From: a virus
Taxonomy: Duplodnaviria; Caudoviricetes
Reading direction: 5' to 3' (one strand)
Virus record (IMG/VR): IMGVR_UViG_3300042554_001750
DNA length: 64,000 nucleotides
Below are positions 1 to 64,000 of the stretch, one piece after another. The notes under the pieces were generated by a model. It did not search any database. It saw nothing but the letters and a program-made list of their open reading frames with translations, and had not been told where the DNA came from. Within the stretch, counting starts at the first letter, position 1, and each line of letters starts with the position of its first letter. Position numbers and translations under genes: made by a program.

Positions 1-1284
1 AAAGCTAGGAATCATGTAATCTTGTATCAAATTTTTGTCAATATAGTGGGCATCTAAAAAGCCCGGACTTCTTAAATAAGGAACATCTAAACCAACTAGA
101 CCATGATGATTTTGACACCGTTCTTTGCGCTGTCGTTGCGTATAGTCACCATCTGCTAATCTGTACCCAAATTGCTCTTCCAAGTCAATCAATGCCATGT
201 CTGGATTATAAATTGATTTCAAATTAGCTTGCCACTCTAATAATTGCTTCATGCTTGTGACACTGAAAATATTGTAAGTACACATAATGGTTGCACGAAT
301 ATTTCCAATTTTAAGCAATTGCTCGTATCTAGTTTTAAACAGTTCAAAATTTAATCCAGGACGCGCATATTCGGCTCTTTCACCCCAACCGTCTACACTA
401 GTAAATACCGTAAATCTTTTAACACACTTGTTGTTTGTGAGTATTTGAATCTTTTCTATAAACTGATCCCACAATTTTTGTGGGGCACCCAGATTACTGT
501 TAATACTAAATTCAAGCTCAGGATTAGGATTATCAATAAACCAATCTATACTGCGAAAGGTTTCTTTACTTAGCAAAGGTTCGCCGCCAGTAATGCGATA
601 TACCTTTAATTGCTTGTAAACTTCAGGGAACCATTTCCAAAACGCATCTACATACGGATTAAACTCACTACTCTTATAGGTGAGGCTATCTAAATCTTGC
701 CAGCCATGACTCCATTGAGAATACTTTGTATTGTCTAATAACTTAATAGGCCCATGTTGCTTTAAATTCTCCACCCATTTTGAACTATATTCAGGTCCAC
801 AATATGTGCAGGCAAAATTACAAACATTACTGAAATCAACTTCTAAGTAGGTTGGTACTATATTATCTTCTGGATCAGTATTAACAATTCTGTCATGCTC
901 ATTTAACGCCCAAGGCTCTAGGCTTTTAAAGAATCTGTCACTATATCCATTGGTATCTTCAACTCTCCAACAGTAATCACATTCGCTTGGTCTTTCATTT
1001 TCAAACATTTCTCTACGGGCCTTTTTAAGGCGGTTCGTATTGAATAATGCAGCAGGATTTTTTTCAATTTCTTCTAATGGAATTTTATGTGGGCTAGGAT
1101 GGTGACAAGAATGCGTCATCCCTGTTCCCAAATGCATTGTAACTTGAGTGAATTTGGCTAGACAAAATCCTTTACCAGTCTCACCTAGTAAATCTTTTAC
1201 TTTATCTAGATTTTCATTACTTGAATCAATATAGTTACTTTTATTTCTAATCCAAATAACATCATTTAATTTTTTCTTACTCAT
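1..1284 (-). CDS. Radical SAM protein with an N-terminal Cys-rich (SPASM/Twitch-like) segment; runs off the left edge; absent from the supplied ORF track
   Basis: Manual translation from ATG at 1284 (TAATG overlap with the upstream stop): MSKKKLNDVIWIRNKSNY...GFCLAKFTQVTMHLGTGMTHSCHHP...CDYCWRVED...FSNVCNFACTYCGPEYSSKW (CxxxCxxC at 799-822)...ITGGEPLL. The segments I translated, including the last 120 nt before the edge, have no in-frame stop. Confidence 0.88.
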   Translation of the reverse strand, partial: MSKKKLNDVIWIRNKSNYIDSSNENLDKVKDLLGETGKGFCLAKFTQVTMHLGTGMTHSCHHPSPHKIPLEEIEKNPAALFNTNRLKKARREMFENERPSECDYCWRVEDTNGYSDRFFKSLEPWALNEHDRIVNTDPEDNIVPTYLEVDFSNVCNFACTYCGPEYSSKWVENLKQHGPIKLLDNTKYSQWSHGWQDLDSLTYKSSEFNPYVDAFWKWFPEVYKQLKVYRITGGEPLLSKETFRSIDWFIDNPNPELEFSINSNLGAPQKLWDQFIEKIQILTNNKCVKRFTVFTSVDGWGERAEYARPGLNFELFKTRYEQLLKIGNIRATIMCTYNIFSVTSMKQLLEWQANLKSIYNPDMALIDLEEQFGYRLADGDYTQRQRKERCQNHHGLVGLDVPYLRSPGFLDAHYIDKNLIQDYMIPSF

Positions 1285-2243
1285 TACCATCCTTCAATTT
1301 GGCGAACAACATCCATTTCTTTAACTAACAGACCTCTGTTATACTTATCGGCACCATAGTGTCGTTTAAAGAATTTGCTTTGCTCGGGGCTTAATGTACA
1401 GATAGGTAGCCCTAGTTTATTTTCTAATTGTGATCCAATTTGCTCGGCTGCATCTTTAGGATCTTTGCCTTCACCATATTCTTTCCATAGTTCAGGGTAA
1501 TTATCAAACCATTGCACATTAGTATGATCCCAGTCACTTAACATCGTTAAGAATGTACCTAATCGCGCGCCGTATATTGCCCAATATCCATTATCTACAT
1601 CACTGCCAACATTCTGCCATATTGTCAAGTTATTAAGATTTCTACTTGAAACTGTTTCTTTAAAGTGTTCTACTGTGGGTACTGCGCCACGATCTAGGCA
1701 CATCTTGACGCCTTCCCTGAAGCCCGCACGCCAAGCTTGAAATGGAGTATAGTTAGGATACGTAGTTGAATAGCAATCATACATGGCCCAATACAAATTG
1801 TCAGTGCTATCTAAACAAAAGTCTGCAATGCGTGTTACATCACCCTCAGTTTGAGCCTCATGAGTTTTCATGTTAGCAACATAAGTTTTTGTCCAACTAC
1901 TCATGCCACCATTGCCATATCGTAGACCATTGATTGCGTTGATAGCTTTCCAACGATATTGCGCAAGTTTATAGTTAGGATCTTTGTCAGTAAAGTCAAG
2001 TTGCAAGTTAAAGAATGATTCATCCGGCATGTTGTCGCCGTCAATAAGAATAAACCTTTCTGTGTCGCTTGCTTCCCCGGCAGCTTTGTGTGCTGCATCA
2101 CTTCCTTTGACCCCATCAACTCTTTTTGCCCAAGGCACCATGTTTTTAATCTTGAGCCAAAATTCTTCTTTTTGCGGTTCATCGTAGCTAAGATAAATGC
2201 AATCCAAATCTACGATATCAACAATGTCATCATCTGTATTCAT
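1284..2243 (-). CDS. Putative GT-A-fold glycosyltransferase (319 aa)
   Basis: ILIDGDN DxD-type motif after GVKGSDAAHKAA; AWRAGFREGVKM helix; recurrent in large phages. Confidence 0.6.
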   Translation of the reverse strand: MNTDDDIVDIVDLDCIYLSYDEPQKEEFWLKIKNMVPWAKRVDGVKGSDAAHKAAGEASDTERFILIDGDNMPDESFFNLQLDFTDKDPNYKLAQYRWKAINAINGLRYGNGGMSSWTKTYVANMKTHEAQTEGDVTRIADFCLDSTDNLYWAMYDCYSTTYPNYTPFQAWRAGFREGVKMCLDRGAVPTVEHFKETVSSRNLNNLTIWQNVGSDVDNGYWAIYGARLGTFLTMLSDWDHTNVQWFDNYPELWKEYGEGKDPKDAAEQIGSQLENKLGLPICTLSPEQSKFFKRHYGADKYNRGLLVKEMDVVRQIEGW

Positions 2244-2571
2244 ATGTTTGCAGCTTCCAGTGGGTTACATCACCCGAATAACTATCATCAACTACAATGC
2301 TTATATCTTCTTTTGCACATTTTTGTCCCACTATGTTGGGCATTAATTTGGATATTATTGCATTGGGATTTACTGTAGAAATTTTCCCATCAATAACACG
2401 AACATCAGGTCTTGCTTGTGCAAATGTTTGAGCATCAATAACAATAAAATTACCAGGTAACTTTTCACAAGTATAGCACACTACTTTACCTGTGTCATCA
2501 TAATATAGTCTGAATTCGGGAGGCTGAATCTGGGGAGCTTCCCAAATAACAATCATTTCATCGTTATTCAT
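2230..2571 (-). CDS. Hypothetical protein (113 aa), coupled within the GT module
   Basis: ORF overlaps both neighbours (ATGA overlap upstream, 14-nt overlap downstream). Confidence 0.75.
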   Translation of the reverse strand: MNNDEMIVIWEAPQIQPPEFRLYYDDTGKVVCYTCEKLPGNFIVIDAQTFAQARPDVRVIDGKISTVNPNAIISKLMPNIVGQKCAKEDISIVVDDSYSGDVTHWKLQTYEYR

Positions 2572-3314
2572 ATAAATTTATTTGCAAAAGATTTAACATG
2601 ATAGTGTACCGGATACATTTGCGGAACTGTATTGATCCGAAATTGATCAGATAAAATTTCATACACTAAAGTATCTGTCCAGTTTTCCGTAGGCAAATCA
2701 TTTATGAACTGTTTCATATGCACCATGCCCATTTGAGTGAATGCTGGTAATGTTGTATTTTCTTCGCCCATAATATGACATGCCAATGCATATACCCAAT
2801 CGGTAGTTGCTTCTTCATCAACATTACACTTTAATACTTTCTTGTATTCGTCCCAATTTTCAAAAATATTTCTAACCAAACTAAAAAACTTTTTAGACTT
2901 TTCGCTCTTTCTAAAATATGTGATAGCGTTATAAACATCAGGTAATTTATTTTCATCTATAAACTTACGGTACGCCCTAGACGATGATATTTCTTGTTTA
3001 AAATTTCTTATTGTAGTGCTTACAACTAAATCATGATTTTTAAGAATATCCCACCAATACTCAATAGAAGTGGGCACATACATATCAGCTTCTAGCTTGA
3101 TTGTATATTCATATGGACTTGCCTCATAAACTTGCCAATCGTTGATTAGTTTCCAGTCACTATTAGGTGCCAAATCGCCATATGGCAACTTTGTGATGAT
3201 TGTAACATTAGACTCGGGCATAACTTTTTTGATGCTAGCCTCTAGAACTTCCGCGCACTTAACATAATCTGTTGTTGCCGTATTTTGTGCAAGTATTACA
3301 AATCCTTTGTTCAT
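2568..3314 (-). CDS. Putative nucleotide-diphospho-sugar transferase (GT8-like, 248 aa)
   Basis: N-terminal beta-strand GFVILAQN, then DYVKCA; YEASPYEYTIKLEAD; C-terminal HYH; paralogous to 3311-4114. Confidence 0.65.
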   Translation of the reverse strand: MNKGFVILAQNTATTDYVKCAEVLEASIKKVMPESNVTIITKLPYGDLAPNSDWKLINDWQVYEASPYEYTIKLEADMYVPTSIEYWWDILKNHDLVVSTTIRNFKQEISSSRAYRKFIDENKLPDVYNAITYFRKSEKSKKFFSLVRNIFENWDEYKKVLKCNVDEEATTDWVYALACHIMGEENTTLPAFTQMGMVHMKQFINDLPTENWTDTLVYEILSDQFRINTVPQMYPVHYHVKSFANKFI

Positions 3315-4114
3315 AGAATAAGCTCCATAAAGTTATCTTTATTCATGACATGGAAGTCCATATCTTTTATGATCGCATATTCTTTACGGATTTTGCCACG
3401 GCGCCAATTATCAAATAGTACAGTATATTCTGTATTAAATGGTAGATCAGAATTTTTATAAACTGATGTTTTTTTACCAACATGAACTAAATTCCAAGGA
3501 ATAATATCCCCGGGTAAAACAGTATGACCATTAGCAATTCTAAGTGCTAGTGTCAGTGCATAATCATTTCTATATACACCGCCCACAAAACTATGAATAT
3601 TTGCATAATGGTCATAGTTTTTCTGAACCATTTCTAAACATTCAAATATTTGTTTTGCTCTTTTGGTTTTTCTGAAAGTAACAACAGTTGCCCATAGTGT
3701 CTTAAAACTGTAGGCGCTTAAAATTTCTTGAGGTGCATCGGGATACATTAAAAAACTTGTAGTGTCATGACAACAAAAGTCAATTGATACATCAAAGGTT
3801 TTTAATAACTTGTTTGAATTAATCATGTAGTCTGTATCAACTAAGATTGTTTCATCATATGGGCTTAATTCAAAGGCTTGGTATCTACCCTTATTAATCC
3901 ATACGCCCCAATCTCTCAAATTATTTTTGTCCGGTTCTGTAATAATTATTTTGTCAAAGTTATATCCGGTAGATGATGTCCGTGATTCTTCATCTGTGAC
4001 AATAGTGACTGGTAAGTCTAAGAAGTGATTGATTCTTTTTGCAGTCTCTTCTGCCATTCTATAATAATCGTAACGGCCACTGTTAAATGCAAATAATAAG
4101 GCTCCCCGTATCAT
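3311..4114 (-). CDS. Putative nucleotide-diphospho-sugar transferase (GT8-like, 267 aa)
   Basis: GALLFAFN...DYYRMA; FELSPYDETILVDTD (DxD); YRNDYA; terminal DFHVMNK. Confidence 0.68.
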   Translation of the reverse strand: MIRGALLFAFNSGRYDYYRMAEETAKRINHFLDLPVTIVTDEESRTSSTGYNFDKIIITEPDKNNLRDWGVWINKGRYQAFELSPYDETILVDTDYMINSNKLLKTFDVSIDFCCHDTTSFLMYPDAPQEILSAYSFKTLWATVVTFRKTKRAKQIFECLEMVQKNYDHYANIHSFVGGVYRNDYALTLALRIANGHTVLPGDIIPWNLVHVGKKTSVYKNSDLPFNTEYTVLFDNWRRGKIRKEYAIIKDMDFHVMNKDNFMELIL

Positions 4115-4416
4115 CTATTGCCTTCTAAATTTTTCCATTCTGCATGCCATTCTTGCATCACAGAGTTATATGTGTTAGACAAAGAATCAAATAATTCTTG
4201 GCGGTTAACTTCAACTGGATTGCCAAAAGTGTCAATTAAAACTACCTTTTCATTAGTTAATGCTGATAGTAATGTAATGGTAATATTGTCTGCCTTCCAC
4301 AACCCACCCTGTTCTGCTATTATTAATTTACTTTCGTATTTTTCTTTTAGGTATGCCTTGGTTGCGTTGTGATTAAATCTAGCTTTTGCCTCTAAAATTA
4401 AGGTTGTGGTATCCAT
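4111..4416 (-). CDS. Hypothetical protein (101 aa), possibly tail-fibre-assembly-like; first gene of the GT module
   Basis: Good SD (AGGAG) and an upstream TAAATA; VLIDTFGNPVEV motif. Confidence 0.6.
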   Translation of the reverse strand: MDTTTLILEAKARFNHNATKAYLKEKYESKLIIAEQGGLWKADNITITLLSALTNEKVVLIDTFGNPVEVNRQELFDSLSNTYNSVMQEWHAEWKNLEGNR

Positions 4417-4432
4417 CTAAAACTCCTAAAAG

Positions 4433-4438
4433 TATTTA
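4433..4438 (-). promoter_or_regulatory. Late promoter core TAAATA for the GT/radical-SAM module
   Basis: Matches the T4-type late -10 box TATAAATA core that recurs before most structural genes here. Confidence 0.6.
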
Positions 4439-4463
4439 GATGGATGAGTATGCGAGATAAAAT

Positions 4464-5414
4464 TTATGAACCGGATACAGTACCAGACACTGTAGGAGAC
4501 CCCCAAGTACTTGAAATATAAGTAGTGCTCGGAGGTCTTATAGTTACAGTTGTAGCTGAACCCGAAGATACTGACAGTCCATTGGGAATTTCATCCCAAA
4601 GAGTGTACAATGTAATTACAGAGCCGGCGTCACCATTTGAACCCTGTGTTCCGTTAGTCGCGGCAATTACTCGTATGAAAGTGCTTAGGTATCCAGATGG
4701 ACCTGTACTTGCTGTTTGCGTAAACAATGTTGTATTGGCCGTAGACAATCCAAAATAACCTGAATTAGTTGATATTGTGGGGGAATTTCCGCCGCCGCCG
4801 ATCTTAGTTACGCCATTGTAACTAGTCCCGGCTATTGTAACAGCACCTGATGTTGGGCTACTTAAAACAATTGTTCCCACATTACTAGCCAAACCGTTAA
4901 ACAATAAATTTATTCCAGTACCCGATGGATGCGAGCAAGTAACTGCTAACTGGCCGCCTGCGTTAAAGAAATATCTAGCAGCATCACCTGAACTAAAAGT
5001 AACAGTATGAGTGAAAGTTATTGCTGAACTCCATGCAGAACCAAATGTTGCAGTATTTGAACTGGTTGAGCCTTGACTAGCTGCATTTAATCTGTTTGTG
5101 TATATTGTAGACAAATTGGTCGGAACAGCACTTAAAAAAGCAATAGTGTTACCAGTTGCCGGAGCTGTAACAGATGTAATTGACGATCCTTGGTGTTGTG
5201 CCGCGCTAGATGTATTGTTAACTAATGATGCCCAATTGGTAGCAGTTACTGTGGTTCCTATTGCTACGTTTGCAACTGCGGATTGTCCATAGCCAGCATT
5301 TGTGCCTCCTGTAGCCCATACTGTATTAAGTTTGTTGGCTGTGGTGACTGGGTTACCACCAACAAGATTGTTGAAGTCTGCGGCTTCAATTAAACCATAT
5401 TGTGCGTAACTCAT
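4464..5414 (-). CDS. Virion structural protein (316 aa, Ser/Thr/Gly-rich)
   Basis: ORF with SD AAGGA; composition typical of a tail/baseplate beta protein; within the structural operon. Confidence 0.65.
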   Translation of the reverse strand: MSYAQYGLIEAADFNNLVGGNPVTTANKLNTVWATGGTNAGYGQSAVANVAIGTTVTATNWASLVNNTSSAAQHQGSSITSVTAPATGNTIAFLSAVPTNLSTIYTNRLNAASQGSTSSNTATFGSAWSSAITFTHTVTFSSGDAARYFFNAGGQLAVTCSHPSGTGINLLFNGLASNVGTIVLSSPTSGAVTIAGTSYNGVTKIGGGGNSPTISTNSGYFGLSTANTTLFTQTASTGPSGYLSTFIRVIAATNGTQGSNGDAGSVITLYTLWDEIPNGLSVSSGSATTVTIRPPSTTYISSTWGSPTVSGTVSGS

Positions 5415-5423
5415 CTTTTATCC

Positions 5424-6668
5424 TTAATTTATTTTAACAAATGCTTCAACTGTGCCAATGTCATTTGAATTTTTATTTTCTAATGATCGTCCAATTATAT
5501 TAAATGCTGTAGCTTCACCTTGTTCTGCTGCACGGGCCATACCATTACCTGCACTAACTAATCGTTGGCCCTTCTTAACTTTACCGGTTACTTTTACTTT
5601 TACTCTTCCGCCCACGGCGATTGGGGGATGTGTATTATTGTCGCCGGCGCCTGCATTCATCAAATATCCGGCGGTTTCAGATACAACACCAAACACATCA
5701 TCGCTTAATTCGTATTGGACAGCAGTAATTTCTTTTTCGCCACCTAGCTCAACAACGGTTCCGGCATCATAGTAGCGGTCTGCTTCAAATCGTTCTGCCA
5801 AGTCAGCGTATGTTGCATTAAGTCTTGATCCAGATGTTAATGTCCAGTTACCGGTAATGCTACCTGTTGTTGTATTAGCTCCGGTAGAAATTGTTCTACC
5901 ATTAAACACTGAGCTTCCACCTACAACGCCTAAATTACCAGTGTATGTTGGTAAATAAGCTTGAACATTACTGTCGTTATATGTTCCAGCGTATGTAATT
6001 GGGTTACCAGTTAAATCCATGATACAGTTAGCATTTGCAACTTTAATACCTAAAGTCCCTGCACCTGAAATAACTAAATTACCGGTATTCATCCACACTG
6101 TGGTTCCAGCAACACCGTTTGCTGTTCCGGTACCGGTTGCAGTCCAAGTTCCAGTTAACGTACCTGCAGTCGTTGTTCCGCCAGTAGTAATTGCCTGAGT
6201 TCTCAATGTGCCGATATTTGCAGTGGTTATGTTGCCATCAGCAATGTTTGCACTTGCAGAAACGGTTAAGTAGTTAAATGACGCTGCATTGGCATTACTA
6301 TTATTAGTTGCTGTAATATTATTAGCAGTTAAATTGCCAGTTACTGTTACTGCACTAAAGGTTGTTGCACCACCGCTTGATGTTGAGGTCAATGTAGACC
6401 ATGCACTTGCATTAGTTTCACCGTCTGATGGACAAACTTTTAATGCGTTATTGTTAGTATCATACCAAAGTTGACCACGCAGTGGGTTCGCTGGAGGGGT
6501 AGAATCTGCGAAGTTTTCTACCATGTGTGTAAAGTTAGTGTCTAACGATTGACCATAACCAGCATAATTACGACCTGGTAGGCCTAATGGAGTACTTGTA
6601 GTGTTAATAGTACCATCGGGTATTGTTGTTAGAACTGTACCGTCGCTCTTAACAATTGTATATGCCAT
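5424..6668 (-). CDS. Tail fibre/spike with C-terminal intramolecular-chaperone (peptidase G2/S74-like) autocleavage domain (414 aa)
   Basis: N-terminal baseplate-anchor motif (GRNYAGYGQSLDTNFTHMVENFA...GQLWYD); GNLT/GNWT repeats; C-terminal YADLAERFEAD...GVVS...PIAVGGRVKVKV. Confidence 0.72.
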   Translation of the reverse strand: MAYTIVKSDGTVLTTIPDGTINTTSTPLGLPGRNYAGYGQSLDTNFTHMVENFADSTPPANPLRGQLWYDTNNNALKVCPSDGETNASAWSTLTSTSSGGATTFSAVTVTGNLTANNITATNNSNANAASFNYLTVSASANIADGNITTANIGTLRTQAITTGGTTTAGTLTGTWTATGTGTANGVAGTTVWMNTGNLVISGAGTLGIKVANANCIMDLTGNPITYAGTYNDSNVQAYLPTYTGNLGVVGGSSVFNGRTISTGANTTTGSITGNWTLTSGSRLNATYADLAERFEADRYYDAGTVVELGGEKEITAVQYELSDDVFGVVSETAGYLMNAGAGDNNTHPPIAVGGRVKVKVTGKVKKGQRLVSAGNGMARAAEQGEATAFNIIGRSLENKNSNDIGTVEAFVKIN

Positions 6669-6698
6669 GTTTTAATGCTCCGCTATATATTTATCTAT

Positions 6699-7319
6699 TT
6701 AAATCGTTACCAGGTTAGTCAAGCTTTGAATTCTAACTGTGTAATCTATTTGAATTTGTCTGTTTAAAGACTTCTGAACCGGGTGAAAAATCACATGGGT
6801 CAAAAGTCTGGTAATTACATTACCTTCGTTGTCTGTACCGTAATTTGCCAAAAGTCCCAATTCATCAAAAATGAAGCTAGAATCAGTTTGGGTGCTGTTG
6901 TCAAATGCAGCTTGGCCTGCAGGCTCACCATAATCAAGTAAACACTGAACTAAGATATCTGTGTAAACCTTACCAGTAGTGTGAGAAACTGTCATCTTGT
7001 TTCTTGTTGGATCTAGGTTGAAAACGCTGGTATCGTCAACAATTTTAGCGTAGGTTTGATTATAAAGAGCAGCATTTTGCCCCGTTGTATTTGGGGGTAG
7101 GTATGTGATAACACCTGTTTCGTCTACGCTTGCGCCACCGTTTCCAAAAGCCATTTGATAGATTTCACCGTAACCACGACTACTTAGTGTGTCAGCAATC
7201 GCTTCTGACATATTTTCATAGTTGATGGCATTCTTTTTATCTACAAAGATTTCCCCATTATTGGGGTCATAGATTTTTAGAAAACCTTCTATTTTATATG
7301 ATAAAGTAATGACTGACAT
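6699..7319 (-). CDS. Virion structural protein, probable baseplate/tail component (206 aa)
   Basis: FDELGL...LLTHVIFHPVQKSLNRQIQIDYTVRI C-terminus typical of myophage baseplate-distal proteins. Confidence 0.65.
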   Translation of the reverse strand: MSVITLSYKIEGFLKIYDPNNGEIFVDKKNAINYENMSEAIADTLSSRGYGEIYQMAFGNGGASVDETGVITYLPPNTTGQNAALYNQTYAKIVDDTSVFNLDPTRNKMTVSHTTGKVYTDILVQCLLDYGEPAGQAAFDNSTQTDSSFIFDELGLLANYGTDNEGNVITRLLTHVIFHPVQKSLNRQIQIDYTVRIQSLTNLVTI

Positions 7320-7471
7320 TAGTTATCGCCTCTTTTTTGAACTAAAACTTGCTTTGTATTGGGATCAAATATTTTGATGTGTGAGGAAAAATAAAACCCA
7401 CCAACTTCGTTGGGTTTCTTTTCAGCAATTTTTTCAGGTTTCTGCTGTGAATTTGGGATAATTTTACTCAT
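7319..7471 (-). CDS. Small protein (50 aa), absent from the ORF track
   Basis: MSKIIPNSQQKPEKIAEKKPNEVGGFYFSSHIKIFDPNTKQVLVQKRGDN*. Fills the gap exactly, has a TAATG overlap with the next gene, and TAAATA lies 6 nt upstream of its ATG. Confidence 0.75.
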   Translation of the reverse strand: MSKIIPNSQQKPEKIAEKKPNEVGGFYFSSHIKIFDPNTKQVLVQKRGDN

Positions 7472-7487
7472 AATATTTATTTATCAT

Positions 7488-10400
7488 TCAAGTTTGGTCT
7501 TGGTTTAAGAAAATTGCACTTGCAGTTGTGCTTATCTGTAATGGATCGCCCAATGTTGTATTAAAGGTATAACTATTCCAAGTCTGGTTATACTGTATGT
7601 TTGTCATACGGTTATTAGACAAATAGCTGTATACCTCAGAGTATTTAGGAATAATTACCTGTTCTCCGGTACCATTAGCACCGCGTTGCAAGTTATATAA
7701 CGCATTTAACGCTATTACTGTCCCTGATCCAGGAATAATGGTATTGTTATTGGTCGCAGTAAATGTGACCCCAACAGTATTTGAGCTAGCCCCATATAGT
7801 GTAAAATCGGTAGATCCTACTGTTTCTATTGTATATTTTTGACCATATACAATTTCACCTGCAGTGATCACCGGATTAACAGTTCTAAATCTAATTTGCT
7901 CACCATTGATAGATACCAAATTACCTTCTAGAACCACAATCGTTAAACTATCCCCTGCGGTTATGTAATTTCCCTGATTAATTCTCAATATCGGAGACAA
8001 TTCTTCAACGACAATTTCATAATTTGAGCTTCCAATGAGTTGTGATGTTGTATTATTGTAGACTGAAATTCCTGTAATAATTCTCTTATCTGCGGTCAAT
8101 CCAATATCATAAACACCATTCAATAATGAAGGAGTTGTAACATTTTGAATTACATTATCGGTCAAATGAACAATATCGTTTACATATATAATGTTATCTG
8201 TATTGTAAAGATCCTGTGTCATCCAAGTTCTAGATAATGAGTTAGCACGATACACAGTTGCTTCATTTACTGAATTTACAGTCAATACATAAACTTCTTC
8301 GTTCGGTGTTGCGCTTGGCATCATACTTGTAATAATCACAACATCGGTAGTAATTATTGTTTCTAAGATGCTAATCTGATTACCAGCATTGATGCGCAAG
8401 CTTGATGACGGTACTCTGTAGCCGTTGACAGTTACCCAAAGTCTATCTACATTTACTTGTTCCCATTGAGAAATAGTAATAGTGTTAGGTGCTGCAGTAC
8501 CACTTGTTAAAGTCTTAACTGTACCATCATATGTTTCACTTATAGTGATATTGTTACTTGCTCTGGTCTTAATATAATAAACAGTTCCTGTAACCAAACC
8601 ACCAATGATAGTTGTACCAAGTGGATCACCAATCTGAGTAAATACTATTGGTGTTCCTGCAACTAAACTAGAACCATCGGCTACAGTAATTATATTTCCA
8701 GTTGAACTGGTCGATGTTACTGTGCTAGTCTGCAATGTAAATGTGTCAGAAACCCATACATATCCAGCACCAGTGTAAGCAGTAATCTGAGTTATTGGGC
8801 TGTTGACAGCATTAAATGCAGGATCGTATTCAGTTTGATAAATCCAGAATGATGTATCATTAATAACCTGAACATAATATAGATTGTTGTTTAACTGCGT
8901 AGAACCAGTCGTGCCGTCAATTCTAACTATATCGTTTGTAACAAAGTTATGATTTATTCCTGTTGTTATTCTTACTGCAGGATTTCCACCAACAATTACA
9001 TTCATCGTACCTACAGCGTCTGATACCGGGACTAGTGTTCCAGTACTGTCTTTAATAGTAAATTCGGTTAGACTATCAACACTTCTTACAAAATATACAG
9101 TACCATCTGTTAATACTCCACCAAAGCTAGTACCTTGGAATATTACTATATCATTAACAGTGAAATTAGTTGTACTAATCACAGTTATATAATCTGTCGC
9201 CGAAGTTGTTGCTGTTGCTTGAGTAGATGCAGAAGGTGAAGAAATATTATTGTTAATAGAAACAATATTTGCTACAGTTTCACCAGTAATACCGAATTGA
9301 CTATTCAAATACTGTCTACTTGTATCATTAAAAGTAGTGACAGCAATGTTATCATTTAAAGAAGGAATAGTAGTAAAGGTAATTGTCTCGGCACTAGAGT
9401 TGATAGTGTAGTCCGTATTATCAAGACGCAATCCATTTATTTCCACTACTGCATTTGCTGCATTGTTCAAGTCAACAAAGTTGGTTAAGTTAAATGTACT
9501 TGTAACTCCATCACCAACAAACATTTGAAGTTCAGGTATAGAATATCCATATTGTTGAGGGTTAGTTTCTCCAAACAATGTATAACTTAAGAAGTCAATA
9601 CCATTTACATATGGGGCGCTAAAAATAATCTTAGCTTGAATTCCGTTTGGCTGTAATCCAAACGCATAATCACGGGTTATTAGTTGAGCACCACCAGTAT
9701 CTGTTGTTAGAGCAATAGCAGGACCACCTTGAGTTAAACTAATTGTAAACTCATTGTTGTCTACAATAGATTCAATATAGTAAGTTGTTAAGGGTTGAAT
9801 TACTCCACCAAAAATTGTATTACTGAATACAATCTTATCTCCAACTACCATAGCACTTGTTGTGTTGCAAGTAACTGTATTGGTTGCCCCGTTAGTTTTT
9901 GTAACAGTCCCTGTTGTTCCATGTACTAACTTTGTACCATTATGATAGATTAAAGGATCTGTCCAAGTAACACCTGATCCAACCTGTATAATAGCATACA
10001 TGGACCCTGTGTCATCTGTTACGGCAAATGTTGGTCCGGCTACGCCAGTAGATAAGTCAATACTAGTAGAAACTGTAATGCTTGAACTTGCCAAACTTAT
10101 TGTTTTTACATAATAATTTGTATCCTCTAATAGTCCACCAAAAGTAATACCTTGGAATCTAATTGGATCGTTCAAGTTAAATTCTCGTACACTTTCGCAT
10201 ACAATAGAATTTGATAGACTTATTGTTTCAGTAGCTTGAACCGAAACTGGATTAGTATTGGGTTGAATTACCCCACTGCCATTAAAAGAAGGTGCAGAGT
10301 AATTACAATTTACAAATATCTCATTAAATCCAGTAGTTTCATTGTATCTGATAGGATCAGTCTGTGTATCAGCCTTTACTAACTGATTACCGTTGCCTGT

Positions 10401-13400
10401 TTCGTATATATCTACACGCAATGAATCTGTAATTGGACTGAATGGGAGTGCGTTGTTCAGAGTAATGATAGAATCAATCCAATTAACGGTATAATCAATA
10501 GTTTCATATAAGCGGGTAGACAATCCTGTTACTCCACTAGTTTGATATACACTTATTTGTGCGGGTGTTTGAGCAACATTATGGAATACATATTCAGTTT
10601 GAAGTTCAAATGAAGGAGTCAATTCTAACGATATTACATTAAATCCAACATGTTGATATTCTGTTGCTTCCCAAGTTGTGCCGGGCCGGGTAGCAACAGT
10701 CATCATTAATGTGTCCGTAACTACACCAGGTACTAGTTCTTCTGGTCCATAACCATCAGTAAATTCACCACCTTGAATATCGTAAGTTGATTCCAACTGA
10801 ATAATGATGGCATCGTCTACCCAAGTTACGCCGCCGTCATAACTAATTAGTGCTGTATTGTTTTCACCAACAACTAATATTCTTCCATTGGTTTCATCAA
10901 CTGCAATACCTTTTAAATTGTTAGTTGTATTAGAAACTTGAGTTGTCCATGTGGCAAAGTCAGTACTTGTTACGATAGTACCATTATTTCCAACTGCTAT
11001 TAAAGTTTCAAAAGTGGCTGTTCCAGTTCCCGATCCTGTGCCCAAAGCCACAAAGATTGTACCCGGGTTATTATTTGCAGCACCAAGTGAAATAAAGTCT
11101 GTAGTACCTGCGGTTTCAATAATATAAACTTGTCCAATGATAAAGTTACCAGCAGTAATAATAGAAGAAACAAATTTAACATCATTAAGTGTTTCTTCAT
11201 CTGCTACTGTAACTGTAGTCAAGAATACAGGAGATGCGGTAGTTAATGCTACAGTAGGTATTAATGATGAGGCAGAACTTAAAACAATTGTATTATCGCC
11301 CGTGTCAACTGACTTGACCCAATAATTTGTGCCAGTAGTTATACCACCAAAGCTAGAGCCGGTGAATTTTACTTTTTGTCCCACTGTAAATGTAGTTCCT
11401 GGAACAATTTGAACTTTGTTTGTAGTTCCATAAGAGTTTAAAACTACTGCTTCATTTAAACCATTCCAATTATTGCCATCAAATGATTTATAAATTATAC
11501 CATCTTCACCTACTGCAATAATGTTTCCAACACCAGTACTTGTGAAAGTGCCACTGGTAACTGCTCTTAATCCTTTATAATTTATAGGGTTAAACTGTGT
11601 CCAGTTAGAACCATTTAATGCAGCAATAAAAGTGCCTCTTGGATATATATTTCCGCCTATTTGTTGTTCTCCGGATCCTACTGCTATTAGTCCGTTGAAG
11701 CCTGAATTTATATTGACCCCTGTTAAACCATAAACAGTATAACTTAATGAGGGTAAATAATAAGGATTAATTGCTGACCAATTATTTGTATCCGAGCTAA
11801 TTAATATTGCGTTTGTACCGCCAGCTGCATAATAATTTTGACTGCCAGTATTATATACACCGATACTATTAATATTATAGTTTCCTGCAGTACCTTTTAC
11901 AGTCCAAATTTCTCCATCTGTGCTCTTAAATATTGGAGTTGCATAATTTGTAGATGTTACTAAATACTCGCCATCGTGATATAAACTATCTGTAAGATTT
12001 ACATTACTTCCAGCTAACTTAGTAGATATCCAACTATTTGCTTCTGTCGCAATTGCAGAGTAATCAGCGGTATTGAAAGTTACATAGAATTTATCTAAGC
12101 CATATACTGCACTGGTTGAATCTACATCAGTTTGTGTAAAACTGGTTGAAGGTAGTATAACATCTAATGAATATTGATCGTCCGGCGCAAACGCATTACC
12201 CAAATATGTACTGTTTGGGTAAGTAATACCAGTAACTAGCTGAGTTAAATCTAAGCCCGGCATGTTAACAGTAGGTTGATAGTAACCCATAATTCTGTCA
12301 AGCGCATTCAATCTACGGTCACCTGAGTCTAGTAGTTCCCATTTTCCTAAAACAAATTCAGTGTCATTGTTACTTACAACACAAACATATACTTGATTGT
12401 TGAACTTAACAATACTTTGATTGAAGTAGAAGGGTTCCGGAAGTAATGCATAATCTCCTGATTTAGCAACAGTCATGGATCCTGTTGCATCAGCAGAAAC
12501 ATTAAATGTAGTGCCTCCTGGGATCTCTGATACTGTAATTGTAGTAGATGTTGGCTTTGACTTGATATAATAAGTCTGCCCTAAAGTTACTCCACCAAAT
12601 ACAGTGCCGGTAAATACTACAGGGTCATTCAAGTCAAAATCACTAGAACTGGTTACAGTAAATCTATCAGTTGACGCTGTACATGCAGTAACCCCAGTAG
12701 AAGTTATACCATTGTATCCAAATCCTATGCCACTAACTGGAATAGTCATCAATGAGTTAGAGTAAACTTCTAATTCATTTTCACTAATTACCTTTAAGTA
12801 GTAGTCTGATGATGTTGCTGGAATTGTTCCATTTACAATAAATGATGTGACTTCTCCGTTTGCATCAATGCTATTTACAATTAAGTTTACATCATTAGCA
12901 GGAGTTGTTCCACCAAAGTTTGTACCGGGTATGTTGATAGTATTTTCTAATGCATAACCTTCGCCCGCATTGATGATAGTAACTTTATATCCACCTAATA
13001 TCCAGCTTATGTCATAAGTAGCTGAAGTGGTTATTTCTTGTGTCAATGTTACTGTTGCTGTTGCTGTTGCACTAGATAATGATACTTCGGCACCACCAGC
13101 TGAGGTACTTACTGTAATGTATGGTTCTCCAGTACCGGTCATTGAGCCATTCTGAGTAGTCAATGTTACTACAACGCCGCCAGGAAAATCAGTAATTTTG
13201 AAGTGCGTGCTATCTATGATAGATTCAACATAATAAGTTTGATCTATCTGTATTCCACCTAATCCAAATCCAGAGAATGTGATAGGCATATCTACATACA
13301 AGGATTCGGTAGTGTCACATGTTATTTCATTTGTAGATGAACTAGTGCTTGTAGCTGCGATTGATATTACACCAGTGTCTAAAACATAGTATGTTGTACC

Positions 13401-16400
13401 GGTGGTTAATCCGCCTATGTTTGTGTCTATTGTAAATGGCATGTTTACATAAACATTAGTTAATCCGCCGCTACTAGTAGATAACGCTACTCTATTAACA
13501 GTAGTAATAGTCGCACTAATACTTCTTTCAATTAAGTCGTTAGTTGTCTCGCCGGTAAATGGTCCTGAGAATATACCACTAGTTGGGTAAAGAGTGAACT
13601 TTTGACCATTGATTTGCCCTGGACTTACTGGTAGATTGACATTTATTGTCATGTTACCGGTTAAAGTTTCAGTAATTTGTAACACATCTACTTGACTAGT
13701 CAATGTCGCACTTGATGAAGCAGACGCTGTACTTAGTGACAAGATTGCCCCATTAACTTGTGTAGAGATTTGTATTTGATCTAAACCCAATACAGTAGCA
13801 ACATAGTATACAGTACCTGCAACAATGCCACCGACCGATTCGTTGAAAATTATTGGATTGTTAACCTGTAGTTTTGTTGTTTCTTCAGCTAATAAAACAA
13901 TATTTGGACTTTGAGTTCCCTGTACTGATACAATTAACGGGTCAGGATTTCTTGAAACAGTAAATGTTTGTTTGTCACATACCGAAGTAATGTAATATAC
14001 ATCATTTTCTATTACGCCACTGAACACATCACCGGTAAAGAATACTGGTAAACCAGTATAGAATCCTATTGTTCCGCCTGTGCCCAATAATGACAATGGT
14101 GCAGTAATAGTATTGGTTGTTTTATTTGTTGCTGTGCAACTGTAAATTCCGGGATAGTTGATAGTTAAGACAGCAGTATTAACTACTTCTCCTACAAAAC
14201 AATTTAATCCGGCAGCAGAGATAGTTTGATTTCCTAAAGTGTTGTTAATCTTAAACTCTGTAGAACTTACAATTTCTGTAACATAATAAACTTCACCATA
14301 AACTATATTGCTAGCTCCGACTGCCCCGATAAATTTAACAGGCATTCCAATATAGAAACCAATTGTAGTACCTGAGGCGGTATCGCCGATTCCGCCACCT
14401 AGAGGCGCTAAGTCAATAATGTCAGTTCCAGCATGAGTAGCTACAACATTTCTAGCGAGGCTTGAGAATGTAACTTGTTGGTCATTTGTTACGTTTACAA
14501 TTTCAAATGCTACACCTTGCCCGCTAGCTAAAATGCTTTCAATTGGTGGTTGAGTGCTTTGCAATAGTATAGAAGAACTTGAAACAGATTCACTATTATT
14601 ATACTGACCTGCGTAGTATGCACCATAGAAATTGCCAGCTTGCCAATCTATAATCTGCGAATCGTAAGTTGTTCTATCAAACCTCAATGTGATATTATTT
14701 TCACGAACTGGTGAGCTTGTGCCAATAGTATATGCTCTTGCACCTAAGTTTAGATTTTGGTTATTACCTGTTCCAATACCATGTAGAGGTACTCGGTCAT
14801 GATCATTAATAGCATTAGCATAGTTGTTATAAAATGCTATAATAACAGTTGGGTTATTTTCTAAAACATTAACATAATACCATTGGTTGTTGACTAATCC
14901 CGGTATGCGGGTGCTATCAGCTCCGACTACATACTGAACCAGATCTCCTGTTTGTAGTAGAGGTGCATATAATCTAACTGAATCAGTGCTTATGATAACA
15001 TCATCACTAGAGAATGTAATTACAGTTGCAGGCTCAATAATTATTTGAGGGGTTGCTGCATAACCACTGCCTGAATTAATTACATCAATTCTAAGCACTG
15101 AGTCCAATGCCATAACTGCTTGCAATTGCGCAGGAATTACTGGGCCGCTGTACTGAGTAAATAGTACCTCTGTTGTTAATTCTTGCGCTACATTTATTTG
15201 GTATGTGTTAGTTGTTAATTGTGAAACAATTATAGTTTGAGGTATTATGCCTGGTGCGTCTAAGTAATCACCTACATTTACTTGTCCATTGACAATGGTT
15301 GTAATTGTTAATGTGCTTCCTGTTATAGATCCATAATATTCGGCAGTTTTAGTAATCTGCGGATCAACATAAGCTGTAATTTTTGGCGGATTCACATATC
15401 CTCGTCCTGCATCAACTACCACTACAGGAGGCAAATCCATAAATATTTCTTCACCGGGCAAATGTGCAGTAACAGTAGTTTCATTAACGCCGCGTGTTAG
15501 TCCAAGTAAGCTTCCTGTTGCAGAGTCAACACTAGAATAACCGATTTCTTCATTTCCAATTTTTATAACACCATTAATAGGGAAACCATATGCATTGTTC
15601 ACAGTTAAAGAAGTTGAATTCAATGTAACATAGGAAGTTAAACGGGACATTGGATAATTTAATTGTCCAAACAATTGTGTTGAATCACCTTGTTGAACAG
15701 CTTGACCAATTTTAACGCCATAGTTTTGTTTCCATTGCGTATAGTTCGGATTGCTCCAAATACTATTATCAGGAGTAAACTGGTTATCAGTATTTGGATT
15801 TATATACACTAATTCAGGTGTAATAAATTCTCGGCTTGTTGAACTATATTGAGCTGGTAAATCAAAGTCAGTTACATCACCCTCAAATGTGTCAGATCCA
15901 GTATATTCAAATAAGAATTCTTTAATTACCACATGATATGGTTTAACTTCATTTAAGTAGCCTGACAAGAAATCTTGATTGTCACTTTGGAATACTTCAA
16001 TAGGTCTTAATTCACGAATCTTATGTGCAACATCAACAAATGATGTTTTATTCAACCAAGGTAAATAATTTTGATTTTCTATAGTTTCACTTTGAATGTA
16101 TTCAAACAACAGTATTAATGACCTATTTCTATAAATTAATAGTTCATTAGTGTAGATTTGCTCATTCAACGCACGAATAATAAAGCGTGTTTCTTCACTT
16201 GGATACTCATCATAAGGGGTCGTGTCATAGAAATTATCACCAAAACCCAATCTAGCAGATGCATAATCCCATAATGCAGAATTAAATTTAATAGTACCAT
16301 TCTGCAAACCAATTCTTGTCCAACCGGTTACATCTTTGATGTATGTTTCGCTGAAACCACGTGAATTCTGTTTTACAGTAACGATGGTGCCGTTAGGTAC

Positions 16401-19400
16401 AGATAATGTAGACAAGTCTGAGTACAATGGAACTTGTAGTGCAGACTTTGTACTGTCACTATATCCATCTGCCCACCAGTTTGTGAATTCCCAATATCTG
16501 CCATCGCTTACATCATACTTTTCACCTTCTTCAAATAAGACTACAGTAGGATCATTTGGATCATAAATTGTAGGATTCTTTTCATTTAAGAAAGTTATGT
16601 TTTCTCTAATCTCAGCTATCGGGAATTGCGAAAGAATTTCATTTGCATATAGCAAATAATTCTTAAGTGCCATAAAACGGTTTAAGAAGAAACTCTGTCT
16701 AGGACGAGCCAAGATACCTGTTTGAACTGCCTTTGGTAAGTATGGATTAGGAACCACTTGACCGGTTTCGTCAACACCAGATAAGCTGTCTAGCAATCTG
16801 TCATATAAACCTTGAGGATTAACACTAAAATTATAATCGCTGTTTACACTTTGATTGCTTAAGTTAGTAGGTATACCTGGCAAGAAATCATCAGCATAAT
16901 TTGCTCTGATCAAGCTAAACTGATTATGTGCCACATCCTGATTTGTTCCTGTAGCAAATCCAATATGGAACACGCTGTCATTAGCGTTTAGATATTCTTG
17001 GATGTTATACAAGCCAAATGCATTTGGTAACAATGGAACAAAATAGCTGATGCCTGAATCTTCAGGATTAGCAATATAAGACTCTATCACAGAATCTGCT
17101 AAACTCTTTCCAGCTAGTGTATAAACAGTGTTTGTATTTCTGACCCAGTAATAATATGTAGGTATTAAATTGCCCGCATCGTTGAGATTGTAATTAATTA
17201 CAAATTGAGTTATATCAAATGGGGTTCCGGGTCCTGCATAATCTACTGGTAGTTGTGTGCTTTCAACCCAAGTAAACGCTTGAACTGTGCTACCAGGGAA
17301 TAATGTGCCCCAATATTGGCTATTATATACTGCATCATCTTGATGGTAGTTAACGAATCTTAATGTTGAAGTGTTAAGCCAAATCTGTCCAACTTGTACT
17401 GGTCCCCATGTGATGCTAGTTTCTATATTACCCTGATTGTTGTATCTTGCAGGATCATTGTTAGAAACAAAATCAATATTCTGTCTAACAGCACCTAATA
17501 TTTTGCCCTGCAATGGGTCAATGTAATCTAGGTTTACTAAAGTTTCATTAGTTTGGGCGCTGTAAATTTGTGCGTTGTTAATTTTATCAATATCTACTAC
17601 AGCACTTGAACTTCTGTAAACACTCCAATCTTGTTTACCTGTGATGTTGTTATAACCTATGACTTGACCATTATCAAATCCAGGTCTGAATGTTGGGGTG
17701 CCGATTGCAACGGTGTTATCATTGAAATCTAAAGCATGACCGTATAATGGTTGTGCACCAAAATCTAAGTTTCTTGCATTTACGCTTTGAGCATATACAT
17801 ACTTACCTGTATTATTAATACTTTCAGCATAGACAGGCAAATAGTCAAACATGTAGACGGCGCCAGCATTGTCAAATTCTTCTATGAATTGAGTTGTGTT
17901 ATTGTCAAATATGGTATCATTATCAAAGTAATTGTCATCAGAGAAATCAAATGTTGTTTCACTGAATCTAGATCCAGTTGGTGCGCTTGCAACAAAAGAG
18001 CCATTAGATCCAAACTTAACAGTTGATCCAAACTGAGTGGGACCTTCTGTATGTGGGCACTGTATAACTTGTGTTTCTGTAAATAGTGTAATCCCCAACT
18101 CAGCTAGAACTGTATTGTTCATTACACCAAGAGTTAACTGTTGATTGGGCACTGATAAATCGTTATTAATCAATCCGATTATCAGTCTATTATCAGGAGT
18201 TGCTGTTGCAGTAACATTTGTGATATTAGTTTGATTAATGGTACTTGCTACACTAGATGCATTTCCGGGTGTTAATTTAACCAGATATCCGTTGATTAAT
18301 ATATTTGAATTTGTTGTTAATGCTACCGGGTCTGTTCCTATGATGTAACCATAGTTTGATCCACTGTTGGTAAATCTATAAACTGCACCTTCTTGTAATT
18401 GTGTGTTTAGTTGGAACGGAGCTCCAATAATAATTTCATTACCTTTTGTTGCAATATCCAAACTGTGTCCAAATTCTACACCTATTAATGGGGTAGTATC
18501 TGTGCTGAATCTTTGTGTATTAACAAACAATTGACCACTGACTGTAATAATATCACCCGCAGTCAATGATCCATAGTAGTATAAAGTATTATTAATAATT
18601 GCATATTGATTGTCATCAATTAAAGTATTATTAACACTTAAGTATATAGGAGTATTTTGTACGCTTACTGTTGCGTTTACTGAACCTTGTGTTGTAACAG
18701 TAAATGCAGAAAGACTTGCCCTAGATGTTTTGATAGTTATGTCATTGCCAGACTTGCTTGCAATGTAATACACTTGATTAGGACTGATTAAAGTATTTTG
18801 CAGTCCTGCTCCCAAGAATACAATTGGATCGTCAACATTTAATGAGGCTGCACTGGTTGTCAATGTTAGAGTACTTGGTGCAGTTGTAGAAGCCAAAACT
18901 TTACTGACAGTTGTAGGGGTATATGCTAATTCAAATGATTGCGGTATGTCGGGTTGACTGTTATTCTGTACTTCAATTTTTTGAACTATACGGTTGAATG
19001 CATATGCGTAACCATAGTCATCAATAGTTACGCTGTAACTTACATTAGGAGCACTAATAACAATATTTTCGCCAGTGTAATCAGTTGCAATAGCATATCC
19101 AAAGTTGTCGCCAGCAACCAAACCAGATACTGTTACTGTTGTTGCAAATTCATATTCATCAGTAAGTTGTGACTTTCTATATACATGTACCAAATTTGGA
19201 GATACTGTATTGTCAAAGTCACTAATAAAGATCCAATTTTTATCACCTGAAATTGCAACTGCTTGGCCCCAGTTAACTGAATTAGCAGGAGCACTAATAG
19301 GTGTTTGGTATACTACTAAGTCATCAGATGATATAGTTTGATCTAGTCTATAGATGTGTACTTCCTTAGAACCAGTTGGCTCACTTATTACAAAAATATC

Positions 19401-22400
19401 ATCAGCATATTCAATTGTAGTACCAAATGATGTGCCATGGGTGATAGTTTGTATTAATTGCCAATCTTGTAATAATTCATTATAAGTATAACGGTAAACA
19501 GCACCTTCGGCTTCATCTCCGATTAAATATCCTAAATTGGTAGAATACGCAACTGCACTACCGAACGCTTGACCAGTAGGTCTTGTAAATTGCTTTTGAT
19601 AAGTGTAATTAAGGTCTTTTCTAAATACAGCCCAAGAACCATTATTATTTGTATCTACCCAAACTTTATTTTTTTCAAATTCAGTGTTCAGTAATGGTAG
19701 ATTGATAATATCTGCAGGGGTTGCAACTCTTTGTTGCTGAAACTTAAATCCTACACCTTGTCCTGTCAATGTTATAATTGAAGGATCCATTTGTAAATTA
19801 ATAATAATTCTGTATGGATCTACTATAAGAGCAGCGATGTAGTACCCATTAACGGCTGTGTCAAAATTTAATATCGCTAATGGATCGTATTGTGTTAAGT
19901 TATGTTGTTCTTTAAATGTAATTGTTACAGTGCCATTTAGATTATTCAATGCACCAATTACTTGCCCCATGCTTACTGGAGAATAAACATTCCATGTTCC
20001 TAAATAATTTGCAATCCAAACATAATCGCCAACATAGAATCTGTCTAGTGGAACTATCAATCCATTTTTATCAACGGCCGCTGCAATCTGTGACAGATAG
20101 AATGATGACATTTTTACATCATTTAAGTTCACATAACCGGCATCAGGGAATAATGTTGAAGGCTCTTCACTTGGGACAGTAGCTAGAATATTAGGATCAG
20201 TTATTGGTCTATCATAATTATACAGACTGCTTAACGGAACTTCTTGTTGTGAACCTTCTGTATTTGATCCATCAGTTAGTGAAACAATGCTTGGATTTCC
20301 AACAAGACTGTTTTGATTAAGTTTAAAATCTACAAAGTTAGAGTTTAATACTCCACCAAATTCTCCAGACTTAATAGCCCAGTTTTCATAGACTTCATAA
20401 TCAATTCCACCTTGCGGTAAATTAGCTCCCCTAAAGGCACTAACAGCATTAAGTGTACCTTTATTCTTAATCATGTTTTTGTAAACATTGACTTGAGTAA
20501 TGTCAGTCAAGTCTGCAAGTGCAAGGTAATCACGAGGACGATAGCCAATCAAACTAAAACTTAACAGGTCTGCATCTTTTTCTAGATTAGCCCTATCTAC
20601 ATCATAATACAATGTGCTCTCATAACTGCGAGTGCTAGAATTAGATAATAATCCTTTTTGAATTTCACCGTACTCAGTTAATTTCCAATCTAGTTCGTTA
20701 AAAATATTATTAGGTTGAACGACCTTTAAAGCAGTCCAATACTTGTTTTTGTATTTTACAATGCTGCCCTTAGTGTACTTAAATTCTTTACTCCACTCGG
20801 TTATATTGTCTTGATTTAAAATGAAACCGCTAGTGGTTACGGTACCATTCCACTCGGCTGTCTTAGTACCACGACATGTAATTCTTAATTGTCTTAATCC
20901 AGTAATTAGGTTATAAATTACATCATCAAATAATGTTATATTGTCAAATACAATTCCATGTTCAATATTGTTAATATTGAATTGACCATATGCAAGTGTA
21001 TCTCCTGTGTTCTGCGGGACAACATTAAACAATGTTTGGTCTCTTACGATACTCAAGTCTTTAGTTTGTATTGGATATAAATTTTCATTTAAAATGAAAT
21101 TAGATTGTTGGAAAGTCAGTGGCTGAACTACATAACCGTCTTTATTAATTGTTAAACTCTTTGCAGCAGGATTTACTGTAACAATACTGCCTTGTTCCCA
21201 ACCAGTTTGTGCCCAGTATAAGAACTCGGCAACCATTTGTTTCCAATTAACTTCTAAACCGTTTTCAACTTCTTCAAACACCATACCATTGGCTTCTAAA
21301 TAGAAACCATAGTTTATTAAGAACTGTGATACTTCTTGAATAGTATAAAATATAGTGCCGTATGGTACTATAACTTCAGTTTCTGAAGGTTTTGTATATA
21401 CAGTTACTGAGGTGCTTTCTACATTAATAATTTCAGAGTCTACATTTATTCTTGGTGCTAATGTAGTGAAGTATGCCTGTGTCTGAGAATTACCATATAC
21501 GGCATAACCCTCTGGTACTATCTGAATAATAATACCGCTGTAAATTAATTTTGTAAACGGTTGATTTTCATATAGTAATAAAGAATAACTTTCATCAGGT
21601 ATTAACAATGAGGCGTTGCGTGAGTTAGGTGTTCCCTTTTCAACATAGAATTTCAAGAAGGTCTTATCACTAAAGCCCGCCATTCTGTACACTAGACGGA
21701 CATCCAAATTCTGTAGTAATTCTGTAACTTTGGTTGTAGCATCAATACCGATTTGCTTTTGATAATCAACAATCCAGTTAATGTATGATGTTTTGGCAAT
21801 ACCATTGCCATAAATTTGAATATCTGATATAACTAAATGGCTTCTATCGTTTACAAGATATTGATTGAATTCGTAATTATACTTGTAGTTGTCAATGTCG
21901 GCAGCTAAGTTAAAGAACTTAGCAGGCTTCATCAATGCTAAAATTCGCATTAAATCAAATGGATATGAACTGCTTCTACGGTAGCTCAACTCAACAGGAG
22001 AATCATCGCCGACTTTCCAATCTCTTTGGAAAAGATTAGGATTATAATTGCCTACAACAGATGCAAAGGGAGATAGTAAATTACCAGCACTATTAACTGG
22101 AAGCACTTCTAGTAATCCAGGTCTAATAGCTTGTTCTATAACTACTGGGTTACCGTTGTTATAGTCAATACCATTTTCTAAATCTTCCCACAACACCAAG
22201 TTGTCACTAGTATATGGTGCAGGACCATATCTATCTTCCCACCATGCTGGCTTGTTTGTGTAACCAATCATTTCCCATGGCGTTAAATTGGGAGTTGTAG
22301 TATCATAAAAATATTGGTATATACCTCTCCAATACCCTTGTTCTATGGGCTGTCCATTTAACTTGTTACCACTGTCGGTATAGTTATATGTATATTGGTC

Positions 22401-25400
22401 AAACTTATTATAAACCTGCCTCTTATAATTCAAGCGGTTTTCACCAACCCAAGCTAAGAAATTGGTTGTGTAAATTTGCAACCATTCGTCATAAGAATAG
22501 TCTGTTGTTCTAAAGAATCCAGGTGTTACTTCATATTCTTTAATTGGAATTACATTACTTAATTTTAAGTTATTGTAAACTCGTTTTTCAAATTCAAATA
22601 ATGCTTGATCGCGGAAATCAACAAGAATCCCAGTTTGTGGATCATAATCACCATATAACTTAGTATATGAACCATCGTGACCCTTTATAAAATATGTTGG
22701 GGTGCTATAATCACTATCTAAAACAATTTCAGGAATAGAAGCAGGATACATTCCTAACTTAGTGGGAGTATTTGGTACATATGATCCATATGTCTGATTA
22801 TATTCTTTAACTGTAATAATGTCGTTTGGTAACAAATCATAGGTTACAGTTAGTGAGGGGCTATCAACACTAACCGTGTAATCCTGGTTTATGATTAATT
22901 GTTGTGTGGTTGTAATATTGTTAATGGTTCTAGTTAGATACACCAATATTCCACTATAATTTGCTGAACTAAAATCATAAATTTTAGTTAATGGATATCT
23001 AGAAATATCAAGACTATTTGCGAATGAATAAACATTAGTAACAAATGCAGCCTTGCTAGGAATCATATCAGACCAGAAGAACGACTGATTATCAGTTTTA
23101 CTTGCTGTCATTTGATCCAACGCATCATCTAAAATAAATGATGGATCAAATTGTTGAGAATAATCTGTATTATTAATAGTATCTACTAATAGAGTTTTAA
23201 ACTTAATATATTCTTTACTGTTAAATGATAACGCATTGAAAATATTTGTGTTAGGATCTCTTAAGAATGCGCCAGGTAATACTAGACTTGCACTATTCTG
23301 AATAATTCTATTGCCCCATGGTACTAGATTACCTGAATCACGATAATTGTTTGATCCAAAAATTTGACCTGTCAAATTAGGATTGTTATAAAAAATACTT
23401 TGATATTGACCTCTTATATCACCTAAGTTAGCAACTGTTATATCCTGATTTAATGGGTTGTTGTTTAAGTTAATTGGAATTGTGAAGTAAGCATTCTCAC
23501 TTACTTGTGAACTTAATACTGCAATTTGAATAACTGTATCTTCAACTGGTGCAGAATCAAGAGTTACCACCGTACTTGTGTCTAAACTAGTTACAGAATA
23601 TGCTGATGTTTCTAATAATGTGTTATTATTGAAAACTTGTATGATTGGCCATTCAGTCTGTGTGTCGGGAATTAATCCAACATCAACTGTAAATACTGGG
23701 TCTGAACCAAGTGTGTAATTAAAACTAAACAATTGATACTGAACACTTGGGCTTACCGCAGTTTGCCATCCTAGTAATCTTTCTAGTGTTCCAAAATAAT
23801 TGTAATTGTAAACATAACCCTTGTTCACTTGTTCAGTAATAGGTGTTGATCCACTTACATAATTAAATATGTCAGAGTTAAAAGTAACATCAAAGCTAAT
23901 ATCACCGATGTTGTTAATTGATGAGTACTTTAAAGGAAAGCCTAAAACATTATCGTCTAACCCTGATCCGATACCATACTGAAATAAGGTTGATCCACTG
24001 AAATCAGTTCCGGTATATACTGTGCTATCGCTAAAACTAATTCCATTATTATCAAAAATATCAAATAATGGTGCTTGATTTACTGTTACCTTTTCCTGTC
24101 CCTTTATCCATTCAATACCGTCATACCAAAATTCTAAGCCTAAATAATTATAACCTCTGTATGCAACTGTTTGTTGATCAGGTAAAACAAGTCCGTCATC
24201 GGCTTCAGTCAAAGTAATTACTGGAACACTAGAGCCAGTTATAGATGAGAATCTTACAACATAGATTTTGTTGCGAACATTTTCATCTGTATCTGCTGCA
24301 AAAATAATTCTAGCACCATCAAAAACTGCATAGCTGTTTACACCTTCAGGTACTGCAATTATAGATGCCACTGATGTACCATTGAAGTACGCAGATTGAT
24401 CTTCACCCCAAGATACAACAAGAGTTTTTGTTGATGTACCTGTAACAGATTCAATGATAGTATTAGGTGGTAATAAATTAGTAGAATCAGCAACATACTG
24501 ACCAACGGTGAATGTCCCCACACCCACAAACTCATTGTTACCGATATCAGCAGTAGTTACTTGAATGGTTGTGCTTTGTGGATACCATTTAGCTGTGCAG
24601 ACACTAGCAGCCGTAGTTAAGTTAATAACAGCACCATTTTTAGAAAGGCTAACTTTAATTGTAGTACCATCTACAACTTCTGCAACATAATAATTTGTGT
24701 TATATGTTAGACCACCGATACTAAATGGTGGATCTAAAATAATTATATCATTTACTCTGAAACCGGTTGTACTATTGATTGTTACTGTATCTGAAGGACC
24801 ATCGGTATTAGTGATGGTTCTATTCTGAGTATAATTTGTACTTGCAATGACTGATGTGTAATCTGTATATACAGCAACATCAGGATAATAACTTTCTTGA
24901 CCGGCTACATATGTAAACGCATCTGAAGTTCTAAAATCTACAAAGTCTACTGGATTTTTTCCACTAGAACCTTGATTGAATAATTTTAAGTTTGGATAAA
25001 ACTCAATGATAGGTCTCTTAGCCTTTGCAGCCGCAGTTGCATAGATGGCTACAGATTCTGGGTCATTATTGTATTGCGCTGTTGCATTTATAACATCAAT
25101 ATGGAACCAACGATTGCTTCGTGACCATGCATTTTTATTAACAGAATTTCTAGCTATAGTAATATAATCAGGACTTACTGGAATAAAACTGTCGCCATCA
25201 AAATTACCAAAATCATATGGTGTAGTATCATATGGTATTAAAACACTTTCAGTAAATGCTTCCGGTACTACAAGGGTATCTACGGGAATAAGTTCAATAT
25301 GTGATCCTACTCCTTCTACATAATATTCACCTGACAGGTAACTAGTTGGTACTACATCTCCCTGGAATGAGACCTTCAATCCATTTGTAAATACTATCCC

Positions 25401-26984
25401 GTTCGTTGAACTAAAATTCTTTTTACCTAAAATTTCTGTTTCTACATCTAATGTATTAGTAGCGTTGCTTTCAATTAATTTAATAATGCCAACTTTATTG
25501 GCACTTGTGCCATCTTGATAATATAGTGTATCTAATTGTGCGCTTAGGTATGGAATTAAAACTATAGTACCAAATTCATTTTTATAGAAGTTTCTGTTAC
25601 TGTAATTGGTACCAAAACTTGCAGTAATTTTTTGATTGGTTGGAATAGCACCAGCTGGAGATAAACTAATAACAGGATCACTACTGTTGTCTAAAAATGT
25701 AATTGTATAAAAATTTTCATTTACTGTAGTATAAAATCCTTGCTCTAATAAACCCTGATTAATATTACCAGTTAATGTTCCTGAAGCTGTTGTTAAAACG
25801 ACTGCAGGGCCACCTAGTGTTGAGCTTACAGTAAATTTAGTACCGTTAATAATACTACGGACATAATAAATTGTACCACCAGAAAATTCAGAATATACTG
25901 CTAAATTACCAAACGGAACTCCAGTGAAAGTTATTGTGTTACCAACGGTTAACACAGATGTGTCCGTGATCGTTACGGAATTGTCAACTGAACTAGTTGC
26001 TGTTGCTGTGACAGTCTGAGGTGCTGTTATATTGTTATTTTGATCGTAATTAGTGTAATCAAAGAAATTAGATACATAACCAATTTCATTAGAAACACCT
26101 GTGTTATAAAACATTACAGTAAGGCCATTTAGTGCTGTAATGCCATCAATGCTTCCTAATTCACTTAATCTTTTGCCATTTACTTCAGCAAAGGGTAAGG
26201 TACTTACCACAGACACAAGATTGTTGCCTGGGAAGTTATATTCATCTTGAGCGTTTTTAAACGGGACAGTAAAAGTAACTACACCTTGACTTATACCATT
26301 GTTGCTTACGCCATAAACTTCGCGTGTTTGTAAATTGGGCTGAGTTGGACTAAATCCAGTTACTCCCGGTACGCCTTGAATCCAAAATTCACTATCTTGA
26401 TTAACTGCAAAGGTATAAGTTCCACCTCTAAGTAAAGTTAATGTTGGGTTAGTAGAGCCAGCAGATGAACCAACCGGATAAATTGAGTAACCATTAATAA
26501 TATCTTGAACAATATAATCAATAGCACTGAATACTGTTTCGCTACTTACGGTAACTGATTCAGGACCTAATGGTAACCAATAGTATTGGTTAAAGTTAAT
26601 AACTTTATCTAAGTCTGTAAAACTATCCCAAGAGTAAAATTGGCTTTCAAAAAGACGGTTATTATTATTAGTAACTCCGCCATTGACTTTTAATGAGTCA
26701 ATAATACCTGGATAACTTATAAAATCTTTAGGGGTGTTTTTATTTGCATCAGTAAGAACAATACCTGGATCTAATTGATAGTCTGTTCTTGTTTTGGTTG
26801 GCTCTGTTACATAATAATTTTTAGCATTTATACCATAACCAAACTTACTACCTATATAACCTTCTATTTTTTTAGTACTAGGCTGATCAACAATCTGATC
26901 TAATGTCGCGGCTAAAAATTGCGCATTTGTAGGTGTTTTAAATATTTCAGGAAGAAAGTTTAAGGTTCTAATTCTTGTTGCCAT
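7488..26984 (-). CDS. Giant baseplate wedge / receptor-binding virion protein (6498 aa)
   Basis: Uninterrupted 19.5-kb ORF directly downstream of gp6-like; about 16 copies of a ...F.G..FGG....YYV.... beta-module, FG-GAP-like and BNR-like propeller repeats, CBM5/12-like aromatic motifs. Confidence 0.8.
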   Translation of the reverse strand: MATRIRTLNFLPEIFKTPTNAQFLAATLDQIVDQPSTKKIEGYIGSKFGYGINAKNYYVTEPTKTRTDYQLDPGIVLTDANKNTPKDFISYPGIIDSLKVNGGVTNNNNRLFESQFYSWDSFTDLDKVINFNQYYWLPLGPESVTVSSETVFSAIDYIVQDIINGYSIYPVGSSAGSTNPTLTLLRGGTYTFAVNQDSEFWIQGVPGVTGFSPTQPNLQTREVYGVSNNGISQGVVTFTVPFKNAQDEYNFPGNNLVSVVSTLPFAEVNGKRLSELGSIDGITALNGLTVMFYNTGVSNEIGYVSNFFDYTNYDQNNNITAPQTVTATATSSVDNSVTITDTSVLTVGNTITFTGVPFGNLAVYSEFSGGTIYYVRSIINGTKFTVSSTLGGPAVVLTTASGTLTGNINQGLLEQGFYTTVNENFYTITFLDNSSDPVISLSPAGAIPTNQKITASFGTNYSNRNFYKNEFGTIVLIPYLSAQLDTLYYQDGTSANKVGIIKLIESNATNTLDVETEILGKKNFSSTNGIVFTNGLKVSFQGDVVPTSYLSGEYYVEGVGSHIELIPVDTLVVPEAFTESVLIPYDTTPYDFGNFDGDSFIPVSPDYITIARNSVNKNAWSRSNRWFHIDVINATAQYNNDPESVAIYATAAAKAKRPIIEFYPNLKLFNQGSSGKNPVDFVDFRTSDAFTYVAGQESYYPDVAVYTDYTSVIASTNYTQNRTITNTDGPSDTVTINSTTGFRVNDIIILDPPFSIGGLTYNTNYYVAEVVDGTTIKVSLSKNGAVINLTTAASVCTAKWYPQSTTIQVTTADIGNNEFVGVGTFTVGQYVADSTNLLPPNTIIESVTGTSTKTLVVSWGEDQSAYFNGTSVASIIAVPEGVNSYAVFDGARIIFAADTDENVRNKIYVVRFSSITGSSVPVITLTEADDGLVLPDQQTVAYRGYNYLGLEFWYDGIEWIKGQEKVTVNQAPLFDIFDNNGISFSDSTVYTGTDFSGSTLFQYGIGSGLDDNVLGFPLKYSSINNIGDISFDVTFNSDIFNYVSGSTPITEQVNKGYVYNYNYFGTLERLLGWQTAVSPSVQYQLFSFNYTLGSDPVFTVDVGLIPDTQTEWPIIQVFNNNTLLETSAYSVTSLDTSTVVTLDSAPVEDTVIQIAVLSSQVSENAYFTIPINLNNNPLNQDITVANLGDIRGQYQSIFYNNPNLTGQIFGSNNYRDSGNLVPWGNRIIQNSASLVLPGAFLRDPNTNIFNALSFNSKEYIKFKTLLVDTINNTDYSQQFDPSFILDDALDQMTASKTDNQSFFWSDMIPSKAAFVTNVYSFANSLDISRYPLTKIYDFSSANYSGILVYLTRTINNITTTQQLIINQDYTVSVDSPSLTVTYDLLPNDIITVKEYNQTYGSYVPNTPTKLGMYPASIPEIVLDSDYSTPTYFIKGHDGSYTKLYGDYDPQTGILVDFRDQALFEFEKRVYNNLKLSNVIPIKEYEVTPGFFRTTDYSYDEWLQIYTTNFLAWVGENRLNYKRQVYNKFDQYTYNYTDSGNKLNGQPIEQGYWRGIYQYFYDTTTPNLTPWEMIGYTNKPAWWEDRYGPAPYTSDNLVLWEDLENGIDYNNGNPVVIEQAIRPGLLEVLPVNSAGNLLSPFASVVGNYNPNLFQRDWKVGDDSPVELSYRRSSSYPFDLMRILALMKPAKFFNLAADIDNYKYNYEFNQYLVNDRSHLVISDIQIYGNGIAKTSYINWIVDYQKQIGIDATTKVTELLQNLDVRLVYRMAGFSDKTFLKFYVEKGTPNSRNASLLIPDESYSLLLYENQPFTKLIYSGIIIQIVPEGYAVYGNSQTQAYFTTLAPRINVDSEIINVESTSVTVYTKPSETEVIVPYGTIFYTIQEVSQFLINYGFYLEANGMVFEEVENGLEVNWKQMVAEFLYWAQTGWEQGSIVTVNPAAKSLTINKDGYVVQPLTFQQSNFILNENLYPIQTKDLSIVRDQTLFNVVPQNTGDTLAYGQFNINNIEHGIVFDNITLFDDVIYNLITGLRQLRITCRGTKTAEWNGTVTTSGFILNQDNITEWSKEFKYTKGSIVKYKNKYWTALKVVQPNNIFNELDWKLTEYGEIQKGLLSNSSTRSYESTLYYDVDRANLEKDADLLSFSLIGYRPRDYLALADLTDITQVNVYKNMIKNKGTLNAVSAFRGANLPQGGIDYEVYENWAIKSGEFGGVLNSNFVDFKLNQNSLVGNPSIVSLTDGSNTEGSQQEVPLSSLYNYDRPITDPNILATVPSEEPSTLFPDAGYVNLNDVKMSSFYLSQIAAAVDKNGLIVPLDRFYVGDYVWIANYLGTWNVYSPVSMGQVIGALNNLNGTVTITFKEQHNLTQYDPLAILNFDTAVNGYYIAALIVDPYRIIINLQMDPSIITLTGQGVGFKFQQQRVATPADIINLPLLNTEFEKNKVWVDTNNNGSWAVFRKDLNYTYQKQFTRPTGQAFGSAVAYSTNLGYLIGDEAEGAVYRYTYNELLQDWQLIQTITHGTSFGTTIEYADDIFVISEPTGSKEVHIYRLDQTISSDDLVVYQTPISAPANSVNWGQAVAISGDKNWIFISDFDNTVSPNLVHVYRKSQLTDEYEFATTVTVSGLVAGDNFGYAIATDYTGENIVISAPNVSYSVTIDDYGYAYAFNRIVQKIEVQNNSQPDIPQSFELAYTPTTVSKVLASTTAPSTLTLTTSAASLNVDDPIVFLGAGLQNTLISPNQVYYIASKSGNDITIKTSRASLSAFTVTTQGSVNATVSVQNTPIYLSVNNTLIDDNQYAIINNTLYYYGSLTAGDIITVSGQLFVNTQRFSTDTTPLIGVEFGHSLDIATKGNEIIIGAPFQLNTQLQEGAVYRFTNSGSNYGYIIGTDPVALTTNSNILINGYLVKLTPGNASSVASTINQTNITNVTATATPDNRLIIGLINNDLSVPNQQLTLGVMNNTVLAELGITLFTETQVIQCPHTEGPTQFGSTVKFGSNGSFVASAPTGSRFSETTFDFSDDNYFDNDTIFDNNTTQFIEEFDNAGAVYMFDYLPVYAESINNTGKYVYAQSVNARNLDFGAQPLYGHALDFNDNTVAIGTPTFRPGFDNGQVIGYNNITGKQDWSVYRSSSAVVDIDKINNAQIYSAQTNETLVNLDYIDPLQGKILGAVRQNIDFVSNNDPARYNNQGNIETSITWGPVQVGQIWLNTSTLRFVNYHQDDAVYNSQYWGTLFPGSTVQAFTWVESTQLPVDYAGPGTPFDITQFVINYNLNDAGNLIPTYYYWVRNTNTVYTLAGKSLADSVIESYIANPEDSGISYFVPLLPNAFGLYNIQEYLNANDSVFHIGFATGTNQDVAHNQFSLIRANYADDFLPGIPTNLSNQSVNSDYNFSVNPQGLYDRLLDSLSGVDETGQVVPNPYLPKAVQTGILARPRQSFFLNRFMALKNYLLYANEILSQFPIAEIRENITFLNEKNPTIYDPNDPTVVLFEEGEKYDVSDGRYWEFTNWWADGYSDSTKSALQVPLYSDLSTLSVPNGTIVTVKQNSRGFSETYIKDVTGWTRIGLQNGTIKFNSALWDYASARLGFGDNFYDTTPYDEYPSEETRFIIRALNEQIYTNELLIYRNRSLILLFEYIQSETIENQNYLPWLNKTSFVDVAHKIRELRPIEVFQSDNQDFLSGYLNEVKPYHVVIKEFLFEYTGSDTFEGDVTDFDLPAQYSSTSREFITPELVYINPNTDNQFTPDNSIWSNPNYTQWKQNYGVKIGQAVQQGDSTQLFGQLNYPMSRLTSYVTLNSTSLTVNNAYGFPINGVIKIGNEEIGYSSVDSATGSLLGLTRGVNETTVTAHLPGEEIFMDLPPVVVVDAGRGYVNPPKITAYVDPQITKTAEYYGSITGSTLTITTIVNGQVNVGDYLDAPGIIPQTIIVSQLTTNTYQINVAQELTTEVLFTQYSGPVIPAQLQAVMALDSVLRIDVINSGSGYAATPQIIIEPATVITFSSDDVIISTDSVRLYAPLLQTGDLVQYVVGADSTRIPGLVNNQWYYVNVLENNPTVIIAFYNNYANAINDHDRVPLHGIGTGNNQNLNLGARAYTIGTSSPVRENNITLRFDRTTYDSQIIDWQAGNFYGAYYAGQYNNSESVSSSSILLQSTQPPIESILASGQGVAFEIVNVTNDQQVTFSSLARNVVATHAGTDIIDLAPLGGGIGDTASGTTIGFYIGMPVKFIGAVGASNIVYGEVYYVTEIVSSTEFKINNTLGNQTISAAGLNCFVGEVVNTAVLTINYPGIYSCTATNKTTNTITAPLSLLGTGGTIGFYTGLPVFFTGDVFSGVIENDVYYITSVCDKQTFTVSRNPDPLIVSVQGTQSPNIVLLAEETTKLQVNNPIIFNESVGGIVAGTVYYVATVLGLDQIQISTQVNGAILSLSTASASSSATLTSQVDVLQITETLTGNMTINVNLPVSPGQINGQKFTLYPTSGIFSGPFTGETTNDLIERSISATITTVNRVALSTSSGGLTNVYVNMPFTIDTNIGGLTTGTTYYVLDTGVISIAATSTSSSTNEITCDTTESLYVDMPITFSGFGLGGIQIDQTYYVESIIDSTHFKITDFPGGVVVTLTTQNGSMTGTGEPYITVSTSAGGAEVSLSSATATATVTLTQEITTSATYDISWILGGYKVTIINAGEGYALENTINIPGTNFGGTTPANDVNLIVNSIDANGEVTSFIVNGTIPATSSDYYLKVISENELEVYSNSLMTIPVSGIGFGYNGITSTGVTACTASTDRFTVTSSSDFDLNDPVVFTGTVFGGVTLGQTYYIKSKPTSTTITVSEIPGGTTFNVSADATGSMTVAKSGDYALLPEPFYFNQSIVKFNNQVYVCVVSNNDTEFVLGKWELLDSGDRRLNALDRIMGYYQPTVNMPGLDLTQLVTGITYPNSTYLGNAFAPDDQYSLDVILPSTSFTQTDVDSTSAVYGLDKFYVTFNTADYSAIATEANSWISTKLAGSNVNLTDSLYHDGEYLVTSTNYATPIFKSTDGEIWTVKGTAGNYNINSIGVYNTGSQNYYAAGGTNAILISSDTNNWSAINPYYLPSLSYTVYGLTGVNINSGFNGLIAVGSGEQQIGGNIYPRGTFIAALNGSNWTQFNPINYKGLRAVTSGTFTSTGVGNIIAVGEDGIIYKSFDGNNWNGLNEAVVLNSYGTTNKVQIVPGTTFTVGQKVKFTGSSFGGITTGTNYWVKSVDTGDNTIVLSSASSLIPTVALTTASPVFLTTVTVADEETLNDVKFVSSIITAGNFIIGQVYIIETAGTTDFISLGAANNNPGTIFVALGTGSGTGTATFETLIAVGNNGTIVTSTDFATWTTQVSNTTNNLKGIAVDETNGRILVVGENNTALISYDGGVTWVDDAIIIQLESTYDIQGGEFTDGYGPEELVPGVVTDTLMMTVATRPGTTWEATEYQHVGFNVISLELTPSFELQTEYVFHNVAQTPAQISVYQTSGVTGLSTRLYETIDYTVNWIDSIITLNNALPFSPITDSLRVDIYETGNGNQLVKADTQTDPIRYNETTGFNEIFVNCNYSAPSFNGSGVIQPNTNPVSVQATETISLSNSIVCESVREFNLNDPIRFQGITFGGLLEDTNYYVKTISLASSSITVSTSIDLSTGVAGPTFAVTDDTGSMYAIIQVGSGVTWTDPLIYHNGTKLVHGTTGTVTKTNGATNTVTCNTTSAMVVGDKIVFSNTIFGGVIQPLTTYYIESIVDNNEFTISLTQGGPAIALTTDTGGAQLITRDYAFGLQPNGIQAKIIFSAPYVNGIDFLSYTLFGETNPQQYGYSIPELQMFVGDGVTSTFNLTNFVDLNNAANAVVEINGLRLDNTDYTINSSAETITFTTIPSLNDNIAVTTFNDTSRQYLNSQFGITGETVANIVSINNNISSPSASTQATATTSATDYITVISTTNFTVNDIVIFQGTSFGGVLTDGTVYFVRSVDSLTEFTIKDSTGTLVPVSDAVGTMNVIVGGNPAVRITTGINHNFVTNDIVRIDGTTGSTQLNNNLYYVQVINDTSFWIYQTEYDPAFNAVNSPITQITAYTGAGYVWVSDTFTLQTSTVTSTSSTGNIITVADGSSLVAGTPIVFTQIGDPLGTTIIGGLVTGTVYYIKTRASNNITISETYDGTVKTLTSGTAAPNTITISQWEQVNVDRLWVTVNGYRVPSSSLRINAGNQISILETIITTDVVIITSMMPSATPNEEVYVLTVNSVNEATVYRANSLSRTWMTQDLYNTDNIIYVNDIVHLTDNVIQNVTTPSLLNGVYDIGLTADKRIITGISVYNNTTSQLIGSSNYEIVVEELSPILRINQGNYITAGDSLTIVVLEGNLVSINGEQIRFRTVNPVITAGEIVYGQKYTIETVGSTDFTLYGASSNTVGVTFTATNNNTIIPGSGTVIALNALYNLQRGANGTGEQVIIPKYSEVYSYLSNNRMTNIQYNQTWNSYTFNTTLGDPLQISTTASAIFLNQDQT

Positions 26985-26994
26985 AATATATTAC

Positions 26995-29900
26995 TTATCT
27001 TATTTGTAATTCGGCGGGTGTGAGAGCCGGAATAACCAAAACATCGTTTGCTGTTGCAGCATTTACAAATATCTCATAAGGAGCACATTTTATTTCATAT
27101 AAATCCCCGAAATTCATAGTTGGATCGTTTGGAACTAAAACTGCTGAACTTATTAAATCACCACACTCATTGTGTAGATATGCACTTAGTTCACTAAAGA
27201 AAAAGGTATCACCAAAGTTCCAATTGTTGATTGAAAAATAGTTATTCATTGCTGTCAATACTGCACTACGGATTTCGCTATCGCTAGCATTTGTTGTGCT
27301 ATCTTTAATAACTTTAACTGTTGCTCTTAATGCCGGCGCTGCCTTTTCACCAAACAATGGTTTAAAAATTACACTGTTAAGAATTACACTATCGCTTAAC
27401 ATCTTAAAGTTATTTACTTGGCTATATTCTTGATTTAATTCAGTAATTGTAGGTTTATTAGGTTCAGCTACTGTTCCAGTTACATCTTGAATCCAATTTT
27501 GATAAGCCGTATAATAAGCTTGGGTTACTACATATAAATCAATAATATTTGTTGTAGCTGGATCAATTCGTGTTGTATTATTGCTATTATGACGGTACTG
27601 GAATTGCAATCCTTGACGACCAGGCTTAATACTATATTGCGGTTGTTCAACTAATGTATAAGAAGGTGTTGTAACTGTTTGATCTTGAAATGATTTATAG
27701 AATTTATTTTCTACATAGGCGTAAAATAATTGACCAACTGGATAATCATATTTTACGATTTCAATATCAGATTTATTACCATATGTATATACAACATCGC
27801 TTGTAGGTACTATTTGAAATCTGGTTAATGATAAAGCATCTTGAATTAATTCAAAGAAAACATAAATTCCAGTATTATTACCACCATATACATATCCTGT
27901 AACAGTCGTAAAGAAATCTGGATTTGTTATAATAGTTCTGTTATTAACATCTGTAGTAGAAACTTCAACTTCAAAATCATTTATATAACCATCACTCTCT
28001 ACTGTTTGACCAATAATATTAGTTTTTACATCAATGTTTAATGGACTACTAGAGTTTGGTTGTGAATTAGTTTTTAAAATGTTTACGAAATCTTGAAGAA
28101 TTTTTCCAGTAAAAGGATCATAAACTAGTTTATCTCTTTCAAAACTAAATCTTGTATCTGCTACGCTACCAAAGTAATATGCCAATGATCTATATGTTAC
28201 TGCATATCTATTATTTCCCAAACTTAAAAAGTTTACAAAATAATTTGGTGCATTATAATTCTCAATAAACCAACGATCTTGTGCAATAGTTAGTGAATTA
28301 TTGAACACCAATGAAAAACTTTGCTGAAGTTGCATTTTAATTCTGCACTCAGTAATAATGTCGTTTGACAATGTATTATCAAATGACGGTATAATACTAG
28401 TTGAATTACTACTATTAACTGGATCCGTTAATGTAGCACCATTAGGAACATAACCATTTAATGTAACTGGGCCGGTACCATTTGTAAATCCACCTCTACC
28501 GTTATTGTATCCATCACCAATAACATTTATAACAGTAGTCCAAATAAATGTTGGATTATTTGGGCCTGGAATTCCTGCAACTAAGCGATTGTTATCATCA
28601 AAATAATAACCAATTGGCGCATAGAATTTTAGTAAAGCACCCTTTGTGATATACTTGACATTATTAGAGCTATAAGTTCCAATTGGAATAGGAGTATCTA
28701 TTCCATTTTGAATAATGTAAAAATATCCTGTAATTGAATTGGCATCTACAGTTTTTGTTTGCCAATAAACAGTGCCATCACCGGTAGATGAATTAACTGC
28801 ATATCTAGGATAAGTTTGAATATAATATTGTAGAGCACGGTTGCTTGCTAACGCATTTGCTAATGAGTCAGTTAAGAATCTAATAATATTACCAGTATTG
28901 GTAATAGTTAATGAAAGATTTCCTAAGGCATCGTTTTCATACAATGCACCATCATTGGCAAAAGTATTGGTACTTGAGTACTTGCCGGTTGGATCTAATA
29001 AATCTAAATTTTTGCTAACACCAATACTACTACGGTTAATTGCTTTTGACTTGATAATTGAACTGTATAGTGTATATGGGAAGTTGTTATAATCTTCACC
29101 ATTGACCATACGGTTTTGAGTATAATAGCGTGTGGGTGCTCTTTGTTTAATTTGTGCTAAAGGCTCACGGGCTTGAGCGTTGCTGACAGGAGTTGTTAAC
29201 TCTAAGCTAAGAGTTAATGATTCTACTCTACCTATTCTACTGATATAGTTAAAGGTAACTGAAATGCCCTGCATCTCATTTGGATCAATAGTATATGTAA
29301 TACCATTACTGGATCTTACATATGCTCTAAAGTTTCCAACAGGGATCTTGCTAAAGACACCGTCACCGAATACATAACTTACTTGGTCGTTGAATCTAGA
29401 ATTCACGCTGAAAACTTCGCGTCTGCTACTCTCAGTCTGAAGATATGCGTCAGCATAAATGTTATCTACTTTTTTCCACAATACATTTGTTTGATTTGTA
29501 TCACTTAGTTGATATAACCAAGTATCAGTATTATTAATACCTTGAATGTCAATATCAATAACCTGATTGGCAATTTGCTGTTCTAAAGAAAAATCTGAAT
29601 TTTGCAAAGTACCTTGTTTGAAATAGAAAAAATATCCTGTATTTGGGCTACCATAGCCTAGTCTGTCATTTCTATACAGCATGTTAAATCTGCCACTAGG
29701 TGCAGGAGGTATTTCATAGATAGTATCGCTGTCCACACTAGACACACTAACTAATTCAAAACCCATATTGATGCCATCAACTACGCTACTAAACGGAACG
29801 ATAGGTAAGCTGTTCTGTGGGATTGATAACGAATATTCGCTAGTAGTTACTCCTAAGATTTCAGCAACATTACCGGGTCTTCCGATTCGTTGTGTATTAA

Positions 29901-30393
29901 TCAAGGCAGCGTTGATAATTGTGTTAAATTGTTCTAACCAATTTGAATTAGCAGGGTCATTCCATAAAATTGGAATGTTACTTAAATTGTTTCCATTTAG
30001 ATCAGTAATATTCTGAGTAGTTTGTATACTGGTAACTTTCAAATACCCTTGCGCTGTTAAATTTCTTTTTGGAGTATAGCTAACTAAATTTGCTAGTTTA
30101 ATAACTGAATCACGGCGTTCAGCAGTATCAATAAAGTTTTCACGGGTATTTAAGTCATTTCTGAAGGCAAGACCTTGGCCCATGAAGGCGATAACATCTA
30201 ATAGTGCAATAAATTCACTGGATTCAATATAATCATTGAATGTTTCTGGGTAGTAAGTACGAAGGTAATCAATGAAACTTTTACGCAGGGTTTCGTAGTC
30301 ATAGCTACGGAAATCAGCCTCTCTAAATGTCTGGTAGAAGGCTTTCCAATCATTAACCCCAAAAAGTGCGGATTGTCTTGAACTTGTTGCCAT
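26995..30393 (-). CDS. gp6: Baseplate wedge protein, gp6/baseplate-J-like (1132 aa)
   Basis: DFRSYDYETLRKSFIDYL, DYIESSE...LLDVIAF, ENFIDTAERRDSVIKLANLVSYTPKR, QNRMVNGEDY. Confidence 0.85.
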   Translation of the reverse strand: MATSSRQSALFGVNDWKAFYQTFREADFRSYDYETLRKSFIDYLRTYYPETFNDYIESSEFIALLDVIAFMGQGLAFRNDLNTRENFIDTAERRDSVIKLANLVSYTPKRNLTAQGYLKVTSIQTTQNITDLNGNNLSNIPILWNDPANSNWLEQFNTIINAALINTQRIGRPGNVAEILGVTTSEYSLSIPQNSLPIVPFSSVVDGINMGFELVSVSSVDSDTIYEIPPAPSGRFNMLYRNDRLGYGSPNTGYFFYFKQGTLQNSDFSLEQQIANQVIDIDIQGINNTDTWLYQLSDTNQTNVLWKKVDNIYADAYLQTESSRREVFSVNSRFNDQVSYVFGDGVFSKIPVGNFRAYVRSSNGITYTIDPNEMQGISVTFNYISRIGRVESLTLSLELTTPVSNAQAREPLAQIKQRAPTRYYTQNRMVNGEDYNNFPYTLYSSIIKSKAINRSSIGVSKNLDLLDPTGKYSSTNTFANDGALYENDALGNLSLTITNTGNIIRFLTDSLANALASNRALQYYIQTYPRYAVNSSTGDGTVYWQTKTVDANSITGYFYIIQNGIDTPIPIGTYSSNNVKYITKGALLKFYAPIGYYFDDNNRLVAGIPGPNNPTFIWTTVINVIGDGYNNGRGGFTNGTGPVTLNGYVPNGATLTDPVNSSNSTSIIPSFDNTLSNDIITECRIKMQLQQSFSLVFNNSLTIAQDRWFIENYNAPNYFVNFLSLGNNRYAVTYRSLAYYFGSVADTRFSFERDKLVYDPFTGKILQDFVNILKTNSQPNSSSPLNIDVKTNIIGQTVESDGYINDFEVEVSTTDVNNRTIITNPDFFTTVTGYVYGGNNTGIYVFFELIQDALSLTRFQIVPTSDVVYTYGNKSDIEIVKYDYPVGQLFYAYVENKFYKSFQDQTVTTPSYTLVEQPQYSIKPGRQGLQFQYRHNSNNTTRIDPATTNIIDLYVVTQAYYTAYQNWIQDVTGTVAEPNKPTITELNQEYSQVNNFKMLSDSVILNSVIFKPLFGEKAAPALRATVKVIKDSTTNASDSEIRSAVLTAMNNYFSINNWNFGDTFFFSELSAYLHNECGDLISSAVLVPNDPTMNFGDLYEIKCAPYEIFVNAATANDVLVIPALTPAELQIR

Positions 30394-30446
30394 AGAATAT
30401 TCTCTTTTAAGTATTTATCATACCTAAAACCTGGCGTTTTTAAGGG

Positions 30447-30896
30447 TTATTGAATAATTGCTTGATTCAAATCTCTGTCAAAGAATACACTTAAAATCTG
30501 TGCGTCATTAAACGGAGCAATAGCTAATTCAACTTCTAATAGTATCCCGTTTTCTTGGGGGAATGCTTTGACATAATTTATTATAAGTCTTGGATCTAAA
30601 CTAGCAACTCTACGAATTTCATTTTCTAATTGAAACTGTACATCGGCTGTATTAGGTTCAAACACAAAGCTCCAAAGAGTTGTACCATATTCAGGCTTTC
30701 CAACTTTTTGCCCTTGTTGTATATTCAGTGCGTTGACAAAATCTTGTATAACCAACGGTTGATCAACTAACCTATACTTTTTTCCAAAGTTAATAGGCTT
30801 TACTACACTACCAAATCCACCGTCTACCCCTCCCGGAGCATTGGTTGTTCGTGGTTGATTTGACCCTATTGTGCTAAATCCAATGTATGTAGGCAT
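30447..30896 (-). CDS. gp25: Baseplate wedge subunit, gp25-like (149 aa)
   Basis: NALNIQQGQKVGKPEYGTTLWSFVFEP...EIRRVASLDPRL, the GPW/gp25 signature. Confidence 0.88.
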   Translation of the reverse strand: MPTYIGFSTIGSNQPRTTNAPGGVDGGFGSVVKPINFGKKYRLVDQPLVIQDFVNALNIQQGQKVGKPEYGTTLWSFVFEPNTADVQFQLENEIRRVASLDPRLIINYVKAFPQENGILLEVELAIAPFNDAQILSVFFDRDLNQAIIQ

Positions 30897-30908
30897 ATAT
30901 TATTTATA

Positions 30909-33900
30909 TTATGTTGCTAAAGAGGCCGTGTATGCCTTGTATTTTTCAACAGAGTCTTTGTACGCTGCTACGTATTCTTGTAAGGCAGCTTGCAATTCTG
31001 GATCACCTTCGGGTAATGTATTTTTAAGTTCACGATATTTGGTTTGTGCTATTTTTAGTTTTGCTACTGCTTCTTCTGCTACTTTGTATAATCTATTTGC
31101 TTCTGCATTTTTTTTGTCTCTTTCCTCTCTAATTTTATCTAGTGGATTTTCTGTTTTAATAGTTCCAGTGTAATTTGGAGTAGGAATTCCAGGACCCAAT
31201 AAGCTAGAGATACCGGATGTAATTTCAGTTCGGTTAGTTGTGTCAATACCAACTGCCGGCAGTTTAATTGGCGTAGATCCTGAAGCACTTAAACTAGACA
31301 ATGCACTATTCAATTGCGATGCTAGTCCTGCAGGTAACCCGGCGCTTGCTAAACTTGTCAACGAAGAACCAGATTTTAATTTATCAAGTGCGCCTGTTAC
31401 TTGGCTTGCTGCTCCGGAAACTGTACCAGTTACTTGACCTGCTACACCTGCAACTGCTCCAGTAACTCTAGCTGAAGCTGCACCAACCGCACTATTCAAT
31501 GATATATTATTCATTGAAGCTGTGGTTGAGTTGCTAATCAATCCAGATATAGCTTCAGTTCCGGGAACTTTATTTGTAGCACCCGCCGCTTTACTGACTA
31601 CAGTAGCAACTGCTGATTGGGCGCCCGGTAATGCTGACACTCCACTAGCAATAGTTGAGGATAGACTTGCTGTTGTATTTTTAGCCAGATCAGTAACATT
31701 TCCAGGAACTGCATTTGCACTTTCAGCAATGGATTTTAAATTCTGTGGTACATTTGGCTTGAAAGATTTAAATGACGCAGTGATTGCTGCAAACGCAGAT
31801 CCTGCTACACCTTTGGCTGCGTCTAATAAACCACTTATTCCTGTAGATTTCCCTAATGCTCCAACCGCACCACTTATTGCACCCAATCCACCTGATACAT
31901 TTTGTGCTAATCCTGCGGCAAAACTTCCTGATTTGATTGTATTTGCAATATTACTGACAGCGCCTAAACCACCGGCAACAGCCGCTGTTGCGCCGCCCAC
32001 TAAGTTAGAAACGGCTCCGGTGACATTATTTGAAATATTCTTTACAGCATTTAATGTAGCATTAACTCCATTTTGAGATCCAGACATTACTAAACCTGCT
32101 AATACCTGCGGAGATTCTTTGCCTGTAATTGCTCCTGCACTAGTGAGCGAAGTTTGCGCAGATTTCAAATTATCAATTGTTGCAGATACTTGAGCAGTTG
32201 GGTTTTGAACTAATTTTTGTAAGTTTTCTGCTCCGGGTTTACCTGTAAACAAATTAGTTGACATTGCTGATTGAATCTTTGCACCGCTTGCAGCCAATGC
32301 ATTAACCAATGGTGCAGAACCGGGTTTTAATATTTTTGCTGTTTCTAATTGTTTTGGGGTTAATGCAGTTGAGCCAACCGCCGCTTTTACTCCTTGCGGA
32401 GTTTGCACAACACCTGCACCGGCTGCTACTGCAGCCGCAGCTGGACCAGTTGCTGCTGCTTGTGCCAAAGAACCAACTACAGATTTAGTTGTATTTTTGT
32501 CTAGGGCTGCACTTACCGCTGATGTACTTGGTACTGTAGCAACTGTAGCAGGGGAGACCAATGATGCATTTGGTGCGCTTGCTGATGCGTTATAGGTGCC
32601 GGCTACTGCTGCACTGGGCGCTTGTGGCAATTGACTACTTGCATTCATGTCTACTTTAATGTCAACACCCTGTCCTGCACTAGCCCAAGGTGCATGTGCA
32701 GGTGCCCTAGATGTTATACTTAAAAGTTTTCCGGGGGCAGCGGCAAATCCCTTTTGACTATCAAACAATGTATCGGTATGCGCAATCACAGGAATTGGCT
32801 TCACTTCTTTAGGAGTAACCGATGTTTGTCCAGTATTCAGATTAATCCGTTCCCCGTTTATATATGTAATTGCAGTACTAGCGAATGATGCAGTACCTTC
32901 TGATCCTAAACTCATAGGGCCGTCTACTTTGTGCGTATGAGTTCCTGTTGTGTGTACTGAATAATTAGAACCAATTTTATGATTTGTATCTTTTTCTGAA
33001 TTGATATTAATTGATTCAGCTTGTAAATTTAAATTTTTAGCAGCATTGATATTAACATCCCTATCAGCATGTAAATTTAAATCACCTTGTGTTCTGATGT
33101 TAACTGAGTTAGTTGAGAATAGATCAATAGTACCTTCTTTGCCTAATTCTATATAACTTTGACCATTGGCATGAAGAATCATTAATGTTTGACCATTGTC
33201 GCTCATTAATATTTGATGACCCAATGCTGTACGCAATCGTATAAGAGCATCATTACCTATTAAATCTCCGTCATCCATTACAAACGTGTGACCACCACGT
33301 CTTGAAATAACTTTTAAACCAGGTACTTGCTTGCCTTCTTTGACTAAGCTTGCAATTTTATCTTCATCATATCCACCTTCGTAAATAGGTCTACCTTGTG
33401 TGCTTATACCAAACACCCTACTAGGAGTTTCACGGTTAGCACTACTTGATATTGGTCCGCGAATTGGATCTCTTAAAATACCTTGCTGCCACATTGCCTG
33501 TGCCACATAAGTATGTACAGGTTTGGCTTCATTTAAAAAGTTTGAACTTTCAGCTTTTGCTTTATCATTTGTGTTTAAGTTGGTTACCGGTAATTTAGTT
33601 GCGCCACCGAATTTTACTGCTTCACTTTCATTCAACGTGACGTCCGGTGCAGAGCCAATAGCAGGCACCATATGCATTGCCTCTGGCTCAGGTACACATC
33701 CTATATAAAATCCATAGTTTGGATCACCATTAACAAAAATACAAATAACAGTTGTCCCAATATCAGGCGGACTATTCCAAAATCCATAACTGGTGGGGTT
33801 AGTTAGATAAGAACCGTAACTGTTTTCGCCGGACGAAGATGGTATAAATCCAAAGAAAGGTGGAAGATAACTAACAGGAGTCCAATTTTTTTCATCATTG

Positions 33901-34073
33901 GGATCTTTGCCGTTTAATCCCGATATGTAAACACGAATTCTTCCTGAACGAATGGGATCTATATTATCTTTTACAATGCCAAATACTGGAACTGTCTTAA
34001 CAATAGCTCCACCACTGTCTGGCTTAGCTCCTTTAACCCCTTTTCTAGGTAACCATAAGTTATCGTAACTCAT
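30909..34073 (-). CDS. gp5: Baseplate central spike, gp5/VgrG-like, with long Ala/Gly/Ser-rich C-terminal half (1054 aa)
   Basis: OB-fold GIVKDNIDPIRSGRIRVYI...WNSPPDIGTTVICIF; beta-helix RTALGHQILMSD...GDLNLHADRDVNINA; RAPAHAPW motif. Confidence 0.82.
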   Translation of the reverse strand: MSYDNLWLPRKGVKGAKPDSGGAIVKTVPVFGIVKDNIDPIRSGRIRVYISGLNGKDPNDEKNWTPVSYLPPFFGFIPSSSGENSYGSYLTNPTSYGFWNSPPDIGTTVICIFVNGDPNYGFYIGCVPEPEAMHMVPAIGSAPDVTLNESEAVKFGGATKLPVTNLNTNDKAKAESSNFLNEAKPVHTYVAQAMWQQGILRDPIRGPISSSANRETPSRVFGISTQGRPIYEGGYDEDKIASLVKEGKQVPGLKVISRRGGHTFVMDDGDLIGNDALIRLRTALGHQILMSDNGQTLMILHANGQSYIELGKEGTIDLFSTNSVNIRTQGDLNLHADRDVNINAAKNLNLQAESININSEKDTNHKIGSNYSVHTTGTHTHKVDGPMSLGSEGTASFASTAITYINGERINLNTGQTSVTPKEVKPIPVIAHTDTLFDSQKGFAAAPGKLLSITSRAPAHAPWASAGQGVDIKVDMNASSQLPQAPSAAVAGTYNASASAPNASLVSPATVATVPSTSAVSAALDKNTTKSVVGSLAQAAATGPAAAAVAAGAGVVQTPQGVKAAVGSTALTPKQLETAKILKPGSAPLVNALAASGAKIQSAMSTNLFTGKPGAENLQKLVQNPTAQVSATIDNLKSAQTSLTSAGAITGKESPQVLAGLVMSGSQNGVNATLNAVKNISNNVTGAVSNLVGGATAAVAGGLGAVSNIANTIKSGSFAAGLAQNVSGGLGAISGAVGALGKSTGISGLLDAAKGVAGSAFAAITASFKSFKPNVPQNLKSIAESANAVPGNVTDLAKNTTASLSSTIASGVSALPGAQSAVATVVSKAAGATNKVPGTEAISGLISNSTTASMNNISLNSAVGAASARVTGAVAGVAGQVTGTVSGAASQVTGALDKLKSGSSLTSLASAGLPAGLASQLNSALSSLSASGSTPIKLPAVGIDTTNRTEITSGISSLLGPGIPTPNYTGTIKTENPLDKIREERDKKNAEANRLYKVAEEAVAKLKIAQTKYRELKNTLPEGDPELQAALQEYVAAYKDSVEKYKAYTASLAT

Positions 34074-36412
34074 TCTTCTCTGCCCCCCTGATCAACCGGT
34101 TGTCCACCAGATGCCTCATTTTCATTGTCTGCCGGTGAAACATTGGATGGTGTCTCTGTGGGCACCTCGGAGTATTGTTCTGGAGGTTCTTGTAACAAGC
34201 CTGTGTTACTTGTAGTTCCATTGCCAGATTCAGAAGGAGAGCTACCTGTTCTTCCTTCAGCCTCGCGAGTATCTTCACGTTGATTTTCTGAATTAGTTGT
34301 ATTATTGGATGCGTTACTCCATGCATTCTCATCAGAACTAAACGTGTTGATAGAACATGTTATTTCTTGTATAAATTTACCTTTACTAAAGGTAGCATCA
34401 ACATTACGAACCCAAAAACTCACGCCATTAACTAATTTTTTAATACTTTCTGGATATTGCCAAAATACTATTTGATCATTAATGTCTAATAAGCCGGTGT
34501 TATTTTCATAATCAATTGCTTCTTTGAAATTTAATTCAATGAATACTTGCCCTGTTCTTGGATTAATAGTTCTACCATCGGCTTCATAAAAAGTTTTATA
34601 AACTGGTAGTGTTCTAACATCTGTAAATGAATCTTGCATTAAAAAATCAGGATCTCCTAATATTGTAATTTTAGCCGTACTAAATGATTTTGGGTCAAAT
34701 AAATTTGTTAGGTATGCACCCTGAGCTTGCATGCCTACTCCTTTTGCACCTGTAACATCTGCATTTTGGGGGAAACCCTGTACTACAGGTATTCCCGCTT
34801 GTCCCGATTTCACTGTTGCAGAATTTGTGGGGTCTAATGCTACAATAAAATATCCATTGTTATTTGTTTGTTCATAACTAATAACTTCACTGTTTTTTCC
34901 TGTAAACCAATAATCATACCTTTTTACTGGACCATAATATTTTTGAGAATTGTTTGAGTATGCATTTACTAATACTGGCGTTTCATAAGGTGAAATTAAT
35001 AGTGTAATTTCATATGCATACTGATTTAATCTAGTGTCATATCCAATTACTTTTACTTTACTAGATAAATTATACCATTTAACAGTATCGGGTTTATCTT
35101 TATTTGGTTCTTCTTCAAAATCTTTTTTATTTGGATCTGGTTGATTTACAGAATCATAAACAGTTTTTAAGGCTTGCGTCATGTACTCGCTTTGTACAAT
35201 AACTCTTTCTACACACGCAATAATTGAAGTACTACTTAATAATGTTATAGTTTTTTTTGTAAGATTTGGATTTGATCGTGCCGCGGTCACTTCATTAACT
35301 TCAGCAGTGTTTTTAGCAGGGGTCCACCCGGCTTTAAGTTTGTCCAGATCATTTGGTAATACAATTTTAGCATTTCGTAAAGTTTCAGTATCCCCAATAA
35401 ATTCTAATTTATAAACATTTGGAATTAAAGCACCTGAAGTTTTTTGCCAGGCATTTAATTGGTCTATCATACCATTAGGACCAGTTAAAGCTTCTTCAAC
35501 ATTACTGGCTTCTAATGTTACATTTTTATTAAATACTCCACGCATCAATGTGAATGTTTCATAGGGGGCGACTGACACTGCATTTATGTTATAAACTACA
35601 GCTTTACCATCTATTTTAAAGTTTATTTTGTTTAAATTGATAGTATAAAATGTTTCATATACTCCATTGCCCGAGCCGTTAGGGTCTGTTATGCTTCCGT
35701 TTATCAATTCTTTTCCGGTTAGTAAATTCCCAACCGAGTCGTATCCTTGAAATCTTATTCCCAACACAAATTTTTGTCTGCTTGGATTTCGTTGTTCTTT
35801 GGCATTTAATGTTTCGCTATACTGAGCGATAGCGTCTGCTGCAATTTTTAAACGATTTAAAAAACTAAATCCATATGGTTCAATAACTTGAAATGAAAAT
35901 GTAGTCTGTATAGTAGTAGATCCAGTTGTGCTTGGGGCAATCAAACTTTTAATTTTTAATTCATCAATGGCGTAGTCTAATTCAAAACCGGGTGCTCTTG
36001 GAGTAGTTTTGTTATTTGAGCCACCGCTTTGTAATATTAAATAGGCGCCGCCTTTTAAATTACTACTAGAACTATCAGTTGTAGTTTTACCTATTACTAA
36101 ATCTTTAATATTTTTTCTACCAGATTCTTCAAACGCATTGAAAGCATCAGGTGTAAGCATATACAAAGAAAGTTGATATGTGTAACTTGAAAATAAACTT
36201 AATGGATTTTTTCTTATAGTGGGTTTTTTAGAAGCCGGAGTAGACGCCGGTGTGCCTGACTTTCCTGCAGTTGTGGTGCCTGCGTTTGGGCTACTAGTTG
36301 AGTTTAGTGGAGAAAGTGCAGGAGGATTTACTCCACTATTAACTTGATTTTGTGTATCTGTGGTATTATTTTGCTGAGTACCACTATCATCGTCTAATAA
36401 TGTAACTGGCAT
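34070..36412 (-). CDS. Baseplate hub protein (gp27-like) with disordered termini (780 aa)
   Basis: NPLSLFSSYTYQLSL, FQVIEPYGFSFL, YDYWFTGKNSEV, AKITILGDPDFL motifs; position between gp53 and gp5. Confidence 0.65.
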   Translation of the reverse strand: MPVTLLDDDSGTQQNNTTDTQNQVNSGVNPPALSPLNSTSSPNAGTTTAGKSGTPASTPASKKPTIRKNPLSLFSSYTYQLSLYMLTPDAFNAFEESGRKNIKDLVIGKTTTDSSSSNLKGGAYLILQSGGSNNKTTPRAPGFELDYAIDELKIKSLIAPSTTGSTTIQTTFSFQVIEPYGFSFLNRLKIAADAIAQYSETLNAKEQRNPSRQKFVLGIRFQGYDSVGNLLTGKELINGSITDPNGSGNGVYETFYTINLNKINFKIDGKAVVYNINAVSVAPYETFTLMRGVFNKNVTLEASNVEEALTGPNGMIDQLNAWQKTSGALIPNVYKLEFIGDTETLRNAKIVLPNDLDKLKAGWTPAKNTAEVNEVTAARSNPNLTKKTITLLSSTSIIACVERVIVQSEYMTQALKTVYDSVNQPDPNKKDFEEEPNKDKPDTVKWYNLSSKVKVIGYDTRLNQYAYEITLLISPYETPVLVNAYSNNSQKYYGPVKRYDYWFTGKNSEVISYEQTNNNGYFIVALDPTNSATVKSGQAGIPVVQGFPQNADVTGAKGVGMQAQGAYLTNLFDPKSFSTAKITILGDPDFLMQDSFTDVRTLPVYKTFYEADGRTINPRTGQVFIELNFKEAIDYENNTGLLDINDQIVFWQYPESIKKLVNGVSFWVRNVDATFSKGKFIQEITCSINTFSSDENAWSNASNNTTNSENQREDTREAEGRTGSSPSESGNGTTSNTGLLQEPPEQYSEVPTETPSNVSPADNENEASGGQPVDQGGREE

Positions 36413-36724
36413 TTATATTCCCAATATCTGCTTCAATGTATCTAATTTAGGTATATAAATACTGACCCCTGCTTTAAAATCAAACAATGGGTCTTTTAAC
36501 TTGTTTGGATTTCTTTGCGCAAATGCCCACCACAATCTACTATCCTGATATAAGTCATATGCTAATAAATCAGGTCTGTATTCATATACTGGTTTTATTT
36601 CCATATACACATCACTGGATAGCATAGGTATAGGACGATTAACCATTATGTCTAAAAACTGAGCTTTGTAAATATCAGTTGCGTTATACGGACTTGTTGC
36701 CGGATATGAGTTATTAACAGCCAT
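36413..36724 (-). CDS. gp53: Baseplate wedge protein, gp53/LysM-like (true start probably the ATG at 36724)
   Basis: YEYRPDLLAYDLYQDSRLWWAFAQRNP...GVSIYIP; TAATG overlap with the upstream gene. Confidence 0.8.
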   Translation of the reverse strand: MAVNNSYPATSPYNATDIYKAQFLDIMVNRPIPMLSSDVYMEIKPVYEYRPDLLAYDLYQDSRLWWAFAQRNPNKLKDPLFDFKAGVSIYIPKLDTLKQILGI

Positions 36725-38424
36725 TACCAAATACCTCCGCGCTTAGTTTGTGTTCCGCGCATTAATTTTCCTGTTGCATATTCTTTCAAACTGAAATAAG
36801 TGCTTATGTTATTTCTACTTATAATTGGAACAGCACTGATAGTTATTTGCATTTTGGTTGGGACATATGTAGGAGTAACTGTTCCTCCTGTTTGTTCGCT
36901 AAAATCCGGAGGCTCTGTAAGACCACCGAATCCAACACCAGAACCTGCCATTCTTGCACTAGAGGGATTATATGTGTTGTTAGGCACGTTAGACGCTGAC
37001 TTGTTTACACCAGCCAATGTAGTTTCATTGGTTGTAGCTCTAATATAATCAACTTCAGTAGGTAAACTATAGTTAAATGTTGTAATTGCCAATGGATGTG
37101 CTTCAAATTGAAATGCTCCCAATCCATACAAATAACACAATGGGGGAGGAGTTCCGGGAGCAGGACCATCATCTTGACCATAAAACATTTTTGTCACTGA
37201 CCTAAAAAAGTGTATGACTGCAAGCAAATAATTTGCTTCGTAAGTATCCTGTGCAGTAAAGTCGCAAGTAATGGTAACTTGATCAATACCACTATTTTTA
37301 TACTGATAAACTTTATAGTTTGTATGTACTAGATCGGTTGCATCATAATGTGCAGCATAATTTACTTGAATACTAGGTGTATAAGGGAACAACACTCCGT
37401 CGGTAGCTGCCAATGGTGCTAAGATTCCAGGTTTAGGTGCTTTATAAAGATATTTTGCGCCCGGTGTTAAACTTAAACGGACACGCCAGTCTTTTTTAAG
37501 TTCAAAGTTTGCCTGATCTTGTTTAGTGGCTTGCTGTCTTGCATTTTTTGTTGCAGCCAAGCCTTGTGCTGCCGTTGTGTAATATGTTTCACCTGTTTCA
37601 GGATTTATTGCCACACCTTGTGCTACAGTGCCATCTTCTGCTCTAATTGGTATACCTGAAGTATTTGCATCTATTGTTTTTTGCTGTTGAACAGCTTCAT
37701 CAACTCCAGCAAATTCGTCAAAGGGTTGATCATCTCCTCTTGGTGGGTCTGTATAAATTACATCACCAGTTTCCGTATTTCTTAAAGCACCGGTAGCAGG
37801 TGTACCGTCTTCCGACAACACGGTTGTAGTTCCTTGTTGCCTTACTATAGCATCATCTAAATTTCCAAATTCTGTATCAACATTTGCCGGTTGTGACACT
37901 GGGGGCTGTTCTGCGTTAGCTGTTGAAGAAGTCAATGGGGTTGTAGTCTGTGGTTGCGATACAGTCGGAGTCGCATTTCCCAATGTGTTTGTTACAGCCC
38001 CTCCCGTTACTGCAACTGCGGTAGCATTTGACACCGGAGGGTCTTCCACAGGAGGAACTGCGTTTGCGTTGCTTGCGGGCACCACTGGCGCCGGGGGGTT
38101 AGGATTTTGGGGTACGGTAGAATTGGTAGCAGTCGCGGCTGTGTCGGCACTTTGAGCCTGTGAAGTAACATTAGTTTGTACTGTACTCAAGGCGGATATT
38201 CCGGCTCCAATGGACAAAATTGATCCGCCTTGATTCCTTATTTGAAATGACAATTCAGCACGATTTTTTGCAGTTAATGGACTCTCGCCAGCAGGCAGAG
38301 TGAATGAGACTCTGATACCAGTAGCTGAAGTTATTGTATAAGCTATAGTATTAGCTTCGGTGTTAAACACTGCATTGGTGGTTGACCCATCAGTATTGTT
38401 AACTGTATTGCTATATTGTGGCAT
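36724..38424 (-). CDS. Tail-tube initiator / baseplate cap (gp48/gp54-like) with ~310-aa low-complexity N-terminal extension (566 aa)
   Basis: C-terminal half DWRVRLSL...GVLFPYTPSIQVNYAAHYD...VTITCDFTAQ...FFRSVTKMFYG...PPPLCYLYG; tube-fold family. Confidence 0.7.
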   Translation of the reverse strand: MPQYSNTVNNTDGSTTNAVFNTEANTIAYTITSATGIRVSFTLPAGESPLTAKNRAELSFQIRNQGGSILSIGAGISALSTVQTNVTSQAQSADTAATATNSTVPQNPNPPAPVVPASNANAVPPVEDPPVSNATAVAVTGGAVTNTLGNATPTVSQPQTTTPLTSSTANAEQPPVSQPANVDTEFGNLDDAIVRQQGTTTVLSEDGTPATGALRNTETGDVIYTDPPRGDDQPFDEFAGVDEAVQQQKTIDANTSGIPIRAEDGTVAQGVAINPETGETYYTTAAQGLAATKNARQQATKQDQANFELKKDWRVRLSLTPGAKYLYKAPKPGILAPLAATDGVLFPYTPSIQVNYAAHYDATDLVHTNYKVYQYKNSGIDQVTITCDFTAQDTYEANYLLAVIHFFRSVTKMFYGQDDGPAPGTPPPLCYLYGLGAFQFEAHPLAITTFNYSLPTEVDYIRATTNETTLAGVNKSASNVPNNTYNPSSARMAGSGVGFGGLTEPPDFSEQTGGTVTPTYVPTKMQITISAVPIISRNNISTYFSLKEYATGKLMRGTQTKRGGIW

Positions 38425-38496
38425 AATCTCTTTTATCCTTAATTATATTTATCGCATAAATAAGTGTGCTATTTTCCCTTTTCTCCCCCTAAACTG

Positions 38497-38525
38497 TTGC
38501 AATTTTGCAACTTCTATGCTACATT
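38497..38525 (+). promoter_or_regulatory. Sigma70-type promoter for the late sigma gene, overlapped by a 16-bp palindrome
   Basis: TTGCAA-17 bp-TACATT with extended -10 TG; GTTGCAA-TT-TTGCAAC at 38496-38511. Confidence 0.55.
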
Positions 38526-38549
38526 GCTAGCAAATTATAAAAGGAACCT

Positions 38550-39452
38550 ATGACTTTACCAACCAAAAAACCCGTCAATTATCTTAACAATAAAGATATA
38601 TTGAAGGAAATTCATGAAAGCAAAACAACATATTGTTACTACACAAAACAAGAATACAACCGTTACGATTATATTGTGGACATGCCCCATGAAACATTAG
38701 AAAAGTGTTTTGAGCATGCGAACAAACCAGAAATTATTCAATTAGCCAAAGAAAATCGCGCAGCTAGGTTATCAGTAGAAACCGGTGAAAAAGTTGACCC
38801 GAACACTATACTAACTACCGATTTAGTCTTTAGAGTTATGACTTGGGATCATATTCCATTGAGTCAGAAACAACCCAGAAAAACTGTAAAAAAGAAAAGC
38901 GCCAAAGACATATTTGACTTTGACGAGCCGGATCCCGATGAAATCTTTGCAGATTTAGAAGATAGTACAACCAAAGATGAAGTAGATGACATGGTTCATG
39001 TCAAGGTTAATTTTCCACCATTTCAACACTACAAGATTGACGAAACCAATACATTTTATTGTGTCGGAAAGAGTCATTGGACTGGTGGTTTAAAGATGGG
39101 TCAGTTCAGCAAAGACCACGGTAAAATTACCAATAAATTAGCTCGCATGTATATTATGATGTGCGAAAAGTACGCTATGAAGTATAACTGGAGAGGTTAT
39201 ACATATAATGACGAAATGCGTAACAGTGCCATTCTTCAGTTGACGTATGTTGGTTTGCGTTTCAACGAAGCCAAATCTAGTAACCCATTTGCTTACTACA
39301 CCGCAGCTATTACCAATAGTTTTTGTCGTGTACTAAACACTGAAAAGCGTAATCAAAACATCCGTGATGACATTCTAGAACTAAATGGACTTAACCCAAG
39401 TTGGTCTAGACAGGGTGCTGGCGCCGGTGGCGCAGTCATGTTTGACGAATAA
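38550..39452 (+). CDS. gp55: Late-transcription sigma factor, gp55-like (300 aa)
   Basis: VNYLNNKDILKEI; WRGYTYNDEMRNSAILQL...RFNEAKSSNPFAYYTAAITNSFCRVLNTEKRNQNIRD. Confidence 0.88.
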   Translation: MTLPTKKPVNYLNNKDILKEIHESKTTYCYYTKQEYNRYDYIVDMPHETLEKCFEHANKPEIIQLAKENRAARLSVETGEKVDPNTILTTDLVFRVMTWDHIPLSQKQPRKTVKKKSAKDIFDFDEPDPDEIFADLEDSTTKDEVDDMVHVKVNFPPFQHYKIDETNTFYCVGKSHWTGGLKMGQFSKDHGKITNKLARMYIMMCEKYAMKYNWRGYTYNDEMRNSAILQLTYVGLRFNEAKSSNPFAYYTAAITNSFCRVLNTEKRNQNIRDDILELNGLNPSWSRQGAGAGGAVMFDE

Positions 39453-39459
39453 TTTATCC

Positions 39460-39495
39460 AATAGCGTTGTAATCCAACGCTATTTTCATTATACT
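39460..39495 (+). promoter_or_regulatory. Sigma70-type promoter for gp47 inside a 10-bp inverted repeat (could double as the gp55 terminator)
   Basis: TTGTAA-17 bp-TATACT, 6 nt before ATG 39502; AATAGCGTTG-taatc-CAACGCTATT followed by TT. Confidence 0.6.
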
Positions 39496-39501
39496 GTTTG
39501 A

Positions 39502-40515
39502 ATGAGTAACCTTTTTAAGAAAGCGGCTGTTTTTACCGATATCCATTTTGGATTGAAGTCAAACAGCTTGCAACATAACCAAGACTGTTCCAATTTCGTA
39601 GATTGGTTTATTGAAAAAGCAAAAAAAGAAAACTGTGAAACATGTTTCTTTCTAGGTGATTACAATCATCATAGAGCAAGTATCAATATCCACACACTTC
39701 AATTTGGATTACAAGCATTAGAAAAGTTAAACAATGCATTTGACCATGTCTACTTCATCCCCGGTAATCATGATTTATATTACAGGGATCGCAGAGATAT
39801 TCATAGTGTTGAATGGGCGAAACATTTACCCAATGTACAAATTATAAATGATTTTTACAAAGACGGTGATGTAGTCATTGCCCCCTGGCTCGTACAAGAA
39901 GATTACAAAAAACTAAAGAAAATGTCTGGCAAGTATTTGTTCGGGCATTTAGAACTCCCCAATTTCTACATGAATGCTATGGTTGAAATGCCAGATCACG
40001 GTGAAATCAACGAATCTCACTTAACTGGTTTTGACAAAGCATTCAGCGGTCACTTTCATAAGCGTCAAGCCCGTAAAAATATTTGGTATATTGGTAATGC
40101 GTTCCCACATAACTATGCTGACGCCGGAGATGATCAACGTGGTATGATGGTGTTAGAGTGGGGGCAAGACCCTGTATTTCATAGCTGGCCACGACAGCCC
40201 GTTTACCGCGTACACAAACTCAGCGAAATACTAGAACAACCAGAAGGCTATCTTTTGATTGATAGCCATGTTAGAGTACATCTAGACATTGAAATCAGCT
40301 ATGAGGAGGCTAACTTTTTGCGTGAAACATGGATTCCTGAATATAAGTTGCGTGAAATGACATTGATACCAATGAAGTTGGAACAAGCAGAAACTCAAGG
40401 ACACGATGGGCTTAAGTTTGAAAGCGTTGACCAGATCATATTAGATCAAATCAATAGTATTGAGAGCAAAAGCTTTGACAAAAAGATGTTACTAGAAATT
40501 TATAATAACCTATGA
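39502..40515 (+). CDS. gp47: Recombination endonuclease subunit, SbcD/Mre11-like (337 aa)
   Basis: Metallophosphoesterase motifs TDIH, LGDY, GNHD, FGH, SGHFH. Confidence 0.93.
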   Translation: MSNLFKKAAVFTDIHFGLKSNSLQHNQDCSNFVDWFIEKAKKENCETCFFLGDYNHHRASINIHTLQFGLQALEKLNNAFDHVYFIPGNHDLYYRDRRDIHSVEWAKHLPNVQIINDFYKDGDVVIAPWLVQEDYKKLKKMSGKYLFGHLELPNFYMNAMVEMPDHGEINESHLTGFDKAFSGHFHKRQARKNIWYIGNAFPHNYADAGDDQRGMMVLEWGQDPVFHSWPRQPVYRVHKLSEILEQPEGYLLIDSHVRVHLDIEISYEEANFLRETWIPEYKLREMTLIPMKLEQAETQGHDGLKFESVDQIILDQINSIESKSFDKKMLLEIYNNL

Positions 40516-48303: not shown

Positions 48304-50091
48304 ATGACCTATAAAAAGAAATTCCTTAACCGAAGTGGCGTGTCTAGCCCAATTTCAGGCGCTAACAGTAATAGTGGAGCTTGGAACGGTAGTCCTGGGC
48401 AAAATGGTAGTTCTACTGGTGGTTGGAATAACTTAGATTGGGGTTATAGAAATTATATGAGTAGACTTCCCGAAGTCTATACAGGTCATCCAAATAGAAT
48501 TGAACGGTACAATCAGTATGAAATGATGGATGTGGATGCTGAAATTAATGCATGTTTGGACATCATTTCAGAATTCAGTACTATGAAAAATGAACATAAT
48601 AAGACACCGTTTATGTTTGATTTTTCAGAAGATCCTACCCCGCACGAAGTTGAAATTCTAAAAACTCAGTTACAACAATGGTGCAAACTAAACGAATTTG
48701 ATAGCAGAGTTTTTAAGATTTTTAGAAATGTTATAAAATATGGCGACCAAGTTTTTGTTCGTGATCCTGAAAACTTTAAATTATATTGGGTAGATATGGT
48801 TAAGGTTATTAAAGTCATTGTAAACGAAAGCGAAGGTAAAAAGCCTGAACAGTATGTCCTTAAAGACCTAAATATTAATTTACAAAATCTATCAGTTGCA
48901 CAAAAAACCAATACTGACTTTGCTGCTAACCCAGCAACAGGTCTTGGTGGCACTGGTGGCGGAACCAATACACCTTATACTGTTCCTGCAATGCCATATA
49001 ATACAACAGGATCAAGATTTACGCTTGGCCAAAGCGAGTCTGCTATAGATGCTAAACACATCGTTCATCTAAGCCTCACTGAGGGATTGGACCGCTTTTG
49101 GCCTTTTGGCCAGTCAATACTGGAAAACATATTTAAAGTTTACAAACAAAAAGAATTATTAGAAGATGCTGTTCTAATCTACCGTGTACAACGCGCTCCT
49201 GAGCGTAGAATGTTCAAGATTGACGTTGGTAACATGCCAAGTCATATGGCTATGGCATTCGTAGAGCGCATTAAAAACGAAATTCACCAGCGTAGAATCC
49301 CATCTGTATACGGTGGGCAGTCAATAGTAGACGCCACATACAATCCACTTTCAATGAATGAAGATTACTTCTTCCCAGTTACTGCGGATGGGCGAGGATC
49401 TTCTGTAGAGGTTCTACCTGGTGGACAGAATCTTGGTGAAATTGACGACTTGCGTTATTTTAACAATAGATTAGCGCGAGGATTGCGTGTTCCAAGTTCA
49501 TATTTACCAACAGGTCCGGATGACAATACAACACCATTGAGTGATGGCCGTGTTGGTACTGCAATGATTCAAGAATTTAGATTTAACCAATATTGCGAAA
49601 GATTACAAAGTTATCTTGCAATGAAGTTAGATGAAGAATTTAAGTTATTCTTGCGTTGGAGAGGTTTCAATATTGATAGTGGATTATTCAGTTTAAGATT
49701 TAATCCGCCTCAGAACTTTGCTGCTTATCGTCAAAGTGAACTAGATAATGCACGGGTTGGCACATTTACTAGCATGGAAGCTTTCCCGTATATTAGTAAG
49801 CGTTTTGCATTAGAAAGATTCTTAGGTCTAACTGAAGAAGAAATTGCTAAAAATGAGCAACTTTGGAGAGAAGAAAACGATAAAGAACCTGACGGTGAAC
49901 CTAAAGGTAGTGATTTACGAAATGTGGGCGTCAGTTCCGGTGACATACAAGCAGATGAACAAACCACAGATGAGTTAGAACAAAGTGAACAAGGGCCCGG
50001 AACAGAAGAACCTGCACCCGAAGTAGCAGGTCCTGTAGGGGGAGGTGTCGCAGCCACTCCAACGGGAGCACCTGGCGCACCCGCAGCATAA
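48304..50091 (+). CDS. gp20: Portal protein (595 aa)
   Basis: LLEDAVLIYRVQRAPERRMFKIDVGNMP, MNEDYFFP, GGQNLGEIDDLRYF, LARGLRVPSSYL. Confidence 0.95.
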   Translation: MTYKKKFLNRSGVSSPISGANSNSGAWNGSPGQNGSSTGGWNNLDWGYRNYMSRLPEVYTGHPNRIERYNQYEMMDVDAEINACLDIISEFSTMKNEHNKTPFMFDFSEDPTPHEVEILKTQLQQWCKLNEFDSRVFKIFRNVIKYGDQVFVRDPENFKLYWVDMVKVIKVIVNESEGKKPEQYVLKDLNINLQNLSVAQKTNTDFAANPATGLGGTGGGTNTPYTVPAMPYNTTGSRFTLGQSESAIDAKHIVHLSLTEGLDRFWPFGQSILENIFKVYKQKELLEDAVLIYRVQRAPERRMFKIDVGNMPSHMAMAFVERIKNEIHQRRIPSVYGGQSIVDATYNPLSMNEDYFFPVTADGRGSSVEVLPGGQNLGEIDDLRYFNNRLARGLRVPSSYLPTGPDDNTTPLSDGRVGTAMIQEFRFNQYCERLQSYLAMKLDEEFKLFLRWRGFNIDSGLFSLRFNPPQNFAAYRQSELDNARVGTFTSMEAFPYISKRFALERFLGLTEEEIAKNEQLWREENDKEPDGEPKGSDLRNVGVSSGDIQADEQTTDELEQSEQGPGTEEPAPEVAGPVGGGVAATPTGAPGAPAA

Positions 50092-50099
50092 ATACTATT

Positions 50100-50330
50100 A
50101 TGAAGTTATTAGAAATGTTTGATCCGCCAATTGAAGGTTATCAGAATGCTAATTCTGATAATAGTAAACCTGAATGGCGCCAGTCTAGAAAGACTAAGTT
50201 AACACTAAAACAAATAAGAAAATTAAGAAAAATGCTAGATGTACGCAACTTTGAAAAGAAGCAACATCTTAAACAAGTGCGTGATCAATATGGTGCAAAG
50301 CCCGAATCTGAAGCGGCTCCAAGCATATAA
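50100..50330 (+). CDS. Small basic late protein (76 aa)
   Basis: ORF between portal and core genes; TAAATA 5 nt upstream of ATG; RKTKLTLKQIRKLR motif. Confidence 0.7.
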   Translation: MKLLEMFDPPIEGYQNANSDNSKPEWRQSRKTKLTLKQIRKLRKMLDVRNFEKKQHLKQVRDQYGAKPESEAAPSI

Positions 50331-50359
50331 ACTAATTTTTAAACAAAAACGCAAAAAAT

Positions 50360-50382
50360 GAGCACTTATTGTGCTCTTTTTT
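50360..50382 (+). terminator. Rho-independent terminator
   Basis: GAGCAC-ttatt-GTGCTC followed by T6. Confidence 0.7.
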
Positions 50383-50435
50383 ATGATACCCGCTAAATAA
50401 TTCTACAAAGCCATTTTTATCAGGAGAAATTCATA

Positions 50436-51263
50436 ATGGATAACAAAAAATTTGAACAACTCATTGACCTAATTATCAATGAGAATGAAGAACAAGCACG
50501 TGAACTATTTCACGAAATCGTTGTAGAAAAGAGCCGCGAAATCTACGAATCTATCATGGAAGAAGAAATGATGGATGAGTCTATGTCTGACATGGACGAA
50601 GGTATGGTAGGTCAAGTTGGTGACTTAATGGACGAAATATCAGCAGAAGAATCTGGCGTTGTTGAAGGCGAAGATGATGACATGATGGCTGATTTAGACG
50701 ACGAAGAAGTAGTTGACATTGACGCCGAAGAAATGGGTGACGATGAAGGTTCCGAAGAAGTTGAAGATGCCGTAGTTCGCATTGAAGATAAACTAGACCA
50801 GTTAATGGCTGAGTTTGAAGAACTAATGGGTCAAGAAGAAGGCGAAGAGGAAGATTTCGGTGACGAAGAAGAAGGCGAAGGCGAAGAGGAAGAAGTAGCC
50901 GAGAGTGACGAAGCTATGATGGAAGCAGTACAACTACAAAAAGTTTCTGTAACTCACGGTGATAATGGCGTTCAAACAAAGAGCCCCAGTCTTCAGAATA
51001 GCGGACAAGCAGGAATGGACAGTCATCCAGTAAAGTTCAGTGGACATGACGAATCAGTTCCAACAAGTCCAAAGGGCCCAAGCAATGCATATGCAAAGGG
51101 TGAAACTCAAGTTAAGCATGCTGGTCAATTCAAGAATGCACCTGGACACAAGGGTCAAGATTTAGACAAGGCTCCAGCTGCAACTAAGTCACAAGCAAGT
51201 GGTGTTAATGTAAAGAGCCCAGTTGCTGAGTCTAAAAAGACTGTAAAGAAGATTGTTAAGTAA
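50436..51263 (+). CDS. Acidic prohead core protein (275 aa)
   Basis: Very Asp/Glu-rich; between portal and protease; SD CAGGAG; many x-x-E/(S,A,G) candidate protease sites. Confidence 0.7.
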   Translation: MDNKKFEQLIDLIINENEEQARELFHEIVVEKSREIYESIMEEEMMDESMSDMDEGMVGQVGDLMDEISAEESGVVEGEDDDMMADLDDEEVVDIDAEEMGDDEGSEEVEDAVVRIEDKLDQLMAEFEELMGQEEGEEEDFGDEEEGEGEEEEVAESDEAMMEAVQLQKVSVTHGDNGVQTKSPSLQNSGQAGMDSHPVKFSGHDESVPTSPKGPSNAYAKGETQVKHAGQFKNAPGHKGQDLDKAPAATKSQASGVNVKSPVAESKKTVKKIVK

Positions 51264-51278
51264 TAGGACCTGAGAGCA

Positions 51279-51914
51279 ATGGCTTTGTATCTCAAAGAAC
51301 ATCTAACTTTTGACAGAGCCGGAATGGTGGTTGAAAGTGAAGGTGATGGCGACAAGAAGAACCTTTACATGAAAGGTATCTTCATTCAGGGTGGGGTAAA
51401 GAACGCAAATGAGCGTGTTTACCCCGTTTCTGAAATTGAAAACGCTGTTAAAACTTTAAATGAGCAAATCACCACTGGTTACTCAGTGTTAGGGGAAGTA
51501 GATCACCCAGACGATCTAAAGATTAATTTGGATCGCGTGTCTCATATGATAACAAGTATGTGGATGGACGGTCCTAACGGTTTCGGAAAATTAAAGATAT
51601 TACCTACTCCAATGGGTCAGTTAGTAACTACCATGTTACAGAGTGGTGTAAAACTAGGTGTTTCAAGTCGTGGATCAGGTAATGTGAACGATTTGGACGG
51701 AAGAGTCAGTGACTTTGAAATAGTTACTGTAGATATTGTTGCTCAACCTAGCGCCCCAAACGCATATCCTAAAGCAATTTATGAAGGCATGATGAACATG
51801 CGTCATGGTCATAAGTTGATGGATATTGCTAAGGAAGCAGGCGGCAATAAAAAAGTAGAGAAGTACTTGAGAGAGGAAGTAATGCGCCTCATCAAGGATC
51901 TCAAAATTAAATAA
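51279..51914 (+). CDS. gp21: Prohead protease (211 aa)
   Basis: GIFIQGGVKNANERVYP, GEVDHP, GVSSRGSG, DIVAQPSAPNAYP. Confidence 0.95.
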   Translation: MALYLKEHLTFDRAGMVVESEGDGDKKNLYMKGIFIQGGVKNANERVYPVSEIENAVKTLNEQITTGYSVLGEVDHPDDLKINLDRVSHMITSMWMDGPNGFGKLKILPTPMGQLVTTMLQSGVKLGVSSRGSGNVNDLDGRVSDFEIVTVDIVAQPSAPNAYPKAIYEGMMNMRHGHKLMDIAKEAGGNKKVEKYLREEVMRLIKDLKIK

Positions 51915-51926
51915 AGGGGAATAGGC

Positions 51927-53036
51927 ATGTTTGATGCTATCAAACCACTACTTGAGAGCGGCCTAATTAACGAGGATATCGGGCAACAATTAAATGAAGC
52001 CTGGGAAGCCAAGTTAAATGAAGCACGCGAACAAGTTCGTGCCGAATTGCGTGAGGAATTCGCACAAAAATACGAACATGATCGTAGTGTGATGGTTGAA
52101 GCCCTAGACAAAATGGTAACAGAAAGCCTTTCTGAAGAAATTGAAGAATTTCACACAGAAAAGCAAGCAATGAATGAAGACCGTGTAAAAGCACAACAAA
52201 AGTTGCGTGAAAATGCTAGCAAGTTCAATGATTTTATGGTTACAAAGTTAGCCGAAGAAATCAAAGAATTACGCAGTGATCGCAAGGCAATGAAAGAAAG
52301 CCAAGGAAAATTGGAACAATTCGTTGTTCATGCACTTGCCCGTGAAATCAAAGAGTTCTCACAGGACAAGCAAGCAGTTGTTGAAGCTAAGGTTAAGTTA
52401 GTTGCTGAAGGTCGTCAACAGCTAGAAGCATTGAAGCAAAAATTTGTTGCTGAAAGTGCAGCTAGAATGAACGCTGTAGTTACCAAACATCTAAAAGGTG
52501 AACTAACACAACTAAAAGAAGATATCAAATCGGCACGCGAAAACAATTTTGGTCGCCGTCTATTTGAAGCATTCGCTAGCGAGTTCTCTGTCACTCATTT
52601 AAATGAGAAAGCAGAAACACGCAAGCTAATGGCACAACTAGTTGAGAAAGATCAACAATTAGCGGAATCTGTCAAAAAGATGGAAGAAACTAAGCAATTA
52701 GTTGAAAGTAAGGAACGTGAGGTTCGCATTATTAAAGAGTCAAATCTTCGTGAAAAAACAATGGCAGAATTACTTGCTCCATTGAACGAAGAAAAAGCTC
52801 AAGTAATGAAGAATCTACTAGAAAGTGTGCAGACACCAAAATTGAAAGCCACTTTTGATAAGTATCTACCAGCAGTTCTTAACACTGGTTCTGAGAAAAA
52901 GGTTGTTGCAAAGCAAGCTTTGACAGAATCTGCAATGATTAGTGAAGTTACTGGTGATAAATCTGCCAAAAAAGAAGTTGAAGTCGAGGAAGGTTCTGAT
53001 AACCTAATCGCTTTCAAGCGTCTGGCAGGGCTATAA
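51927..53036 (+). CDS. gp22: Prohead scaffold protein (369 aa)
   Basis: Glu/Lys-rich coiled coil between protease and capsid genes. Confidence 0.85.
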   Translation: MFDAIKPLLESGLINEDIGQQLNEAWEAKLNEAREQVRAELREEFAQKYEHDRSVMVEALDKMVTESLSEEIEEFHTEKQAMNEDRVKAQQKLRENASKFNDFMVTKLAEEIKELRSDRKAMKESQGKLEQFVVHALAREIKEFSQDKQAVVEAKVKLVAEGRQQLEALKQKFVAESAARMNAVVTKHLKGELTQLKEDIKSARENNFGRRLFEAFASEFSVTHLNEKAETRKLMAQLVEKDQQLAESVKKMEETKQLVESKEREVRIIKESNLREKTMAELLAPLNEEKAQVMKNLLESVQTPKLKATFDKYLPAVLNTGSEKKVVAKQALTESAMISEVTGDKSAKKEVEVEEGSDNLIAFKRLAGL

Positions 53037-53065
53037 ACAAAGACATTATTAGGAGAAATATTAAC

Positions 53066-54262
53066 ATGTCAAAAGTTCTATTAGAAAGCCGTTGGGACGA
53101 GACCAAGGAAGCCCTACTAGAAGGCTTAAAAGGCACTCGCCGTTCAACAATGGGTGTTATCTTAGAAAACACTCGCAAGCAACTACTTGCTGAATCTACA
53201 GCAGGCACAACTACAGCTGGTAACATTGCTACACTTAACCGTGTAATTCTTCCAGTTATCCGTCGTGTAATGCCAACAGTTATCGCTAACGAGCTAGTTG
53301 GTGTTCAGCCAATGACTGGTCCAGTTGGTCAAATCCACACTCTACGTGTCCGTTATGCTAACAGCTTAACAGACAACAGTGCAGCACAGACAAGCGTAAC
53401 AGCAGGCGAAGAAGCTCTAAGCCCATTCAAGATTGCTCAGGCTTATTCTCGCACACCAAGTGGTGATGGTTCAACAAACTTCTATACAGGTAACGACACA
53501 GCCGCCTTAGAAGGTAACGGTGGTAAGCAAATCAGCGTTCAGATTCTACGTCAGGCCGTTGAAGCTAAGTCACGCAAGTTACAAGCACGTTGGACATTTG
53601 AAGCTGCTCAAGACGCACAAAGCCAGCATGGTATTGACGTTGAAGCAGAAATCATGGCAGCTCTAGCACAAGAAATTACTGCTGAAATTGACCAAGAAAT
53701 TCTATTGTCCCTACGCACTCTAGCATCTACAGAGTTCACATACAACCAAGCTACCGTTTCTGGTACAGCTACATACGTTGGTGACGAGCACGCTGCTCTA
53801 GCAGTTCTAATCAACCGTGTTGCTAACTTGATCGCTCAACGTACCCGTCGTGGTGCTGGTAACTGGGCAGTTGTATCAAGTGCTGCATTGACTGTTCTAC
53901 AGTCTGCAACAACTTCTGCATTTGCACGTACAACAGAAGGTACATTTGAAGCTCCAACAAACACCAAGTTCGTTGGTACACTAAACGGCGCAATGCGTGT
54001 ATTCGTTGACTCTTATGCTCCTGACACAACTCCTGTGTTAGTTGGTTATAAGGGTTCTAGCGAGACTGACGCAGCAGCATTCTACTGCCCATACATTCCA
54101 TTGATGAGCAGTGGTGTTGTTCTAGATCCATCAACATTCGAACCAGTCGTATCATTCATGACACGTTATGGTTACATTGAATTAACAAACACAGCATCAT
54201 CATTCGGTAATGCTGCTGACTATGTTGGAGAAATTGCCGTACAAAATTTAACTTTTCAGTGA
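53066..54262 (+). CDS. gp23: Major capsid protein (398 aa)
   Basis: VGVQPMTGPVGQIHTLR, VEAKSRKLQARWTFE, EITAEIDQEIL, FYCPYIPL, FMTRYG; highly biased codon usage; candidate maturation site LAE/S. Confidence 0.96.
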   Translation: MSKVLLESRWDETKEALLEGLKGTRRSTMGVILENTRKQLLAESTAGTTTAGNIATLNRVILPVIRRVMPTVIANELVGVQPMTGPVGQIHTLRVRYANSLTDNSAAQTSVTAGEEALSPFKIAQAYSRTPSGDGSTNFYTGNDTAALEGNGGKQISVQILRQAVEAKSRKLQARWTFEAAQDAQSQHGIDVEAEIMAALAQEITAEIDQEILLSLRTLASTEFTYNQATVSGTATYVGDEHAALAVLINRVANLIAQRTRRGAGNWAVVSSAALTVLQSATTSAFARTTEGTFEAPTNTKFVGTLNGAMRVFVDSYAPDTTPVLVGYKGSSETDAAAFYCPYIPLMSSGVVLDPSTFEPVVSFMTRYGYIELTNTASSFGNAADYVGEIAVQNLTFQ

Positions 54263-54302
54263 AATTGGGTACCACAGATTGTCTTTCGGGACAATCAACA
54301 TC

Positions 54303-54330
54303 AAAAAGAGTGCTTCGGCACTCTTTTTTT
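54303..54330. terminator. Strong, potentially bidirectional terminator after gp23
   Basis: AAAAAGAGTGC-TTCG-GCACTCTTTTTTT (C-UUCG-G loop). Confidence 0.88.
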
Positions 54331-54373
54331 ATCCTAAAATAGTGGAAAGTCAAGTGTTGGACTAAATACTATT

Positions 54374-55111
54374 ATGCTCACTAATAAATATTCCAAAACA
54401 TATTTCACTATAACTTCTAATGCGAAACAACGCATTACTGAGGGATATACAGAAACTCATCATATCATCCCACAATCACTTGGTGGTAGCAACGACAAAG
54501 ATAATCTTGTAGAATTAACAGCAAGAGAACATTTTATCTGTCATTGGTTGCTTATTAAAATGACAGAAGGTGAAGATAGAGGAAAAATGCTATACGCACT
54601 TCAAGGTATGAAGGCTGAAAATAAATTTCAACAACGATATCATACAAAAATAACAGCAAGAGTGTATGAAAAATATAGGTTAGAACATGCTGAAAATCAC
54701 AGCAAAAGAATGAAGGGTAGAAAAGCCTGGAATAAAGGTATTCCACAAACAGAAGAACATAAAGAAAAAAATAGACAAGCGGCATTGAGTAGACCACCAA
54801 AAACTCAAGAAACAATTGAGAAATGGAGAAAAGCTAGAACTGGATATAAAGATTCAGAAGAAACTAAACTAAAAAAGAGTTTAGCACTTAAAGGAAAACC
54901 AAAAGGTCCTATGAGTGAAGAAGAAAAATTAAAACGTTCAGTAAAACAAAAAGGTGTACCTAAAGTTAAAACACACGGCGTAAATGTAGCAAATGCAGTA
55001 AAGGGCAATATATCCATAAACAAAGATGGGGTTGAAAAAAAAGTAAAACGTGATATACTACAACAATACTTAGATCAAGGCTGGAGTCTAGGTGGAAGAA
55101 AGAGAAAATAA
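54374..55111 (+). mobile_element. Free-standing HNH homing endonuclease with NUMOD3-like DNA-binding repeats (245 aa)
   Basis: TETHHIIPQSLGGSNDKDNLVELTAREHFICHWLL; AWNKGIPQTEEHKEK, DSEETKLKKS, MSEEEKLKRS repeats; immediately downstream of gp23. Confidence 0.88.
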
Positions 55112-55371
55112 TGGCTGATAGAATAACCGAAGTATTAGAAGATGGTACAATATATTGCTTTGATATGGACAAATGCATACAGGAAGCAAATGACGCATTA
55201 GAAAAACTATATGAAAAAGAGGGAGTAGAACTAGATTTTGATTTTACAGCAACGGTGTTTAGTTTGTTTGTGAATTGCATCCATATTTTAACTGAAAGTG
55301 GCTGGACAACAAATGATTTAATAAGTGAAGTTATAGATCATTCAACCGAAGATATTGACGAAGAAGAATAA
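55111..55371 (+). CDS. Small acidic hypothetical protein (86 aa)
   Basis: TAATG overlap with the HNH gene; 24 Asp/Glu vs 4 Lys/Arg. Confidence 0.72.
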   Translation: MADRITEVLEDGTIYCFDMDKCIQEANDALEKLYEKEGVELDFDFTATVFSLFVNCIHILTESGWTTNDLISEVIDHSTEDIDEEE

Positions 55372-55408
55372 ATAATACTATCTACTCAATCGGGATGGGA
55401 AGGCAATT

Positions 55409-55433
55409 AAGCAGACTTTATGTCTGCTTTTTT
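55409..55433 (+). terminator. Rho-independent terminator closing the HNH cassette
   Basis: AAGCAGAC-tttat-GTCTGCTT followed by TTTT. Confidence 0.75.
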
Positions 55434-55448
55434 GTGGCTAAATAACTT

Positions 55449-56171
55449 ATGATTGCAATATTATACACCCTCATCATGACACATATTACTATAATCTGTG
55501 TCACATTATTCTTACATCGTGGGCAAGCACATAGGGGAATTACTTTTCATCCTATCGTAGGGCACTTTATGAGATTTTGGCTTTGGCTAACAACAGGTAT
55601 GATCACAAAAGAATGGGTAGCTATACACCGTAAGCATCATAGATTTTGTGAACAGAAAGATGATCCTCATAGTCCACATGTATATGGTATATGGACGGTC
55701 TTGTTTAAAGGTGCTTTCTTATACAATAATGCAAGCAAAGATAAAACAATGATTGAACAATATGGAGTGGGTACTCCTAATGACTGGGTAGAACAAAAAA
55801 TATACACTTCACATCCATGGTTAGGTATCGTATTAATGTTAATTATTGACTTGTTATTATTTGGTGTATGGGGACTATTAATATGGGGTATACAAATGAT
55901 ATGGATACCATTTTGGGCTGCGGGTGTGATTAATGGCATAGGACATTATTGGGGATATAGAAATGGCGAAACAAAAGACAGAAGCAGAAATATTAGTCCG
56001 TGGGGTATTATTGTTGGCGGTGAGTGCCTTCATAATAACCATCATCTTGACCCTGCTAACCCCAGATTAAGTAGGCGTTGGTTTGAATTTGATATCGGTT
56101 GGATGTATTTTAAAATATTAGAAAAATTAAAATTAGCTACACTTAGATACGAACATCAGCATCTACAGTAA
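55449..56171 (+). CDS. Membrane fatty-acid (delta-9-type) desaturase, auxiliary metabolic gene (240 aa)
   Basis: Three His boxes HRGQAH, HRKHH, HNNHH; hydrophobic segments; DPHSP and WFEFDIGW motifs. Confidence 0.92.
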   Translation: MIAILYTLIMTHITIICVTLFLHRGQAHRGITFHPIVGHFMRFWLWLTTGMITKEWVAIHRKHHRFCEQKDDPHSPHVYGIWTVLFKGAFLYNNASKDKTMIEQYGVGTPNDWVEQKIYTSHPWLGIVLMLIIDLLLFGVWGLLIWGIQMIWIPFWAAGVINGIGHYWGYRNGETKDRSRNISPWGIIVGGECLHNNHHLDPANPRLSRRWFEFDIGWMYFKILEKLKLATLRYEHQHLQ

Positions 56172-56508
56172 TATCAAGTATTGATCTTTTTATTTCTCTT
56201 AATTTCTTTTGATAAAGTCGGTTGCAATTAGCACATAAAGTTTTCATATTTGATTTTTCTTTATTTTTCTTATTACCATCTTTATAAACAATGTCTAATT
56301 GACACCTATCTTCGGGTGCAAATCCACACTTTTCACACTTATTTTTTTTATTAAGTAAAAATCCAAACTTATTGTTGTATGCTGCTTTAGCACAGCTACC
56401 GCAATACTTGTGCCACTTTTGAAATCCATGTTTACTTGTGCCATTAGGCTTTGCTAATGATACTTTACAGTTCGTACATAATGGTCTTGGCACTTGTTGA
56501 GTTAACAT
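56143..56508 (-). CDS. Zn-finger protein with degenerate HNH motif (about 121 aa; start probably the ATG at 56508)
   Basis: CTNC...CGSC, then CEKC...QLDIVYKDGNKKN...NMKTLCANC; TATAAATA 4 nt upstream of ATG. Confidence 0.7.
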   Translation of the reverse strand: MLTQQVPRPLCTNCKVSLAKPNGTSKHGFQKWHKYCGSCAKAAYNNKFGFLLNKKNKCEKCGFAPEDRCQLDIVYKDGNKKNKEKSNMKTLCANCNRLYQKKLREIKRSILDITVDADVRI

Positions 56509-56595
56509 CAACTATTTATAAAGATGCCAATAGAACTTTTTTTGACGGATTTATTATGGGAAAAATGATAAATATATAATCTAACAGGATTCTTT

Positions 56596-58158
56596 ATGGC
56601 AGCAGATCCATTTAACAGTTTAACAGGCTATACCGTAGGTATCCCGCCAGTACCAGTTGTTAGTAATACCGGTGTTGTAGTTGGAAATGTTAATACCAAT
56701 TATGTTATTTCTAATAGTGTTTTTACAGATAACCTACGCTACAGTAATGGACAACGATATGTACCGGGATCCAATAGTCAAATAGTTTTTAATAATGCTA
56801 ACACCTTTGGTGCTAGCCCCAACCTTTCTTTCAACAGCTATACTAATTTTTTAGAAGTTACTAATCTTGCAGTTCCTGGAACTACTAACTTAGGTGATGT
56901 TTCTCAAGTTTCTATTTTAGGTGGAGACAACGGATATTTCTTGCAAACTGATGGACTAGGTACATTAAGTTGGGTCGCTGGTACAGGTGGTGGTAGCAAT
57001 GGTACACCGGGCGGCGCAAACACTCAAGTTCAATATAATGACTCTGGTACTTTTGGTGGAAGTGCAGGATTTACCTTCAATGAACTAACAAATACTTTAA
57101 CCGTTGGTAATACTGTATCTAATTTTATTGGTAATCTTAATGGAACTGCATCTTTTGCCAATACTGCAGGAACTGTAACTAATAGTAGTCAACCAAATAT
57201 TACAAGTGTTGGTGTATTAACAGGATTGGGTGTAAGTGGACAAATAGAAGCATTGGTATTCCAAGGTAATGCTGCTAACTTATTCAACATTCCAGCAGCT
57301 AATGTTGTCGGAGTCATACCATTAGCAGGTCAAGTATCTGAGAATAATCAACCAAATATTACAAGTGTTGGTACATTAACATCATTGGATGTTTCAGGTA
57401 ATATAAACGGTGCAAATATATTTGGTTCTAATAGAATAACAGCAGGTAATTTATTTGTCACAGGCAATACAAGCTTAGGTGGTAATCTTTCTATGAACAC
57501 CGGTAGATTTATTTCTAACGGCAATGTTAATTTCAATGGTCCTGAAGTTGAAATCGGTGAAGTCAGTAATTTAAAGATATTTGGTGGATTTGCCGGACAA
57601 GTGTTAACTACTGATGGAACAGGTAATTTAAGTTTCGTTGATCCAGGTGGCAGTGGTGCAAATCCAGGAGGAGGAAATACTGCTGTTCAGTTTAATCAAA
57701 GTGGGGCATTTGGTGGCTCATCATTCTTTGTATTCAACAACGTTACAAACACTGTAACTATAAGTGGCAATCTTGTAGCAAACACCATTCAAATGGGTTC
57801 TGGAGCCTACAAATGGTCTACTAGCCAAGTTTATTTTGCACAAACAGTTAGCATGTCACCTGGTCAAGTTTTATATTCTATTCCTGTTGCAGAAGTATCA
57901 GGTGTAGAATTTGAAATCATTGCAACCGATGCCGTAGATGGATCTAGACAGTTTTGTAAAATTAGTTCAATATACTACAACGGTATAGTTCAATTCAACG
58001 AATACGCCAGTTTGTTTGTTAACGGCGGAGTTGGTAATTTTGAGGTTGATTTCAATCCTGGTAACGTAGTTGTACCGCCGTCGTTACAACTATTAGTTAC
58101 CCCTAGTACTGCATCATCAGTAATGTATAAAATGCTTATCACAGCATATGCACCATAA
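56596..58158 (+). CDS. Asn/Gly-rich fibre-like virion protein 1 (520 aa)
   Basis: GGxNTQVQ(Y/F)N..G.FGGS linkers; QPNITSVG twice (25-bp exact repeat near 57189 and 57348); C-terminal domain shared with protein 2. Confidence 0.72.
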   Translation: MAADPFNSLTGYTVGIPPVPVVSNTGVVVGNVNTNYVISNSVFTDNLRYSNGQRYVPGSNSQIVFNNANTFGASPNLSFNSYTNFLEVTNLAVPGTTNLGDVSQVSILGGDNGYFLQTDGLGTLSWVAGTGGGSNGTPGGANTQVQYNDSGTFGGSAGFTFNELTNTLTVGNTVSNFIGNLNGTASFANTAGTVTNSSQPNITSVGVLTGLGVSGQIEALVFQGNAANLFNIPAANVVGVIPLAGQVSENNQPNITSVGTLTSLDVSGNINGANIFGSNRITAGNLFVTGNTSLGGNLSMNTGRFISNGNVNFNGPEVEIGEVSNLKIFGGFAGQVLTTDGTGNLSFVDPGGSGANPGGGNTAVQFNQSGAFGGSSFFVFNNVTNTVTISGNLVANTIQMGSGAYKWSTSQVYFAQTVSMSPGQVLYSIPVAEVSGVEFEIIATDAVDGSRQFCKISSIYYNGIVQFNEYASLFVNGGVGNFEVDFNPGNVVVPPSLQLLVTPSTASSVMYKMLITAYAP

Positions 58159-58190
58159 TGAAGTCATAAATATAAGTATAGGATAATAAT

Positions 58191-61100
58191 ATGGCACTAA
58201 GAGCACTTAATTCGGTAGCAGGTTTCTCAGTAGGTGAAACACCCGCAAACGTTATTTTAGGTAACGCTGATATACTTGCTAACAATCTTTCCGTTAACGG
58301 TATCTCAAATCTTAACACGCTTTCTAATGTTAAGATTTCGGGAGGTACAGCAGGTCAATTTATTCAGACTGACGGTACAGGTAATCTTGTTTTCGCAGGT
58401 GCTCCTACACAAGCAGCATTAGCAAATGGTAATAGTAGTGTAAACATACCGACAGCTAATGGCAATATTATATTCACTGTTGGCGGAGTCCCAAACGTTG
58501 GAGTTATAACAACTACTGGATTAGTAGTTACAGGAAATATTACTCCAAGTGCCAACATAACATATAATTTAGGTAACAATACAAATAGATTTAAAGATTT
58601 ATATTTGTCTGGTACAACTATTGTAGTTGGAAACTCTACAATTCAGTCTAGTGCTACAGAAATCGTATTAACTAACCCATTAGGTGGTCAGTTTATTGTT
58701 ACTGGTACTGGTACCTCAACAAGTAATACTATTTCAGACGGTACTAGTAATATTAAAATTGGTGCAAGTAGTAATGTTACAATCAGTGTTGCAGGTAATG
58801 CCAATGTATTAACCGTAACAAGCTCTGGAATAAATGTAGCTGGATATATTAATGCTACAGGAAATATGAGTTTGGGTAATGCTAACTTAGGTAACTTAGC
58901 AACTGCTAACTTTGTAAATGCTTCAAGTAACATTAATGTTACAAATACATTGCAGGCTGGTAATGTACGCACAGATAACCTACTATATGCTAACGGTCAG
59001 CCTTGGGACTTGCAAGAAGCAGCAGGTTCCAATTATGAAATTCAATATAACATTAATGATAACTTTGCTGCTAGTGCAAACTTTACATATAATGACTCAA
59101 CACAACAATTTACCGTTCTAGGCAATGGTCAATTTAATAATGCTAACTTAGGTAACTTAGCAACTGCTAATTTTATCAATGTATCTAGTAACATCACTAC
59201 TGGTAATTTAACTGTTAACAATTCATTGACAATTGGTTCTGCAAACTTTAGTGGTAACCTAGTTGTACCTAACATAACAATTAATTCAGAATTATCAGGT
59301 AACACAGCTAATTTTAGTGGCAATGTTGTTGTTCCTAATTTGACGGTAAACTTAGAATTACAAGCAAATACTGCTAATTTTGATGGCAATGTTATAATGG
59401 ATAAATGGCTAACGGTTGCAAACACTGCAAACGTTGGCAATTTAAGAACAAATAACTTGTTGTATGCAAACGGTCAGCCTTGGGACTTACAAGAGGCTGC
59501 AGGCGCAAACACACAAATTCAATATAACGATAACAATAATTTTGGTGCTAGTGCAAACTTTACATTTAACAGTGCCACAAACAATCTCGCATTAAACGGA
59601 AACATCTTATTAGGACAGAGCGGTCAGAACCAATTAGTACCATTGAGTAATACCGCACTTGAAATTCGCGGTGGTTGGAATGATGCTTCAAGCTCATATG
59701 TTGCTTTGGCAGCCGGCGATTATGCTAATAGCACTGATTGGGGTAAAATTGCTGTTCTTGGTAATGTATCAGGTAATGCAGTTGCACAACTAGAAGCAAA
59801 CATAATTAACTTCCAACCAGGTGGTGGTGGCACTAATATCGTTAGAATTGCTACTCTTGCGCCCGATGCTACTAGCACAACTACTGGTGCAATAAGAGTT
59901 GCAGGTGGTATTGGCGTAACCGGTAATGGTTATTTTGGTGGAAATGTTGTTGTTACTGGTGATATTGCCAACGCTAATAATATTTCTGTAACTAATAATC
60001 TAAATGCTGTTGTTGGTAACTTCAGTGGTAATATTAATTCTTTAAATGCTAATTTAGGTAATTTAGCAGAGGCTAATTTTGTTAATGTTGCAAGTAATGC
60101 AGTAACAAATAACTTAACTGTAAATCTACAATTATCAGGTAATACAGCTAACTTTACAGGTAATGTTGCTGCATTAAATGTTAATGCAGGTAATTTGTTA
60201 AGAGCAAACTTTGCTAATGTTGCAAGTAATACAATAACAAATAACTTAACAGTTAACCTACAGTTATCGGGTAACACAGCTAACTTTAGTGGTAATGTTT
60301 CTGCCGGAAACGCTAGCATAGGTAATTTAATAACTGCTAATTTTGCTAATATCGGAACAAATGCTTCTGTAATTGGCACAATGGAAGCAGGATTTGTCAG
60401 AACTGACAATCTATTGTATGCTAACGGTCTACCTTGGGACTTGCAAGAAGCAGCAGGCTCCAACTATGAAATTCAATATAATATTGGTGATAACTTTGCA
60501 GCCAGCGCAAACTTTACATACAATGATACAACACAAGTATTAACTGTAACCGGCAATGCAAACATCACAGGTAATTTAAATACACCTACAATTAATTCAG
60601 GTTCTGGTCAGTTAAACTTAACAAGTAACGGTTATAGCATACAATTATATGCTAATGGTCAAACTCAGTTCCCTGGCACAGTATCTGCGAATTCATTCCA
60701 AGGTAATATTTCTGGAAACATTACAATACCTGGAGTTGCAAATGGTGTTGTTATTAACGATGGTGGTTTAGCAAATTCATTTAGTGGATTTACATTTAAT
60801 AGTACTTCAAACTTAGTTAGTATTTCAGGAAATTTAACTGCTGCAAATGCTAACTTAGGTAATTTAGTAATTGCTAATTTTATAACAACCGGCGAAATAT
60901 ATAATGGCAATAGCAATATAATTATTGCCGCCAACAGCGCAGTAAGAATAAGCTCTAATGGTTTAGCAAATGTTGTAACCATCAATGAGCAGGGTGCTAA
61001 TATTATTGGCAATATTTCAGCTAACGGCAATGCAATATTTGGTGCAGTACAAAGTAATACAGTTACTGCTCAAGGTGGAAATCTAACATTATATGCTGCA

Positions 61101-62669
61101 GCCGGCAATAACTATGTTGAACTTAGACCAACTGGTAACGGCCATGTAGATGTTGGTAACTTTAGAATTGAAAACTTGGGTCCACCAGTTGCATCTACTG
61201 ATGCTGCAACAAAAGGATATGTAGATGCAGCCGTTGAAGGATTGCATATTCATGCACCTTCAAAAGCAGCAACGCCAGATACACTAGCTAATATCACAGG
61301 CGGTACAATTACATACAACAACGGTACTAGTGGTGTTGGTGCAAACCTTGTAACAACGGGTAGCTTCAATTTAATTGATGGTGTAAACGTTCAAACATCA
61401 GGTACACGAATTCTTGTTAAGAACGAAGCGAATACCGCACATAACGGTATCTATACTTGGGCAAATAGCACAACAATTGTTCGTGCAACTGACTTTGATA
61501 CCCCCACAGAAATGGGTGGAGGTGACTTTACATTCGTTCAACTAGGTACATTATACAATGATACTGGTTGGGTAATGACTGACCCGGTTACAACTGTTGG
61601 TACAAGTCCGATTGTTTGGGTTCAGTTCTCTGGTGCAGGTACATATACAGCAGGTCCAGGTTTAACATTAAACGGTACTCAATTTAGTGTTAATGTTGAT
61701 AATATCACAACTGAAATTGCAGGTGGTAATGTTGTAGTTAAGTCGGGTATACCTCTAAGCAACCCAAATATTGGTACAGCAACAGGTACAAGTTTAGACC
61801 TGACAGGCAATTTAATAGCCGGCAATGTTAACAGCAATGCTACAATTACGGCTCAAAATGTTGATGTAACTGGAAATGTATTAGCAAATAACATTTCAGC
61901 TAACAGTAACATTACATCAAACAATGCAACTGTTAACTTATCATTAAGTGGTAATACTGCAAACTTCACTGGTAACGTTGTAGTCAACGGTCTATCTGTC
62001 AACACAAATATCAGTGGCAACACCGCTAATTTCAGTGGTAATATTTCTGCTCTAAATGCCAATTTAGGTAACTTAGTAACAGCTAATTTCTTTACAGGTA
62101 CCTTAGTAAATGGCACAAGCAATGTTGCAATACCAACTGCAAATGGTAATGTTAATATTACAGCAGGTGCAAATACAACAGTTGTAGTAAGTCCTACTAG
62201 TGCTAATATTACTGGTAATGCAAATATAAGTGGCTTTGTTGAAGCTAATGGTAACATTACTGGTGGAAACTTAATTACTAGTGGTAATTTAAATGTAACC
62301 GGTGTTGCTAATATTGGTACATATGCAATCTTAGGTAATAGTACAGTAACAACTGTTCTATCTTATGAAAGTGTTACAACAAGTTCTATCACAGCCAATC
62401 AAACAATTGCAAGTTTTAGTGTTACGGGCGTAACTGGAGTTGAGTTCTTAGTTAAGGGTATAGATTCAGCAGGTAGCAAATATAGCGTTGCAACAGTTCA
62501 GGCAGTTACTGACGGAACAAGTGTAGACTATGCAACCTTTGGCACAGTTAACTTAGGAGGTTATACAGGAAGTTTAGCAGTCAACATTGTTTCGGGATAT
62601 ATAAGATTGCAGGTAACTCCTGCAAGCAGTAATTCAACTGTTTGGACAACGCAATATAGGCTAATCTAA
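58191..62669 (+). CDS. Asn-rich long fibre-like virion protein 2 (1492 aa)
   Basis: ANLGNL..ANF and SGNTANFSGNV beta-helix repeats; three LYANGQPWDLQEAAG modules; DAATKGYVD and RILVKNE...NGIY tail-fibre motifs. Confidence 0.78.
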   Translation: MALRALNSVAGFSVGETPANVILGNADILANNLSVNGISNLNTLSNVKISGGTAGQFIQTDGTGNLVFAGAPTQAALANGNSSVNIPTANGNIIFTVGGVPNVGVITTTGLVVTGNITPSANITYNLGNNTNRFKDLYLSGTTIVVGNSTIQSSATEIVLTNPLGGQFIVTGTGTSTSNTISDGTSNIKIGASSNVTISVAGNANVLTVTSSGINVAGYINATGNMSLGNANLGNLATANFVNASSNINVTNTLQAGNVRTDNLLYANGQPWDLQEAAGSNYEIQYNINDNFAASANFTYNDSTQQFTVLGNGQFNNANLGNLATANFINVSSNITTGNLTVNNSLTIGSANFSGNLVVPNITINSELSGNTANFSGNVVVPNLTVNLELQANTANFDGNVIMDKWLTVANTANVGNLRTNNLLYANGQPWDLQEAAGANTQIQYNDNNNFGASANFTFNSATNNLALNGNILLGQSGQNQLVPLSNTALEIRGGWNDASSSYVALAAGDYANSTDWGKIAVLGNVSGNAVAQLEANIINFQPGGGGTNIVRIATLAPDATSTTTGAIRVAGGIGVTGNGYFGGNVVVTGDIANANNISVTNNLNAVVGNFSGNINSLNANLGNLAEANFVNVASNAVTNNLTVNLQLSGNTANFTGNVAALNVNAGNLLRANFANVASNTITNNLTVNLQLSGNTANFSGNVSAGNASIGNLITANFANIGTNASVIGTMEAGFVRTDNLLYANGLPWDLQEAAGSNYEIQYNIGDNFAASANFTYNDTTQVLTVTGNANITGNLNTPTINSGSGQLNLTSNGYSIQLYANGQTQFPGTVSANSFQGNISGNITIPGVANGVVINDGGLANSFSGFTFNSTSNLVSISGNLTAANANLGNLVIANFITTGEIYNGNSNIIIAANSAVRISSNGLANVVTINEQGANIIGNISANGNAIFGAVQSNTVTAQGGNLTLYAAAGNNYVELRPTGNGHVDVGNFRIENLGPPVASTDAATKGYVDAAVEGLHIHAPSKAATPDTLANITGGTITYNNGTSGVGANLVTTGSFNLIDGVNVQTSGTRILVKNEANTAHNGIYTWANSTTIVRATDFDTPTEMGGGDFTFVQLGTLYNDTGWVMTDPVTTVGTSPIVWVQFSGAGTYTAGPGLTLNGTQFSVNVDNITTEIAGGNVVVKSGIPLSNPNIGTATGTSLDLTGNLIAGNVNSNATITAQNVDVTGNVLANNISANSNITSNNATVNLSLSGNTANFTGNVVVNGLSVNTNISGNTANFSGNISALNANLGNLVTANFFTGTLVNGTSNVAIPTANGNVNITAGANTTVVVSPTSANITGNANISGFVEANGNITGGNLITSGNLNVTGVANIGTYAILGNSTVTTVLSYESVTTSSITANQTIASFSVTGVTGVEFLVKGIDSAGSKYSVATVQAVTDGTSVDYATFGTVNLGGYTGSLAVNIVSGYIRLQVTPASSNSTVWTTQYRLI
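58962..60528 (+). repeat. Three ~135-bp intragenic repeats (..TDNLLYANGQPWDLQEAAGSNYEIQYN..NFAASANFTYND)
   Basis: Copies at about 58962-59096, 59439-59573 and 60393-60528, clearly similar at DNA level. Confidence 0.85.
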
Positions 62670-64000
62670 TGAGTTTAAAGTCGCTGAATTCCATTGGGGG
62701 ATTTTCCGTCGGCAACAACCAAAGTGTGGTTCTTGCTAATGGCGATATTGACACTGGTAATATTGTATTATCGGGCAATTTAGCTGCGGGAAATGCTAAT
62801 CTTGGAAATGCAGCCGTCGCTAACTATTTTTTGGGTGATGGTGGACTATTAAGCAATCTTCCTAGTGGAAATAGTCTCTCAAACGGTAATAGTAGCGTTG
62901 GTGTAATTGCTAACGGAAACATAACAATGACCGTTGCTGGTAACAGCAATGTAATGGTTATTAGTGGCACAGGTGTTAATGTTTCAGGTACTGGTAATTT
63001 TAGTGGTAATGTAAACGCTGGTAATTTTATAGGCATATTTGCTAATGGTAATAGCAATGTAAGAATTCCAAGCGCAAACGGAAACATTAATTTAAGTGCT
63101 GGTGGAAATGCTAATGTATTAATTATCAACAGTAATAATGTAGTTGCTAACAGACATTTCAAATCAGTAGACACAATTTTAGAAATTGGCGGATTTGCAA
63201 ACAACGCTCCTTATACTTCAGACGACGGCAAAGATCGCGGTATAACACTTAATTACTATGATACCTTTAGTGCGCAAGCGTTCATGGGTTGGAAAAACTC
63301 AAATAGTGAATTTGTCTTTGCAAGTGAAGTTACTACAGCTAACGAACAGGTCAGTATATTTCAATTAGGAAATATTCGTGCTAGTTACTTTTTAGGAAAT
63401 GTATTAGGTAATATTGAAGGCAATATTATTGCTCCTGGTTCAAATACTGAAGTTTTGTTCAATGACAACGACCAAGTAGCAGCGTCTAATGGATTTACAT
63501 TTAATAAAACTACTAATGCACTTACAGTAACCGGAGCTTTTGAGTCTGCTAGTGTAAACACCTTAGGTAACATTGGTGGTGGTAATTTTTACACACCCGG
63601 CAATATTGTAGTTTTAGGATTAGCGAATGTCGGTGAGCTTTTTACTTCTGGTAATGTTAATGCTGTAGGAAATGTCTCTGGTGTAAATTTCCAAGCAGGT
63701 GGAAACATTAGTGCTACAGGTAACATCTCAGGTGGCAATTTAAGCACATCTGGACGAGCAAACGTTACAGGCACAGTAAGCGCGGGTAATGTTAGCACAG
63801 CAGGGAATCTAAGTGTAGTAGGAAATGTTACTATTACAGGTAATAGTAGTTTTCAAAACGCAGCAATTTTCAGTCAAAGAATTACTGTAGGAGATCCAAA
63901 CGGTCAACCCAAAATTGAACTGTTCAGTAACGGATATGGTCTTTTTGGAAATGTAGCCTTAAGCACATTCGGTGACCCCAATGGCGCAACTATCAGTGGT
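62669..64000 (+). CDS. Asn-rich fibre-like virion protein 3, truncated by the right edge (>444 aa); absent from the ORF track
   Basis: ATG overlaps the upstream stop (TAATG); MSLKSLNSIGGFSVG... open to 64000; NYFLGDGGLLSNL and GN-h-(S/T) repeats. Confidence 0.85.
   Translation, partial: MSLKSLNSIGGFSVGNNQSVVLANGDIDTGNIVLSGNLAAGNANLGNAAVANYFLGDGGLLSNLPSGNSLSNGNSSVGVIANGNITMTVAGNSNVMVISGTGVNVSGTGNFSGNVNAGNFIGIFANGNSNVRIPSANGNINLSAGGNANVLIINSNNVVANRHFKSVDTILEIGGFANNAPYTSDDGKDRGITLNYYDTFSAQAFMGWKNSNSEFVFASEVTTANEQVSIFQLGNIRASYFLGNVLGNIEGNIIAPGSNTEVLFNDNDQVAASNGFTFNKTTNALTVTGAFESASVNTLGNIGGGNFYTPGNIVVLGLANVGELFTSGNVNAVGNVSGVNFQAGGNISATGNISGGNLSTSGRANVTGTVSAGNVSTAGNLSVVGNVTITGNSSFQNAAIFSQRITVGDPNGQPKIELFSNGYGLFGNVALSTFGDPNGATISG

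Follow-up and report, generated by a model that had tools for sequence, protein, structure and literature searches.

A tail-fibre-linked block of predicted glycosyltransferase and radical SAM genes in a jumbo phage, and its possible role in virion glycosylation

Six overlapping genes at the start of a 64,000-nucleotide phage sequence (the window, meaning this whole stretch) were read as the conserved head of a late, cytoplasmic glycan-building operon that, in this jumbo phage of the T4 superfamily, is tied to the tail-fibre module, with virion or fibre glycosylation as its purpose, a reading that is favoured tentatively and at somewhat below an even chance. Of the functions considered, the addition of an unusual sugar to the virion is the most likely, the target being predicted from gene context. 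Favouring it are the predicted GT-A folds with their acidic metal-binding motifs, the late box, the synteny with fibre genes, the Ser/Thr-rich neighbour, the lack of export machinery, the sugar-gene context and the combination of a conserved core with a hypervariable tail. An earlier note on this DNA, which had proposed a virion glycosylation system from the sequence, is partly supported in its overall interpretation. To our knowledge, phage-encoded virion glycosylation has been shown experimentally only in mycobacteriophages; if the fibres studied here are glycosylated, the phenomenon would extend to very abundant aquatic Gram-negative jumbo phages and virion glycosylation would be tied to host recognition.

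Gene layout, late box and fibre genes

The features on which the analysis is based are as follows.

1-1290, minus strand: radical SAM protein, N-terminal 430 aa of 525 aa, cut by the window edge (NF033640, N_Twi_rSAM)
1284-2243, minus strand: 319-aa protein with a GT2-like GT-A domain and a helical C-terminal domain (predicted fold)
2230-2571, minus strand: 113-aa conserved protein, 14-nt overlap with the next gene
2568-3314, minus strand: 248-aa paralog of the 267-aa glycosyltransferase (GT) candidate (BLASTP and hhalign; phrog_1903)
3311-4114, minus strand: 267-aa GT8/glycogenin-like GT-A candidate of retaining type (predicted fold)
4111-4416, minus strand: 101-aa conserved protein, first gene after the late box, its stop overlapping the next start as ATGA
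4432-4441, minus strand: late promoter box of T4 type, ATCTAAATAC, with TAAATA (4438-4433) as its core
4464-5414, minus strand: 316-aa fibre-like protein directly upstream of the operon, Ser/Thr 31% and charged residues 3.8% (composition)
5424-6668, minus strand: 414-aa tail fibre; N-terminal anchor conserved, Peptidase_G2/IMC chaperone domain at the C-terminus (profile matches)
38550-39452, plus strand: gp55-like late sigma factor (phrog_12791, E 2.6e-73)

Open reading frame calls in the window place all six genes on the minus strand behind the TAAATA box and adjoining fibre and baseplate genes, and both the open reading frame coordinates and the letters at the junctions agree with the overlapping arrangement described earlier: ATGA at three junctions, a 14-nt overlap at one and TAATG at another (7 nt with the first ATG). 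Two members of the block, the 101-aa protein and the 113-aa protein, had no family match, in Pfam, NCBIfam and PHROG in the case of the former, which is present in 127 of 128 related loci at a median identity of 56%.

The late box, which the earlier note had placed at 4433-4438, was confirmed. Its TAAATA core lies 22 nt ahead of the ATG of the 101-aa gene, with a ribosome site AGGAG at 4426-4422, and in all 40 distinct relatives the box lies at -21/-22 with a variable spacer around it. Within the window TAAATA precedes 15 of the 31 genes, whereas unrelated hexamers of equal composition precede 2-4, and it is enriched ahead of structural genes, preceding the wedge, portal and fibre genes as well. 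The features of a T4-type late unit were found together, namely a TATAAATA-like -10 element, no -35 element, and the gene for the gp55-like sigma factor, which is expected to be the factor that reads the TAAATA boxes. Sigma-70-like sites showed no enrichment, and no terminator separates the operon from the fibre gene. From this motif we infer that the operon is transcribed late.

The 316-aa protein has both the highest Ser/Thr content and the lowest charge in the window, and is a candidate acceptor; its gene keeps its order relative to the GT core in 124 of 124 loci. PA5oct, RaK2 and K64-1 carry homologs of the 414-aa fibre that bear the annotation virion structural protein, and the other upstream genes encode baseplate wedge, gp25-like and hub proteins. 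The position of the block directly downstream of fibre and baseplate genes is as first described. The same fibre type occurs without the GT block in 80 cultured jumbo phages; the fibre therefore does not need the block, which counts against the virion reading. A synteny comparison, suggested in the earlier note, found the order fibre, 101-aa gene, GT, GT and 319-aa GT to be colinear in 124 of the 124 related loci holding all of these genes; colinearity persists to approximately 30% identity, and the same order occurs in marine MAG-binned contigs. Gene-order conservation is, however, common in T4-like structural modules, and linkage alone is therefore weak evidence. The phage itself comes from lake water and is a giant phage carrying the block behind its tail-fibre genes.

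Predicted glycosyltransferases

The earlier call of three glycosyltransferases holds at the level of predicted GT-A folds for all three proteins, but profile searches of Pfam, NCBIfam and PHROG gave no such call for any of them, and PDB sequence and profile searches returned nothing significant (GmaR, at E 0.23, was disregarded). The AlphaFold model of the 267-aa protein (pLDDT 87) shows a predicted GT-A fold for which GT8 structures are the nearest: Foldseek placed glycogenin, along with further GT8/GT6 enzymes, at the top, all of the top structural rows were GT8, GT6 or GT24 enzymes, and LgtC was among the fold matches. The structural alignment with glycogenin covered 203 residues at 3.5 A rmsd (VIA Z 16.5) with approximately 10% identity. 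What is shared with glycogenin and GT8 is the fold, and the invariant D93-x-D95 and H211, at comparable positions, are candidate counterparts of the DxD and His that bind metal and nucleotide sugar in GT8; what differs is the low identity and the lack of a match to the Pfam Glyco_transf_8 profile, which matched neither the 267-aa nor the 248-aa protein, as was also the case for NCBIfam and PDB sequence searches. The GT8-like fold is assigned to the 248-aa protein by its paralogy with the 267-aa protein (BLASTP E 6e-10, hhalign probability 97%). Its E75-A-D77 aligns with the DxD of the 267-aa protein, and the two paralog families share D95 and H211 without exception.

The 319-aa protein is the most conserved gene product of the block, with a median identity of 76% across related loci. 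In its model (pLDDT 93), residues 1-165 form a predicted GT2-like GT-A domain with a DxD, D68-G-D70, after the fourth strand, followed by a C-terminal helical domain, and D68 and D70 are nearly invariant among 66 diverse relatives. This domain matches B4GALNT1, WrtF, SpsA and A64R at Z 8-10 (VIA Z 10.1), and Foldseek ranked PBCV-1 A64R first, then GT2 enzymes; nucleotidyltransferases with the same fold were also among the structural matches. Pfam Glycos_transf_2 did not match the 319-aa protein, and two relatives matched it only below threshold. Some relatives are fused to GT-B domains. The likeness to A64R (PDB 2p6w, E 1e-4), a virus-encoded cytoplasmic GT-A enzyme that acts on a virion protein of chlorovirus PBCV-1 as a capsid glycosyltransferase, is at the level of fold only, with 12% identity and a TM of 0.41 by target; further, A64R belongs to a eukaryotic virus and has no counterpart of the C-terminal helical domain. 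The family of the 319-aa protein comprises 1141 clusters at 50% identity, lacks a Pfam model and has more than 8000 close homologs in metagenomes. The block offers a genomic entry point to two large families of unassigned function, this GT-A family and that of the N-twitch radical SAM proteins.

Radical SAM enzymes and the tailoring island

The radical SAM assignment of the earlier note was upheld by the match of the window enzyme to NCBIfam NF033640 (N-terminal twitch; E 1e-82, 278 bits despite the window-edge cut), and the full-length protein on a 98%-identical contig scored 298 bits against the curated cut-off of 170. Along with a score above this cut-off, the window enzyme shares with the family the cluster of four N-terminal Cys, followed by CNFACTYC (CX3CX2C). 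Across 34 paralogs there is no variation at C157, C161, C164, C43 or C107 and hardly any at C62 or C104; the alignment of these 34 was too divergent to seed the genome scan, for which a tighter alignment served. What sets the phage copies apart is their occurrence in tandem arrays of up to 11, within a family that has no known substrate or solved structure. The number of tandem paralogs per relative ranges from 1 to 11, and the earlier note, in treating the radical SAM as one accessory enzyme, missed this expansion.

The 98%-identical contig runs on with a second radical SAM paralog and SGNH, RmlC-like, TPP E1-alpha-like and SDR genes, and on this comparison of sequences the 4.4 kb in the window is the head of a longer operon in a predicted island of roughly 25 kb. 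The six-gene module first proposed was right in its gene layout, but represents only the conserved head of this tailoring island. Islands of the relatives add carbamoyltransferase, B12 radical SAM, sugar C-methyltransferase and aminotransferase genes, and the region downstream of the core is hypervariable among them. By analogy, such a conserved core with a hypervariable tail resembles surface-antigen loci, and the split suggests diversifying selection on a surface structure.

Proposed pathway, competing readings and known systems

Under virion glycosylation, the order of enzymes, the acceptor and the product may be pictured as follows. The 319-aa GT2-like enzyme would attach the first sugar to an acceptor that is itself conserved, in all likelihood the upstream Ser/Thr-rich fibre protein or else another virion protein, and the two faster-evolving GT8-like paralogs would lengthen it. 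The N-twitch radical SAM and the variable downstream genes would either supply and alter uncommon donor sugars or modify the glycan once attached, resulting in a glycan coat on fibres or virions that varies by lineage. In a more elaborate and rather doubtful version, the tandem N-twitch radical SAMs would act iteratively on the glycan or on the Ser/Thr-rich fibre and, with the three-GT core, build a lineage-specific virion surface polymer of unprecedented chemistry, tuning host range or protecting the particle. We know of no virus in which a radical-SAM-tailored protein glycan occurs.

A different target, considered unlikely, is the host envelope, in which case the GT8- and GT2-like enzymes would modify LPS core, O-chain or another envelope glycan from the cytoplasm, blocking superinfection or the sticking of progeny to debris. 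The classic LPS-core enzymes belong to GT8, and the 267-aa protein has LgtC among its fold matches. Since soluble GT8 enzymes, the LPS-core transferases for example, use lipid-linked acceptors, the lack of a membrane segment in any module protein is compatible with a host target. Bacterial N-twitch radical SAM genes also adjoin PMT_2, GT2, sulfotransferase and SGNH genes. However, the sole conserved promoter is of late type, leaving little time for a new envelope glycan to surface before lysis, and the operon has its fixed place behind the fibre genes, not within an early gene region. Moreover, the island parts examined showed neither an initiating phosphoglycosyl transferase nor a flippase, polymerase or ligase, and no multi-pass protein of flippase/polymerase type occurs in the islands of three relatives. 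A preference for virion decoration over host remodelling is plausible.

A precedent for a host target is the pelagimyophage host recognition cluster, with its GT8, LPS-type sugar genes and radical SAM cassettes, for which the authors favour host O-chain modification (Zaragoza-Solas et al. 2020, PMC7029224). Like the island described here, the cluster is hypervariable, lies beside tail-fibre genes and belongs to aquatic T4-like myophages, but it was described at the level of annotation and is likened here by gene content, orthology aside; a conserved five-gene core, a late box or an N-twitch family identity is not reported for it (PMC7029224). Moraphages, for which GTs are merely listed as core genes, were set aside as a comparison because they belong to another lineage (PMC12619734).

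Modification of a peptide, a protein side chain or a small molecule, either RiPP-like, with the N-twitch radical SAM arrays working directly on a fibre protein or on small precursor peptides and the GTs adding sugars later, or yielding a free glycoside, is distinctly improbable. It draws on the textbook role of SPASM/twitch radical SAM enzymes, which often mature peptides, on the PqqD and ABC-transporter genes near some bacterial homologs, and on approximately 11 tandem small ORFs with a common C-terminal motif that lie between radical SAM genes in one relative; no precursor-like array was seen in the window and the 98%-identical contig. A RiPP-like reading of the bacterial neighbourhoods, based on 12 SPASM hits, was weakened when the one neighbour examined proved to have its SPASM segment at the N-terminus. 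On that one case, the bacterial SPASM neighbours are probably for the most part further paralogs of N-terminal-SPASM architecture, apparently not classical maturases, and the phage islands are dominated by nucleotide-sugar enzymes and hold nucleotide-sugar tailoring genes. Highly improbable is DNA hypermodification, in which the GTs would glycosylate modified bases with exotic sugars from the island as protection against restriction: phage GTs commonly glycosylate DNA (a textbook point) and the hypervariability of the island fits an arms race with restriction systems, but the block has a late-type promoter, a structural location and no base-modifying or nucleotide-metabolism gene, and SGNH, carbamoyl and C-methyl tailoring are typical of surface glycans.

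For virion glycosylation, the experimental precedent is that of the operons reportedly described by Freeman et al. 2023 (cited in PMC12619734 and PMC12801897) in mycobacteriophages Che8, Corndog and Myrna. In these, as here, phage GT-A enzymes are encoded beside structural genes, there with glycans on virion proteins, and the structures that the 319-aa protein resembles in fold include a Che8 glycosyltransferase. They differ in belonging to actinobacteriophage siphoviruses and in having two to four GTs, without radical SAM arrays or a large sugar-tailoring island; their acceptors are capsid and tail-tube C-termini, and no sequence similarity to this block was detected.

At the nucleotide level, blastn of the region against cultured phages gave no match. 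In 50,697 records, a single cultured phage, Ralstonia phage RsoM2USA, had homologs of the radical SAM protein as well as of the 267-aa and 319-aa proteins. Its genes 347-355 (MG752970) have the same order and likewise follow a fibre homolog, but are 29-39% identical, include a single radical SAM and are all annotated as hypothetical; the 316-aa Ser/Thr-rich protein had no detected homolog in this phage. Virion proteomics of RsoM2USA covered the major gel bands only and is silent on glycans (PMC8504454). The existence of this cultured phage makes the glycosylation question directly testable, and its structural block contains an NDP-sugar epimerase/dehydratase.

Gene layout and predicted late promoter

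The six overlapping minus-strand genes that an earlier note had read in 1-4438 were confirmed by ORF coordinates and junction sequences (ATGA at three junctions, 14 shared nt at another, and at the last TAATG, or a 7-nt overlap should the first ATG be the start), as was their position beside fibre and baseplate genes. The structural genes upstream include fibre genes, a gp6-like wedge, a gp25-like protein, a gp5-like hub and a 6498-aa protein, and the source is a T4-superfamily jumbo phage.

Features of the module and its surroundings
1-1290 (-), radical SAM ORF, interrupted by the window edge
1284-2243 (-), 319-aa ORF, glycosyltransferase (GT) candidate
2230-2571 (-), 113-aa ORF
2568-3314 (-), 248-aa ORF, GT candidate
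3311-4114 (-), 267-aa ORF, GT candidate
4111-4416 (-), 101-aa ORF
4438-4433 (-), TAAATA, 22 nt ahead of the first ATG, then AGGAG
5424-6668, fibre with a Peptidase_G2/IMC tail, upstream of the module
38550-39452, gp55-like late sigma factor, with the portal gene farther along the window

The 6498-aa protein is a single ORF at 7488-26984 (-) and separates the baseplate wedge gene from the fibre genes; in Ralstonia phage RsoM2USA it corresponds to ORF361 (2541 aa), whose presence in the virion is confirmed in PMC8504454.

TAAATA lies within 50 nt upstream of 15 of the 31 window genes, wedge, portal and fibre-like genes among them, and is the most frequent of all hexamers of the same composition, followed by shifted versions of itself, with unrelated permutations occurring 2-4 times. 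Among distinct relatives, ATCTAAATAC (with small variations) was present at -21/-22 of the 101-aa gene in 40/40, within a variable spacer. The excess in the window and this conservation bear out the late box proposed ahead of the module and, with no enrichment of sigma-70-like sites and no terminator between the fibre gene and the operon, give us good grounds to infer that the operon is transcribed late.

A conserved core and a variable tail

Synteny was compared across 128 fetched loci from ~120 distinct contigs. The order fibre, 101-aa, GT, GT, 319-aa was colinear in all 124 loci holding these genes, and the 113-aa gene, when present, came after the second GT and before the 319-aa gene. Measured against the window, median identity was 76% for the 319-aa GT, 69% for the 267-aa GT, 67% for the Ser/Thr-rich fibre, 62% for the 248-aa GT, 56% and 54% for the 101-aa and 113-aa proteins, and 35% for the best radical SAM. 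The fibre-plus-core order recurs at 30-50% identity on contigs assigned to marine MAGs; these contigs probably come from jumbo phages. Five loci (L055, L057, L059, L113 and L119) bear the MAG labels Haliscomenobacter, Verrucomicrobia TMED56, Betaproteobacteria TMED41 and Rickettsiales MED657; in four of them fibre genes, GT core and radical SAM genes are arranged as in the phages, and L055 has only the second GT, 113-aa and 319-aa genes plus a radical SAM. Because the same fibre type is widespread in Rak2/PA5oct-like jumbo phages without the GT block, the block is an accessory of one lineage.

The module merely opens a longer operon. On a 98%-identical IMG/VR contig, gene-by-gene overlap goes on past it (first 9 kb covered), with genes for a second N-twitch radical SAM, an SGNH/DUF6071 protein, two uncharacterised proteins, an RmlC-like epimerase, a short protein resembling TPP E1-alpha, a third uncharacterised protein (a paralog of one of the other two) and an SDR epimerase/dehydratase. 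Gene content downstream of the core differs between contigs. Tandem N-twitch paralog arrays account for 144 copies in 40 loci, with 11 in one relative and 6 in tandem in another (8 above cut-off in total); after the arrays come carbamoyltransferase, B12-type radical SAM, UDP-glucose dehydrogenase, sugar C-methyltransferase, DegT aminotransferase, GT2 and SGNH genes.

Two further families were observed in these islands. In a 333-kb relative (L035:14897-17285 (+)), ~11 tandem overlapping small ORFs of 63-91 aa are wedged between N-twitch genes and have in common a conserved C-terminal motif with LFLLRW(S/G) at its end; precursor peptides are one possible identity, a family of small domains another, and the window showed no comparable array. 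A ~440-480-aa family without Pfam or NCBIfam match, conserved in its C-terminal 150 residues, regularly ends the radical SAM arrays (cluster 1, 18 related loci) and is duplicated in the source phage's island (L004:8448-9863 and 11013-12452 (+)).

Predicted glycosyltransferase folds and the radical SAM family

The claim that three of the ORFs are GTs drew no GT call from profile libraries for any candidate, and PDB sequence searches were empty; it is supported by predicted GT-A folds, matched with Foldseek and VIA, and by acidic motifs, so that all three candidates now have predicted fold-level backing. Distant paralogy links the 267-aa protein to the 248-aa one (BLASTP E 6e-10; hhalign 97%). 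The 267-aa model (74 sequences, pLDDT 87) resembles glycogenin and other GT8/GT6 retaining GT-A enzymes (Foldseek E 2e-7; VIA Z 16.5, 203 residues, 3.5 A); D93-x-D95 is invariant in this protein, and D95 and H211 in both paralog families. In the 319-aa model (66 diverse relatives, pLDDT 93), residues 1-165 form a predicted GT-A domain, with the PBCV-1 capsid glycosyltransferase A64R as top Foldseek match, then WrtF, RmlT, TarP and BcsA, and VIA Z ~10 to B4GALNT1 and other GT2-type enzymes. BFVD matches include viral GTs, one from Che8; D68 and D70 are nearly invariant, some relatives carry fused GT-B domains (EryCIII/GT28 type), and the helical C-terminal half had no match. This large family without a name has >8000 close metagenomic homologs (1141 clusters at 50% identity) on contigs of up to 531 kb.

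The radical SAM call for the truncated ORF held, at 278 bits against NF033640 (N_Twi_rSAM; cut-off 170), with 298 bits for the full-length 525-aa protein of the 98%-identical contig. CNFACTYC and four N-terminal cysteines are kept across 34 paralogs, and no related solved structure was found. Bacterial relatives occupy 78 genomic loci, mostly in Bacteriovoracaceae, Bacteroidota and Polyangiaceae, neighboured mainly by more radical SAM genes, with some sulfotransferase, SGNH, PMT_2, GT2 and epimerase genes and a few PqqD and ABC genes. In the one 'SPASM' neighbour inspected the SPASM segment is N-terminal, which makes it probable that these neighbours are paralogs built in the same way. Such surroundings hint at a role in glycan chemistry. 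At L084:11320-12693 and other bacterial loci, tandem N-twitch paralogs, with the Pfam SPASM segment N-terminal, lie beside sulfotransferase, SGNH and PMT_2 genes.

Proposed virion glycosylation and its alternatives

Our best reading, which we hold tentatively, is that enzymes made late would glycosylate a virion component in the cytoplasm. Priming would fall to the conserved 319-aa enzyme and extension to the GT8-like pair, with unusual sugars provided or edited by products of the variable radical SAM and sugar genes. The analysis shows predicted folds, motifs, synteny and promoter conservation; the sequence of enzyme steps, the acceptor and the product are inferred. The most attractive candidate acceptor is the fibre protein directly upstream, which is 31% Ser/Thr and nearly uncharged. 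Remodelling of the host envelope, the published reading of similar pelagimyophage cassettes (PMC7029224), is possible since GT8 LPS-core enzymes are soluble, but both the predicted promoter, which is of late type only, and the missing export genes speak against it; no module protein has membrane segments, and the islands examined in three relatives contain no multi-pass proteins. Radical chemistry acting directly on a protein or peptide is less likely, as is DNA hypermodification.

The literature already has the general pattern at annotation level, in aquatic T4-like phages with GT and radical SAM cassettes next to their fibres. New here are the five-gene conserved core as against a hypervariable tail, the late box in all 40 distinct relatives, the N-twitch paralog expansion, the predicted fold support for three GTs, and the recognition that RsoM2USA is the single cultured phage available as a test system, being the only match to the fibre-plus-core order among 50,697 cultured-phage records. 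Its gene 358 (L001:606-1583), annotated hypothetical, is an NDP-sugar epimerase/dehydratase (Pfam Epimerase, E 1e-52) inside the structural block, with the tail sheath gene on one side and genes for virion proteins on the other; the gene 356 product is a virion protein confirmed by mass spectrometry (PMC8504454).

Three more Gly/Asn/Ser/Thr-rich, nearly uncharged fibre-like proteins (520 aa, 1492 aa and >444 aa), each with a TAAATA box ahead, are encoded at 56596-64000 (+) of the window and are possible other glycan acceptors.
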